A stretch of 64,000 bases of DNA from Clostridia bacterium. GTDB lineage: Bacteria > Bacillota > Clostridia > Oscillospirales > Acutalibacteraceae. The notes beneath the pieces are model-generated. The model was not told the DNA's origin and ran no database searches. It worked only from the letters and a program-made list of their open reading frames with translations. This document shows, one piece after another, positions 1-64,000 of this stretch. Where the stretch lies: contig JAFRRP010000069.1 in assembly GCA_017428085.1 (NCBI GenBank), positions 3,088 through 67,087 on the forward strand, given 5' to 3'. Position 1 is the stretch's first letter; the number at the start of each line of letters is the position of its first letter. The position numbers were made by a program, and so were the translations under genes.

Positions 1-1
1 G

Positions 2-1300
2 TTTCCGCGGCCTATCGTCGTGTTCAATCCGCTGTCCTTCCCGGTGAAGGTCCCCGTGCGGTCGCTGAATCCTTCCCACACGGTGAAGGATGAACAGGGG
101 AACGACGTGCCCTTCCAGAACGTGCGCTCTTCCCGCTCCAACGATTCCCACCTTGATACGCTCTTCCTCGCGGACCTGCCCGCCTTCGGCTACCGCACCT
201 ACTGGATGGAGCTGAAAGACTGGGAGCACCCGGAACAGACCGCCGTCACGGGCGTGCAGGCCGAGGGCCTTACCGTGGAAAATGAGTATCTTTCCGTATC
301 GTTTGACGAAACAACGGGCTGCATCGTCAGCCTTGTGGATAAGACCTCCGGCTTTGACTACGCTTCGCCGGAAAAGCCCCTCGCCGTGCCCACGGTCATC
401 AAAGACGACAAGACCGACACCTGGGCGCACAACGTGTTCACCTTCCACAACGTCATGGGAGCCATGGCGCTGGAATCCATCGAGCTGGTGGAGACCGGCC
501 CGGCGCGGGCGGTGATCCGCACGAAGCACGTCTTCGGAAAATCCCGTCTCACGCAGGAGTTCATCCTCGGGGCGCAGCAGAAGACCCTGCGCGTCAAGTG
601 CAAGGCGCTGTGGCAGGAGCCGTTCACGCTGCTGAAGACCTCCTTCCCGGTGGCGGGGGACAACGCCGTCAACACCTACGAGATCCCCGGCGGCATGATC
701 CGCCGCCCCTGCGACGGGGACGAGGAGCCCGCGGGCAAGTTCGGCGCGATCAGCTTCGATAACGGCTGCCGCCGCACGCTGGCTCTGCTCAACGACAGCA
801 AGTACAGCTACGACTGCGTAGGCCTCGACCTGCGCCTGACGTGCCTGCGCAACGTGATCTTCGCGGACCACTACTCCCACCGCCCCGCCGCCGACTTCAA
901 CTTCTGCGACGAGGGCATGCTGCGGTTCGAGTACGGCGTGTACGTTTCCGACGGCGACGCCCCCGACACCGATGTGGCGAAGGAGGCCGTTCAGTTCAAC
1001 GTACGTCCCGCGGCGGTCAGCGAGAGCTTCCACAAGGGCGACGAACCCCAGACGAAGAGCATGATCTCCGTCAGCGCGGACAATATCGTGATGACCGCCT
1101 GCAAATTCTGTGAGGACGGCGGCGGCGACGCGGTGCTGCGGTTTTACGAGACGTCCGGCCGCGACACCCGCGCGCATATCGTCTGTGATATGCTGGACGC
1201 GGCCTTTACCGTCGATTTCGGCCCCTTCGAGGTCAAGACCTTCCGCATCGATGCCGAGGGCCGCGTGACGGAGACGAATTTCCTGGAAGGGATCGTATAA
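2..1300 (+). CDS. GH38 alpha-mannosidase, C-terminal part (gene starts upstream of the window)
   Basis: The frame is open from base 2, with no stop before the GTG at 20 used by the ORF track. The tail LALLNDSKYSYDC ... AVLRFYETSGRDT ... FEVKTFRI resembles the conserved C-terminal beta-sandwich of bacterial GH38 mannosidases. Codon usage is GC3-rich like the neighbours. Confidence 0.7.
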   Translation, partial: FPRPIVVFNPLSFPVKVPVRSLNPSHTVKDEQGNDVPFQNVRSSRSNDSHLDTLFLADLPAFGYRTYWMELKDWEHPEQTAVTGVQAEGLTVENEYLSVSFDETTGCIVSLVDKTSGFDYASPEKPLAVPTVIKDDKTDTWAHNVFTFHNVMGAMALESIELVETGPARAVIRTKHVFGKSRLTQEFILGAQQKTLRVKCKALWQEPFTLLKTSFPVAGDNAVNTYEIPGGMIRRPCDGDEEPAGKFGAISFDNGCRRTLALLNDSKYSYDCVGLDLRLTCLRNVIFADHYSHRPAADFNFCDEGMLRFEYGVYVSDGDAPDTDVAKEAVQFNVRPAAVSESFHKGDEPQTKSMISVSADNIVMTACKFCEDGGGDAVLRFYETSGRDTRAHIVCDMLDAAFTVDFGPFEVKTFRIDAEGRVTETNFLEGIV

Positions 1301-1320
1301 GGCGTTAACGGAGGCGTACC

Positions 1321-2616
1321 ATGACGGATCAGACCAAAGGCCTGAACCCCTTTTTACCCTTTGATACCTATATCCCGGACGGCGAGCCGAAGGTGTTCGG
1401 CGACCGCGTCTATCTTTACGGCTCTTGCGACCGGTTCGGCGGCGGGTACTGCTGCGACCGGTACCGCGTGTTCTCCGCGCCGTTGGCCGACCTGACGGAC
1501 TGGACCGACCACGGCGTTTCCTTTTCCGTGGCGGAGGTGCCCTGGTCGGACGCGGTGTTGTACGCGCCGGACGCGCTGGAAAAGGACGGGAAATATTATC
1601 TTTTCTTCTGCCTGTCGGACGGCACGGAGGGCGTGGCGGAGAGCGACTTTCCCGCGGGACCCTTCGGCAACGCCCGGCAGATCACGCTGAACGGCGCGCC
1701 GATCACGGGCATCGACCCCTCCGTGCTGGCGGATAACGGACGCGTTTACTATACGTGGGGGCAGTTCCGCCTTTGCATGGGCGAGCTGAACGACGACCTG
1801 TGTACGCTGAAGCCGGAGACCGTCCGCGAGGGCGTGCTGACCAACGGCGACGGCGCGGAGGGCTTCCACGAGGGTTCCTCCCTGCGCAAGATCGGAAACA
1901 AGTTTTGCCTGATCTACGCCTCCGAATACACCGGGGCGTGGCCTCACCGCGGCGGCAGGCCTACCAAATTGGATTACGCCGTAAGCGTAAGCCCCTACGG
2001 ACCCTATTCGCGGCGCGGCACGGTGATCGACAACGACGGCTGCGATCCCGCCACGTGGAACAACCACGGCTCCGTCGTCAAAATTGGCGGTCGGTGGTAT
2101 GTGTTTTATCACGCCTCGTCGAACGATTCGGAGGCGTCCCGCCGCGCCCGTGCGGAACGGCTGGCGGTGGATGAGGAGGGCGGCTTCATCACGCAGGCGG
2201 CTCCGACCACCAAAGGGTTCGCGGAAAAGCTGACGCCGGAGATGCTGACCTCCCCGGTACACGCCTGCCGATTCTTCGGCGGCGCGTACGTCACGCAGAC
2301 GCCGGAAGGGCGTTTCCCCGCCGTCGGGCTGCGAAGCGGCGCGGGCTTTGCCTTCAGCGAAACGGCGTTCACGGCGGGCGCGTATGCGCTGACGCTGCGG
2401 GGCCGGTTCTTTACGCAAACCGGGCTGCGCGTTTTTCTCGGCGATACGGAGGCGCTGCGGGCGACCGTCGCCCCCGATACGGCGGAAATAACGCTTCGGT
2501 TCAACGCGCCGTCAGCGGAGGTTTCGGTGACGCTGGCCTTTGACGGCCCGCCCGATACGCCGCTGTGCGAGATCGACGCGCTTCGCTTTACCCCCTGCGG
2601 ACCGCAATACCGTTGA
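1321..2616 (+). CDS. Glycoside hydrolase family 43-like (five-bladed propeller) with C-terminal beta-sandwich
   Basis: NPFLPFDTYIPDGEPKVFGDRVYLYGSCD, YAPDALEKDGKYYLFF and GRWYVFYHAS are GH43-style blade motifs. A GGAGG RBS at 1310-1314 sits 6 nt before ATG 1321. Confidence 0.7.
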   Translation: MTDQTKGLNPFLPFDTYIPDGEPKVFGDRVYLYGSCDRFGGGYCCDRYRVFSAPLADLTDWTDHGVSFSVAEVPWSDAVLYAPDALEKDGKYYLFFCLSDGTEGVAESDFPAGPFGNARQITLNGAPITGIDPSVLADNGRVYYTWGQFRLCMGELNDDLCTLKPETVREGVLTNGDGAEGFHEGSSLRKIGNKFCLIYASEYTGAWPHRGGRPTKLDYAVSVSPYGPYSRRGTVIDNDGCDPATWNNHGSVVKIGGRWYVFYHASSNDSEASRRARAERLAVDEEGGFITQAAPTTKGFAEKLTPEMLTSPVHACRFFGGAYVTQTPEGRFPAVGLRSGAGFAFSETAFTAGAYALTLRGRFFTQTGLRVFLGDTEALRATVAPDTAEITLRFNAPSAEVSVTLAFDGPPDTPLCEIDALRFTPCGPQYR

Positions 2617-2744
2617 GATGGTTTTTTTGCTTTTTTTTCGGCGTATACGCGCTTGACGCTTGATTTGCTGCGTTTTTCGGAATATAATAACAGATAGGGT
2701 TTGCCGCAGACAACCGCGGCGTGTTCCCGAAAAGGAGAATGAAT

Positions 2745-4064
2745 ATGAGTTTTGCGGAGATCTTTCAATGGTTCATCGGCATCGTTTTCGGGCTTACCTC
2801 GGTGCTCACCGTGATCCTGCCCTTCGGCGCCGCCCAGCGGCTGCAGGGCAATATCACGGATACGCTGCCCGTCACGCCGGAGGATTTCACCCCCGCCGTC
2901 CGTCTGGTGGCGTTCACGGATTCCCACAACCAGAACCATCACGTGGCGGACGCGATCGACACGGCATACGAGCTGTTTGACAACGACCCCGTCTACGCCG
3001 GTGTGGACGGCTTCTTCGGGCTGGGCGATTTTTCCAGCGTCGGTCAGGAGCCGGACTACGCCAATTACGCCGCCACCCTGCGCGAACACGTGCGGGAGGA
3101 GACGCCGATGATCAACATCCACGGTAACCACGAGTTCAAGAACGAGAATTACCGCGAGTATTTCATCCGGAACTTTGAGCAGGAGCCCGATACCGTGACA
3201 GAGATCAACGGCTTTTCCTGCATCGCCTTCTCCGGCGAAAAGGGCGCCACGGAATGGACCTTTACGGCCAAAAGCCTCAAATGGCTTTCCGACGCCATCG
3301 ACGAGGCGGAGGCCAAGGCGGACGGCAAGGCGGTGTTCGTGTTCCAGCACCCGCACCCCTGGGGCACCGTATACGGCTCCACCTACTGGGGCGACCCGCA
3401 GATCAACGTGGTGCTCAACGGCCACAACTGCGTGGTGGATTTTTCCGGCCACTCCCATTTCCCCATGAACGACCCCAGAAGCATCATCCAGACCAGTTAT
3501 ACCTCCGTTGGCTGCGGCGCCATGGCGACGTTTGAAACGGATAAGGACTACATCCCCGGCCAGCACCCCGACGGCTACGATCCGGCGGCGCAGATGTGCG
3601 TCATCGAGGCGGATAACGACGGCAGCGTGCGCATCCGCGGCTACGACCTGCTGTCCGATACCTTCTTCTGCGATTATTATATCGACAACGTGAACGACGT
3701 CGGCTCCTACGCCTATACCTACCGCAACATGCGCGCCCATGATTCCAAGCCGGTGTTCCCGGAGGACGCCTCCGCCGCCGCTTACCGGAACGACAACGGC
3801 GAGTGGGTGATCTCCTTTACGGAGGCCGCCTCCAACTACATCGTGCATGAGTACAAGGTGGTCATCAAGGACGAGAAGGGCCTTATCGTCTTCTCGGAGA
3901 ATTTCGTGGATGACTACTTCGTCATTGACGACGACAACACCGCCGATTTCCGCATCGGCACGGACACGCTGGAATCCGGTAAAACGTACACGCTGCGCGT
4001 GCGCGGCGAAAGCGCCTATCACCTGTATTCCGACTGGGTGGAGATGTCTTTCGTAGCGGAGTAA
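2745..4064 (+). CDS. Membrane-anchored calcineurin-like metallophosphoesterase
   Basis: Ordered motifs AFTDSHN, GLGD, GNHEF and GHSH are present. There is an N-terminal hydrophobic helix FIGIVFGLTSVLTVILPF. An AAAGGAG RBS at 2731-2737 lies 7 nt before ATG 2745. The ORF-track start at 2721 is an upstream GTG without an RBS. Confidence 0.75.
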   Translation: MSFAEIFQWFIGIVFGLTSVLTVILPFGAAQRLQGNITDTLPVTPEDFTPAVRLVAFTDSHNQNHHVADAIDTAYELFDNDPVYAGVDGFFGLGDFSSVGQEPDYANYAATLREHVREETPMINIHGNHEFKNENYREYFIRNFEQEPDTVTEINGFSCIAFSGEKGATEWTFTAKSLKWLSDAIDEAEAKADGKAVFVFQHPHPWGTVYGSTYWGDPQINVVLNGHNCVVDFSGHSHFPMNDPRSIIQTSYTSVGCGAMATFETDKDYIPGQHPDGYDPAAQMCVIEADNDGSVRIRGYDLLSDTFFCDYYIDNVNDVGSYAYTYRNMRAHDSKPVFPEDASAAAYRNDNGEWVISFTEAASNYIVHEYKVVIKDEKGLIVFSENFVDDYFVIDDDNTADFRIGTDTLESGKTYTLRVRGESAYHLYSDWVEMSFVAE

Positions 4065-4174
4065 CGTCCGCGCGGGCCGTAGAAAAAGAAGCGATAACGA
4101 CAAGGGGAGCGACGCAAACGCGCCGTTCCCCGGTTCTTTTATGAGAAGGAAAAGCGCTGCCGCGCAAAAGGTCG

Positions 4175-5941
4175 TCAGTCCCGCGCGAACAGCCGCGTTT
4201 CGCCTTCCTCCATCGAAAAAACGATCCTCCGGCCGGTCAGCGGCAAAGCGCCGTCCAACAGGTCCCGCAGCGTCGTTGCCGTGGGGAAGCGCAGCGTTTT
4301 CGTCCCGCCCGTCACGGCGTGTATGGCAACGTAGTGCGCGTTCACGTAGATAATATCGCCCGCGTCGGCGTACAGGTGCGTGCCGCATGCGCCGCAGAAC
4401 GTCCGCAGCTCCTCCACGGAGAAGAACGGGTCCCGGCCGATATTGCACAGATACGGCGTGCCGCTTTGACTGCATAAATCCATGGCGGCTTTTGCGCCCT
4501 CCGTCGCGATCCCCGTAAACAGGATCACGCCCTTGTATTTTCCGTAAACGGCGGGGAAATCGGATACGTCGTATATGTCGTAAGGCGCGCCCATATGCCC
4601 CAATGCCCCGCGCTGGCCGCAGATCGCGTTGCGCCGGTCGCAGTCGGTCATGCGGGCGTAGGCGCGTTCGTCGATGAACACGGCGATCTCGGCCATGCCG
4701 CCCCGGTCCGGTTTCGTCAGGGATTCCGTATAAATCTCACAAAAACGGGTCATTTCCGCCATCAGCGCCGGGTCGTCATACCAGCCGCCCCACATGTCGA
4801 ACCACCAGAAGCCGTTGCCCTTGATCAATTGCCGGGCAAAGGATTTCCGCATCTGCGCGATCGCCGTTTTCCGGTCCGGCAGACCGTGCCAGATGGGGGC
4901 GGTCAGTATGCGCCGCGGGTCGTATTCCGGCGCGCGCTCGCAAAGGAGCTTCGTCAGGTGGGTGCGGATATCGCATTCCTGAACGCACAGCTTGCCGTGG
5001 AGCCGCACGGAATCCGCCGCGTACATCTCCGTCCAGTCCGCGTCCGTCCCGCGTATGCCTAAATAGGAATTGGGGGAGCAGATAAAGTCGATATCGTCGC
5101 ACTCCAGCAGCGTTTGCAGCGCGTGGGTGCCGTACAGGGGCGAAGGCACCTCCAGCGCGTAGCCGTAAAACGCGCCGACCACGACGCCCTCCCCGGCGGT
5201 TTCCTTCGCCGTCCGCGCCAGACGCGCCACGGCCCGCGCCGCCGCCTCGCTTGCGAATTCCAGATACGCGGCAAGGTACGGCGAGCCGTGGCAGGGTCCT
5301 TCTCCGTTCAAAAGGGAAAGGTCGGGCAGCCCGGCAAACGGCAGATCGGGGCGATTTTTCGCCAGAAACGCCGCAAAGCCCTTTTCCGCCGCGGGGGAAA
5401 GCCCGGCGTTCCTGTCAAAGTGGAACCACTCCTCCGTGTCGCCGCCCGCCAGATGGTACCCGGCGATCCGATCCCGGTAGCAGCTCCCGTTCACGTGGGC
5501 GATCAGCCGCCGCAGCATATCCTCCGCGAAGGCCCTCCATTCCTCCGAAAACAGCGATTCCCGTTCTCCGGAGCCGTCCGTTTCCTCCGGGTGCGTCCGC
5601 AGCCACCGGTCCGGCGCGCAGAGATTGACGCGGGGAAGCAGATACGCCTCCGGGCACGCGGCAAGGATGCGCCGCACGGACGCGTCGAACCCGGTGAAAT
5701 CCGCCTCTGCTTCGTCAAACATGCCCTTCCCGAAGGGGCGGAACCCCTTGGTCGCGCTGATCCACTTGCCCGCGCACAGCGCCGGGAAGGAGAACAGCCG
5801 GTACCCCGCCTTCGCAAAGTCCTCGTACCGGGCGTACTCCTCCAGATAGGTCATGTACGCCGCCGCCGGAAAAGGCCTGTCGCCGTGAAACAGCGTCGGC
5901 ACGCCGTTGTGCCGCCGGACGGAAAACCCCGCGCTTCGCAT
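4175..5941 (-). CDS. Putative glycoside hydrolase (TIM-barrel-like; family not assignable by eye)
   Basis: 588-aa ORF with GC3-biased, non-repetitive composition. An AAGGGGGA RBS precedes ATG 5941. It is embedded between CAZyme genes. The N-terminus VPTLFHGDRPFPAAAYMTY...YRLFSF looks like GH42/GH35-type proteins, but I cannot confirm the family. Confidence 0.55.
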   Translation of the reverse strand: MRSAGFSVRRHNGVPTLFHGDRPFPAAAYMTYLEEYARYEDFAKAGYRLFSFPALCAGKWISATKGFRPFGKGMFDEAEADFTGFDASVRRILAACPEAYLLPRVNLCAPDRWLRTHPEETDGSGERESLFSEEWRAFAEDMLRRLIAHVNGSCYRDRIAGYHLAGGDTEEWFHFDRNAGLSPAAEKGFAAFLAKNRPDLPFAGLPDLSLLNGEGPCHGSPYLAAYLEFASEAAARAVARLARTAKETAGEGVVVGAFYGYALEVPSPLYGTHALQTLLECDDIDFICSPNSYLGIRGTDADWTEMYAADSVRLHGKLCVQECDIRTHLTKLLCERAPEYDPRRILTAPIWHGLPDRKTAIAQMRKSFARQLIKGNGFWWFDMWGGWYDDPALMAEMTRFCEIYTESLTKPDRGGMAEIAVFIDERAYARMTDCDRRNAICGQRGALGHMGAPYDIYDVSDFPAVYGKYKGVILFTGIATEGAKAAMDLCSQSGTPYLCNIGRDPFFSVEELRTFCGACGTHLYADAGDIIYVNAHYVAIHAVTGGTKTLRFPTATTLRDLLDGALPLTGRRIVFSMEEGETRLFARD

Positions 5942-6113
5942 ACCGCGTCCCCCTTTTTTGAATCGTTACGGCTTTACTGTACCATATTCCGGCAGGGAAA
6001 TCAATACGGCGACTGGCGACTGACGACAGATTTCCGGTATTGCTTTTTTTCTTCTTTCATACTACAATACAATCAAACAGGCTGCGCGGTTTGCCGGATG
6101 CGGCCGCCGCGCA

Positions 6114-8690
6114 ATGAAAAGGAGAATTCGCCGGATGAATACGTTTTACGATCCCCAAGCCAAACTTTGGCGCAACCGCACCGCCCTGCGGCTGCCGCGC
6201 CACGACCTGTTTTTCGGCACGCCGGAACACCGCCCCACGGCGGGCGTCCCCATCGGCGACGGCGACACCGGGTCGCTGCTGTGGCTGGAAAAGGACGGCG
6301 TCCATATCCACGTCAACAAGTGCGATCTGTGGCAGGACGCGCCTCCCGGCGTCACGTGGGACGACGCCTGCTACTGCTCCGGCCACGAGGAGGAGCTGAC
6401 CTGCTGCCGGCACGCCGGCGAGATCACCCTGCGGCTCAACAGCCCGGCGTTCGAGTATCTCTACCAAAAGGCGTTCACGGCGCGGCTGTCCCTGACGGAC
6501 GCCGCCGCCCTGCTGGAAAGCGTTACGCCCTTCGGCGCCGTCCGCGCCCGCGCCTTCGCGGAAAACGGCGTCACGGCTCTGTCCTGTGAAGTGACCTCCG
6601 GGGAAGGGGAGGCGCCGGAGATCCGCCTGTCCCGCTGGGGCAGCCGCAACCTGTGGCGCTGGTACTGCCAGCAGAAATTCGTGCCGGAAACGGGACTGGA
6701 AGGTACGCAGTCCTACGCGCAGGACGACGGTCTTTTTATCACGCAGGAGCTGAACGCCACCCAATTCTGTATCGGACTGCGCCTTGTAACGGAGGAAACG
6801 CCGGAACGCGTCTACCGTCCCAACGGCCATTCCGCCGCCATCCGGCTGGAAAACGCCCCCGCCCACCGCTTTACGCTGTTCTGGACGGTCAAGACCGGCG
6901 ACACGGTCGAGCAGGCGAAGGCCGCCTGTCAAAAGGCGCTGGCAGAGGCAGCCGCAGCGGGCGAACCCGCGTTGTACAAAGCGCACCGGGCGGCGTGGGC
7001 TTCCTTCTGGGAGCGCTCCTGCCTGTCGGTCCCGGACGACTATCTGGAAAACATCTGGTACCTGTACCTTTATTATATGAACAGCGAAAGCCGCGGCGCG
7101 TACCCCCCGCACTTCACCAGCGGCCTGTGGGGCTTTTACCACGACTATATCGCGTGGAACTACTACTTCCACTACAACGAGCAGCACATGTATATCCCGC
7201 TGGAGCAGGCGGGCCACCCGGAGCTGGCAGACAACTACTTCGCCCTGCGCAAAAACGGCGTGGAAAAGAACCGCCTGTACGCACAGATCGTCAAGGGCAA
7301 AAAGGGCGTCTTCCTGCACGACGTGACGGACCGCTTCGGCCGCGGCGCGGAATACGACCTGCTGAACGCCACCCCCGGCGCGCAGGCCGCCATGCAGATG
7401 TGGCGGCACTGGCGCTATACGGGCGACGAAGCCTTCCTGCGGGGCACCGCCCTGCCCTTCATGCGGGAGGTGGTCTGCTTCTATCTCGACATGTTCAACA
7501 AAGAGGAAGACGGCCTGTACCATATCCACGGCACCACCGCCTACGAGGGCAACGCCCCCACCGACGACACGCTGACGGATATCGTCATGGCCCGCACGCT
7601 GTTCGCAACGTACCTGCCCTACGCGGAGCCGGAGCAAAGGGCCGCCATGGAGGACGTGCTGGCGCACCTGCCGCCTGATCTGCTGCTGCCGCTGGAGGAC
7701 CCGGAGGACTGGGACGGCGAGACCTTCTCCTACGGCATCGGCAAGGGGCAGCGCCCCGTGGGGGAGGGCAAGGTCTTCGGTATCGGGTACCGGGACGGCG
7801 CGCCCGTGCGCAAATCCTACGGCGAACCCGACTGCCCCAAGCGCGGCTACGGCTTCCCGGATATCGAATTCGTCACCCTGTACCCGACGGGCGAAACGGG
7901 CCTGAAGGACCGGGGAACGCCGGTGTTCGACGCGATGACCGACCAGACGCTGCTGCACGAAACGGGCGAAAGGACCGGTCACTGGAACATGCTGCCCATT
8001 TATTTGGCGCGCATGGGCATGGGGGCGGAGCTGTTCAGGACCGCCCGCGCCATGCTGTCCAACTACCAGGGCTTCCCCAACGGCTTCAACGCCGAGGGCG
8101 GCGAGGTGGGCACGCTGATGCGCGACGCGCCGGCGTTTTACAACGTCACCAACACGCTGAACGGGGAAAAGCACCTGCTGCGCTCGGACGAATTCGTCCA
8201 CTTCGATTTTGAAACGGAGCCCATCATCGCGGAGGCGCTGGCGGAAGGGCTGCTGCAAAGCCACGAGGGCCTTTTGCGGCTGTGCCCCGCCGTGGAATCG
8301 CTGCCGGTTTCGTTCCGCCTGTTCGCGGAGGGCGGTTTTGCCGTGGGCGCGGAATTCACGGAGCAGGGCTTCGTCGTCACCGTGGAGAGCTTACGCGGCG
8401 AGCCCTGTTATCTCGCGCTGCCTGAATGCTTTGCGGAAACGCCAGTGTTTGCTTATATCGCGCCGAAAGACGGCGGCTTCGTCCCGGCGGAGGCAAAAAA
8501 GACCGTCCTCGGCCGGGAAACGGTCTATGATTTCTCCGCTTTGCGGGCGGGCGAAACGCTGCTGCTGGCAAGCGTTCCGATCGAGGCGCTGACGCCTGTC
8601 ACGCCCCAAAAGGAAGCCCCCAACGCGGAAATGAAACAGTGCGGCAGGGCCGTACTGGGTTCCCCCGCGCTGATGCGGAATACGGACTGA
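6114..8690 (+). CDS. Putative (alpha/alpha)6 glycoside hydrolase, GH95-like
   Basis: 858-aa ORF. The N-terminal segment GVPIGDGDTGSLLWLE..GVHIHVNKCDLW and the C-terminal LLQSHEGLLRLCPAVESLP resemble GH95/DUF5703-type enzymes. An alternative start at ATG 6135 has an AAAGGAG RBS 10 nt upstream. Confidence 0.55.
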   Translation: MKRRIRRMNTFYDPQAKLWRNRTALRLPRHDLFFGTPEHRPTAGVPIGDGDTGSLLWLEKDGVHIHVNKCDLWQDAPPGVTWDDACYCSGHEEELTCCRHAGEITLRLNSPAFEYLYQKAFTARLSLTDAAALLESVTPFGAVRARAFAENGVTALSCEVTSGEGEAPEIRLSRWGSRNLWRWYCQQKFVPETGLEGTQSYAQDDGLFITQELNATQFCIGLRLVTEETPERVYRPNGHSAAIRLENAPAHRFTLFWTVKTGDTVEQAKAACQKALAEAAAAGEPALYKAHRAAWASFWERSCLSVPDDYLENIWYLYLYYMNSESRGAYPPHFTSGLWGFYHDYIAWNYYFHYNEQHMYIPLEQAGHPELADNYFALRKNGVEKNRLYAQIVKGKKGVFLHDVTDRFGRGAEYDLLNATPGAQAAMQMWRHWRYTGDEAFLRGTALPFMREVVCFYLDMFNKEEDGLYHIHGTTAYEGNAPTDDTLTDIVMARTLFATYLPYAEPEQRAAMEDVLAHLPPDLLLPLEDPEDWDGETFSYGIGKGQRPVGEGKVFGIGYRDGAPVRKSYGEPDCPKRGYGFPDIEFVTLYPTGETGLKDRGTPVFDAMTDQTLLHETGERTGHWNMLPIYLARMGMGAELFRTARAMLSNYQGFPNGFNAEGGEVGTLMRDAPAFYNVTNTLNGEKHLLRSDEFVHFDFETEPIIAEALAEGLLQSHEGLLRLCPAVESLPVSFRLFAEGGFAVGAEFTEQGFVVTVESLRGEPCYLALPECFAETPVFAYIAPKDGGFVPAEAKKTVLGRETVYDFSALRAGETLLLASVPIEALTPVTPQKEAPNAEMKQCGRAVLGSPALMRNTD

Positions 8691-8708
8691 CGCGAATAGG
8701 ATACAGAG

Positions 8709-10985
8709 GTGTTTATGATGAAAAAAACACTGTCTCTTTTGTTGGTAATGCTGTTTATCGTCGCGGCGCTGCCCGTGGGCGCGTCGGCGCAAGCGGCGCA
8801 GCCGCCCCGGATCGTGGAGACCGTTTATCCTACGGAGGGTATCGTCGTCGCCGACATCGTGGCGACGGAGGCGCCGTATAACGTGGACGCCATGGGGGAG
8901 GCGGATGTCTCCGCCGCGCTGCAGCGGGCCATGAACGACTGCGCGACGGCGGGCGGCGGCACGGTGTTCCTGCCCGCGGGCCGGTATCGCCTGTGCTCGC
9001 CCCTGTATATCCCCCAGTTCGTCACGCTGCGCGGGGACTGGCAGGATCCCGATGAAGGTACGGACTACGGCACGCTGCTGATCGCGGACGTGCCCTCCTC
9101 CGACGCCATGACGCCGGGCCTTATCACCGTGGGTGCCAGTGCCGGGGCGGTGGGGCTGACCGTGTGGTACCCGGAGCAGACGCTGGAGGACGTAAAGCCC
9201 TATCCCTACACCTTCTACGTGGTGGGCAACGGCGACTACATGCTGCAGACGGTGCAAAACTGCACGCTGCTCAACTCCTACCGGGGGATCGGCGCCAGCG
9301 CGGAGTGCGAAAACGGCGTCAGCCAGATCCACGAGATGTTCACGGTGGAAAACGTGAAGGGCACCTGTCTGTACGAGGGCCTCAATTCCTACAACTCCGC
9401 GGACGTGGATACCTATCAGACGGTCTATATCGAAAACAAGTACTGGGCGCAGGCGGGGGAGGCCTTCAACGCCCCGGACGAGGCCGCCCTGGACGCTTAC
9501 ACCCGCGTCAACGCTTACGGGCTGGTGCTGGGCGATCTGGAATGGCCCCAGTTCGCGGATATCCGCGTGTCAGACAGAATGACCGGCGTGGAATTCCGCA
9601 AGGGCCTGCGCTATTGCTTCAGCGGCGAGTTCTATGGGCTGTACCTTGAAAACTGCGATCACGGCTTTGTGATAAAAAAGGACGCGGTGGACGGCCGCGG
9701 CAAGACCTGGGGGGTCGCCGTATGCAAAGGCGTCATCGAGGGCAGCAAGACCGCCGTCGATAACGAGGGCTCCGCCGCGCTGCTGCTGACGGACGTGACG
9801 GTGAAAGGCAAGGTCAAGGGCAAGGCTGTGCGGGAATTCCACCCGGATACCGCCGCCTTTGCGCCGGACCTGAAACATACCTATCAGAAGCCCTCCGCCG
9901 GGCTGTACGTGGTGTCGGCGGACAGAACCGGCCGCACGGACGCCTCCGCCGCGGTGCAGAACGTACTGGACGGGGCGGCAGAGACGGGCGGCGTGGTGTA
10001 TCTGCCCGGCGGCGTGTACCGGTTCGACGGGCCGATCACCGTGCCCGCGGGCGTGGAGCTGCGCGGCTCCTCCTCCGTGCCGGTGCGCGACCAGAGCGGC
10101 AACAGCAGCGGCACGCTGATCCTGTCGTATTACGGCTACGACGATCCCGACGGCCTGCCGCTGATCACCCTGGGCGGCGACGGCGCGGGCCTCAACGGCC
10201 TGCGGGTGGATTTCCCGCTGAACAACCCCACGGACGAAAGCGGCGATTTCCGCGCCACCGTCCCCGCCGTTTACGGCGCGGCGGACGACCTGTACGTGAC
10301 GAACTGCTTTATCACGCTGGCAAGCGTGGGCGTCCGTCTGGAAAACGCCGGTAACGCCTTTTTGAAAAAGGTGATCGGCTGCTGCTACGACGCCATGTTC
10401 TCGCTTCAGGGCTGCGATAACGCCTTCATCGAGGGCTGCCTGCAGAACGCCAACGCGCTGCCCCGCAACGGCTACCGCAGCCTCGGCATCCCGGAGCTGG
10501 CGGACCGGCTGACGGAGGACCACCTGTTCGCCTACGTGTTCATCCCCATCACCCGGGTGCGCACGGAGTATATCACGCTGAAGGACTGCACGGACGCTGC
10601 GATCCTCCAGACCTTCATCTACGGCGGCAGGTCGTTCCTGCACGCCGAAAACAGCACCGTGCTGGCGGTGAATATCGGCTCGGACGGCTCCTCCCACGAC
10701 GCGCCCACGCTGAAACTGGACGGCGGATCGCTTACCGTCCTCAACTCCATGCGCTCCACCGCCGACGGACAGCGGGGCTACCGCTATTACGAAACCGAAA
10801 ACAAGGCCGCGCTGCGTTCCTACAACAGCATGGGCGTGGACCTGCTGTATAAGGAGAGCCCGGTGCTGGAACGTATCAAACGCGCCGACCTGCAAAAAGG
10901 CGAGAACCTTTACCGACTGCTGCAGCCCTTCTACCGCATGTTGGCGTGCTTCGGCCGCCTGACCATGCAGATCAAACAGAAATAA
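8709..10985 (+). CDS. Secreted tandem right-handed beta-helix protein (pectate-lyase superfamily, GH55-like)
   Basis: Signal peptide MKKTLSLLLVMLFIVAALPVGASAQA. Two copies of the beta-helix cap motif are present: DVSAALQRAMNDCATAGGGTVFLPAGRYRL and DASAAVQNVLDGAAETGGVVYLPGGVYRF. This indicates a duplicated domain as in GH55 exo-glucanases. Confidence 0.65.
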   Translation: MFMMKKTLSLLLVMLFIVAALPVGASAQAAQPPRIVETVYPTEGIVVADIVATEAPYNVDAMGEADVSAALQRAMNDCATAGGGTVFLPAGRYRLCSPLYIPQFVTLRGDWQDPDEGTDYGTLLIADVPSSDAMTPGLITVGASAGAVGLTVWYPEQTLEDVKPYPYTFYVVGNGDYMLQTVQNCTLLNSYRGIGASAECENGVSQIHEMFTVENVKGTCLYEGLNSYNSADVDTYQTVYIENKYWAQAGEAFNAPDEAALDAYTRVNAYGLVLGDLEWPQFADIRVSDRMTGVEFRKGLRYCFSGEFYGLYLENCDHGFVIKKDAVDGRGKTWGVAVCKGVIEGSKTAVDNEGSAALLLTDVTVKGKVKGKAVREFHPDTAAFAPDLKHTYQKPSAGLYVVSADRTGRTDASAAVQNVLDGAAETGGVVYLPGGVYRFDGPITVPAGVELRGSSSVPVRDQSGNSSGTLILSYYGYDDPDGLPLITLGGDGAGLNGLRVDFPLNNPTDESGDFRATVPAVYGAADDLYVTNCFITLASVGVRLENAGNAFLKKVIGCCYDAMFSLQGCDNAFIEGCLQNANALPRNGYRSLGIPELADRLTEDHLFAYVFIPITRVRTEYITLKDCTDAAILQTFIYGGRSFLHAENSTVLAVNIGSDGSSHDAPTLKLDGGSLTVLNSMRSTADGQRGYRYYETENKAALRSYNSMGVDLLYKESPVLERIKRADLQKGENLYRLLQPFYRMLACFGRLTMQIKQK

Positions 10986-10986
10986 G

Positions 10987-12657
10987 GTGAAGCTTTTGAA
11001 AAAGACGATCGCGGTCCTGCTGTGCCTGTGCCTGCTGCTGGTGGGCGCGGTACCGGCGACGGCCGCCGGAAAACAGAATAACGCCGTCAATACGGCGTTG
11101 CTGTGCGTGGAAGACTTCCTCTTTCAGATGACCGAGCGTCTGCGCGGGCTGTTCGGCTGTCGGGAGGCGGAACAGCCCTTCCCCAAGGCCAAAGTGACCG
11201 CGGAAACGCTGCTGCTGTTGGATACCCCGCGGGGCGACGCGGCGTTGGCGCTGGGCTCCCTGCAGGGGGTGCTGGCCAACGTCAGCCAAACGCAGCTGGC
11301 GTTTAAGGACGGCGCGTACCGGACGTATCTTGCCGACGCGCCTGTCGAGATCGAGGAACGGACGGGGGAACGCGCGGAAGCCGCCGCGCTGCTGAAGGAG
11401 TTTGCCGACTGCGTCAACGGCTACGTGCTGTGCGATGAAGCCGGGGCGCAGGCCGCCGTGTCCGTGGCGGGCGTGCTGCGGGCCGTGGTGATCCCGGAAA
11501 GCCTGCAGGACGCGGCGAAGGCGGCGGGGCTGACCTGCCGGGAGGACGCGCGCGGCTGGACGGACAAGACGCTGCGCCGTTCCCGCTATTTCACGAAGCT
11601 GAACCGTTCGGTCGCGTTCTCTCAGCCCGTCTCCCTGGCGCCCAAGCTGGTGGATTACGCGGTGATGGCCGGGGCGTATTTCGGCTTTTCCGACTCCGCC
11701 GAAGAAAAAGACTGCAAAAGGCTCTATTCGTTTCTGGACGATAACGCCGTGGTGTTCGGCTGGAACGCCGTGCTGGGCGAATACGGCACGGTGGCGGCGC
11801 TGTCCGCCTGCAACGCCTGCCTGATCCCCGCGGACCACGCCTGCAACCTCTCCGTACTCAGCGGTTTCCCGTCCGTCGATCAGAAACAGACGGCCGCCGC
11901 GCAGCCGGAAGCGCGGGCCGGCCACACGGTCTGCCTGTTCCTGTCGGACGGCGACAACCTGCAATGGATGCTCACGCAGTTTACCGGCGCGGCCCACTTC
12001 GGTTCGCCCCTGCGGGGAGAATTCCCCATGGGCTGGGGCGTGCCCGCCTCGCTGAACGATACCGCGCCCACCATGGCGCAGCGCCTGTACGCCGACGCCG
12101 CGCCGAACGACGAATTCATTTTGCAGATCAGCGGGCTGGGGTATACCTTCCCCTCCCGGTGGAAGGATCCCTTCGCGCTGCGGCGCATGTACGGCGCGCT
12201 GTCGCAAAAGATGGCGCGGGCGGACCTGCGGATCGCGGCGGTGCTGGACGACGGCGGCTTTTACCACCGCGCCCTTGACGTGCTGGCGGCGCAGGAGAAC
12301 GTCTCCGGCGTGTTCTATCTGGATTACGATAACTATGCCGGTATGGACGGCGCGGCGCGGCTGTCCCACGGCAAGCCCATCATCGGCGCGCGGTACAAGC
12401 TGTGGTACGGGCAGCCCGGCGGTTCGCCGGAGGAGATCGCCGCCGCGGTCAACGCCGCTTCCAAAGATCCAGCCGATCCCGACGCCTATTCGCTGATCGT
12501 GGCGCACGCCTGGTCCGGGCTGGACGCGGAAGGCGATTTCGCCGGTTACGGCGATACCATGGCGGCGGTGCGGCGGCTGGTGGACCTGTTCGACGGGGAC
12601 GTGCGGCTGGCATCGCCCACCGAATTTGCCGCGCTGGTAAAGGAAACGCTCGGCTGA
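10987..12657 (+). CDS. Secreted GxGYxYP-family putative glycoside hydrolase
   Basis: Signal peptide MKLLKKTIAVLLCLCLLLVGAVPATAAG. The motif ISGLGYTFPSRW fits the GxGYxYP family signature. The gene starts 2 nt after the upstream stop. Confidence 0.6.
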   Translation: MKLLKKTIAVLLCLCLLLVGAVPATAAGKQNNAVNTALLCVEDFLFQMTERLRGLFGCREAEQPFPKAKVTAETLLLLDTPRGDAALALGSLQGVLANVSQTQLAFKDGAYRTYLADAPVEIEERTGERAEAAALLKEFADCVNGYVLCDEAGAQAAVSVAGVLRAVVIPESLQDAAKAAGLTCREDARGWTDKTLRRSRYFTKLNRSVAFSQPVSLAPKLVDYAVMAGAYFGFSDSAEEKDCKRLYSFLDDNAVVFGWNAVLGEYGTVAALSACNACLIPADHACNLSVLSGFPSVDQKQTAAAQPEARAGHTVCLFLSDGDNLQWMLTQFTGAAHFGSPLRGEFPMGWGVPASLNDTAPTMAQRLYADAAPNDEFILQISGLGYTFPSRWKDPFALRRMYGALSQKMARADLRIAAVLDDGGFYHRALDVLAAQENVSGVFYLDYDNYAGMDGAARLSHGKPIIGARYKLWYGQPGGSPEEIAAAVNAASKDPADPDAYSLIVAHAWSGLDAEGDFAGYGDTMAAVRRLVDLFDGDVRLASPTEFAALVKETLG

Positions 12658-12693
12658 ACGCCGTTTGCATTCAACTGTCGATAGAATGATCTC

Positions 12694-12728
12694 AAAAATC
12701 CGGTTATTTACATGGCCGGATTTTTTTG
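12694..12728 (+). terminator. Rho-independent terminator after the GxGYxYP gene
   Basis: AAAAATCCGG-loop-CCGGATTTTTTT hairpin followed by a T7 run. Confidence 0.6.
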
Positions 12729-12773
12729 TTATGCTGAAAGCGATCCGGATCGAACGAAAAACGACAAGGAGAA

Positions 12774-13379
12774 GTGGAACGTATGGACAACAGGAAGATC
12801 GGCGGGTATATCCGGTATTGCCGCGTGGCCGCCGGATTGACGCAAAAGGAGCTGGCGGAACGGCTGGGCGTCTCGTTTCAGGCGGTCAGCAAATGGGAAA
12901 ACGGCGATACGCTGCCGGACACGGGTCTGATATTGGACCTGTGTGAGATACTGAACACCACGGCAGACAAGCTGCTGAACGGCGGCGCTATCCTGATGAA
13001 CCCCCGCAAACTGATGCGGGTGGAGGACGTGGTGATCGGCTTTGAGCACATCGAGGATATCCGCCGGTGCTTCGGTGAGCACAGCGACTTTTTCACCGGC
13101 ATGGTGGAGGGGATCAACGCGAAGATGAACATCGACCTGCCGGCATACATGGACCGCCGCGAGACACTGGAGGTCCTGTGGGCGGAGGTGCTGATCCAGG
13201 GATTGCTTTCCGGCAGGACCGTGGATATGGACGAGGTGAAAGCCACCTTTACCAATCAGAATATGATAAAGCAGATCGAAAAATACGTCAGGACGACGGC
13301 GCCGGAAGAAACTGCGGATAAGTCCAAAGAAAAAATCTTAAAAAACAGCGTTAATCATTTGACTCTCACCTTAGCTTGA
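12774..13379 (+). CDS. XRE-family HTH transcriptional regulator
   Basis: IGGYIRYCRVAAGLTQKELAERLGVSFQAVSKWENGDTLPD is a canonical Cro/C1 HTH. ATG 12783 is an alternative start. Confidence 0.8.
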   Translation: MERMDNRKIGGYIRYCRVAAGLTQKELAERLGVSFQAVSKWENGDTLPDTGLILDLCEILNTTADKLLNGGAILMNPRKLMRVEDVVIGFEHIEDIRRCFGEHSDFFTGMVEGINAKMNIDLPAYMDRRETLEVLWAEVLIQGLLSGRTVDMDEVKATFTNQNMIKQIEKYVRTTAPEETADKSKEKILKNSVNHLTLTLA

Positions 13380-13433
13380 GAGGTATCATGACCGTGAAAG
13401 ATATCTTTCCCCAACTTTTCCGGAGGTGGTTGT

Positions 13434-14528
13434 ATGCAGATCGGCGAATTCGCCAAGCTGTGCGGCACGCGCGTTTCCCTGCTGCGGCATTACGACAGGA
13501 TCGGGCTGCTGCGCCCCGCGTATACGGACGTAGTCACGGGCTACCGCTATTACGCGCCGGGGCAGGCGGAGACCTACCGGCTGATTTCCGCTTTGAAGGA
13601 GGCGGGCTTTTCTCTGCCGGAGACGCGCCGCCTGCTCTCTTTGACGGAGGACGGCGAAGACGCGGCCCCGCTGTTTGAGCAAAAGCGCGCCGCGCTGGCC
13701 GGGACGCTGGCCGCGCTGGAAAAGGCGCAAGATTTATGGAAAGGAGTGAACGTCACGATGGAAGAACTGTGCTTCAACGAAGATCTGGATTTCCCGTTCG
13801 CGGACGACCCGGAAGCCGTGGGCAAATGGACGGTGTTGGGCCGTTGGCGCAGCCGGGACGAGTTTTACGCCGGCAAAAAGCCGGATACGGAGGTTTACGG
13901 CGAGCAGATCCGGGAGATCTATTTTCTGCCCGGCGGCGAAACATACTGGGCCTACGGCTGGACGAAGGGCAAGCTGCTGATCGACGAATACAATAATCCC
14001 CATTGGGAGACCTACAAGATCGAGGAGATCGACGGCGAGACCTATATGCTGCTGGACCACAAGGGCTACGAATATCTTGTCAGCGGCAAGACCGAACTGG
14101 TGGCGCTGAAAAAGGCGGATTCCCGCGCCTACACCCGCCGGGAGATCGCCCGCAGGGACGATCTCGACAAGCCCTTCATAGCCGATCCCGCCGTCATCGG
14201 CAAATGGAGGACCTGGGGGTTCTGCCAAACGAAAGAGGACTTTTCCGCGGAACCGGAGCCGGAGGAGGAGCTGTACTGGAAGAGCGTGGAATTCTTCCCC
14301 GGCGGCAGCGTCACCTCCGTCTATGAGGACGAGGTGATCGAGGGCGACGACCGGCAGACGTGGACGAAAGGCTGTCTGCTGCGCAAATTCAACGATTGCG
14401 CCTGCGAGTACGAGATCCGCACCGTGGATGGAGTCGACTACCTGCTGATCGAGTGGAAAAGCGGCGACTGGCGCTGGGGCGGCTTTGATACCAACTACTA
14501 TATTTTCCGACGCGACAAAAACGAATAA
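13434..14528 (+). CDS. MerR-family regulator with duplicated C-terminal effector-like module
   Basis: MQIGEFAKLCGTRVSLLRHYDRIGLLRP is a MerR HTH. Two paralogous C-terminal modules of about 90 aa share DP..GKW..G...(D/E)F....FxPGG....WTKGxLL....Y.I...DG..YLL. Confidence 0.8.
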   Translation: MQIGEFAKLCGTRVSLLRHYDRIGLLRPAYTDVVTGYRYYAPGQAETYRLISALKEAGFSLPETRRLLSLTEDGEDAAPLFEQKRAALAGTLAALEKAQDLWKGVNVTMEELCFNEDLDFPFADDPEAVGKWTVLGRWRSRDEFYAGKKPDTEVYGEQIREIYFLPGGETYWAYGWTKGKLLIDEYNNPHWETYKIEEIDGETYMLLDHKGYEYLVSGKTELVALKKADSRAYTRREIARRDDLDKPFIADPAVIGKWRTWGFCQTKEDFSAEPEPEEELYWKSVEFFPGGSVTSVYEDEVIEGDDRQTWTKGCLLRKFNDCACEYEIRTVDGVDYLLIEWKSGDWRWGGFDTNYYIFRRDKNE

Positions 14529-14555
14529 CGCCGGACCCGGCCCGGCCTGAAGCAA

Positions 14556-14600
14556 AAGCGCTCCCGGTATACCGCAGCGGCGGTCCCGGGGGCGTTTTTA
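14556..14600 (+). terminator. Rho-independent terminator after the MerR gene
   Basis: GCGCTCCCGG ... CCCGGGGGCG stem (one G-U pair) followed by TTTTT. Confidence 0.55.
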
Positions 14601-14776
14601 TGACGAATTCGTATCCATAGCTTGTTTTTCGGCGCGTTTGGCGTTATAATGATGACCGAAAACCGCGGTTGCAACCGCCGGTTGCGCATCTTCAAGGTCA
14701 ACTTTCTTGTCGGCAACCGGTTTTTTGTGGTAAGCTTTGGGTGAAATCACGGCAAGGCCGAAAGGAGATTACCAAC

Positions 14777-15781
14777 ATGATATTAGCGGATAAGATCATT
14801 GAACTGAGAAAGAAAAACGGATGGTCGCAGGAGGAGCTGGCGGAAAAACTGGACGTCAGCCGCCAGGCGGTATCCAAATGGGAAAGCGCGCAGTCCGTGC
14901 CGGATATGAACCGGGTGCTGCTGCTTTCCGAGGTGTTCGGCGTTTCCACCGATTACCTTTTAAAAGATGAAATGGGCGAGGCGGTCGTCCCCGGCGCGCC
15001 CCTGCCGGAGGACGCGGGCAAAACGCTGCGCAGCGTCTCTTTGGAGGAAGCGCAGAGTTTTTTGCAATACCGCAGAATAAGCGCGGGCCGGATCTCGTTG
15101 GGCGTGCTGCTGTGCATCCTTTCCCCGGTGGCGCTGATCCTGCTGGCTTCGGCGCAGGAAGAGGGACTGCTGGCCATGGCCGAGGAGCAGGCCGTGGCGC
15201 TGGGGCTGCTGCCGCTGTTTTTGCTGATCGGCGCGGCGGTGGCGCTGTTCGTGACCTCCGGCCTGGCCGGAAAGAAATTTGAATATCTCAGCAGCGAGAG
15301 CTTTGAAACGGAATACGGCGTCAGCGGCTTCGCGCGGGAGCAGCGGGAACGGGAGAACGCTTCCTTCGCGGTGCGGTTGACCGTGGGCGTGGTGCTTTGC
15401 GTGCTGTCCGTGGTGCCGATTTTCGTCGCCATGCTGCTGCCCGGCGCGGAAAACGCCGGTGATTTCCGCTACGTCGTGGCGGTGGCGGCGCTGCTGTGCC
15501 TTGTCGCCGTGGGCGTGTGGCTGATCGTGCAGGCGGCTATCGTACGGGGCGGCTACGCCGTGCTGCTGGAGGAGGGCGACTACGCCCGGGAGCAGAAGGA
15601 AAACCTGCGCCGCAACCAGACGCTTGCCACCTGTTATTGGGGCGTCGTCACCGCGGGCTACCTGGCCTACAGCTTCATCACCATGGACTGGCAGCACAGC
15701 TGGATCGTGTGGCCTGTGGCGGGCGTGCTGTACGGCGTGATCTTCGCCATCGCCGGCGCTGTCGGTAAAAAGGAAAAATAA
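14777..15781 (+). CDS. Membrane-bound XRE-family HTH regulator
   Basis: ILADKIIELRKKNGWSQEELAEKLDVSRQAVSKWESAQSVPD is an HTH. It is followed by several hydrophobic helices (ISLGVLLCILSPVALILLA, LLPLFLLIGAAVALFV, VGVVLCVLSVVPIFVAML and others). AAAGGAG RBS before ATG 14777. The ORF-track start at 14669 has no RBS. Confidence 0.8.
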   Translation: MILADKIIELRKKNGWSQEELAEKLDVSRQAVSKWESAQSVPDMNRVLLLSEVFGVSTDYLLKDEMGEAVVPGAPLPEDAGKTLRSVSLEEAQSFLQYRRISAGRISLGVLLCILSPVALILLASAQEEGLLAMAEEQAVALGLLPLFLLIGAAVALFVTSGLAGKKFEYLSSESFETEYGVSGFAREQRERENASFAVRLTVGVVLCVLSVVPIFVAMLLPGAENAGDFRYVVAVAALLCLVAVGVWLIVQAAIVRGGYAVLLEEGDYAREQKENLRRNQTLATCYWGVVTAGYLAYSFITMDWQHSWIVWPVAGVLYGVIFAIAGAVGKKEK

Positions 15782-15796
15782 AAAACGCGGTATCAA

Positions 15797-15835
15797 AAGC
15801 CGCCGACCGCCGTCCGTTCCGGGCGGCGGTTTTTG
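15797..15835 (+). terminator. Rho-independent terminator
   Basis: GC-rich hairpin ACCGCCG...CGGCGGT followed by TTTTT. Confidence 0.55.
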
Positions 15836-15909
15836 CACGCTTGTTCTGCCCCAGGCAGCCGCGTTGATTTGGCTTTTTTTGAAAAAAATGAAAAATCGCA
15901 AAAAAACTG

Positions 15910-15938
15910 TTGACAACGGGAAAACCGTCTGCTATAAT
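15910..15938 (+). promoter_or_regulatory. Sigma-70-type promoter for cysK
   Basis: TTGACA (15910-15915), 17-nt spacer, TATAAT (15933-15938). It leaves a leader of about 115 nt before ATG 16060. Confidence 0.6.
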
Positions 15939-16059
15939 ACCCATCAAACAGATAGGAAAAGTGTGAAATAGAAGCCGCTTTTCCGCTGCCGGGCCCGCCG
16001 ACCTTATTTCCGTAAGGCGGCTCCGCCGGAAACTACGACCGAAAAAGGAGCAAACGACC

Positions 16060-16989
16060 ATGAAAACCTATGAAAGAATCACCGACCTGATCGGCGGCAC
16101 GCCGCTGCTGAAGCTGACCAACTACATCAAAGACAACGGCCTGCAGGCCGATATCTACGGCAAGCTGGAGTATTTCAATCCCGCCGGCAGCGTCAAGGAC
16201 CGCATCGCCAAGGCCATGATCGACGACGCGGAGGCCAAGGGCCTGCTGACGCCCGATTCCGTCATCATCGAACCCACCAGCGGCAACACCGGCATCGGCC
16301 TTTCCGCCGTGGCCGCCAGCAGAGGGTACCGCATCATCCTGACGATGCCGGAGACCATGAGCGTGGAGCGCCGGAACCTCCTGAAGGCCTACGGCGCGGA
16401 GCTGGTGCTCACCGAAGGCACCAAGGGCATGAAGGGCGCCATCGAAAAGGCCAACGAGCTGGCGGCCGCCACGCCGAACAGCTTCATCCCCAGCCAGTTC
16501 ACCAACGCGGCCAACCCCGCCGCCCATTACGCCGCCACCGGCCCTGAAGTTTGGGCGGATACCGACGGCAAAGTGGATATCTTCGTGGCGGGCGTGGGTA
16601 CCGGCGGCACGGTGACCGGCGTGGGCGAATACCTGAAAGCGCAGAACCCCAACGTAAAAGTGGTGGCCGTGGAGCCCGCCTGTTCCCCCGTGCTGTCGGA
16701 GGGCCGCCCCGGCCCGCACAAGATCCAGGGCATCGGCGCGGGCTTTGTGCCGGACACGCTGAACACGAACGTCTACGACGAGATCGTCACCGTGGAAAAC
16801 GAGGACGCCTTCGCCACCGGCCGCACCCTTGCCAAAAAGGAAGGCCTGCTGGTGGGCATTTCCTCCGGCGCGGCCGTATACGCCGCCACGGTTCTCGCCA
16901 AACGGCCCGAAAACGCGGGCAAGCTCATCGTGTCGCTGCTGCCGGACACCGGCGAACGCTATCTGTCCACCCCCATGTTCGCGGAGTAA
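16060..16989 (+). CDS. cysK: Cysteine synthase A (O-acetylserine sulfhydrylase)
   Basis: [25 protein letters not shown] and [14 protein letters not shown] are hallmark PLP-fold-type-II CysK motifs. AAAGGAG RBS. Confidence 0.9.
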
Positions 16990-16992
16990 AAC

Positions 16993-17023
16993 GAGAGCGG
17001 AGAGCGGAGTTCGGAGAGCGGAG
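16993..17023. repeat. Heptamer tandem repeat (GAGAGCG x about 4.4, one variant GAGTTCG)
   Basis: Sequence gagagcg gagagcg gagttcg gagagcg gag lies directly after the cysK stop codon. Confidence 0.8.
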
Positions 17024-17197
17024 ATAAAAAAGGAGACAGAAGATATGAAGATCAACCTTTTCGCTCTTTTACGGGCGAATTTCAGAAACGGGCGAATGTG
17101 ACCGGGGACACGGCGCCGCCGTTCCGAAACACAGGCGCATCTATTGTTTCCCCCGCATTTCCCCAATGATCTGAAATAAAAAGAAAGAGGTATTATC

Positions 17198-18478
17198 ATG
17201 AGCAACTATAAATTCGAGACCCTGCAGCTTCATGTCGGCCAGGAGCAGGCCGATCCCGCCACCGACTCCCGCTCGGTGCCGATCTATCAGACCACTTCCT
17301 ACGTGTTCCATAACAGCGCCCACGCGGCGGCGCGCTTCGGGCTGGCGGACGCCGGCAACATCTACGGCCGACTGACCAACTCCACCCAGGACGTGCTGGA
17401 AAAGCGCGTGGCGGCGCTGGAAGGCGGCGTGGCGGCGCTGGCGGTGGCCTCCGGCGCGGCGGCCATCACCTACACCATCGAGGCGCTGGCGCAGAAAGGC
17501 GAGCACATCGTGGCGCAGAAGACCATCTACGGCGGCAGCTTCAACCTGCTGGCCCACACCCTGCCCCAGTACGGCGTGGAGACTACCTTTGTTGACATCC
17601 ATGACCTTGCAGAAGTCAAAGCGGCCATCCAGCCCAATACAAAAGCCATCTTTATCGAAACGCTGGGCAACCCCAACAGCGATATCCCGGATATCGAAGC
17701 TGTCAGCGAGATCGCTCACGCGGCGGGCATCCCCGTGGTGATCGACAACACCTTCGGCACGCCCTATCTCATCCGTCCGCTGGAGCACGGCGCGGATATC
17801 GTGGTGCACTCCGCCACCAAATTCCTGGGCGGCCACGGCACTACGCTCGGCGGTATCATCGTGGACGGCGGCAAGTTCAGCTGGTCGCCGGAAAAATACC
17901 CCGGCATCGCCGCGCCCAACCCCAGTTACCACGGCGTTTCCTTCGCGGCGGCGGTGGGCCCCGCGGCCTTCGTGACCTACATCCGCGCCATCCTCCTGCG
18001 CGATACCGGTGCGGCCATCTCGCCCTTCAACGCGTTTTTGCTGCTGCAGGGGGTGGAGACGCTCTCCCTGCGGCTGGAACGCCATGCGGAGAACACCAAA
18101 AAGGTGGTGGAATACCTCAGTAACCACCCGCTGGTGGAAAAGGTGAACCACCCGTCCCTGCCGGGCCACCCGCAGCACGCGCTTTACAACAAGTATTTCC
18201 CGGGCGGCGGCGGCTCCATCTTCACCTTTGATATCAAAGGCGGGCAGGAAGCGGCGTGGAAGTTCATCGACGCGCTGCAGATCTTCTCGCTGCTGGCCAA
18301 TGTGGCGGACGTGAAATCGCTGGTGATCCACCCGGCCTCCACCACCCACTCCCAGCTGACGGAAGAAGAACTGAACGATCAGGATATCCACCCCGGCACC
18401 ATCCGGCTCTCCATCGGCACGGAGCACATCGACGATATCATCGCCGATCTGGAACGGGGCTTTGCCGCCGTCCGATAA
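17198..18478 (+). CDS. metY: O-acetylhomoserine (thiol)-lyase / sulfhydrylase
   Basis: N-terminus [11 protein letters not shown]...[16 protein letters not shown] and the PLP-lysine motif [12 protein letters not shown] are typical of MetY/Cys-Met-metabolism PLP enzymes. Confidence 0.9.
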
Positions 18479-18495
18479 AATCATCGCATAAATAT

Positions 18496-18540
18496 GAACG
18501 CTCCCGGGCAACCGCCGACGGGAGCGTTCGTTTGCTTTTT
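18496..18540. terminator. Bidirectional terminator between convergent metY and the PAP2 gene
   Basis: Perfect 11-bp stem GAACGCTCCCG / CGGGAGCGTTC followed by GTTTGCTTTTT. Confidence 0.7.
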
Positions 18541-18559
18541 GGCTTGATAAAAGGACGGG

Positions 18560-19534
18560 TCAGTCGCCGCGCAGCGCCCGCAGGTGACAGCGATCCACCA
18601 GCAGGAACTCTCTGGCGGTCATGCACACGGCAAAGCCGATGGTGCCGCCCACCAGCACGTCGGAGAAGAAATGCGCGCCCACCATGATCCGGCTGACGGC
18701 CACGATCCCCGTGAACAGGATGGCGAAGCACCACAGCAGCGCGCGGCGGCGCTTGCATTTCACGCCCATCACGTCCGCCAGCGCGATCAGGTAGAACGTC
18801 GCGGCGGCGGCGCGGGTGTGGCCGCTGGGAAAGCTCTTGAAGGCGTCCGACGTGCCGAAGGTCGCACGCATCCATTCCTTGTCCGGCTGGCCCCCCGCCA
18901 CGTACCAGCGGGTGTAGCCGGAATAATCGCCGATCACGTTCATGGCCCGGTAGCGCATCCGGCCCATGGGGTTCTTGATGACCTGCACCAGCAGGATGGC
19001 GAACACGATGGCCCCCATGGTGACGCAGGCGAAACGCGGCAGCTTTTTCAGCGTGTCGTCCGAAAAGCGGCTTACCGCGAACAGCGTCAGCACGGCGCAG
19101 AACACCGCCAGAAACGCCGCGATCCCCCACAGAAACGCGGGCACACCCTTAAAGGACGGGCCGCCCTCCGGCACCTGCACGTGGCGGCAGACGTACTCGA
19201 ACATGTCGGAAAACTCCCACAGGTACAGCCCCACGGTGGCCGCGCCGCCGGTGATCACCAAAAGCGTGCGCACCGCGCCGGGCTTTACGATGCGCAGCGC
19301 CCACATGGTCAGCATGGCCGCGCACAGGGCAGACAGCAGCAGCTCCGGGCAGGTGCCGATGCACTCGAACACCACGCCGAACACGCCGGTGGCGTAATAC
19401 TGTCCCGGGGGCAGCGTGCCTTTGGTCAGGATTCGGCTCACCTGCAGGTCGGTGAACGTGGCGGCCAGCAGCAGCCCGCCGAAGATCGCCGCGAACAATA
19501 CCAGCGACAAAATCGTTTTCTTCTTCAACGTCAT
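18560..19534 (-). CDS. PAP2-family membrane phosphatase
   Basis: Motifs KNPMGRMRYR, SFPSGHT and SRIMVGAHFFSD follow the PAP2 pattern KxxxxxxRP / PSGH / SRxxxxxHxxxD, and there are multiple TM helices. AAAGGACG RBS before ATG 19534. The ORF-track start at 19597 is probably too far upstream. Confidence 0.75.
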   Translation of the reverse strand: MTLKKKTILSLVLFAAIFGGLLLAATFTDLQVSRILTKGTLPPGQYYATGVFGVVFECIGTCPELLLSALCAAMLTMWALRIVKPGAVRTLLVITGGAATVGLYLWEFSDMFEYVCRHVQVPEGGPSFKGVPAFLWGIAAFLAVFCAVLTLFAVSRFSDDTLKKLPRFACVTMGAIVFAILLVQVIKNPMGRMRYRAMNVIGDYSGYTRWYVAGGQPDKEWMRATFGTSDAFKSFPSGHTRAAAATFYLIALADVMGVKCKRRRALLWCFAILFTGIVAVSRIMVGAHFFSDVLVGGTIGFAVCMTAREFLLVDRCHLRALRGD

Positions 19535-19741
19535 TTTCACACGTCCTTTCAAGCAGTTGGATAACACTATTATAGCATCCGCCGCGCCGAAAAACAATGC
19601 CGTTCACATTTTTCTTTTTGCGAACGGCGTGAGACACTTGACAAAACGGCGCCTTTTCTGCAAAATAGATAGGGAAGCTTGTTGTTCCATTTTTATTGTT
19701 TATCATCATTCCGCTAAGAGGGTGAGGTTATCAAAAACCCA

Positions 19742-21208
19742 TTGGCCTATTTCTTTTCCCGCGACGGGGATGAGGAGCGCCCGTCCAACCGGGAGATCCT
19801 TTTTTACGCCGTGGGCGCCACCGGGCAGAACATGTCCGCCGGTTTCATCACCGGCAGGGTGACCTATTTCTATGAGAACCATGCCGTCCCCGGAAAATCC
19901 GCCCATTACGCGGGCAAGATCATGACGGCTTCCATCGTCTGGGACGCCGTCAACGATATCCTTGTGGGCACCTTTGTGGACAGAAAAAAGCACAGACCCT
20001 ATCAGAAGATGCGCCCGTACCTGCTGTATCTGCCGCCTGTCATCGGCCTGCTCAGCGCCGCCATGTTCGTGACGGTGTTCTCCGGCGACATGCTGCGGCT
20101 GGTCTGGCTGGTGGCCTGTTACTTCTGTTGGGACCTTCTTTATTCGTTCCAGGAGACCGGCATGTGGGGAATGCTGCCGCTGTCCTCGCCGCATTCCGCC
20201 GTGCGCGCCCGCGTGACGCAGTGGGTGACCATCGGCGCAAATCTGGGCGGGTATTTGCCCAAGGCGTTTCCCGTGGCCTGGGACCTGTTAGAGAAGAACG
20301 GCATGGACGAAAAGACGATCTTCGTGCTGTTCGCCTTCCTGTTCGGCCTGGGCGGGGAACTTGTCTCGCTGCGGGCCGCCTCCTTCCGGGAACGGATCGA
20401 TTCCCCTGCGGCGGAAGAGGAGAGCTTCCTGAAGTCCATCGCCGTGCTGCGCCACAATCCCAAGCTGCTGCTGATCGGCGCGGCGAAAACCATCCATGAG
20501 GTCTATCCTCGCATCAACCGGACTTATTTTTATCAATCCGCATTCCGCGAGACGGGCGCCATGGGCGGCGGTACCGCGGAGACAATGTATGAAACGATCT
20601 CCAGTATCCCCGGCGCGCTGTCGGTGTTCTTTGCCAACCGGCTTATCAGTAAATTCGGCGGCATGAAGCGGGCGCTGGTCATTTCGCAGATCGCCATCAT
20701 CTCCGCCCGGTTCATCGCCTACGTGGTGGGGATCCTGCCGGGCTGCCGCTACGATACGGTACACGGGTATCTCGTCATGTGCTGCATCATCGGGATCAGC
20801 AGCGCCTTTACCAGCTTTATGGAGATCGCCCATCGCTCGCTGATCAACGACTCCATCGACGAGGTGGAGCTGAAGACCGGCCTGCGGACGGAGGGCATTT
20901 CCGCCTCCGCCATCAACTTTGCCCGCAAGATCACCAACAGCCTGCAGTCGCTGATCATGAACCTGACGCTGTACCGCTTCCTCGGCTACAACGCGGTCCC
21001 CGGCGATAAGGATTACATCAACCACCAAAGCGAAAAGTTCTACCGCTGGCAGTACCCCATCTTCATGCTGGGGCCTGTCGTGGGCGAGGCGCTGTACGTG
21101 GTCATTATCCTGTTCGTCAAGGACGACCGTGCGCGTCAGGACGAGATCGAGAGGCTGTTGGCGGAGAGACGCAAAAAGGCCTCCCCGCAGACCTCCACCC
21201 GCGTCTGA
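19742..21208 (+). CDS. GPH/MFS-type glycoside-cation symporter
   Basis: About 12 predicted hydrophobic segments. The N-terminus REILFYAVGATGQNMSAGFITG is like MelB/GPH transporters. The TTG start is uncertain. Confidence 0.7.
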   Translation: MAYFFSRDGDEERPSNREILFYAVGATGQNMSAGFITGRVTYFYENHAVPGKSAHYAGKIMTASIVWDAVNDILVGTFVDRKKHRPYQKMRPYLLYLPPVIGLLSAAMFVTVFSGDMLRLVWLVACYFCWDLLYSFQETGMWGMLPLSSPHSAVRARVTQWVTIGANLGGYLPKAFPVAWDLLEKNGMDEKTIFVLFAFLFGLGGELVSLRAASFRERIDSPAAEEESFLKSIAVLRHNPKLLLIGAAKTIHEVYPRINRTYFYQSAFRETGAMGGGTAETMYETISSIPGALSVFFANRLISKFGGMKRALVISQIAIISARFIAYVVGILPGCRYDTVHGYLVMCCIIGISSAFTSFMEIAHRSLINDSIDEVELKTGLRTEGISASAINFARKITNSLQSLIMNLTLYRFLGYNAVPGDKDYINHQSEKFYRWQYPIFMLGPVVGEALYVVIILFVKDDRARQDEIERLLAERRKKASPQTSTRV

Positions 21209-21278
21209 AACGCTCCGCTTCATAAACAGCCTGATTGAAATACCGCAGCACGGAGCCCCCGCTCCGTCGATTGAAAAA

Positions 21279-21327
21279 ACCGCCCCCGGAAACTGCGCCG
21301 TCGCAGTCCGGAAGCGGTCTGTTTTTA
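21279..21327 (+). terminator. Hairpin terminator after the symporter (overlaps the thpR stop)
   Basis: Interrupted GC-rich stem ACCGC..CCGG..ACTGCG / CGCAGT..CCGG..GCGGT followed by CTGTTTTT. Confidence 0.4.
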
Positions 21328-21840
21328 TCTTTGCGTATATACCGCGGTATACTGCGGCGTTTCGCCGGAGAGGTCGGAGGACATGAGGCGGACTTCCTTC
21401 ACCGGCAGCCGCAGGCCGCGCAGCTCTCGCTCGGAGGGGGACAGCCGGAAATCGGGGCAGGGGAGCGCCGTCTTCCGGCACAGCGTGATGTGCGGCCGAA
21501 ACGCCTGCCGGTCGTACTTGATCCCCGCCTCGTCCAGCGAATCCCGCAGCGCCCGCGCATATCGCTCCAGCGCGTCGTTGGGTCGGAACAGGGCGACAAG
21601 TACGTCCCCGAACAGCGTCAGCCTGTCAAAACGCAGCGCTGTTTTGGGTACGGGCACGCGACGCATCGCCGCGATCACCGGCGCGGGGTCCTCCACGTTT
21701 CCCAAAAACGCCAGCGTCAGGTGATGGTTCTCCGGCGGCGTGAACCGTCCGCGTACCCCTTTCCTTCGCAGCGCCGCCTGCGTTTCTTCCAGCGTCCGCC
21801 GCGCGTCGGCCGTCACCGGCAGCGCGATAAACGACCGCAT
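21325..21840 (-). CDS. thpR: RNA 2',3'-cyclic phosphodiesterase (2H phosphoesterase)
   Basis: Two HxT/S motifs are present (HHLTLAFLG and PHITLCRK), with the size and spacing typical of ThpR/LigT. Confidence 0.85.
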   Translation of the reverse strand: MRSFIALPVTADARRTLEETQAALRRKGVRGRFTPPENHHLTLAFLGNVEDPAPVIAAMRRVPVPKTALRFDRLTLFGDVLVALFRPNDALERYARALRDSLDEAGIKYDRQAFRPHITLCRKTALPCPDFRLSPSERELRGLRLPVKEVRLMSSDLSGETPQYTAVYTQR

Positions 21841-22035
21841 GTCTTACACCCGCCTTTCCCTCTGATCTTCCTTTTCAGTATAACGGCTCCGGGGGAGGAT
21901 GTCAACGCGTCCCGCTGCGGCGCCGATCGCTTTTTATCGCTTTTCACGGGAAACAGCGCCCATGCAGCAACCGGTTTTCGATGCGGAAAACGCCGCCTTG
22001 ACAAAAAGAAAAAAGACGGGTATCGCGATCCGCTA

Positions 22036-22064
22036 TTGCAAACGCGCTTGAAATCGCTTACAAT
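22036..22064 (+). promoter_or_regulatory. Sigma-70-type promoter
   Basis: TTGCAA (22036-22041), 17-nt spacer, TACAAT (22059-22064), upstream of the phosphodiesterase gene. Confidence 0.45.
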
Positions 22065-22098
22065 AGAGATATGAAAAACACCGGAAGGGGGATCATTC

Positions 22099-23118
22099 AT
22101 GAAAAAGACAACCAAAATCATTCTCTGCGTGCTGGCGGCCGTGCTGCTCATCGGCGGCGTTGTGGGCGGCTACGTGGGGTACAATCTTACCTACCACCCC
22201 AGCAAGTGGATGGCGGAGGGCGACGACGCGCTGCCGGAGATGGAGTTCGAGAAAGCGCTCGGGGAACTGACCATGCTCTCCAACACCTGGGAGGAAGCCC
22301 TGCCGCAGACCGAGATCTACAACCTGATCAAGGACCATTTCAACGCGCCTCTGCCGGAGGGCAAGACCGCGAAAAAGGCCATCGTGATCGGCTACGACGG
22401 CTGCCGCGTGGATACCCTGCGGCTGCTGCCCACGTCGAAACGCAGCGCCATCAACCACCTGCTGGAGCAGGGCGGGCAGGGCGTGTTCAGCTATTGCGGC
22501 GGCGTGATGTTTCCGGAGGAGAACATTCAGAAGACCTCCACCGCGCCGGGCTGGTGCTCCATGCTCATCGGCGCGTGGGCGAATGAGATCGGCGTGGACA
22601 ACAACGGTCAACCCAAGCCTCTTGAACCGAAGACTCTGCTGCTCTCGCTGGTGGAGGACGGCACGATTGGAAAGAGCGCTTTCTACGTGTCGTGGGACGG
22701 CCATTTCAGCAAAAAGGACGCCACCTACATCAACGAAAAGAACTACGCCAAAGAAAACGGCGTCGACGCCACCTTCCTGCGCGCGTTCTTTGACGCGGGC
22801 ACCAAGCGCAATATCCTTGCCGATATCAAAAGGGAGAACTGCTCCGACTTTATCTTCCTGACGCTGGAATACACCGACCATCAGGGGCATAACTCCGGCT
22901 TCGGCCCGCAGAACGTGAGATACGTCAGCGCTTTCCGCGACGCGGAGGCCGCGGGCATGGACATCATCGAGGCCATTGAGGCCCGCAAGACCTTCGCTGC
23001 GGAGGACTGGCTGATCCTTATCACCACCGACCACGGCGGTAACGGCGGCGGCCACGGCGGCCCCAGCTTTGAGGAGCGCATGACGTTCATCTTCTCCAAC
23101 AAAGCGATCCTCAAATAA
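22099..23118 (+). CDS. Membrane-anchored alkaline-phosphatase-superfamily enzyme (nucleotide pyrophosphatase/phosphodiesterase-like)
   Basis: N-terminal TM helix IILCVLAAVLLIGGVVGGYVGY. Metal-site-like motifs GYDGCR, YTDHQGHN and ITTDHGGNGGGHGG. GGAAGGGGGA RBS. Confidence 0.65.
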   Translation: MKKTTKIILCVLAAVLLIGGVVGGYVGYNLTYHPSKWMAEGDDALPEMEFEKALGELTMLSNTWEEALPQTEIYNLIKDHFNAPLPEGKTAKKAIVIGYDGCRVDTLRLLPTSKRSAINHLLEQGGQGVFSYCGGVMFPEENIQKTSTAPGWCSMLIGAWANEIGVDNNGQPKPLEPKTLLLSLVEDGTIGKSAFYVSWDGHFSKKDATYINEKNYAKENGVDATFLRAFFDAGTKRNILADIKRENCSDFIFLTLEYTDHQGHNSGFGPQNVRYVSAFRDAEAAGMDIIEAIEARKTFAAEDWLILITTDHGGNGGGHGGPSFEERMTFIFSNKAILK

Positions 23119-23179
23119 CACGGGACTTTGTCAAACTGTCATGCTGTCGGTTTCCCGGCAGCATTGTTTTTTCGGGGTT

Positions 23180-23746
23180 TTACAGCGCCACGTTCGTCAG
23201 CGCGGAGCTGTTCAGCGTGAACAGCAGCTCCACCAGCTCCGGTACGGCGGCGGCGTAGTCCGAACGGATCCACTGGGTGAGGATGCCGAAGCTGCCGTTG
23301 AGCAGATAGGAATAGATATACTGCTGCTTCTCGTCGTCCATCGTCAGCTGCATATGCTCGAACAGGTTCAGCAGCGACAGCTGCATGAACCGGCTCTTGA
23401 AGGCGGGGTCGGCCGCCGTGACCAGCAGCACGCGGAACACCCTGTCGTTGTCGCGGACGTACCGCAGAAAGGACGAGATGAATTCCTTGCCGCCGCCCTT
23501 CATCTGCGCGCCGATCCTTTTGATGTGCTCCGCGGTCTCGGTCAGGATCTCTTCCTCCGCTTCCACAAGCACCTCCCGCGGTTCGGCGTAGTGGGCGTAA
23601 AACGTGGAACGGTTCAGCTCCGCTTTGGCGCACAGCTCCCGCACGGAGATCTTTTCGATGCCGCCCTTTTCCTCCAGCAGCTCCAATACCGCGTTTTGGA
23701 ACATTTTTTTTGAAAGCCGCGTGCGCTGGTTATCTTTTACGTTCAT
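23180..23746 (-). CDS. TetR/AcrR-family transcriptional regulator
   Basis: The N-terminal HTH ISVRELCAKAELNRSTFYAHY is the TetR signature. The gene is divergent from the downstream transporter/GH78 cluster. Confidence 0.85.
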   Translation of the reverse strand: MNVKDNQRTRLSKKMFQNAVLELLEEKGGIEKISVRELCAKAELNRSTFYAHYAEPREVLVEAEEEILTETAEHIKRIGAQMKGGGKEFISSFLRYVRDNDRVFRVLLVTAADPAFKSRFMQLSLLNLFEHMQLTMDDEKQQYIYSYLLNGSFGILTQWIRSDYAAAVPELVELLFTLNSSALTNVAL

Positions 23747-23888
23747 TTCATTATCCCGTCACTTTCCGGTCGTTTTGTCGGGTTCGTCGCCAAAATTATC
23801 AAAACTGATGATTGCAGAACCGACATTTTGTCTGTATAATGGAATTGTACCGCAGAACGGCGGATTTGTCAAGTGAGGAGACGCCCAG

Positions 23889-24299
23889 ATGAAAAGAATA
23901 AGATGGAACAAGAAGACAACGCTGTCTGTTATCGCGGTCGTTCTGATCGTCGCGCTCGGCTTTGTATTATGTCAGCAGTTCGTCTATTTTGACGGCGCTT
24001 ACGTTCCCTCCGTGGATACCTCCGACAGCTTCGGCGAGTTTTCCTACCCCTCCGGCGAGATGCGGGGCGCGTTCGCGGGCTGGAACAGAAAGCTGAACGG
24101 GTACGAAAAAGATCAGACCGGTCAGGCAAAGCTGTACGCGGACGTCATCCGATGGGGCAAAACGCACGGGCTTGCGGGCATTCGCTACTGGGCGCCGGAT
24201 TATGAGGGATGGTACGGCATGAGCATGTTTGAATTTGAGAACAAAACGGGAACGGCAAAAGAGATCCTTACCGATCACGCGGACTTTACCAAAGAATAA
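23889..24299 (+). CDS. Small membrane-anchored/secreted hypothetical protein
   Basis: GAGGAG RBS and signal-anchor [17 protein letters not shown]. The tail [21 protein letters not shown] faintly resembles the last strands of (beta/alpha)8 glycanases, so it could be a truncated remnant. Confidence 0.45.
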
Positions 24300-24354
24300 A
24301 TCCTGTAAGAATCGTAAAAACAGCAACAGACAAGAGAAAGAGAGGATCCCCCCC

Positions 24355-25905
24355 ATGAAACTGATGAACAGCCCGCTGCTGCGCAGCCGCGTAACGAGCG
24401 AAAGCGTGACCAAAAGCGAAAAATGGCTCGGCTATCTGTTGGGCCCCGCCGGGGCGTTGCTGCTCAACGCCGTGCTGGCCACCTACCTCAACGTCTACTA
24501 CACCGACGTGCTGAACCTGACGCCGCTGTGGGGCGGCGCGTTCCTGACCGTGTTCCCGATCGTCTCCAAGATCCTCGACGCGATCACGAACGTGGTGATG
24601 GGGCAGATCATCGACCGCACGAAGACCAAAGAGGGCAAGGCGCGGCCGTGGCTGCTGCTGTCGGCATTCCTTGTTCCGATCACCGCCGTCCTGCTGTTTA
24701 CCGTTCCCGAAAGCAGCGATACGGTGAAGGCGATCTGGGTGATGATCTCCTACAACCTGTTCTACTCCTTCGCCTATACCATTTTCAATATGAGCCACAA
24801 CCTGATGGTGCCGCTTTCCACCCGCGACGGCACCGCCCGGGGAGGTCTTTCCGTCTTCAACCAGATCACCACCATCATGATGAGCGGTATCCTTGTGGCG
24901 CTGGTGTTCCCCATGGTCGTCATGCCCATGATCGGCGTGGACAAGTCCAAGTGGATCACGCTGATGACCATCCTTTCCATCCTCGCCCTGCCGCTGACGC
25001 TGTTGGAATACTTCTTCACCAAAGAGCGCGTGACGGAAGAAGCCGCCGCTGCCGAAGAGAAGAGCAAGCTGCCGTTCGTCAGGCAGCTCGGGATTTTGTT
25101 CACAGACAAATACATGATCCTCATGTACGCCTATTTCCTGATCTATACCATCGGCGTGACGCTGAAGAACCTCGGCCTTGTGTATTACTGCAACTACGTG
25201 CTGGGCACGTATAACGACGGCATCACGCAGATGCTGGTCTCCGTCATCGGCGGCATCCCCATGGGCATCGGCATTTTCGCCGTGTGGCCGCTGGCCAAAA
25301 AGTTCGGCAAGCGCAACGTCACCATGGTGGGCTTTATCCTCTATGCCGCCGGTTCGCTGATCTGCTGGATCTTCTCCCACAACCTCGTGATCGTGCTGAT
25401 CGGCCAGTTCATCAAAAATATCGGCGGCCTGCCCTGCGCCTACGTGTTCATGGCGCTGTTCGCCGACTGCCTCGACCATCTGGAATGGAAAAAGGACCTG
25501 CGCATGGACGGCGCGGCCATGTCCATCTATAACATCATCGCGGTGGCCATGGTGGGCATCATGACAGGCGTGTTCAACTGGATGCTGGCAAAGGCCGGTT
25601 ACCTTGCGCCCATCACCGCGAACAGCGTCACGGAGGCCGCCTCCAAACTGGCGGAAAACGGCTGGACTGCGCAGCTGGCGCTGGAGGAGCTGAAGCCCGC
25701 CGCGGACGGCGTATTGACCGTGGCCATGCAGCAGCCGGACAAAGTCAACTGGGTGATCTCCTTCGCCTTTGTGGGGCTGGAGGTGTTCACCGGCGTTGCG
25801 CTGGCGGCGATCCTGTTTTTCCTGAACGTGGAGAAAAAGCTCCCGCAGGAGCAGGCGGAGATCAAAGCGCGGCATGAAAAAACGGCGGAGGAGAGCGAAG
25901 CATGA
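24355..25905 (+). CDS. GPH-family sugar:cation symporter
   Basis: [35 protein letters not shown] plus about 12 TM segments. ATG 24355 is preceded by a purine-rich RBS. The ORF-track extension from 24229 is K/R-rich junk. The stop overlaps the GH78 start (ATGA at 25902-25905). Confidence 0.8.
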
Positions 25906-28427
25906 TAGCTGTCAACTTAAGGACGGAATACCTGACAAACCCCCTCGGCATCGATATCGCCAACCCACGCGTGTTCTGGAACTGCGAGGGCGGGGTGAAG
26001 CAGACCGCCTACCGGATCGTCAGCGAAAAGTGGGATACCGGCAGGGTGGAAAGCGACAGCATGCGCGCGCAGTACCCGCTGACACTGGTCTCCGGCGAAC
26101 GGGTCAATTACAGGATCAAGCTGTGGGACGAAAACGGCGAAGAGGGCGAATGGAGCGAGCCCGCCTTCTTCGAAATGGGGCTGCTGCGGGCCTCCCGCTG
26201 GCAGGCGAAATGGATCACGGGCGATTACGCTGTGAATAAAAGAAAGCGCTATCCCGTGGATTGCTTCAAAAAGGAGTTTTCTCTCAAAGGGAAGGTCGCT
26301 TCCGCGCGGCTGTATATCACCGCCTGCGGGCTGTACTGCGCGTCGCTCAACGGCGAACGCGTTTCCATGCCGCTTGCGCCCGGGATCACCGATTACCGCA
26401 AACGCGTGCAATATCAGACTTACGACGTCACCGCCCTGCTGCGGGAAGAAAACGCCCTGACCGTGGAGCTGGCCGACGGCTGGTACCGCGGCTCCGTCGG
26501 CGCGTGGGGGATCACCAACCAGTACGGGACCGAAACGAAGTTGCTGGCCCAATTGGAGATCGTCTACGGGGACGGCGGCAAAGAAACCATCGTTACGGAC
26601 GAAAGCTGGCGGTGGTCCGACGACGGCCCCGTCCGCTTTGCCGACAACAAGGACGGCGAGACCGTGGACGCCCGCATGACGCCCTCATATGCGGGACGCG
26701 CGAAGGTCACTTCGCACCCCGTCACGCCCACCGCCTCCAACAACGTACCGGTCGCGGAGAAAGAGACCTTCCGGGGGACCATGACGGTCACGCCCTCCGG
26801 CAGGAAGCTGATCGACTTCGGGCAGAACATCGCCGGGTATATTGCCTTCAAAGTGAACGCCAAAGCCGGGCAGAAGCTCACGTTCCGTTTCGGCGAGCTG
26901 GTAAAGGACGGCGAGCTGTACCAGAAGAACATCCAGCTTTCCTTTGGGAAAAAGACGACGCCCCTGCAAAGAATAGAATATACCTGCAAGGACGGCGTGA
27001 ACGAATATAAAACGAAATTCGCCATTTTCGGCTTTCAGTACGCGGAGATCGAAACGGACGCGGAGATCACGGCAGACGACGTGACGTCGATCGCGGTGTA
27101 TTCCGATCTGGAGGAGACCGGCGCGTTCCGGTGCTCCAACGAGCTGCTGAACCGCTTTGTGGAGGCCACGCGCTGGTCCACCAAAAACAACAGCGCCGAC
27201 CTGCCCACGGACTGCCCCACGCGGGAACGCCACGGTTGGCTGGGCGACGCGCAGATCTTTGTGGAAACGGCCAGTTACCTGTTTAATTATCTGCCCTTCG
27301 CGCGCAAATTCGAGAACGACGTCTGCGACGCGCAGCACAAAAACGGCTGCTTCACGCAGATCGCGCCCACCGGCGGCGTGGATTTCTATATGAGCCCCAT
27401 GGACGGCTCCGCCGGATGGTCGGACGCGGGCGTGTTCATCCCGTACCGGCTGTACCGGCAGTACGGCGACGTGGCCATGCTGACGGCATACTATGACAAC
27501 ATGCGGTGCTTTGCGGAGTATAAGATATCGACGCTGGGCAGGCCGTACCCCACCGCCGTGCCGACCGGGATCGATATCAGGTACGCAAGGTACATTTCCA
27601 ACTACGGCCAGAGCTACGGCGAGTGGGCGGAACCGGCGGACGTGAACGCCTTCGGCGTTTCGGATTTCGTCGCTCCCCACCCGGAGGAGACCACGGCGTA
27701 CATCGTGGTGCTGATGGAGACCATGGCCGAGATCGCGGAGCTCCTTGACAAGCCCGACGATAAAGAACGGTACCTTTCGTACGCGGAAAAAGCGCGGCGC
27801 GGCTATCAGAAGCTGGTGGAGACCAAAAAGTATTCTCTCGATACCGACCGGCAGGCAAAGCTGGTGCGCCCGCTGTATTTCCATCTGCTGGATGAGGAAC
27901 GGACCGCCTACGCGAAACAGCGCCTGCTCACGGCGCTGGACAACTACGGCTGGCGGCTGGGCACGGGCTTCCTCTCCACGCCCCTGATCCTCTACGTGCT
28001 GGCGGAGATGGATATCGAATACGCCTACCGGCTGCTGGAAAACGAGGAGATCCCCGGCTGGCTCTCCATGCCCAAGGCCGGCGCCAACACCGTATGGGAG
28101 GCGTGGGAAGGCCCCAACTCCGTCGGCGGCGGCATCGGCAGCCTGAACCACTATTCCAAAGGCGCGGTGGTGGAATGGCTGTTCAAGGAAATGTGCGGCA
28201 TCCGCGCGGCGGGCGAAAATCACTTTGTCATCGCGCCAAAGCCCGGCGGCAGCTTCACCTTCGCAAACGCCGCCTACCAAAGCGTTTACGGTACGGTGAA
28301 AAGCGGCTGGAAAAAAACCGAAGACGGCTGTCGGTATGAAATAACCATCCCGTCCAACTGCACGGCGGAGATTTTGCTGCCGGACGGCACGTCAAAGAAC
28401 GTCGCGGCGGGCAGCTATCAATTTTGA
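25902..28427 (+). CDS. Alpha-L-rhamnosidase, GH78
   Basis: N-terminus [21 protein letters not shown], then [20 protein letters not shown], and catalytic-domain motifs [19 protein letters not shown] and WEAWEG are classic GH78. Confidence 0.85.
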
Positions 28428-28453
28428 AGGAATACGCATTGAGGAAAAGCATC

Positions 28454-29356
28454 ATGAGCAAAAAAACCATCGTCATTCTCACTTCCGTTTTATCCGCGAT
28501 CCTTGTGATCTCGCTGATCGTTTCCCTGACGCGGCCGGTGGCCGTGGACGTGAAGCTGTCGACCCCGATCGCGGTGCGGCAGAACGCGCCCTCCGCGTCC
28601 TCTTCCGCGCAGCCCGTCGCCGCGACGGCCCCGCAGACCGCCGCCGCACCGGCGCAGGACGAACCCGATCCCGTTCCCGCCGCACCGGCGCAGGCGCAGG
28701 CGACGCAGGAGACGGCGCAGCAGTCCGACGGCGCCATGTCCAAAGAGCAGATCGTGGAGCTTTACAACACGGCTGTCAACAAGGTAAAAAAAGAGGCCGC
28801 GTCGCTGACGAGGAATTACAAGCACGTTTCCGCCCCGGAGAGTCAGTTGGAGCTGCCAAGCGCCATTCAGGGCATCGGCAAGACCGCCATCGGCACCTTC
28901 GTGAAGGGCACGGATGCCCCTGAATCCTGGACCAGCAAAGAGGATATGCAGATCGTGTTCCCCGTGGGGAATACGGATTATTCCTCGCACCTGACGGCGG
29001 ATATGGTGGAAACGGCGACCTGCGAGGATACCGGTAGCGCTTATAAAATCACCATTAAGCTGTACGACGACAAGCTCACCAGCCCGGCAAAAGGGGAGGG
29101 CTACGCGGGCGTGTTCAACACCGTCACCGCCTCCACCTTTTCGGAGATCAACATCCCCACCGTCACCTTCAACCGTGTGGATATCAACGGCGTGGGCGGT
29201 TCCATTTCGTGTACGGTCGATAAAGCGACCCAGCGCGTGACGGAGATCACCTTTACCGAAACGGATATCCTGAAGCTGGAGGTCAAGGTGCTCATCAGCA
29301 CGCTGAACGTAAAGCTTGCCCTTGCCACGGAAGAGAACTACGCCGTTACCTATTGA
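28454..29356 (+). CDS. Secreted/membrane-anchored hypothetical protein with an Ala/Pro/Gln-rich linker
   Basis: GAGGAAAAG RBS and signal-anchor IVILTSVLSAILVISLIVSL. A low-complexity linker PSASSSAQPVAATAPQTAAAPAQDEPDPVPAAPAQAQATQE is followed by a globular domain with no recognisable motif. Confidence 0.6.
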   Translation: MSKKTIVILTSVLSAILVISLIVSLTRPVAVDVKLSTPIAVRQNAPSASSSAQPVAATAPQTAAAPAQDEPDPVPAAPAQAQATQETAQQSDGAMSKEQIVELYNTAVNKVKKEAASLTRNYKHVSAPESQLELPSAIQGIGKTAIGTFVKGTDAPESWTSKEDMQIVFPVGNTDYSSHLTADMVETATCEDTGSAYKITIKLYDDKLTSPAKGEGYAGVFNTVTASTFSEINIPTVTFNRVDINGVGGSISCTVDKATQRVTEITFTETDILKLEVKVLISTLNVKLALATEENYAVTY

Positions 29357-29457
29357 GGGCCCTTTCCGATCATACAGCTCCGTTTGACGCAACCGCGCGC
29401 GGGGCTGAAATAACTCGTGCAAATCGAGCGGCAGCACGGCAGATCTCTGCCGTTTCA

Positions 29458-29508
29458 CAAAAAAAACGCGGGTATATGGCGGTGCTTCGCCATATACCCC
29501 GTTTTTTG
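29458..29508. terminator. Bidirectional terminator between convergent genes
   Basis: Perfect 12-bp stem GGGTATATGGCG / CGCCATATACCC, flanked by an A8 run and a T6 run. Confidence 0.75.
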
Positions 29509-29668
29509 TGATCGTTTTTATCCGATTTGTTCAATTGAACGCAAGGATACCGTAGCGTCGGAACCTTGACCGGGCTTTTTTTACAGCCCCTTTTTTCGTT
29601 TTCGGCCGATCGCCGCTTTCTCTGCGCGTCAGCTTTTTTTGCCGGTCGGAAGCGCCCGCCGGCCTGTC

Positions 29669-32146
29669 TCACTTCGTTTCCCCGGTCAGCACGGTCCAGC
29701 CGTCCAGTGTGCCCTCGGCAACGTGGATCTCCGCTTTGCCGTTTCGGACCTTTACCGTGCCCAGCACGCCGGGGAAGCACAGCGGCAGCGTGATATCCTC
29801 CGCGATCGGATCGAGCCGCAGGATCCGCTTCGCGGCGTCCACCCGCAGGCCCAGCGCGGCGTTCAGCGTGGTCCAGCTCGACATCGGCCGCGTGTAATGA
29901 TGGCCGCACTCCCAGTGGTCCCACAGCGCGCAGAAGCGGGCCTGGTTGTCCTGTATGGCCGCGACGAGGGCGTCCGCGTCGCCGCGCATCCCCACGCTCA
30001 GGCACAGCGCGGCCGCGACATAGCCGATCCCCGTCCATACGGCTTCCGTCTGGCAGTTTTTGTGGGAATAGAGCGTCGTTCTTCGCCCTTCCGGGCATGT
30101 GGCGTTGATAAGTCCGCCGTCCGGATCGAAATTGTGGTCGAGGATCACCCGCAGCACGTCCCTGATCCGGTCTTCGCGCAGGATGCCGCCGACGCCCGAT
30201 ACGCGCAGGAACCATTCGCCGTCCATCTGGTCGGTCATCAGCGTTTCGTCCTTCTCGTCGCCGCAGCGCCACAGGTCGTAGTATTCGCCGTTCCACAGGC
30301 GCGTTTCCAGGGAGGCGAGGCCCTTTTCCAGCAGGGTCCGCCAGCTTTGCGCACGGTCTGCGCCGCCCGTTTCGTCGGCGATCCGTGCCGCGGCCTTCAG
30401 CGCGGCGAGCCACAGCACCGCGATATACACCGGCGTGCCGGAGAGGTTCCACGCGTCGTAGGTGTTGCGCGTGGTGTCCCGGTCGGGCAGGCCGTCGCCG
30501 TCCGCGTCAAGTTCGCCGATGGAATCCACGGCGCGGATCACGTGCGGCCACATATCTTTCAGGTATGCTTCGTCGCCGGTATACAGATAGTCGCGCAGCG
30601 TCATCAGCACGAACTGGTTGTTCATGTCCACGCGCTCGTAGCCGTTGCCCACGTGGTCCAGATCCGGCGTGAAGAAGTGGTGTACGCGCCCGTCCTCCCG
30701 CTGGAAGGCGGCTCCCATGCGCATCTGACGAAGCTGCAGCTCCGGGAACAGCGCCAGCAGGCCGAAGGACGCGTGGTAGGTGATATCCGTGGTGTGGAAG
30801 CCGCAGAAGCCCTGCCCCTCCCACAGGGCGAACTTGCCGTCCTTCAGGTACCACGAGCACTTGACGAGCGTGCTCAGGTGCCCGCTCCAGCAGTCCGGGT
30901 ATACGGCGGGCAGGGTGGTATCGTAAAGCAGCTTCGAGAATGCGGCGGCCTTGTCAAATACCTCCGGATGTTCCCGCAGAAAGGCGTTCGCCTCCGCCGC
31001 CCCGGCGAACAGGTTTTCATAGTAATGCCCCAGCCGCCGTCCGTCCTTTGAAAAGTGGTTCGGGAAATACCACGTGAGGATAAAGCGCACGGTCTTTTTC
31101 TCGCCCGGGGCCAGACGCGCCGTGCTTGCCAGCGCCGCCGCGCCGAATTCCTCCGGGTTCCGGACGTGCAGGCGGTCCTGCCCCCGCATCGCCGTAAGAA
31201 AAGCGATCTGCTCTTCACGGTCGGCCGGGAACGCGGGCCGCGTCGCGCGGATACGCCGCAGCACGGACGCGGAAAAGGGATATTGGATATAAGCACTGAA
31301 AAGCGCGGCGAGCTCTCCGTCGGAGAGCGCTTCCGCGTCTTCGGGGATCTCCGGCGGCGGCGAACCGGCTGTGCTGTCCGGCAGGCGGCCCGTCTCGCGG
31401 AAGCCGAAAAGCACGGATTCCTGACTGACGCCGAAGTTGTCGTCGTCGAAGATGTATTCCCGGATGAAGCGCCGGTATTCGCCCGTAATAAAGCTCTTTT
31501 CGCCGTCGCCGCCGATGCTGAAGCTGACTTCGCCGCAGTTCGGCGCATCGGTCTTCTCCGCCGGGCGCAGGGTGACGCCGACGCTGTCGCGGCCTTTGGA
31601 AAGGGCGTTCCGGCAGCCGCCGTCGTTGCAGAACGTCGGCGCAAGGGTCCCCAGCAGGCTTACCGTCAGCGGCTCCAGCTGCGTGTTTTCGATCTCAAAA
31701 TCCAGATAAAACCCCGGCGTGGCGGCGATATCCGTCTGGTGCGGCACAAAGGGCGCCACCGCCCGGCCCGTCAGGCGGCAGGGCAGAGCGCTGTCCTCAT
31801 ATTGCAGCTCGCACACGGGGAAGCGCCCGTCGAAGGCGATCCGTTCCACCGGCTTGTTCCACGGGAACGCGCGGTAGGTGAAATCCTCCGGCTCGGTTTT
31901 CATGCCGAGCTTGCGCACCACGGGACGACCGCCGTCCGGTTCCGTCCGCACCCAGAACGACAGCGCGCCGGTACTGCCTTCGCCGTCCTCCGCCTTGTTT
32001 TCCCAGCAGACCTCGGTCAGCCGGGGCGGGTTGGCGATCTGCCAGTAGTGGAATTCGCCGTCGGGGAACAGCTCCACGCTGCCCGCGCCGATGCCGCCCA
32101 ATGCGATCCCGCTGGCGCTTGGCTTGGTCATCACGATCTTTGCCAT
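29669..32146 (-). CDS. GH116-family beta-glucosidase (GBA2-type)
   Basis: N-terminus GIALGGIGAGSVELFPDGEFHYWQIANP is the GH116 N-domain signature. A long C-terminal (alpha/alpha)6 region follows (DAWNLSGTPVYIAVLWLAALKAAARIA). Confidence 0.8.
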   Translation of the reverse strand: MAKIVMTKPSASGIALGGIGAGSVELFPDGEFHYWQIANPPRLTEVCWENKAEDGEGSTGALSFWVRTEPDGGRPVVRKLGMKTEPEDFTYRAFPWNKPVERIAFDGRFPVCELQYEDSALPCRLTGRAVAPFVPHQTDIAATPGFYLDFEIENTQLEPLTVSLLGTLAPTFCNDGGCRNALSKGRDSVGVTLRPAEKTDAPNCGEVSFSIGGDGEKSFITGEYRRFIREYIFDDDNFGVSQESVLFGFRETGRLPDSTAGSPPPEIPEDAEALSDGELAALFSAYIQYPFSASVLRRIRATRPAFPADREEQIAFLTAMRGQDRLHVRNPEEFGAAALASTARLAPGEKKTVRFILTWYFPNHFSKDGRRLGHYYENLFAGAAEANAFLREHPEVFDKAAAFSKLLYDTTLPAVYPDCWSGHLSTLVKCSWYLKDGKFALWEGQGFCGFHTTDITYHASFGLLALFPELQLRQMRMGAAFQREDGRVHHFFTPDLDHVGNGYERVDMNNQFVLMTLRDYLYTGDEAYLKDMWPHVIRAVDSIGELDADGDGLPDRDTTRNTYDAWNLSGTPVYIAVLWLAALKAAARIADETGGADRAQSWRTLLEKGLASLETRLWNGEYYDLWRCGDEKDETLMTDQMDGEWFLRVSGVGGILREDRIRDVLRVILDHNFDPDGGLINATCPEGRRTTLYSHKNCQTEAVWTGIGYVAAALCLSVGMRGDADALVAAIQDNQARFCALWDHWECGHHYTRPMSSWTTLNAALGLRVDAAKRILRLDPIAEDITLPLCFPGVLGTVKVRNGKAEIHVAEGTLDGWTVLTGETK

Positions 32147-32406
32147 ATGTCAAACCACCTTTCAATCGAGCCTGTGAATCTTTTTTTATCATGATAGCAT
32201 AAAACGATTTAAAAATCTACATTTCAATCAATTATTGCGCCGTTGCAGCAAACAAAAAGTCACAAGCGACGATATGCGGTCCTGATCCTGTGGGATACCG
32301 ATTGCAAGCAGATTGGCAAAAAAATGTACGCGGTATTCTGCGTTTTGATATCAAATTGCGCCATGCTGCCTCCGATTCATAGAATAATACAGAGAGAAAA
32401 AGAAAA

Positions 32407-32435
32407 GCCGCAAAGAGGGGATCCCTGCGGCTTTT
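32407..32435. terminator. Hairpin with flanking T/A runs in a non-coding spacer
   Basis: GCCGCA..GGGATCCC..TGCGGC hairpin. TTTTG follows on the plus strand and TTTTCTTTTTCT on the minus strand. It would insulate GH116 from upstream minus-strand transcription. Confidence 0.4.
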
Positions 32436-32627
32436 GTGCGGTCTGAACCGCGATTCCGGAGAGAAGTGTCTTGAACCCCCGATGTCTTGCTCCCAAACGG
32501 CTCCGTAATCTCTTTTCCATTGGGAAACAGTCGCTTCCGGCGCTTTCTGTTCCGGAAAAAATGCTCTCCGGCGCGCTTGTCTCCATTGTCTCCGCCCGCT
32601 CCGGCTCCCGTTATGGTCGGATATGTG

Positions 32628-32681
32628 GTCATAAACAAAACCGCTCCCGAAAACCGTTTGTCGCGGCACCCGAGAGCGGTT
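32628..32681 (-). terminator. Terminator downstream of the EcsC-like gene
   Basis: 11-bp stem AACCGCTCCCG / CGAGAGCGGTT (one mismatch), followed on the minus strand by TTTGTTTAT. Confidence 0.45.
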
Positions 32682-32761
32682 GTATGGTAGCTCTGTTATA
32701 CCAAAATGTCAAGTGCTTTTCGAGTTAAAATTACGAATTGATGTATTGCCGGATTGATTAT

Positions 32762-33634
32762 TTATTCGTCGGTTTCAGCAGTTTCTTCCGTATTGTCCTC
32801 AGAGATTGCAGATCCAGAATAACTATCAGGATTTTTGTAGTATTCTGGATTGCACAGATTTAGGCTTGTAAAACTTTTTCGAAGTCTTTTGGCAGAGGGC
32901 TTGAACGCTGCATAAGTTAATCCCCCTGTTACTACACCCCCAATTACAGGGACAACTTTCGATACACCGTTTGCGAAGATTTGTTTTGTCATTCTAACTC
33001 CGATTGTCTGAGCAATCTTTTTTACTATCGGATAAATAGTTCCTTTTGTTAGGGCCTTTTGCGCTAAAGATTTGGACACTTTTTGTGCAGCAGCTTGAGC
33101 TAAGAATTTTACACCGGCGTTTGCACTTTGAACACCAAACATCACCCCGAGAAAAACCATTACATGATTCATTGTATCTACATTGACTTCATCTTCGTTG
33201 AGATTAAATTGATCAAATCCATACAGATAAGCCAATTGCTGCATTACGCGGAGAATAAAACCAAAAAATTGCGTAATGTCGGCCGGAATTGTACCGAGCA
33301 TAGCAAAACCACCGGGGATACCTGCCGCAAATGAAATAGCAGAAACTTTGTTGGTTTCATAATTGATTACCTGTTTTGCAATTGGGTCTATTACGGACCT
33401 TTCTATTCCTGCAAATGCAGGGTTCTTATCAATGGCGATTTGTATCTGCTTTTCCGAACACTTCCCATTCAGCTCTTTTCTAAGAAAAGCTTCCCGGTTG
33501 ATTTTTACTAACGGCAGCTTCATTGCCTTAAATAAAATCTCCTCAAGTGGGATCTTTTCTAAAACAACGTCACCTTTTTCGGCTATTTGCTTTTGTGCTG
33601 ATGCAACCACATCTTTTATTATTTTAATGTCCAT
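32762..33634 (-). CDS. EcsC-like protein
   Basis: AT-rich codon usage and an AGGAG RBS 6 nt before ATG 33634. The central segment AAGIPGGFAMLGTIPADITQFFGFILRVMQQLAYLYGF resembles the EcsC family core. The C-terminal half is hydrophobic and glycine-rich. Confidence 0.5.
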   Translation of the reverse strand: MDIKIIKDVVASAQKQIAEKGDVVLEKIPLEEILFKAMKLPLVKINREAFLRKELNGKCSEKQIQIAIDKNPAFAGIERSVIDPIAKQVINYETNKVSAISFAAGIPGGFAMLGTIPADITQFFGFILRVMQQLAYLYGFDQFNLNEDEVNVDTMNHVMVFLGVMFGVQSANAGVKFLAQAAAQKVSKSLAQKALTKGTIYPIVKKIAQTIGVRMTKQIFANGVSKVVPVIGGVVTGGLTYAAFKPSAKRLRKSFTSLNLCNPEYYKNPDSYSGSAISEDNTEETAETDE

Positions 33635-33730
33635 AATCTGCTCCTGTCGTTGAATTTGTTAGTTCATATTAAGAGCTGTATTTTTCGCGATTTATTATCC
33701 TCTGACGACGGTCATGTTGACTTTATTCTT

Positions 33731-34492
33731 CTATGCTTTTCGCTCGGATATTTCAACCAGCGGTGCTTTAAAAGCATGAGGAACATGGTAGTATTCTTTC
33801 AACGCTGCCATCAAGGATTCCTCAATGTCATTGCGTAATTCCATAGAGTCCTGTTCAGATACAGTAAATTCATAAGAAAAAGTCTTTGATGTCTTTTTGT
33901 TGTACTCCACCGTAATATCTGCGGTGTATTTTCCAATCTCCCAAAAGAAATCACTCAAAATGCTGTTTTTTGCATCAATAAACGCAGTAGTTTGGGAAAA
34001 AGCCGCATATGCCTCATTGTAAGTAGGTACTTGCACCGATTGCAACACTAAAGGAGTCAAATTGTTGCATATTTTCCGAATCTTTTTGCCGGAAGAATCA
34101 GAGGGATCCCCATATTCAATAAATGCACAAGAAACGCTATCGGCTTCAACGCGGAAAGGATGTGCAGCCTCCATTGTTTGGACATAATTTCCGAGCATAC
34201 TCTGATTGACAGGAGAAATAAGAAAAGACCAAACAAGGTTGAGTTTTTGATCATCGCGTTTGCGCGTAAGAACTAAGCTCAACTTTTTGATGGTAGAGGC
34301 TTTCCTTTCAGATTCAAGAACACCATTGAGACGAATGTATGACCCACTCTGATTGAAAAATAGTGTAGCTTGTCCAGTAGGATAAAATTTTACTGTTCCT
34401 TTAACAATCCACTTTTTCCAGGCCCACTGAACTATCGGTATGATAATTGCTATAACAGATAAAAAAATAGCAATTTTCTCATATAAAGACAT
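33731..34492 (-). CDS. Hypothetical single-pass membrane protein
   Basis: GGAG RBS 5 nt before ATG 34492 (the ORF-track start at 34531 lacks one). N-terminal TM helix IAIFLSVIAIIIPIVQWAW. No recognisable domain. Confidence 0.55.
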   Translation of the reverse strand: MSLYEKIAIFLSVIAIIIPIVQWAWKKWIVKGTVKFYPTGQATLFFNQSGSYIRLNGVLESERKASTIKKLSLVLTRKRDDQKLNLVWSFLISPVNQSMLGNYVQTMEAAHPFRVEADSVSCAFIEYGDPSDSSGKKIRKICNNLTPLVLQSVQVPTYNEAYAAFSQTTAFIDAKNSILSDFFWEIGKYTADITVEYNKKTSKTFSYEFTVSEQDSMELRNDIEESLMAALKEYYHVPHAFKAPLVEISERKA

Positions 34493-34638
34493 CCCGGCTC
34501 CAGTTTGTTGAATAGGCGTTATGCTAAGCATAAAAAAACACCTCCGCTTTTATGCTGAAATCGATAAACTGTTTTTCCTGTTAGCTTATCTATTAGTCAG
34601 TACAGAATAACCCTGTGTTCAATCTCCCTAATTTTTCA

Positions 34639-35016
34639 TTAGGTCTTATGTGTAAGCACCCATTGTAGCAGATCTTCATACCCCATGCTTCCGTCTGCAA
34701 CAGAAAGCCCGATGTGAATGATCTCTTCATCCGTACATTTGATTTTTATGCCGTTCATTTCAAGAAAAGAAAGCATAACGTATACGCCGATCCGTTTGTT
34801 TCCGTCCACGAACGCGTGATTGCTGATAAGGGCATACCCGAGCCGGGCGCCCTTTTCTTCTTTGGTTGGGTAAAACTCCCGATCTCCGAATCCCGCAAAC
34901 GCACTCTCTAACGCAGATTCCAGCAACGCTTCATCCCGAACCCCGATGCTGCCGCCGGTTGCCTCCGCCATCAGTTTGTGCAAAAGCAAAATCTTTTCCT
35001 TCGAGAATTTGATCAT
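34639..35016 (-). CDS. doc: Doc (death-on-curing) Fic-fold toxin
   Basis: Fic/Doc motif HAFVDGNKRIG, about 125 aa. The start overlaps the phd stop (ATGA). Confidence 0.85.
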   Translation of the reverse strand: MIKFSKEKILLLHKLMAEATGGSIGVRDEALLESALESAFAGFGDREFYPTKEEKGARLGYALISNHAFVDGNKRIGVYVMLSFLEMNGIKIKCTDEEIIHIGLSVADGSMGYEDLLQWVLTHKT

Positions 35017-35255
35017 TTCGCAAGCTCCTCAAACGCGGCTTTGTGTTCCCGGAGAATTCTTCCCGCAACAAATTCCAGCTTTTCGTCTTCCGTCATGTCG
35101 ATCTGCGGTTCCGTATCCAGATCGATCACCAGCAGCTTCGGCCGGTTGTTCTTGAATACCACTACGTGCCCTTTTTCTTCCGCCTGCTTCGCCACGCGGG
35201 AAAAGTTCTGATTCGCCTCCGTCGCTGTTACGATGGCGTTGGTATCGATCGTCAT
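35013..35255 (-). CDS. phd: Phd/YefM-family antitoxin
   Basis: 80-aa protein IVTATEANQNFSRVAKQAEEKGHVVVFKNNRPKLLVIDL, typical of Phd/YefM. GGAAGGTG RBS before ATG 35255. Translationally coupled to doc. Confidence 0.8.
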   Translation of the reverse strand: MTIDTNAIVTATEANQNFSRVAKQAEEKGHVVVFKNNRPKLLVIDLDTEPQIDMTEDEKLEFVAGRILREHKAAFEELAK

Positions 35256-35276
35256 AAAAATCACCTTCCCGTATAC

Positions 35277-35304
35277 AGTATAACACAAAATAGGCAAAAA
35301 TCAA
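35277..35304 (-). promoter_or_regulatory. Putative phd-doc promoter
   Basis: On the minus strand: TTGATT, 16-nt spacer, TATACT, about 20 nt upstream of the phd RBS. Confidence 0.45.
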
Positions 35305-35358
35305 CCTATTTTCTTTTGCATCTAAAACTGCATCGGACTAAGCAAAATACAATCCATT

Positions 35359-35450
35359 TCCGACGATTGGCCACAATTTACTCCGATGATTGACCGGGGT
35401 TCACTCCGACGATTGGCAGCTTTTTATTCCGATGATTGGCGAAATATAGA
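35359..35450. repeat. Four direct iterons with exact 23-bp phasing (core TCCGAYGATTGRC)
   Basis: Cores start at 35359, 35382, 35405 and 35428: tccgacgattggc, tccgatgattgac, tccgacgattggc, tccgatgattggc. Each is followed by a non-conserved 10-bp spacer. The period is not a multiple of 3, so the repeats are non-coding. Confidence 0.85.
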
Positions 35451-35556
35451 TCAACAGGCGTTTCATCATTCAAATAAACCGCCCCCAGAAGCCGCAAAAA
35501 CGCGGCTAACCTCCGGGAGCGTTCTCTTTACCTCTGTTTTCTCTGCAAGGTCAACG

Positions 35557-35607
35557 CATTTTTCTTTCTCTGCCGGTCAGAATTTGCACCGCTGAAACAA
35601 AGAATAA
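35557..35607. repeat. 51-bp direct repeat, copy 1
   Basis: catttttctttctcTgccggtcagaatTtgcAccgcTgaaacaaagaataa. It differs from copy 2 at 4 positions. Confidence 0.85.
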
Positions 35608-35616
35608 CGCCTGCTG

Positions 35617-36048
35617 TCATGATCTGAAGAACGCCGGGTTGAAACGGTATTTCCCTTTACCCATTCCGTTGACGGGCGCAAGGATATCTGCGGCAGATAA
35701 CTTTCGAAGCAGCTCCGAAGCCGGAGATGGCGTCAGTGCCAAAAGCTCCATGACTTCCGTTCTGCCGAAAAAGCGGTCAAAACCGAACGCTTCAAAAAGC
35801 AACACAGCGTTCGTCGCGGATTTCTTCGGGATCCCGGCGTTGACGATCCGATCAATGTCCTGTTTTTAATCTTGAATGTCCTGTTTTTCGCTTTCAATGT
35901 CCTGTTTTTTAAGCGCGCCGCTGATATGCATCGTTCTGTTTAACAACGGACAACGCTCATTCAGCAACAGGTTCCGCAAAAACAACTCTAAAAATTCCGT
36001 CGTTTCATGAACGCCTTTTTGCAGATTGGTGTAGTTCGCCCGCACCAT
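35617..36048 (-). pseudogene. Decayed gene: C-terminal winged-helix fragment interrupted by an in-frame TAA
   Basis: ORFs 35866-36048 and 35617-35805 are in the same frame, separated only by TAA (35866-35868). Read-through gives ...KKQDIESEKQDIQD*KQDIDRIVNAGIPKKSATNAVLLFEAFGFDRFFGRTEVMELLALTPSPASELLRKLSAADILAPVNGMGKGKYRF. That is a wHTH tail of the kind found at the C-terminus of AlbA_2/RecG-like putative regulators. No plausible N-terminal catalytic part is present. Confidence 0.5.
35854..35909. repeat. 21-bp tandem repeat x3 inside the decayed gene
   Basis: aatgtcctgttttt recurs at 35854, 35875 and 35896. It encodes the KQDI-x3 peptide repeat on the minus strand. The in-frame stop sits in one repeat unit. 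Confidence 0.8.
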
Positions 36049-36064
36049 GGCATTGCGGAAATAC

Positions 36065-36115
36065 CATTTTTCTTTCTCCGCCGGTCAGAATCTGCGCCGC
36101 AGAAACAAAGAATAA
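36065..36115. repeat. 51-bp direct repeat, copy 2
   Basis: catttttctttctcCgccggtcagaatCtgcGccgcAgaaacaaagaataa, 508 bp from copy 1. Confidence 0.85.
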
Positions 36116-36298
36116 AGATCCGCCTCCGCGCTCCGCTTTGGATATGATTTTCAAAAAAACGGGCCGCCTGCATCAATTTCTTTGGTCGTCCACGCAAAGA
36201 CCGTTTCTTGGTACAGCAATCTGTTGACGCAAAGCCGCTTTTGTGCTATTGTAAGGATGCTGAATTCAGAAAAAAGGGATAAAAAGGGGATACCTACC

Positions 36299-37114
36299 AT
36301 GTCGTTCAAAATCGGTTTTACTTCGGAAAATATAAATACAACGCTCCCGCAAGAGACGGCTGCCGTCCCGCAGGCGGAAGCTGCGCCGCGTAAATCCGTC
36401 GTGCAGATCTACTTTGCGGACAGAAACATGAATCTGGCGTATTACAACGACCGCTTTGATCTGAAAGTGGGAGATTGGGTATACGTGGACGGCAAGCTGG
36501 AGGGCTTGCGCGGGCGCGTGACCTCCGTCAATTATAATTTCAAGATCAAGCTTTCTGCCTATCAGCGCGTGATCGCAAAAATCGATACGGACGTCCACGG
36601 CGCGTTTTTCCACGTCGGCTCGCACGTTGTGACCTTTGACCGGCATGCGCTTCCGGCGGAGCAGGTGATCACATGGTTCCGGGCGCCGCTGCCGGAAGAG
36701 GAAGAGATTGCGGCGGGGTTTGACGATACCGCATTCTCTCTTGACAATTTGGAGGAAATGCACGCCGAAAGCAAAATCGTTGAACGCGGGCACAACTATT
36801 ATATGGAAAACCGGGTGCGCTATCTCTGCATCGACGACGCCAAAGGATATGCGATCGTGGAGGGCGCCGACACGTATGAGGTGGAATTTGAGTTTCGGGA
36901 CAGAACGGTAAAGAATCTCACCTGTTCCTGTTTCTGCAGCTATCCCTGCAAGCATGAAGTGGCCGTCATGCTCCAGCTCCGGGAATCCCTCGACCGCATC
37001 GCGGAAAACTATCAGGAAGAATATGAAAAAACCGGTTATCTCGCTTTGCTGAGCAAGAACGCGCTTTTCTCTTACGTCTTAGCCGGGAAAGAAACGGGTT
37101 CCCTCAGCCTTTGA
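36299..37114 (+). CDS. SWIM zinc-finger domain protein
   Basis: CxCx(n)CxH signature LTCSCFCSYPCKHEVAVMLQL near the C-terminus. AAAAGGGGA RBS before ATG 36299. The ORF-track start at 36182 is unsupported. Confidence 0.7.
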   Translation: MSFKIGFTSENINTTLPQETAAVPQAEAAPRKSVVQIYFADRNMNLAYYNDRFDLKVGDWVYVDGKLEGLRGRVTSVNYNFKIKLSAYQRVIAKIDTDVHGAFFHVGSHVVTFDRHALPAEQVITWFRAPLPEEEEIAAGFDDTAFSLDNLEEMHAESKIVERGHNYYMENRVRYLCIDDAKGYAIVEGADTYEVEFEFRDRTVKNLTCSCFCSYPCKHEVAVMLQLRESLDRIAENYQEEYEKTGYLALLSKNALFSYVLAGKETGSLSL

Positions 37115-37148
37115 GAATAGGGAATCCGGATTGGAAGGGGACAAAAAC

Positions 37149-37343
37149 ATGACAAACACAGCGCATTGGATCCGGCAAACGCATCTGTTCCGCAAGGACG
37201 AATATCAGTGCTCCGCCTGCGGCTTCCTCTCCGGCAAGCCCGCCGCAGCCTGCTTGCACTGCGGGGCAAAAATGAAGGGCGCAAAGTCCGGCCGGTCCTG
37301 GGTGGACGAGATGGCCGCCTTCGATGCGATATTTGAGGATTAA
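37149..37343 (+). CDS. Small zinc-ribbon protein (64 aa)
   Basis: Two CxxC pairs (CSACG ... CLHCG). GGAAGGGG RBS 8 nt before ATG 37149. It follows the SWIM gene by 34 nt. Confidence 0.5.
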   Translation: MTNTAHWIRQTHLFRKDEYQCSACGFLSGKPAAACLHCGAKMKGAKSGRSWVDEMAAFDAIFED

Positions 37344-37363
37344 AGAAACAGGGAGGTGTTCCT

Positions 37364-37513
37364 ATGGTATGGGGCAACGACGATTTCTTCGGCGGGATGT
37401 TTGATTTTAACGGCGACGGACAAACCGACTCCGTCGAAGCCGCCCTCGGCTACCAGATTCTTGACGAAATGGATCGGGAAGACGACGAAGATAACGATTC
37501 CGACAACAATTGA
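37364..37513 (+). CDS. 49-aa highly acidic microprotein (not in the ORF track)
   Basis: GGGAGG RBS (37351-37356) 7 nt before ATG 37364. Translation: MVWGNDDFFGGMFDFNGDGQTDSVEAALGYQILDEMDREDDEDNDSDNN. It ends 11 nt before a strong terminator. Confidence 0.45.
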   Translation: MVWGNDDFFGGMFDFNGDGQTDSVEAALGYQILDEMDREDDEDNDSDNN

Positions 37514-37523
37514 CTGAATCTTT

Positions 37524-37565
37524 TCGGCAGATTTTTGAATCAATCAAAAAACTGCCGATTTTTTG
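37524..37565 (+). terminator. Rho-independent terminator closing the SWIM/zinc-ribbon/microprotein operon
   Basis: CGGCAGaTTTTT-loop-AAAAAaCTGCCG (12-bp stem, one mismatch) followed by a T-run. Confidence 0.7.
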
Positions 37566-37594
37566 TTGACTGTCCGGCTGATTCGGGGTATACT
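37566..37594 (+). promoter_or_regulatory. Sigma-70-type promoter for the AAA ATPase gene
   Basis: TTGACT (37566-37571), 17-nt spacer, TATACT (37589-37594). Confidence 0.5.
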
Positions 37595-37636
37595 GTATAT
37601 ATGTTATCTCAAAAACTGTGTACGCAGGTGGTGCAT

Positions 37637-46198: not shown

Positions 46199-48424
46199 AT
46201 GCCTAACAGCAAAGAAAAAACGCTTGATCTTAAAGATATTGAGAAGGCCGAGAAAGAGTATTTCTCATGGCTGTCAAATGCCGTTTCTCCTTACGCTCAT
46301 AAAGAGATTGCATCCTCGTATAGAATTCTAAATTCTATGCTAGTTCAAAAAAAGGTGCTTCCTCAAGCAATATGTGCTATAACGCAGATCGAGCAAGTTG
46401 AAACCGCACTTCATAAGGTTAGGATGGTGTTTGGAAGCAAAAAATTGCGGAATACAGCATCGAAGACGCTTGAGCTCTATCTGACCTTTTTGCGAGAAAA
46501 GGAAAGCACAACCACTGCAAACTATACCTCTGAAATTGAAATTGGAGAGAATTGGATTCGTTTCGATTCTTTAAATGCACAGGCTTTTGAGAGAACGGTT
46601 CCAGTCTATTGCTGTATAAACGGAACAAATATTCAAGGAAAAAACTGGGCGCGGATTCTTGTCGCTCTTGTAGAGAATGAACTTGCTAATATGAATCCAG
46701 CATTGGATGATCTTTACGATAATCCCCTGGTTGAAAACAGGGCCAACAGATCGTTCTTTATGAAGCAAGCAATACTTGGACAGAATTGCTCTGAGCTTTC
46801 CAATGGTTACTGGATTAGTATCAATTATAATATTCCTAAGTTGATGGAGATCATTCGATCATTTTGCCTGCATTGTGGATATAGTGAAAACCAAGTTGTA
46901 CTTTATGGAGTCCCAAGAGGAAAGAAAGAAGAAGCTGCGATTGAGCGAAAACCGTTTGATTTACAAGAGGCAGTAATTCTTTTGGATGTGTACTTGCTCG
47001 AAAAGAGTAGCAATCTTACAAGAACAGAAGCAGCGGCTATAGCATCTAAACGCCTGCGCAGATTTGCTGAGCGTAGAGGTATGATCATTTCTGATTCTTT
47101 CCGAAGCCCGATGGGCCTCCAAAATAGAATCAGGAGTATTGCCGGTATTTTCGAAGGAATCGAATCCGTTTCCGCCCCTGGCACGGAAGTGTTCAATTTA
47201 GCAGTCGAACTCTACAAAAACAACAATCAAGTTTATCAGCAAATTCTCCATGATGCAAAGGATCCATCTGATCAAACTGCAGATGAAATGGGCAACACCG
47301 AAAGTAGAACAGCCCGCAGTGTCAACATGGAAAAAGTTGAAGAAGCATTGAAAAATGCTGGGCTCCAAGGGCTTACGATTCAGGAGCTGATTGACACGGT
47401 TCTGCCAGGTGCGTCGGTCTCGTCAACACGGAATGCCTTAGATGAGGACAAGAGCATCATTGCGATGCCAGGTAATCGTTTTCTCCACGAGGACAGTTTC
47501 GTGGACATGGATGAAGCCGAGGATGCTCTTAGGAGAATCCTCAGCACACACTTTGCACAATTTGGCGGTTATAGCAACAACCAGCTTCTCTTTGGCGCAG
47601 CATCTCAGGAGCTTTCAATGTTTCTGAACGATAACGACTGCGAAAGCATAGATGCTGTGTATGCGATTGCGCGATTCTTGTTTGAAAAGAAAGCCGTTAC
47701 CGGAATGCCGTATAAGTTCTACGCTCCTCACATTTTCGAGGTTGAGCCGGATTATCCCATGACTCTTAGAGGCCTGATGATTCATCTCGCCAGAAGTAAT
47801 GGCGGCATTCTTTATGAAGGTGAGGCAAAGAACTATCTTCAAAAGATCATGCTTTCCTACGGGGGCATGGGGCAGCTGCTACAGATTGGAAGTTCGAATA
47901 CTTTTCTCATGTATGACGATGACAGATATCTTTTAAGCGAATCAATCGGCATAAATGATGCCTGGTGTCTCCGAATGCATGACAGGATAGATGATCTGTT
48001 CCGCAAGGCAAATGTGGCATATGTGATCCCAAGAGATATCAGCGAAGCATGGTTAAATATGCTGCCTGCTCTGCCGCAGGGCCTTTGCTGGACAAGGCTT
48101 CTTATGCAAGAAGTGCTGGACAAGTATCCAGCGATTGGATTCAAATCTATATCAGCTGATTTGAATCAATCGCACCACACACTAGCAGCTGCTTTTGTGC
48201 CCGTAGATTCTCCCCTTCAGTCTTTTCCTGATATAGTAACGCTTTTCATGGAGGAACGGCACGACCTTCCGATGCGTATGCCGGGTGAAGAGCTGAGATT
48301 AGAGTTGAGAGATGCGGGCATGTTGGAAGCAGGCGAAATGATCTATGCACTTCCTAAGGCACTGGACGACTATCGCTTCGCGTGGACAGATGAGAATAAG
48401 ACGGTGCTGATTCGCGGAAACTGA
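46199..48424 (+). CDS. Large hypothetical protein (741 aa) heading the BREX-like operon
   Basis: GGGAGAGAG RBS and AT-rich codon usage matching the downstream brx genes. No catalytic motif is seen. There is a possible winged-helix (HARE-HTH-like) segment GLTIQELIDTVLPGASVSSTRNALDEDKSIIAMPGNRFLH. Confidence 0.7.
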   Translation: MPNSKEKTLDLKDIEKAEKEYFSWLSNAVSPYAHKEIASSYRILNSMLVQKKVLPQAICAITQIEQVETALHKVRMVFGSKKLRNTASKTLELYLTFLREKESTTTANYTSEIEIGENWIRFDSLNAQAFERTVPVYCCINGTNIQGKNWARILVALVENELANMNPALDDLYDNPLVENRANRSFFMKQAILGQNCSELSNGYWISINYNIPKLMEIIRSFCLHCGYSENQVVLYGVPRGKKEEAAIERKPFDLQEAVILLDVYLLEKSSNLTRTEAAAIASKRLRRFAERRGMIISDSFRSPMGLQNRIRSIAGIFEGIESVSAPGTEVFNLAVELYKNNNQVYQQILHDAKDPSDQTADEMGNTESRTARSVNMEKVEEALKNAGLQGLTIQELIDTVLPGASVSSTRNALDEDKSIIAMPGNRFLHEDSFVDMDEAEDALRRILSTHFAQFGGYSNNQLLFGAASQELSMFLNDNDCESIDAVYAIARFLFEKKAVTGMPYKFYAPHIFEVEPDYPMTLRGLMIHLARSNGGILYEGEAKNYLQKIMLSYGGMGQLLQIGSSNTFLMYDDDRYLLSESIGINDAWCLRMHDRIDDLFRKANVAYVIPRDISEAWLNMLPALPQGLCWTRLLMQEVLDKYPAIGFKSISADLNQSHHTLAAAFVPVDSPLQSFPDIVTLFMEERHDLPMRMPGEELRLELRDAGMLEAGEMIYALPKALDDYRFAWTDENKTVLIRGN

Positions 48425-48456
48425 TTGCGATCAGCCTTAGAAATAGAGGATATAAT

Positions 48457-50796
48457 ATGTATGGATACGAATGGACGGACCAAAACGGAATATACAAACT
48501 GTCCGTAAATAGCAAAATACAAAAAGAGATTCGTCCAGTTTTCAAAGAGGAGCTAGATTATTTTGGCTTCAATGAGCACTGGACATATCCGGATACAAAA
48601 GCACCACTTTTATGGGCGGAGGGTATTCGGCGCTATGTGTTGAACGGCGTTTGTGTAGCAGAAGCGGTTGGCGGTGGTTTCTACACAAAACCCACAATAA
48701 AATACTACACCGAGGACCTGGCACTCGATCCCATTGACATTGAAATGCTCTGGCAACAAAACGAACGCCTGATGTTGGGGCTCGAAAAAACCGCTATGGA
48801 TTTTATCCGCAGCACTCATGATAAATATGAAAAAGATGGCATGGCTTTTGCCGTTGCTTTCAGTGGTGGAAAGGATTCGCTTGTCCTTCTCGATCTTGTC
48901 GCTCGGACGCTTTCCCCGGATAAGTTCTGTGTTGTCTTTAGCAATACCGGAATGGAGCTTTCCACAACCCTAAAGTCTGTAGAAAAGGCAAAACAGCACT
49001 GGCCGTCGCTGAAGTTTTATGAGGCGAAGAGCCATCTTGATCCTGAAGAAAGCTGGGACGAGTTTGGCCCCCCAGGCCGCAGAATGCGGTGGTGTTGTGC
49101 AGTACATAAATCTGTTCCCACCATATTGCTATTACGAGAGATTACTGGCGACTATAATGTGAAAGCAGTTGTGTTTGATGGTGTGCGAGCTGAGGAGAGT
49201 GCAGCAAGAGCTGATCGTGATGAAATCAGCGTTGGGGCCAAAAACATAAACCAGATAAACTGTAGCCCCATACTAAAGTGGGGAACATCAGAGCTGTTTA
49301 TCTATTTGCTCCATAATAATATTTTGTTGAATGATGCATACCGTCTTGGCCTGTTCAGAGTGGGCTGTATCGTCTGCCCTATGTCTTCAAATTGGTGGGA
49401 CGGAATAGTAAATGATGTATATCCTGAGGAAATGCACGAACTGCTTTCGAAGGTTGAAATGTATTCAGCGGCAACCAAACCACAGAGTGAAGTTTCGAAG
49501 TTTATTGAACAAGGTGGCTGGAAAGCTCGCATGGGTGGCCGTGGGCTGAAAAATGGTGGAAACCGTGTAGTGGAACGAATAGCTGATGATCGGATTGCTT
49601 TTAGCTTCACTTCAAAAAGTCAAAATTGGTTAGATGTTTGTAGCATTCTTGGTCCCATCGTTTATAAGGACGAGGGCATTTATACGCAGATAATCGGAAA
49701 ACAAGAATTCCAGTTTCGGATTGTTTCCGAAGATACTCCGGCAGTAATTTATTGGCCCTATTCAAAGATGGACAGATTTGTCTTAAGCCATTTAAGAGGG
49801 GTTGCGAACAAAACAGCATACTGCTTTGGGTGTAAAGCCTGCGAAGTACAATGTCCGGTCAACGCATTTACAATCACTGAAAATGGACACATCTATATCA
49901 GAGAAGAGAATTGCATCCACTGTTATAATTGCATTGAATTTACGAATGGAAAAGGCTGTCTGGCAGCCAAATCGCTTTCAGTTACGGGAGGAGGAAATGG
50001 TATGGATCTAAAGGGGATGAACAGGTATCAGCACTTTGGGCTTAGACGTCCCTGGCTCGAGCATTTCTTTGCAAACAAGGAGGACTGCTTTACGATGGGA
50101 GTTCTTGGAAATCGTCAGTACGATTCCCTCAAAGTCTGGCTTCGGGAAAGTGATCTTTTGACGGCCAGCGGGAAAGGCGAGAAGTCTGGGGTTACCACAC
50201 CGCTTTTTGATAAACTTCAACCCATGGGAGCGGGCAACCCACTAACCTGGGCAATCATCTGGACGAATCTTGCCTACAATTCGATCATTGTAAAGTGGTA
50301 TATGCTAAATGCCCCTTCCGGTGAGGTCTATGATAAAAACGATCTTATCTTCCTCCTTGGTGATGACTATTCTAAATCCACCCGCGATAATGCAGTAACT
50401 GCATTGCTTGAAACGTTCCGACATAGCCCGATCGGTACTGTGCTGAAGCAAGGTATTCCAATCCCGAGCGGTACCAGCTATAAGTTCTCAAAGCAAGGCT
50501 GGAATACTCCGGATGCCGTTGCAATTCTATACGCGCTTTATATGTGGGCAGAGGCAACCGGCCGCTACACCTTTACGCTGAGCCAGCTGGCTGCTGCACG
50601 AGGCAACGCCGATGCTAAGGGTGTCGATCCGGTATCTATCTTCGGAATAAATCCAGATCGGTTTAAAGACATCCTGCAGGACATTGCGTTACAATTCGAT
50701 AAATACATCCGCACGACATTCGTTGCGGATCTGGATAATGTACAGCTCTTCCCTGAGTATAGGTCACTTGACATCCTAGATTTGATTGTGAAGTAA
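48457..50796 (+). CDS. brxP: BrxP-like PAPS-reductase/DndC-like PP-loop protein with ferredoxin-type 4Fe-4S motifs
   Basis: PP-loop AVAFSGGKDSLVLLDL, then RMRWCCAVHK and DGVRAEES (PAPS_reduct/DndC-like). Cys clusters CFGCKACEVQCP and CIHCYNCIEF..GKGC. AGAGGA RBS. Confidence 0.75.
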   Translation: MYGYEWTDQNGIYKLSVNSKIQKEIRPVFKEELDYFGFNEHWTYPDTKAPLLWAEGIRRYVLNGVCVAEAVGGGFYTKPTIKYYTEDLALDPIDIEMLWQQNERLMLGLEKTAMDFIRSTHDKYEKDGMAFAVAFSGGKDSLVLLDLVARTLSPDKFCVVFSNTGMELSTTLKSVEKAKQHWPSLKFYEAKSHLDPEESWDEFGPPGRRMRWCCAVHKSVPTILLLREITGDYNVKAVVFDGVRAEESAARADRDEISVGAKNINQINCSPILKWGTSELFIYLLHNNILLNDAYRLGLFRVGCIVCPMSSNWWDGIVNDVYPEEMHELLSKVEMYSAATKPQSEVSKFIEQGGWKARMGGRGLKNGGNRVVERIADDRIAFSFTSKSQNWLDVCSILGPIVYKDEGIYTQIIGKQEFQFRIVSEDTPAVIYWPYSKMDRFVLSHLRGVANKTAYCFGCKACEVQCPVNAFTITENGHIYIREENCIHCYNCIEFTNGKGCLAAKSLSVTGGGNGMDLKGMNRYQHFGLRRPWLEHFFANKEDCFTMGVLGNRQYDSLKVWLRESDLLTASGKGEKSGVTTPLFDKLQPMGAGNPLTWAIIWTNLAYNSIIVKWYMLNAPSGEVYDKNDLIFLLGDDYSKSTRDNAVTALLETFRHSPIGTVLKQGIPIPSGTSYKFSKQGWNTPDAVAILYALYMWAEATGRYTFTLSQLAAARGNADAKGVDPVSIFGINPDRFKDILQDIALQFDKYIRTTFVADLDNVQLFPEYRSLDILDLIVK

Positions 50797-50808
50797 GGAG
50801 GCGGCATT

Positions 50809-53800
50809 ATGGCAAAGTATAATACCTATATTGAATTAAGCCCTCACTATGAGTCGGTTGTGGACATCGATTCAGAATCCCGCCATCCTGAAATGTGGCA
50901 GGAGTATATCGTCCACGAAGATATGAAGGGTGCTATAGAAGTCATCTGCGATTCTCTGAAATATGAGGACGAGGATAAACGACGTTCCTTCTGGATCCAT
51001 GGTGCATACGGTACCGGCAAGAGCTATGCTGCCATTGTGCTGAAGCACCTCTTTGAGGATAGCATCCCCAATATCCGCAAGTTCCTGTCCAATCAGATGC
51101 TAATTCCTTATAGAGAACGGTTCCTCTTCATCCGCGAAAAGGGTGACTTTCTTGTAATTTGGAAGAGCCAAGCTACCGATATCCGGAGCGGTATTCAGCT
51201 CATGATGACGATGGAAGACGCTATCCGCACCAAGCTGAAAGAAAAGTATGGCGATTCTGCGTACTACGGCAAGAAATCTCTTGTTGCCGCGGCGCAAGAG
51301 AAGGTAAAAGATGCCTCTATCAATTGGGACGAGCTATTCCAAAACCAAACCTATGCATTGTTTGAAGAGTATGGTTCTGTTGATCAATTCCGCGAAGATG
51401 TATTGGCTGGTAGCCTGAAGGCAGCCGGTATTGTTGCGCGTATTTTCCGAGACAAAGGCTGGGGCTTTTTCACCAGCCTGAAAGATTTCAAAGAGTGGGT
51501 GACAGATGTTATTGAAGGAAACCATCTTCAGGACACGGGTATTATCTTCATCTGGGATGAGTTCACCTCTTATCTTCGAAACAATCCGACTGACGATGTC
51601 TTGCAGCCGTTATCGGAGTTTTGTAAGGAGCAGCCGTTCTTCATGTTCCTTATCGTGCATAGAGCGCCGAGCTGGGTAAGCCAGATCGGTGAAGAAATCT
51701 ATGAGCAAATCGTTCACCGTTACCACTCTCTCGACTTTCATGTCAGTGAAAGTGCGGCATATGAGCTGATAGGTAGTTCCATTTTAACCCGTGCAGGAAT
51801 GGATGATCAGTGGAATGCTATAAAAGATAGTTTAATGAAGTCGATTAGCAAGAACTTTGCTGATTTCGACAACTTGGACATGAGCAATAAAAAAGAGCGC
51901 CTCCGTCAGCTTTGCCCACTGCATCCAATGACGCTCTCTCTGCTTGCTATCGTTGCCCAGAACTTTGGTGCATCTCAACGCACACTGTTCCGTTTTATGA
52001 AAGACCCGAAAGAGTCCGAGCAGAACATGGGCTTTATTTACTATATAAATAATTTCGGTCCGGATGACTGGCGCTGGTTGACACCGGATTATCTTTGGGA
52101 TTATTTCTTCACCAGAGAAAGCGATGTGCGCAGTTTCTCACCGGAGGCGAAAAGCGCCTATCAGCATTACATGACCAAGCGGGAGTTTATTTCAGATGAT
52201 TATCACATGCATGTGTTTAAAGCAGCCATGCTGTTGATTGCGGTCATGTCTTCCGGTACAGTCAGTAATCTCTATAGTCAGGCGACACAGCGCAAGGTAT
52301 CTGCCACAAGCAGTACATTGTATAAATGCTTTGCAGGTCAGCTGACAAAAGAAGATGTGGAGATGTATCTTGCTGATTTGGAGCAGATTGGTGTTCTGCG
52401 TCTCGATGCCATGACCAGTGGTGACAAGCGCCTTCAAATTCCTTACAGTGGCAACGCAGACGTGTTCGATGTTCGCAAGGATATGCTTATGAAGAAGTAT
52501 ACCCGTTACGAACTCTTTAAAAAGGGCGGGGTTTTTGCCAAATCCATGGAGGCAAAAATCTGGGATAAAACAAGTGCGTCCTTTGGTAGAATGTATATCG
52601 CTGCATGCGATTTTGGAACTAATTCCATCAATTTGAGGTATAGTGAAGTCCAGGCTGAACTCAAAAAGTATCCATATAAATTCGGTATCCTCGCGATAGC
52701 GATTTCTGAAGCGAGCCAGTTTGCAACTATGCAGGATAAGGTAAAAAGCATTGCTGCGCAGGATACTACAGGTCGCATGGCTATTTATTTAATGAAGTCT
52801 CCGCTTACTGACGATCATCTGGATCGCTGGTATAATGCCATGACCCATTCGGAGCTTGCTGCCGAAGAGGGAAAAAGTGGTGATGCTGAACGCTATTCCG
52901 ATGAAGCCAGCACTATAATTGAAGAGTGGTCCGGAACAGCAAAAGATGACCAGCTGATGGTTGTCTGCGGAGAGAAGGTTTATCCATCTGAATATGGGAC
53001 GGAATACTTTGCTCCTAAGTTGGAGCGGGACATTCTGTTCGGCTCAATTTTCACAGCAGCCCCGGAGCTTGTCGTTACAACAAATACAGCATTTAAAAAG
53101 ATTCAGCAGAGCACTGCGCTGGCTGGGGTCCAGAAATCTACGCCTAATACACAGATTGGTAATATTGTCAACGGTTTAAAACAAGCAGGTGTTTGGGATA
53201 CACAGGGGCTTGAGAAGCTCGCACAAAGCGCTGGCAACGATGGAGCTATTGCTGTTGCAAAGATAGCTAATTTCATCCTGCAGCGTTTTTCACAGGGCAC
53301 GCAAATCAAGCTGGATGCATTTTGGCAGGAACTGCAGGAGGCGCCATTCGGATACTACAACAATATGACATGCGGATATATTCTTGGCTTTCTGCTAAGA
53401 TATTATGTCAACAGCGAGTTCAGCTGGAATAAGGGAGATAATAACCCTTGGCCGTTGACCGATCAGACGCTTGCAACAATGATTACGGCCATCTGCAAAG
53501 AGGAGGTTGTAAACAACTACTTGTCTCCTGGCTCTGAAATCTGGCAGAAGTTTAAGCCCTATGTACAAAAGGTCTTTATGCTGCAAGATGGTGAGACCGT
53601 CAATGAAACTGAGGCCCGAAAATATATTTCAAAGCAATGTACTGAGAAGGCGGGTGTGCCATTCTGGGTTCTGAAATACTTACCTGATGAAAAGTTTGGT
53701 GGCGCTGCAGCCAAGCAAGTTGCAAATGAAATAATAGATCTTTTCTGCGATTTTATGGCCGAAAATGGAGATCAGGAGCAGGTGATGGGCAACATCACCG

Positions 53801-55002
53801 TGAAGTTTACCGGTCATGGGCCTATCCGAAAAGCTCTATCAAATCTCTATTTTGATCAGAATACGGTATATGATGCCTTTAGCACGTTTATTACCCTCAA
53901 ATGCCCGGAACTTCAACAGCTAAAAGTGGGGATTTGCCTTACTAGCCACGATCTATTTGATGCTATTCACCAGATGATGCAGGGCCAAGTCTCTACATGG
54001 ACTGAAGACCAGGTGGAAGAGAAGCTCTCCGAGCTTTGCATAGAGTATCGTGCGGTTTCGATGCTAAACGACGCTCTCAATGTTAAGCGCAAGAGTATTA
54101 AGGCGCTGGGGGACGATATCGATAACGCCTTCGAAAACATGAAGATCCCCGGTACAGTGATCGAAAAACTGGGCTATGCCTGGATTCCCGCACTTAAGGC
54201 TATGCAGCAAATTGCTACTACCCAATGGTCGAAGATCGAACTGGCCGAGAGAAAGACCTATGTTCAGCTTCTTGCGAATGATGTACAAAAGGCATGGACT
54301 AGTATAACCTCTCCTAAAGCAATCCTTCAGAGGTACATGGAAAAGCATGGCCACAACTGCACCGAAGAAGAGCTGGACGGAATCTATGCAGCACTGAAGG
54401 CTGTAAAATACAATTCACCTGCTTCTGATTTCGATGCCAGGATCGATGTTCAGCTTAATAAAATAGCTTATAACCGGAACAAGGTGCGTATTCAGGAGCT
54501 ATGGAAAGCACAGAGTGGCTTTGATTCTGTTGCACAGTGGTGCGATAGTTATGCAGTACCGATTCAATGGGTTATTAGTGACGAAGCTTTGCTACACGTT
54601 ACTGTATTAAAGACCGTGCAGGATGGGATGCTCACTGATAATACATCTCTTCACAATGCCACACAATATTTTGAATGCAATACAATCAGTGTACTGAAAG
54701 ATAAAAAAGCCATTCTTGACTGCTTTATTGCACAGATAGGTGATAGTTATCGGGCGGCATTTGAGGCATCCGGCATGGTGCTTGTTTCCCGCTTAAAAAC
54801 CAATAGCAAGCTGTCTTCAGATGTCTATTCCTGGGCGAACAAGGTTGGAGAAATTCGTAAGACAATTGATTCATTCCTTCGGGATAAGTATTGCGGGAAT
54901 GCAAAGAACAGAGTGAAGACCATGCCGGAAGACCAGTTGCGTGATAGAGTAATTCAACTGTTGGATGAAAACCCTGATCTCTATACCCTGTTCATCAACT
55001 AA
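50809..55002 (+). CDS. brxC: BrxC/PglY-like giant P-loop ATPase (1397 aa)
   Basis: Walker A IHGAYGTGKSYAA near the N-terminus and Walker B GIIFIWDEFTSYL. Its size and its position between brxP and pglZ fit. AAGGAGG RBS. Confidence 0.7.
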   Translation: MAKYNTYIELSPHYESVVDIDSESRHPEMWQEYIVHEDMKGAIEVICDSLKYEDEDKRRSFWIHGAYGTGKSYAAIVLKHLFEDSIPNIRKFLSNQMLIPYRERFLFIREKGDFLVIWKSQATDIRSGIQLMMTMEDAIRTKLKEKYGDSAYYGKKSLVAAAQEKVKDASINWDELFQNQTYALFEEYGSVDQFREDVLAGSLKAAGIVARIFRDKGWGFFTSLKDFKEWVTDVIEGNHLQDTGIIFIWDEFTSYLRNNPTDDVLQPLSEFCKEQPFFMFLIVHRAPSWVSQIGEEIYEQIVHRYHSLDFHVSESAAYELIGSSILTRAGMDDQWNAIKDSLMKSISKNFADFDNLDMSNKKERLRQLCPLHPMTLSLLAIVAQNFGASQRTLFRFMKDPKESEQNMGFIYYINNFGPDDWRWLTPDYLWDYFFTRESDVRSFSPEAKSAYQHYMTKREFISDDYHMHVFKAAMLLIAVMSSGTVSNLYSQATQRKVSATSSTLYKCFAGQLTKEDVEMYLADLEQIGVLRLDAMTSGDKRLQIPYSGNADVFDVRKDMLMKKYTRYELFKKGGVFAKSMEAKIWDKTSASFGRMYIAACDFGTNSINLRYSEVQAELKKYPYKFGILAIAISEASQFATMQDKVKSIAAQDTTGRMAIYLMKSPLTDDHLDRWYNAMTHSELAAEEGKSGDAERYSDEASTIIEEWSGTAKDDQLMVVCGEKVYPSEYGTEYFAPKLERDILFGSIFTAAPELVVTTNTAFKKIQQSTALAGVQKSTPNTQIGNIVNGLKQAGVWDTQGLEKLAQSAGNDGAIAVAKIANFILQRFSQGTQIKLDAFWQELQEAPFGYYNNMTCGYILGFLLRYYVNSEFSWNKGDNNPWPLTDQTLATMITAICKEEVVNNYLSPGSEIWQKFKPYVQKVFMLQDGETVNETEARKYISKQCTEKAGVPFWVLKYLPDEKFGGAAAKQVANEIIDLFCDFMAENGDQEQVMGNITVKFTGHGPIRKALSNLYFDQNTVYDAFSTFITLKCPELQQLKVGICLTSHDLFDAIHQMMQGQVSTWTEDQVEEKLSELCIEYRAVSMLNDALNVKRKSIKALGDDIDNAFENMKIPGTVIEKLGYAWIPALKAMQQIATTQWSKIELAERKTYVQLLANDVQKAWTSITSPKAILQRYMEKHGHNCTEEELDGIYAALKAVKYNSPASDFDARIDVQLNKIAYNRNKVRIQELWKAQSGFDSVAQWCDSYAVPIQWVISDEALLHVTVLKTVQDGMLTDNTSLHNATQYFECNTISVLKDKKAILDCFIAQIGDSYRAAFEASGMVLVSRLKTNSKLSSDVYSWANKVGEIRKTIDSFLRDKYCGNAKNRVKTMPEDQLRDRVIQLLDENPDLYTLFIN

Positions 55003-55019
55003 GAAAGGAGACCCGAGTC

Positions 55020-57389
55020 GTGACAATTACTGAAATCAAGGAAAAACTCAGTCAGGAGAGGGGCTTTGGTTCCCGTTTCCCGGCTCGGATTATCTTTACA
55101 GAGAGCCTCGACGCATATTCTCAGCTGGAAACTCAGCTGAAAGGAATCTGTGACGTTACGATCAACTTAGCAGATTTTTGCAGAGCGCCAGATACAGTTC
55201 CCCAATTCGACCAGATTAAGGCAAAACTTGATGAATACGAAGGAAAACAGATTTTGCTTCTTTCTGCTGGCGAGTATCTTCGTCTATGCATAAAACGGGA
55301 ATTGAATGTAGAGAGGCGACAGTTTCTGCCTTTCTGGGAAACACAACAGGCAGAATCGTCAAGGTCAAGAGTCATTATGCCCATGTTTTCCTGCAGGGAT
55401 CTATTCGATCGAGTAGTTGGCGCAGTAGACGAGCGTCAGCAGGATTATGTGTGGACCTTTGAAACGCCACAGAATACTAATCGTTACACTATATCTGTCT
55501 TTTCTCCGAAGTTTAAAGAAACAATCAGTGCGGACGCCGACAACCTGACTGAGTGGTTCCGTGATTGGCAAATTATTCTGCGGAGAGGCGTTCCCTGCAC
55601 TATTGTGACAATTCAAGAGAGTAATGTTGAAGCATCCTTTGGTAATGTCACAATCAAGCCAATCAATAGTCCCTTCTGCTACTTAACAGAGTGCTTAATC
55701 GATTCTGAAAGTCTGGTCGAGAAATGGGAAGACAGCGATTTTTGGAGCCAAATGGTTATATATGCTTCCAAATACCGTGAAAAGGCTTCATTTGCACAGA
55801 TTGTTGTTTCTGCATTGAACGTAAAGGCTTTTGACTTTGTTTCTGCTGTTGCAAGATGGAAGACTCTGAATGCTTTTCAAAAGGAACTTGTTTGGTTGTG
55901 GTACAGAGTATACCCGACAGGAGATTATTTTTCCTATGCCTGTCAAAAAGCTGTCGCCGCATCTGAGATCCCAGATAGAATTCGGGATGAGATTCTGTTG
56001 GTATCCAACAGAAGCAATTTATGGATTGAACAAAGAATGACAGCGATGAAGGCTTTGAACCTCTCCTCATTTTCTGATGAGTATTTTGCACTGATGGACA
56101 AGTTGCCTCTTGCAGAGACGAAGCTCCAACTTCTCACGTATCAGACCCATGAGGAAAAGACCTATGCCGTTAAAGTGATTAGCGGTCTTTTGCGCCAAGG
56201 TGCGGAGCCCGATGCAGTAGCCGGCATGATTGCGAATGACTATCCCGCTCTCGCGGCCTACATGAAAGAGCGAACCGGATGCAATGAATCGGTAGACGAG
56301 TACATGTCATGGTACCGTAAAAACAAAATCATCAACAGGTATCCAAGTGAACACTCTGGTCTCATTAACTTTGAACAATTTGACGCACGGTACAAACTAA
56401 TGCGCCCAATGAGTGGCAAGGATTGCGCTTCGTTTTGGATTGATGGCTTTGGCGTGGAGTATGCTCCAGTTTTCTTACATGAGCTGAAGTCTCGTGGGAT
56501 CACTCCTGACTCAGTAAAAATCGCAACTGCCCTTCTGCCTACCGAGACGGAATATAACCATCAATGGGACGAGAACGATCCATCAACTGAGAAATGGATT
56601 CGGCTGGATTCTTGCTCACATAAAGGAATGCCGGATGACAAGAGTTATTATTCATGCATTGTTCATCAATTGGCAGTTTTTGCTGAAGCTGCAAAGAAGG
56701 TCGAAGAGCTTCTGGGAAAGCATGATTATGTGATAGTTACCGGCGATCATGGCAGCAGCCGATTAGCTGCGCTTGCATTCCATGACCCTAGAGTTATTCC
56801 TGTGACAGCTCCCCAAAAATCGACAATCCATAGCTTTGGACGCTTCTGTGAACTCGATGAGAAATCTGTTGATATGATTGCTTTGCCGGGTACAAGTAAA
56901 GTAACTGCGACAATTGGAGGTAAAGCATTTCTGGTGATGAATACCTATCAGCACTTCTCCGTTAGCGGGAATGTAGCTGGTGGTAACACAGACGACCATG
57001 ATGTTGTTGGAGAGACTCACGGTGGCAACACCGCTGAAGAACGGCTTGTTCCAGTTATAATCATTAAAAGAAGCCAGCCGCTTGCTCCTCTTACCTGCAA
57101 GCCGAAAAGCCAGTATGTGACGAAACGAAACGGCCATATAGAAACGGCATTCTCGTTCAGTCAGCCCGTTTTAACTCTTGAAGTGTCTCAGGGAAACAAC
57201 AAAGCTTCTTGCACCGAAGTAGAGGATGGAAAATGGCTGGTGGTCATGGATAATGTGACCACGAATGATAAAGATGATATCGTTCTTTCCGTTATCGCAA
57301 ACGGCAGACTACTTCCCAATGTGATCCTCAAAGTAAAGACATCCGGTATCAGTAAGAACGCAGATCCGTTTGGTGGTATAGGCCTATGA
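55020..57389 (+). CDS. pglZ: PglZ-domain (alkaline-phosphatase-fold) protein
   Basis: C-terminal-half motifs FWIDGFGVEYAPVF, ALLPTETEYN and YVIVTGDHGSSR match the PglZ metal-site pattern. AAAGGAG RBS before GTG 55020. Confidence 0.75.
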   Translation: MTITEIKEKLSQERGFGSRFPARIIFTESLDAYSQLETQLKGICDVTINLADFCRAPDTVPQFDQIKAKLDEYEGKQILLLSAGEYLRLCIKRELNVERRQFLPFWETQQAESSRSRVIMPMFSCRDLFDRVVGAVDERQQDYVWTFETPQNTNRYTISVFSPKFKETISADADNLTEWFRDWQIILRRGVPCTIVTIQESNVEASFGNVTIKPINSPFCYLTECLIDSESLVEKWEDSDFWSQMVIYASKYREKASFAQIVVSALNVKAFDFVSAVARWKTLNAFQKELVWLWYRVYPTGDYFSYACQKAVAASEIPDRIRDEILLVSNRSNLWIEQRMTAMKALNLSSFSDEYFALMDKLPLAETKLQLLTYQTHEEKTYAVKVISGLLRQGAEPDAVAGMIANDYPALAAYMKERTGCNESVDEYMSWYRKNKIINRYPSEHSGLINFEQFDARYKLMRPMSGKDCASFWIDGFGVEYAPVFLHELKSRGITPDSVKIATALLPTETEYNHQWDENDPSTEKWIRLDSCSHKGMPDDKSYYSCIVHQLAVFAEAAKKVEELLGKHDYVIVTGDHGSSRLAALAFHDPRVIPVTAPQKSTIHSFGRFCELDEKSVDMIALPGTSKVTATIGGKAFLVMNTYQHFSVSGNVAGGNTDDHDVVGETHGGNTAEERLVPVIIIKRSQPLAPLTCKPKSQYVTKRNGHIETAFSFSQPVLTLEVSQGNNKASCTEVEDGKWLVVMDNVTTNDKDDIVLSVIANGRLLPNVILKVKTSGISKNADPFGGIGL

Positions 57390-64000: not shown

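What the first reader, a model, noticed from the sequence alone, without database searches (positions are those of the whole stretch)
46199..48424. Uncharacterised 741-aa protein as lead gene of the BREX-like operon (not part of the canonical type 4 set)
This long ORF has a good RBS and the same AT-rich codon usage as the brx genes. It ends 32 nt before brxP.

I see no Walker motif, no nuclease triad and no methylase motif. The only recognisable element is a winged-helix-like segment around nt 47380-47500, which is HARE-HTH-like. That domain class has been proposed to read modified DNA.

Inference: it may be the specificity or DNA-recognition subunit, or a new effector, that the four-gene type 4 definition lacks.
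Basis: inference. Interest (0 to 1): 0.6.

Follow-up and report, generated by a model that had tools for sequence, protein, structure and literature searches.

The report
Shuffled-domain partner protein of phosphorothioate BREX
The 741-aa gene is real and belongs to an undescribed protein family that sits directly in front of brxP in every relative of this phosphorothioate (type 4) BREX phage-defence operon examined; it pairs a constant C-terminal half with a rapidly reshuffled N-terminal half and most likely acts as the system's nucleic-acid-recognising adaptor.

Summary
The ORF (46199-48424, +) is confirmed. It lies 32 nt upstream of brxP in a complete type 4 BREX operon. The operon order is small HTH, this gene, BrxP, BrxC, PglZ, Zn-ribbon microprotein, BrxL, cysteine desulfurase.

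It matches nothing in Pfam, PADLOC, PHROGs or PDB sequences, and NCBIfam gives only a far-sub-threshold hit. Two AlphaFold models find no significant fold match.

The linkage to BREX is very strong:
- A homologous gene lies on the same strand upstream of BrxP in 78 of 78 metagenome loci found through BrxP.
- The same holds for 18 of 18 genome loci and 7 further contexts, with C-module identity down to about 29%.

The protein has four modules: N4H, AB, B and C.
- C (residues 367-741) is an acidic tandem winged-helix module. It is always at the exact C-terminus.
- The N-terminal modules diverge fastest in the operon. They are permuted, duplicated, or replaced by MrcB_N, HARE-HTH, sigma-4/alpha-CTD or UvrD-like domains.

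Another BREX-4 clade lacks the gene, and published work shows brxP and brxC suffice for phosphorothioation there.

Best reading: a clade-specific recognition adaptor, probably serving the restriction arm (confidence about 0.5). The specific HARE-HTH call is not supported; the segment is a generic winged helix.

The two 2026 papers on BREX-4 composition do not describe this gene.

The parts
45889..45917 (+). Sigma-70-like promoter match (TTGACT-17-TAATAT) about 40 nt upstream of the small HTH gene
   Evidence: Consensus scan. The number of matches in the region is no higher than in shuffled sequence, so this is only a candidate.
45957..46151 (+). 64-aa MerR/excisionase-type HTH gene, the conserved first gene of the operon and the likely regulator
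   Evidence: ORF. PHROG excisionase / DNA-binding hits at 7e-7. Called genes at this position in relatives carry weak HTH_17/HTH_59 hits. A homologue is found upstream in 37 of the 54 loci with BrxP >=80% identical.
46199..48424 (+). The 741-aa ORF (P0001), with architecture N4H-AB-B-C
46220..46516 (+). Module N4H (residues 8-106): basic four-helix bundle (pI 9.3), resembling the SAM-like core-binding domain of integrases
   Evidence: AlphaFold helices 11-28, 31-50, 64-77 and 81-104. Foldseek hits to Xer, Cre and Sap1 DNA-binding domains are weak (E 0.6-2.6). One distant member hits PF02899 at 2e-4. pI.
46532..46927 (+). Module AB (residues 112-243): alpha/beta domain with conserved W119, N126, T133, P135, C138, W150, C226; no known fold match
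   Evidence: The second model covers residues 108-360 with mean pLDDT 87, and mostly above 90 across this domain. Foldseek against PDB finds nothing with E<0.5. Conserved columns. The module occurs in tandem arrays of up to 7 copies in other proteins.
46934..47266 (+). Module B (residues 246-356): five-helix module (pI 8.3) that moves position between homologues
   Evidence: In most homologues it sits at the N-terminus. It is absent from the 619-aa forms and duplicated in P0010. Helices.
47297..48424 (+). Module C (residues 367-741): constant, acidic (pI 4.6-4.8) module of several winged-helix-like units, always at the exact C-terminus
   Evidence: In 96 of 96 full-length matches it ends within 0-3 residues of the protein end. 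804 clusters at 50% identity match the query at E<=0.001. Secondary structure. Foldseek returns only tandem winged-helix scaffold proteins such as Dcc1, VPS25, Rpc5, Stn1 and cullin WHB, none significant. pI.
47327..47494 (+).
   Evidence: Helix-helix-helix-strand-strand topology. HARE-HTH membership not met.
48457..50796 (+). BrxP: PAPS-reductase domain, 4Fe-4S motif and DUF4007-like C-terminus
   Evidence: PF01507 at 1e-25; PADLOC BrxP 776 bits.
50809..55002 (+). BrxC/PglY-type (SspC-like) P-loop protein, 1397 aa
   Evidence: PADLOC BrxC at 4e-76; SspC at 3e-23.
55020..57389 (+). Type-4 PglZ
   Evidence: NF033445 BREX_PglZ_4, 262 bits against a cut-off of 140.
57386..57589 (+). 67-aa CxxC...CxxC zinc-ribbon microprotein between PglZ and BrxL
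   Evidence: ORF. Genes of 66-68 aa sit at the same place in relatives.
57537..59066 (+). BrxL; the true start is probably the ATG at about 57606, after the microprotein
   Evidence: PF13337 at 1e-106; PADLOC BrxL 614 bits. Overlap seen.
59063..60223 (+). DndA/SspA/NifS-like cysteine desulfurase
   Evidence: PADLOC DndA at 2e-118; PF00266 at 2e-72.

Best explanation
The gene encodes a dedicated, clade-specific subunit of phosphorothioate-type (type 4) BREX.

Proposed mechanism, in three parts:
1. The constant, acidic C-terminal tandem winged-helix module (residues 367-741) is the part that docks onto the BREX-4 core (BrxP, BrxC and/or PglZ). This is inferred.
2. The N-terminal half is an exchangeable recognition head. 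In this window it consists of a basic four-helix bundle, a novel alpha/beta 'AB' domain and a basic five-helix module. In relatives it is replaced by MrcB_N, HARE-HTH, sigma-70 region 4 plus RNA-polymerase alpha-CTD, or a UvrD-like helicase. It reads DNA sequence, shape or modification state. This is inferred from the domain types.
3. By bringing that head to the core, the protein tells the machinery which DNA to act on. This is more likely licensing or aiming of the restriction arm (PglZ, BrxL, C-terminal part of BrxC) than the sulfur-insertion step.

What is shown: gene integrity, obligate synteny, modular architecture, relative rates of divergence, and absence of any recognisable catalytic domain.

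What is inferred: DNA binding, docking to the core, and the link to restriction.
For: 1. Synteny. Starting from BrxP, 78 of 78 metagenome loci with any upstream DNA carry a C-module ORF on the same strand upstream of BrxP. The gap runs from -55 to +34 nt in most loci. In about 9 loci it is 600-870 nt, and one locus (L107) has 1231 nt. In L032/L033 a 225-aa gene fills such a gap. Starting from the protein itself, 18 of 18 genome loci with downstream DNA have BrxP next, across Lachnospiraceae, Oscillospiraceae, Faecalibacterium, Odoribacter, Lentisphaeria, Desulfosporosinus, Christensenellaceae and Ruminococcus. All 7 proteins looked up by exact sequence that carry the C module do as well, with C-module identity down to 29%.

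2. A constant anchor with a variable head. The C module always ends the protein. More than 50 N-terminal architectures occur among about 360 proteins, and more than 15 among BREX-linked loci.

3. Divergence gradient. In loci with BrxP >=80% identical, median identity to the window is: BrxP 86, BrxC 84, C module 76, PglZ 70, module B 56, AB 53, N4H 42.

4. Known nucleic-acid-binding modules appear in the head of BREX-linked members: MrcB_N (L006-8), HARE-HTH (L119, L101), RNA_pol_A_CTD with Sigma70_r4 (L118), and UvrD/AAA_19 (L129).

5. Charge. N4H has pI 9.3 and B has pI 8.3. C has pI 4.6-4.8, and its only fold resemblances, none significant, are to protein-scaffold tandem winged helices such as Dcc1, VPS25, cullin WHB, Rpc5 and Stn1.

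6. Coding overlaps with brxP of 10-55 nt in about 10 loci suggest translational coupling.

7. Pointers toward the restriction arm:
- brxP and brxC (cloned together with mcrA) sufficed for phosphorothioation in B. thetaiotaomicron, whereas brxC alone did not (PMC12914056).
- BREX-4 operons with BrxP of 842-850 aa lack this gene.
- On one contig, a protein made of seven AB domains without module C precedes a homologue of the BrxC C-terminus, a PglZ-like protein and BrxL, with no BrxP present (L157).
Against: - There is no direct evidence of DNA binding or of contact with any Brx protein.
- No significant structural or sequence match exists for any module, so domain functions rest on weak resemblances.
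- The AB domain is acidic (pI 5.4), which is not suggestive of DNA binding.
- More distant chromosomal relatives of the C module in Clostridia (810-1096 aa, with sigma-4 and in some also alpha-CTD) stand alone in housekeeping neighbourhoods. The C module is therefore not intrinsically a BREX-docking device.
- The restriction-arm argument leans on a different BREX-4 clade and on a single contig (L157).
Confidence: 0.5

Rival explanations
1. It is the sequence-specificity subunit of the modification arm, analogous to HsdS. The shuffled N-terminal modules choose the phosphorothioation motif and the C module binds BrxP/BrxC.
For: - The gene lies immediately upstream of BrxP and sometimes overlaps it.
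- A variable head on a conserved anchor mirrors HsdS target-recognition-domain shuffling.
- BREX-4 strains differ in phosphorothioate motif, and BrxC proteins from other species did not restore modification in a B. salyersiae brxC deletion mutant (PMC12914056).
Against: - In B. salyersiae-type BREX-4, brxP and brxC (cloned with mcrA) reproduce the native dinucleotide pattern without such a protein, and operons resembling that clade lack the gene.
- BrxP already carries its own DUF4007 (BrxA/SspB-like) DNA-binding part (PMC12839542; PADLOC PDLC02511 on residues 522-773).
- The AB-array protein of L157 works without any BrxP.
Confidence: 0.2
2. It is a transcriptional regulator of the operon, playing the role BrxR plays in type 1 systems.
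For: - The protein has multiple HTH or winged-helix-like units and sits near the start of the operon.
- Some members carry sigma-70 region 4 and RNA-polymerase alpha-CTD domains.
- Stand-alone chromosomal relatives exist.
Against: - A separate small HTH gene is conserved upstream and is the more ordinary regulator.
- A size of 450-1770 aa, combinatorial domain shuffling and very fast head divergence are not typical of an autoregulator acting on a conserved promoter.
- There is no WYL domain and no PADLOC or Pfam regulator hit.
- The winged-helix module is acidic.
Confidence: 0.12
3. It is a sensor or decoy for phage proteins, such as anti-BREX inhibitors or early phage proteins. The variable head binds protein rather than DNA.
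For: - Arms-race-like diversification and module shuffling of the head.
- The AB domain is acidic, forms tandem arrays and has no DNA-binding fold match.
Against: Whenever the head contains a recognisable domain, it is a nucleic-acid-binding or helicase domain: MrcB_N, HARE-HTH, sigma-4, alpha-CTD or UvrD.
Confidence: 0.1
4. It is an unrelated mobile-element gene that merely travels with the island.
For: - The island is foreign to its host: 44% G+C against about 62%.
- Some relatives lie next to phage-like replication genes or on IMG/VR contigs.
Against: - Position and strand are invariant in all loci with flanking DNA, across several phyla and down to 29% C-module identity, while the flanks differ completely.
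- No PHROG, plasmid or phage homologues were found.
Confidence: 0.02

Closest known systems
Type 4 BREX (brxP-brxC-pglZ-brxL), now known to make phosphorothioate DNA (Goldfarb 2015 definition; Yuan et al. 2026, PMC12914056; PMC12839542)
   Same: The window holds the full set: BrxP with PAPS-reductase, Fe-S and DUF4007-like parts; SspC-like BrxC; type-4 PglZ; BrxL; and the recently added cysteine desulfurase and small zinc-finger protein.
   Different: The 741-aa gene is in neither the four-gene definition nor the component lists of the two 2026 papers, as far as their text and held supplements were searched. It is universal in the clade with 776-780-aa BrxP and about 1400-aa BrxC. It is absent from the two operons examined with 842-850-aa BrxP.
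BrxA / DUF4007 / SspB (tripartite HTH plus winged-helix DNA-binding component of BREX and Ssp systems)
   Same: It is a multi-winged-helix, non-enzymatic protein encoded at the head of a BREX operon.
   Different: No sequence relation was found. PADLOC BrxA and related models give nothing at E<=0.01. hhalign of module C against BrxP, including its DUF4007-like part, gives probability 0.2%. The protein is much larger, its winged-helix part is acidic, and the operon already has a DUF4007-like domain in BrxP.
HsdS of type I restriction-modification (variable target-recognition domains on conserved docking regions)
   Same: The logic is the same: conserved partner-binding part, hypervariable recombining recognition parts, and no catalytic activity.
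   Different: There is no homology and the folds differ. It is not shown to set the modification motif. The published BREX-4 reconstitution needed no such subunit.
HARE-HTH (PF05066) and MrcB_N (PF12102) reader domains of modification-dependent restriction systems
   Same: Both domain families occur in the N-terminal heads of BREX-linked members of this protein family.
   Different: Neither is detectable in the window's protein. Its winged helix at residues 377-432 does not score as HARE-HTH.
BrxR (WYL-domain regulator upstream of type 1 BREX)
   Same: It sits upstream in the operon and contains winged-helix elements.
   Different: It has no WYL or WCX domain. It is two to five times larger and has shuffled modules. 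A separate small HTH gene occupies the regulator position.

Membership tests
Type 4 BREX locus | BrxP (PAPS-reductase-domain protein) present | tested here: met
   PF01507 at 1e-25; PADLOC PDLC02510 at 776 bits over residues 1-778.
Type 4 BREX locus | BrxC/PglY, PglZ and BrxL present on the same strand and adjacent | tested here: met
   PADLOC BrxC at 4e-76; NF033445 type-4 PglZ at 262 bits (cut-off 140); BrxL_ATPase at 1e-106; coordinates.
Type 4 BREX locus | The 741-aa protein is one of the defined components (BrxP, BrxC, PglZ, BrxL, DUF4007, Cys desulfurase) | tested here: not met
   No PADLOC, Pfam or PHROG hit, and only an 18.9-bit NCBIfam hit against a 110-bit cut-off. Not listed in PMC12839542 or PMC12914056. 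It is an additional component.
HARE-HTH (PF05066) | Significant match to the family profile | tested here: not met
   Pfam gives 0 families at E<=10. hhalign of the residue 367-438 profile against HARE-HTH segments of L119 and L101 gives probability 0.6% and 1.1%.
HARE-HTH (PF05066) | Winged-helix topology (three helices plus a beta hairpin) | tested here: met
   AlphaFold model: helices 377-390, 394-400 and 407-416; strands 420-423 and 427-430; block-mean pLDDT 73-87 across residues 381-430. This topology is shared by all winged helices and does not define the family.
BrxA / DUF4007 / SspB | Sequence or profile similarity to BrxA, or to the DUF4007 region of BrxP | tested here: not met
   No PADLOC hit. 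hhalign of A3 against A5 gives probability 0.2%.
BrxR (WYL regulators) | WYL ligand-binding domain | tested here: not met
   No PF13280 or WCX hit.
Tyrosine-recombinase SAM-like N-terminal domain (PF02899) | Profile match or clear fold match of residues 8-106 | tested here: inconclusive
   P0001 has no Pfam hit. One distant family member hits at 2.3e-4. Foldseek hits to Xer, Cre and Sap1 have E 0.6-2.6 and probability <=0.38.
PT-dependent restriction readers (SspE, DndFGH, ScoMcrA-type sulfur-binding domain) | Match to the families' models | tested here: not met
   No PADLOC Ssp or Dnd model matches P0001 at E<=0.01. There are no PDB sequence hits. A structural comparison with the sulfur-binding domain specifically was not run.
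Nucleases, ATPases, methyltransferases (effector reading) | Catalytic motifs (Walker A, HNH, HKD, GIY-YIG, PD-(D/E)xK in a beta-strand context, SAM motif I/IV) | tested here: not met
   Regular-expression scan. The loose D...ExK strings lie in predicted helices and their acidic residue is not conserved.

The most novel reading that the evidence does not exclude
The family is the missing self/non-self reader of phosphorothioate BREX. It would be a non-enzymatic subunit whose head reads DNA state and is re-targeted in evolution by cassette-like shuffling of small domains. One of those domains, 'AB', would be a new nucleic-acid-binding fold that also forms arrays of up to seven copies in a BrxP-less system built around PglZ and BrxL. 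The constant winged-helix module would couple that reading to PglZ/BrxL-mediated exclusion.
Probability: 0.3. Interest if true: 0.8.

Novelty: new variant of a known kind. Interest (0 to 1): 0.62.

Why it matters
How BREX systems recognise and stop foreign DNA is still unresolved. For type 4 only the sulfur-insertion step (BrxP and BrxC) has been tested experimentally.

This family gives that question a concrete handle. It is a conserved, non-catalytic subunit in what appears, from the gut-dominated sampling here, to be a widespread gut-microbiome clade of type 4 BREX. Its recognition head is naturally swapped between otherwise near-identical operons, so natural variants can serve as ready-made specificity or sensor mutants.

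The gene is also missing from the tools tested here. PADLOC 2.0, Pfam and NCBIfam give it no usable hit, so annotations based on them leave it a hypothetical protein.

Tried and rejected
- **Sequence family searches.** Pfam (also at E<=10), PADLOC, PHROGs, and PDB sequences by phmmer and by two profiles all returned nothing usable. NCBIfam gave only SepA at 18.9 bits against a cut-off of 110, which is noise.
- **Fold searches.** The full-length AlphaFold model (pLDDT 77.6) was searched against PDB and BFVD. A second model of residues 108-360 (pLDDT 87) was searched against PDB. No hit had E<=0.001. The best were generic winged-helix or helical DNA-binding domains. No AlphaFold DB library was available.
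- **HARE-HTH identity of the winged helix.** Rejected.
- **Homology of module C to BrxP/DUF4007.** Rejected.
- **PD-(D/E)xK nuclease reading of D478...E496-K497.** Rejected. The residues lie in helices and the glutamate is not conserved.
- **Plasmid or phage origin.** tblastn found no match in PLSDB or INPHARED. Only 4 IMG/VR contigs carry a homologue.
- **Own-phylum survey.** None of 400 other genomes has module C, so the window's copy arrived with the island.
- **Neighbourhoods of distant chromosomal relatives in Clostridia.** These gave no consistent context.
- **Alternative C-termini of N4H-AB proteins that lack module C.** No Pfam hits.
- **Bacteroides salyersiae locus.** The attempt to reach it by genus search landed in a different genus of 2-3 Mb genomes. 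It still yielded two BREX-4 operons without the gene.
Full report
**Observation**

The ORF at 46199-48424 (+) is intact and encodes 741 aa. It has a purine-rich Shine-Dalgarno stretch upstream of the start. It ends 32 nt before the next gene.

The downstream genes form a complete type 4 BREX set:
- BrxP: PF01507 plus 4Fe-4S motifs; PADLOC BrxP 776 bits.
- A 1397-aa BrxC that also matches SspC.
- Type-4 PglZ: NF033445, 262 bits.
- A 67-aa zinc-ribbon microprotein.
- BrxL.
- A DndA/SspA-like cysteine desulfurase.

A 64-aa excisionase/MerR-type HTH gene (45957-46151) precedes the ORF. The ORF is therefore the first large gene of the operon, not strictly the lead gene.

The island has 43-47% G+C against about 60-65% in the host DNA to its left. 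None of 400 other genomes of the window's phylum has the protein's C-terminal module. The operon is therefore a horizontally acquired island.

**What the protein is not**

It has no hit in Pfam (even at E<=10), PADLOC, PHROGs or PDB sequences. The single NCBIfam hit scores 18.9 bits against a cut-off of 110.

Motif scans find no Walker A, PP-loop, methyltransferase, HNH, HKD or GIY-YIG signature.

An AlphaFold model built on 45 homologues has mean pLDDT 77.6. A second model of residues 108-360 has pLDDT 87. Neither has a significant Foldseek match in PDB or BFVD.

The weak hits form a pattern:
- Tandem winged-helix scaffold proteins (Dcc1, VPS25, Rpc5, Stn1, SelB, cullin WHB, RpoE delta) appear among the full-length model's hits, and module C is the part built of winged-helix-like units.
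- Xer, Cre and Sap1 DNA-binding domains match helical parts of the N-terminal half; Sap1 is also the top hit of the residue 108-360 model.

**Anatomy**

BLAST, iterated profile searches and the models define four modules.

| Module | Residues | Description |
|---|---|---|
| N4H | 8-106 | Basic four-helix bundle, pI 9.3 |
| AB | 112-243 | Alpha/beta domain with a conserved Trp/Cys pattern and no fold match |
| B | 246-356 | Five-helix module, pI 8.3 |
| C | 367-741 | Acidic module (pI 4.6-4.8) made of a first winged helix (377-430), a helical segment and three further winged-helix-like units |

The specific HARE-HTH label is not supported:
- Pfam finds nothing.
- hhalign of the segment's profile against two bona fide HARE-HTH segments found elsewhere in the family gives about 1% probability.
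- The best PDB profile hits are generic winged helices.

**Linkage to BREX**

This is the strongest result.

Homologues looked up by exact sequence are all followed by BrxP, then BrxC, PglZ and BrxL. These include members whose C module is only 29-43% identical.

A scan of one genome per species returned 19 loci from at least four phyla. All 18 with downstream DNA have BrxP next.

The sampling was then reversed by scanning metagenomes with a BrxP alignment. Of the 80 loci returned (BrxP 60-98% identical), 78 had upstream DNA. All 78 carry a C-module ORF on the same strand upstream of BrxP.
- In most the gap runs from -55 to +34 nt. About ten overlap the brxP coding sequence.
- About 9 loci have a gap of 600-870 nt. 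In L032/L033 a 225-aa gene fills such a gap.
- One locus (L107) has a gap of 1231 nt.

The gene is not universal in type 4 BREX. Two operons with a longer BrxP (842-850 aa) and a shorter BrxC (about 1170 aa) start directly with BrxP. One of them has a small gene between BrxP and BrxC, as described for Bacteroides salyersiae.

**Evolutionary behaviour**

Module C always forms the exact C-terminus: 96 of 96 full-length matches. In total 804 clusters at 50% identity match the query.

The part in front of module C ranges from about 40 to 1350 residues. More than 50 arrangements occur among about 360 proteins. More than 15 occur among BREX-linked loci.

N4H, AB and B appear in different orders and copy numbers. 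The window's order, N4H-AB-B-C, is rare. The commonest order is B-N4H-AB-C.

Where the head of a BREX-linked member contains a known domain, it is one of:
- MrcB_N;
- HARE-HTH;
- RNA-polymerase alpha-CTD with sigma-70 region 4;
- a UvrD-like helicase.

Median identity to the window, within operons whose BrxP is >=80% identical:

| Component | Median identity (%) |
|---|---|
| BrxP | 86 |
| BrxC | 84 |
| Module C | 76 |
| PglZ | 70 |
| Module B | 56 |
| Module AB | 53 |
| Module N4H | 42 |

The head is thus the fastest-evolving and most recombining part of the system.

**Mechanism**

The pattern is a constant, acidic module resembling scaffold-type winged helices, joined to a basic, shuffled head drawn from nucleic-acid-binding domain families. 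The gene is obligately placed next to brxP and is probably translationally coupled to it in about ten loci. This fits an adaptor that docks on the BREX-4 core and contributes DNA recognition.

Three observations tilt its role toward discrimination or restriction rather than sulfur insertion:
- Yuan et al. obtained the native phosphorothioate pattern in B. thetaiotaomicron from brxP and brxC, cloned together with mcrA. brxC alone did not suffice (PMC12914056).
- Operons resembling that clade lack this gene.
- A protein made of seven AB domains and no module C precedes a homologue of the BrxC C-terminus, a PglZ-like protein, BrxL and the zinc-ribbon gene. That contig has no BrxP (L157).

These are inferences. 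The third rests on a single contig.

Counter-evidence:
- The AB domain is acidic.
- More distant chromosomal relatives of module C exist in Clostridia. They carry sigma-4, and some also alpha-CTD, and are not next to BREX genes.

I put 0.5 on the adaptor/recognition reading as stated. The rivals are:

| Rival | Confidence |
|---|---|
| HsdS-like role in motif choice | 0.2 |
| Regulator | 0.12 |
| Phage-protein sensor or decoy | 0.1 |
| Hitch-hiking gene | about 0.02 |

**Comparison with what is known**

Type 4 BREX was defined by four genes. It has since been shown to make phosphorothioate DNA (PMC12914056).

A 2026 comparative study lists BrxP, DUF4007, BrxC, PglZ and BrxL, adds the cysteine desulfurase, and mentions a small zinc-finger protein that often accompanies it (PMC12839542).

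Neither paper describes a large gene upstream of brxP. This holds for the main text of both and the held supplements of the second; none were held for the first. I cannot exclude a mention in figures or in files not held.

The protein is not BrxA/DUF4007, BrxR, SspE, a Dnd protein or a HARE-HTH protein by any test run here.

**Verdict**

- Association and non-enzymatic nature are supported.
- A recognition role is plausible.
- The HARE-HTH label is not supported.
- A role in modification specificity is less likely than a role on the restriction side.

This is a new, clade-defining variant of a known defence system, built around an uncharacterised protein family. Interest is 0.62.

Noticed in passing
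L157:6661-18916 (ENA ERZ27235108 contig k141_7280): A BREX-related operon without BrxP. Its genes in order are: 637 aa; 255 aa; a 1252-aa protein made of seven tandem AB domains; a 504-aa homologue of the C-terminal third of BrxC (its start overlaps the previous gene by 4 nt); a 780-aa PglZ-like protein (DUF7862-7864); BrxL; and a 68-aa zinc-ribbon protein. It may be a restriction-only derivative of BREX-4.
   Followed up: partly
L044-L050 (Clostridia genomes G717, G586, G509, G470, G613, G473, G523): Distant stand-alone relatives of module C (E 1e-17 to 1e-32). They are 411-1096 aa (six of the seven are 809-1096 aa). Six of the seven carry Sigma70_r4, and two of those also RNA_pol_A_CTD, N-terminally. 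They lie in unrelated housekeeping neighbourhoods (SpoIIP, Fpg, sugar enzymes), and one lies beside an NgoFVII-type restriction-modification gene.
   Followed up: partly
L151 and L152 (genomes G928, G809): A second clade of type 4 BREX, with BrxP of 842-850 aa and BrxC of about 1170 aa, lacks the upstream gene. L152 has a 145-aa gene between BrxP and BrxC, like the mcrA arrangement reported for B. salyersiae.
   Followed up: partly
L032:11043-11720, and similar 600-870-nt gaps in L114, L115, L121-L125 and L129: In a subset of operons a gap of 600-870 nt separates the C-module gene from BrxP. In L032/L033 a 225-aa gene with no Pfam hit fills it, and there the C-module gene was called as only 345 aa, although its open frame extends to 449 aa and includes an AB module.
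   Followed up: no
L001-L005:8145-9419 and upstream: In the most widespread relative (P0081; 369 member sequences) a DndB-family gene lies divergently upstream of the operon. It sits next to a phage-like replication module (D5 primase, family A polymerase, PD-(D/E)xK/DUF2800, Enc34 ssDNA-binding protein). Four IMG/VR contigs also carry the operon (L153-L156).
   Followed up: no
window 57386-57589: A 67-aa CxxC...CxxC zinc-ribbon ORF overlaps the PglZ stop and the listed TTG start of BrxL. BrxL therefore probably starts at the ATG near 57606. Equivalent 66-68-aa genes are called in relatives.
   Followed up: partly
window 44085-45741 (- strand): A 290-aa ORF with a HipA_C-like motif (NRDRHGAN) overlaps a 271-aa protein whose C-terminus is an excisionase-type HTH (PHROG 1e-14). 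The pair is divergent from the BREX operon and looks like a Hip-like toxin-antitoxin pair at the island border.
   Followed up: no
window 60238-64000: Two more defence-type genes follow the desulfurase on the same strand. The first is a PDC-S41 / Schlafen-group-3 helicase protein (PADLOC 814 bits). The second is a UvrD/GajB-like helicase that runs off the window.
   Followed up: no
window 32000-36000: A second low-G+C stretch (43-45%) lies inside the 60-65% G+C host DNA. It is probably another acquired segment.
   Followed up: no
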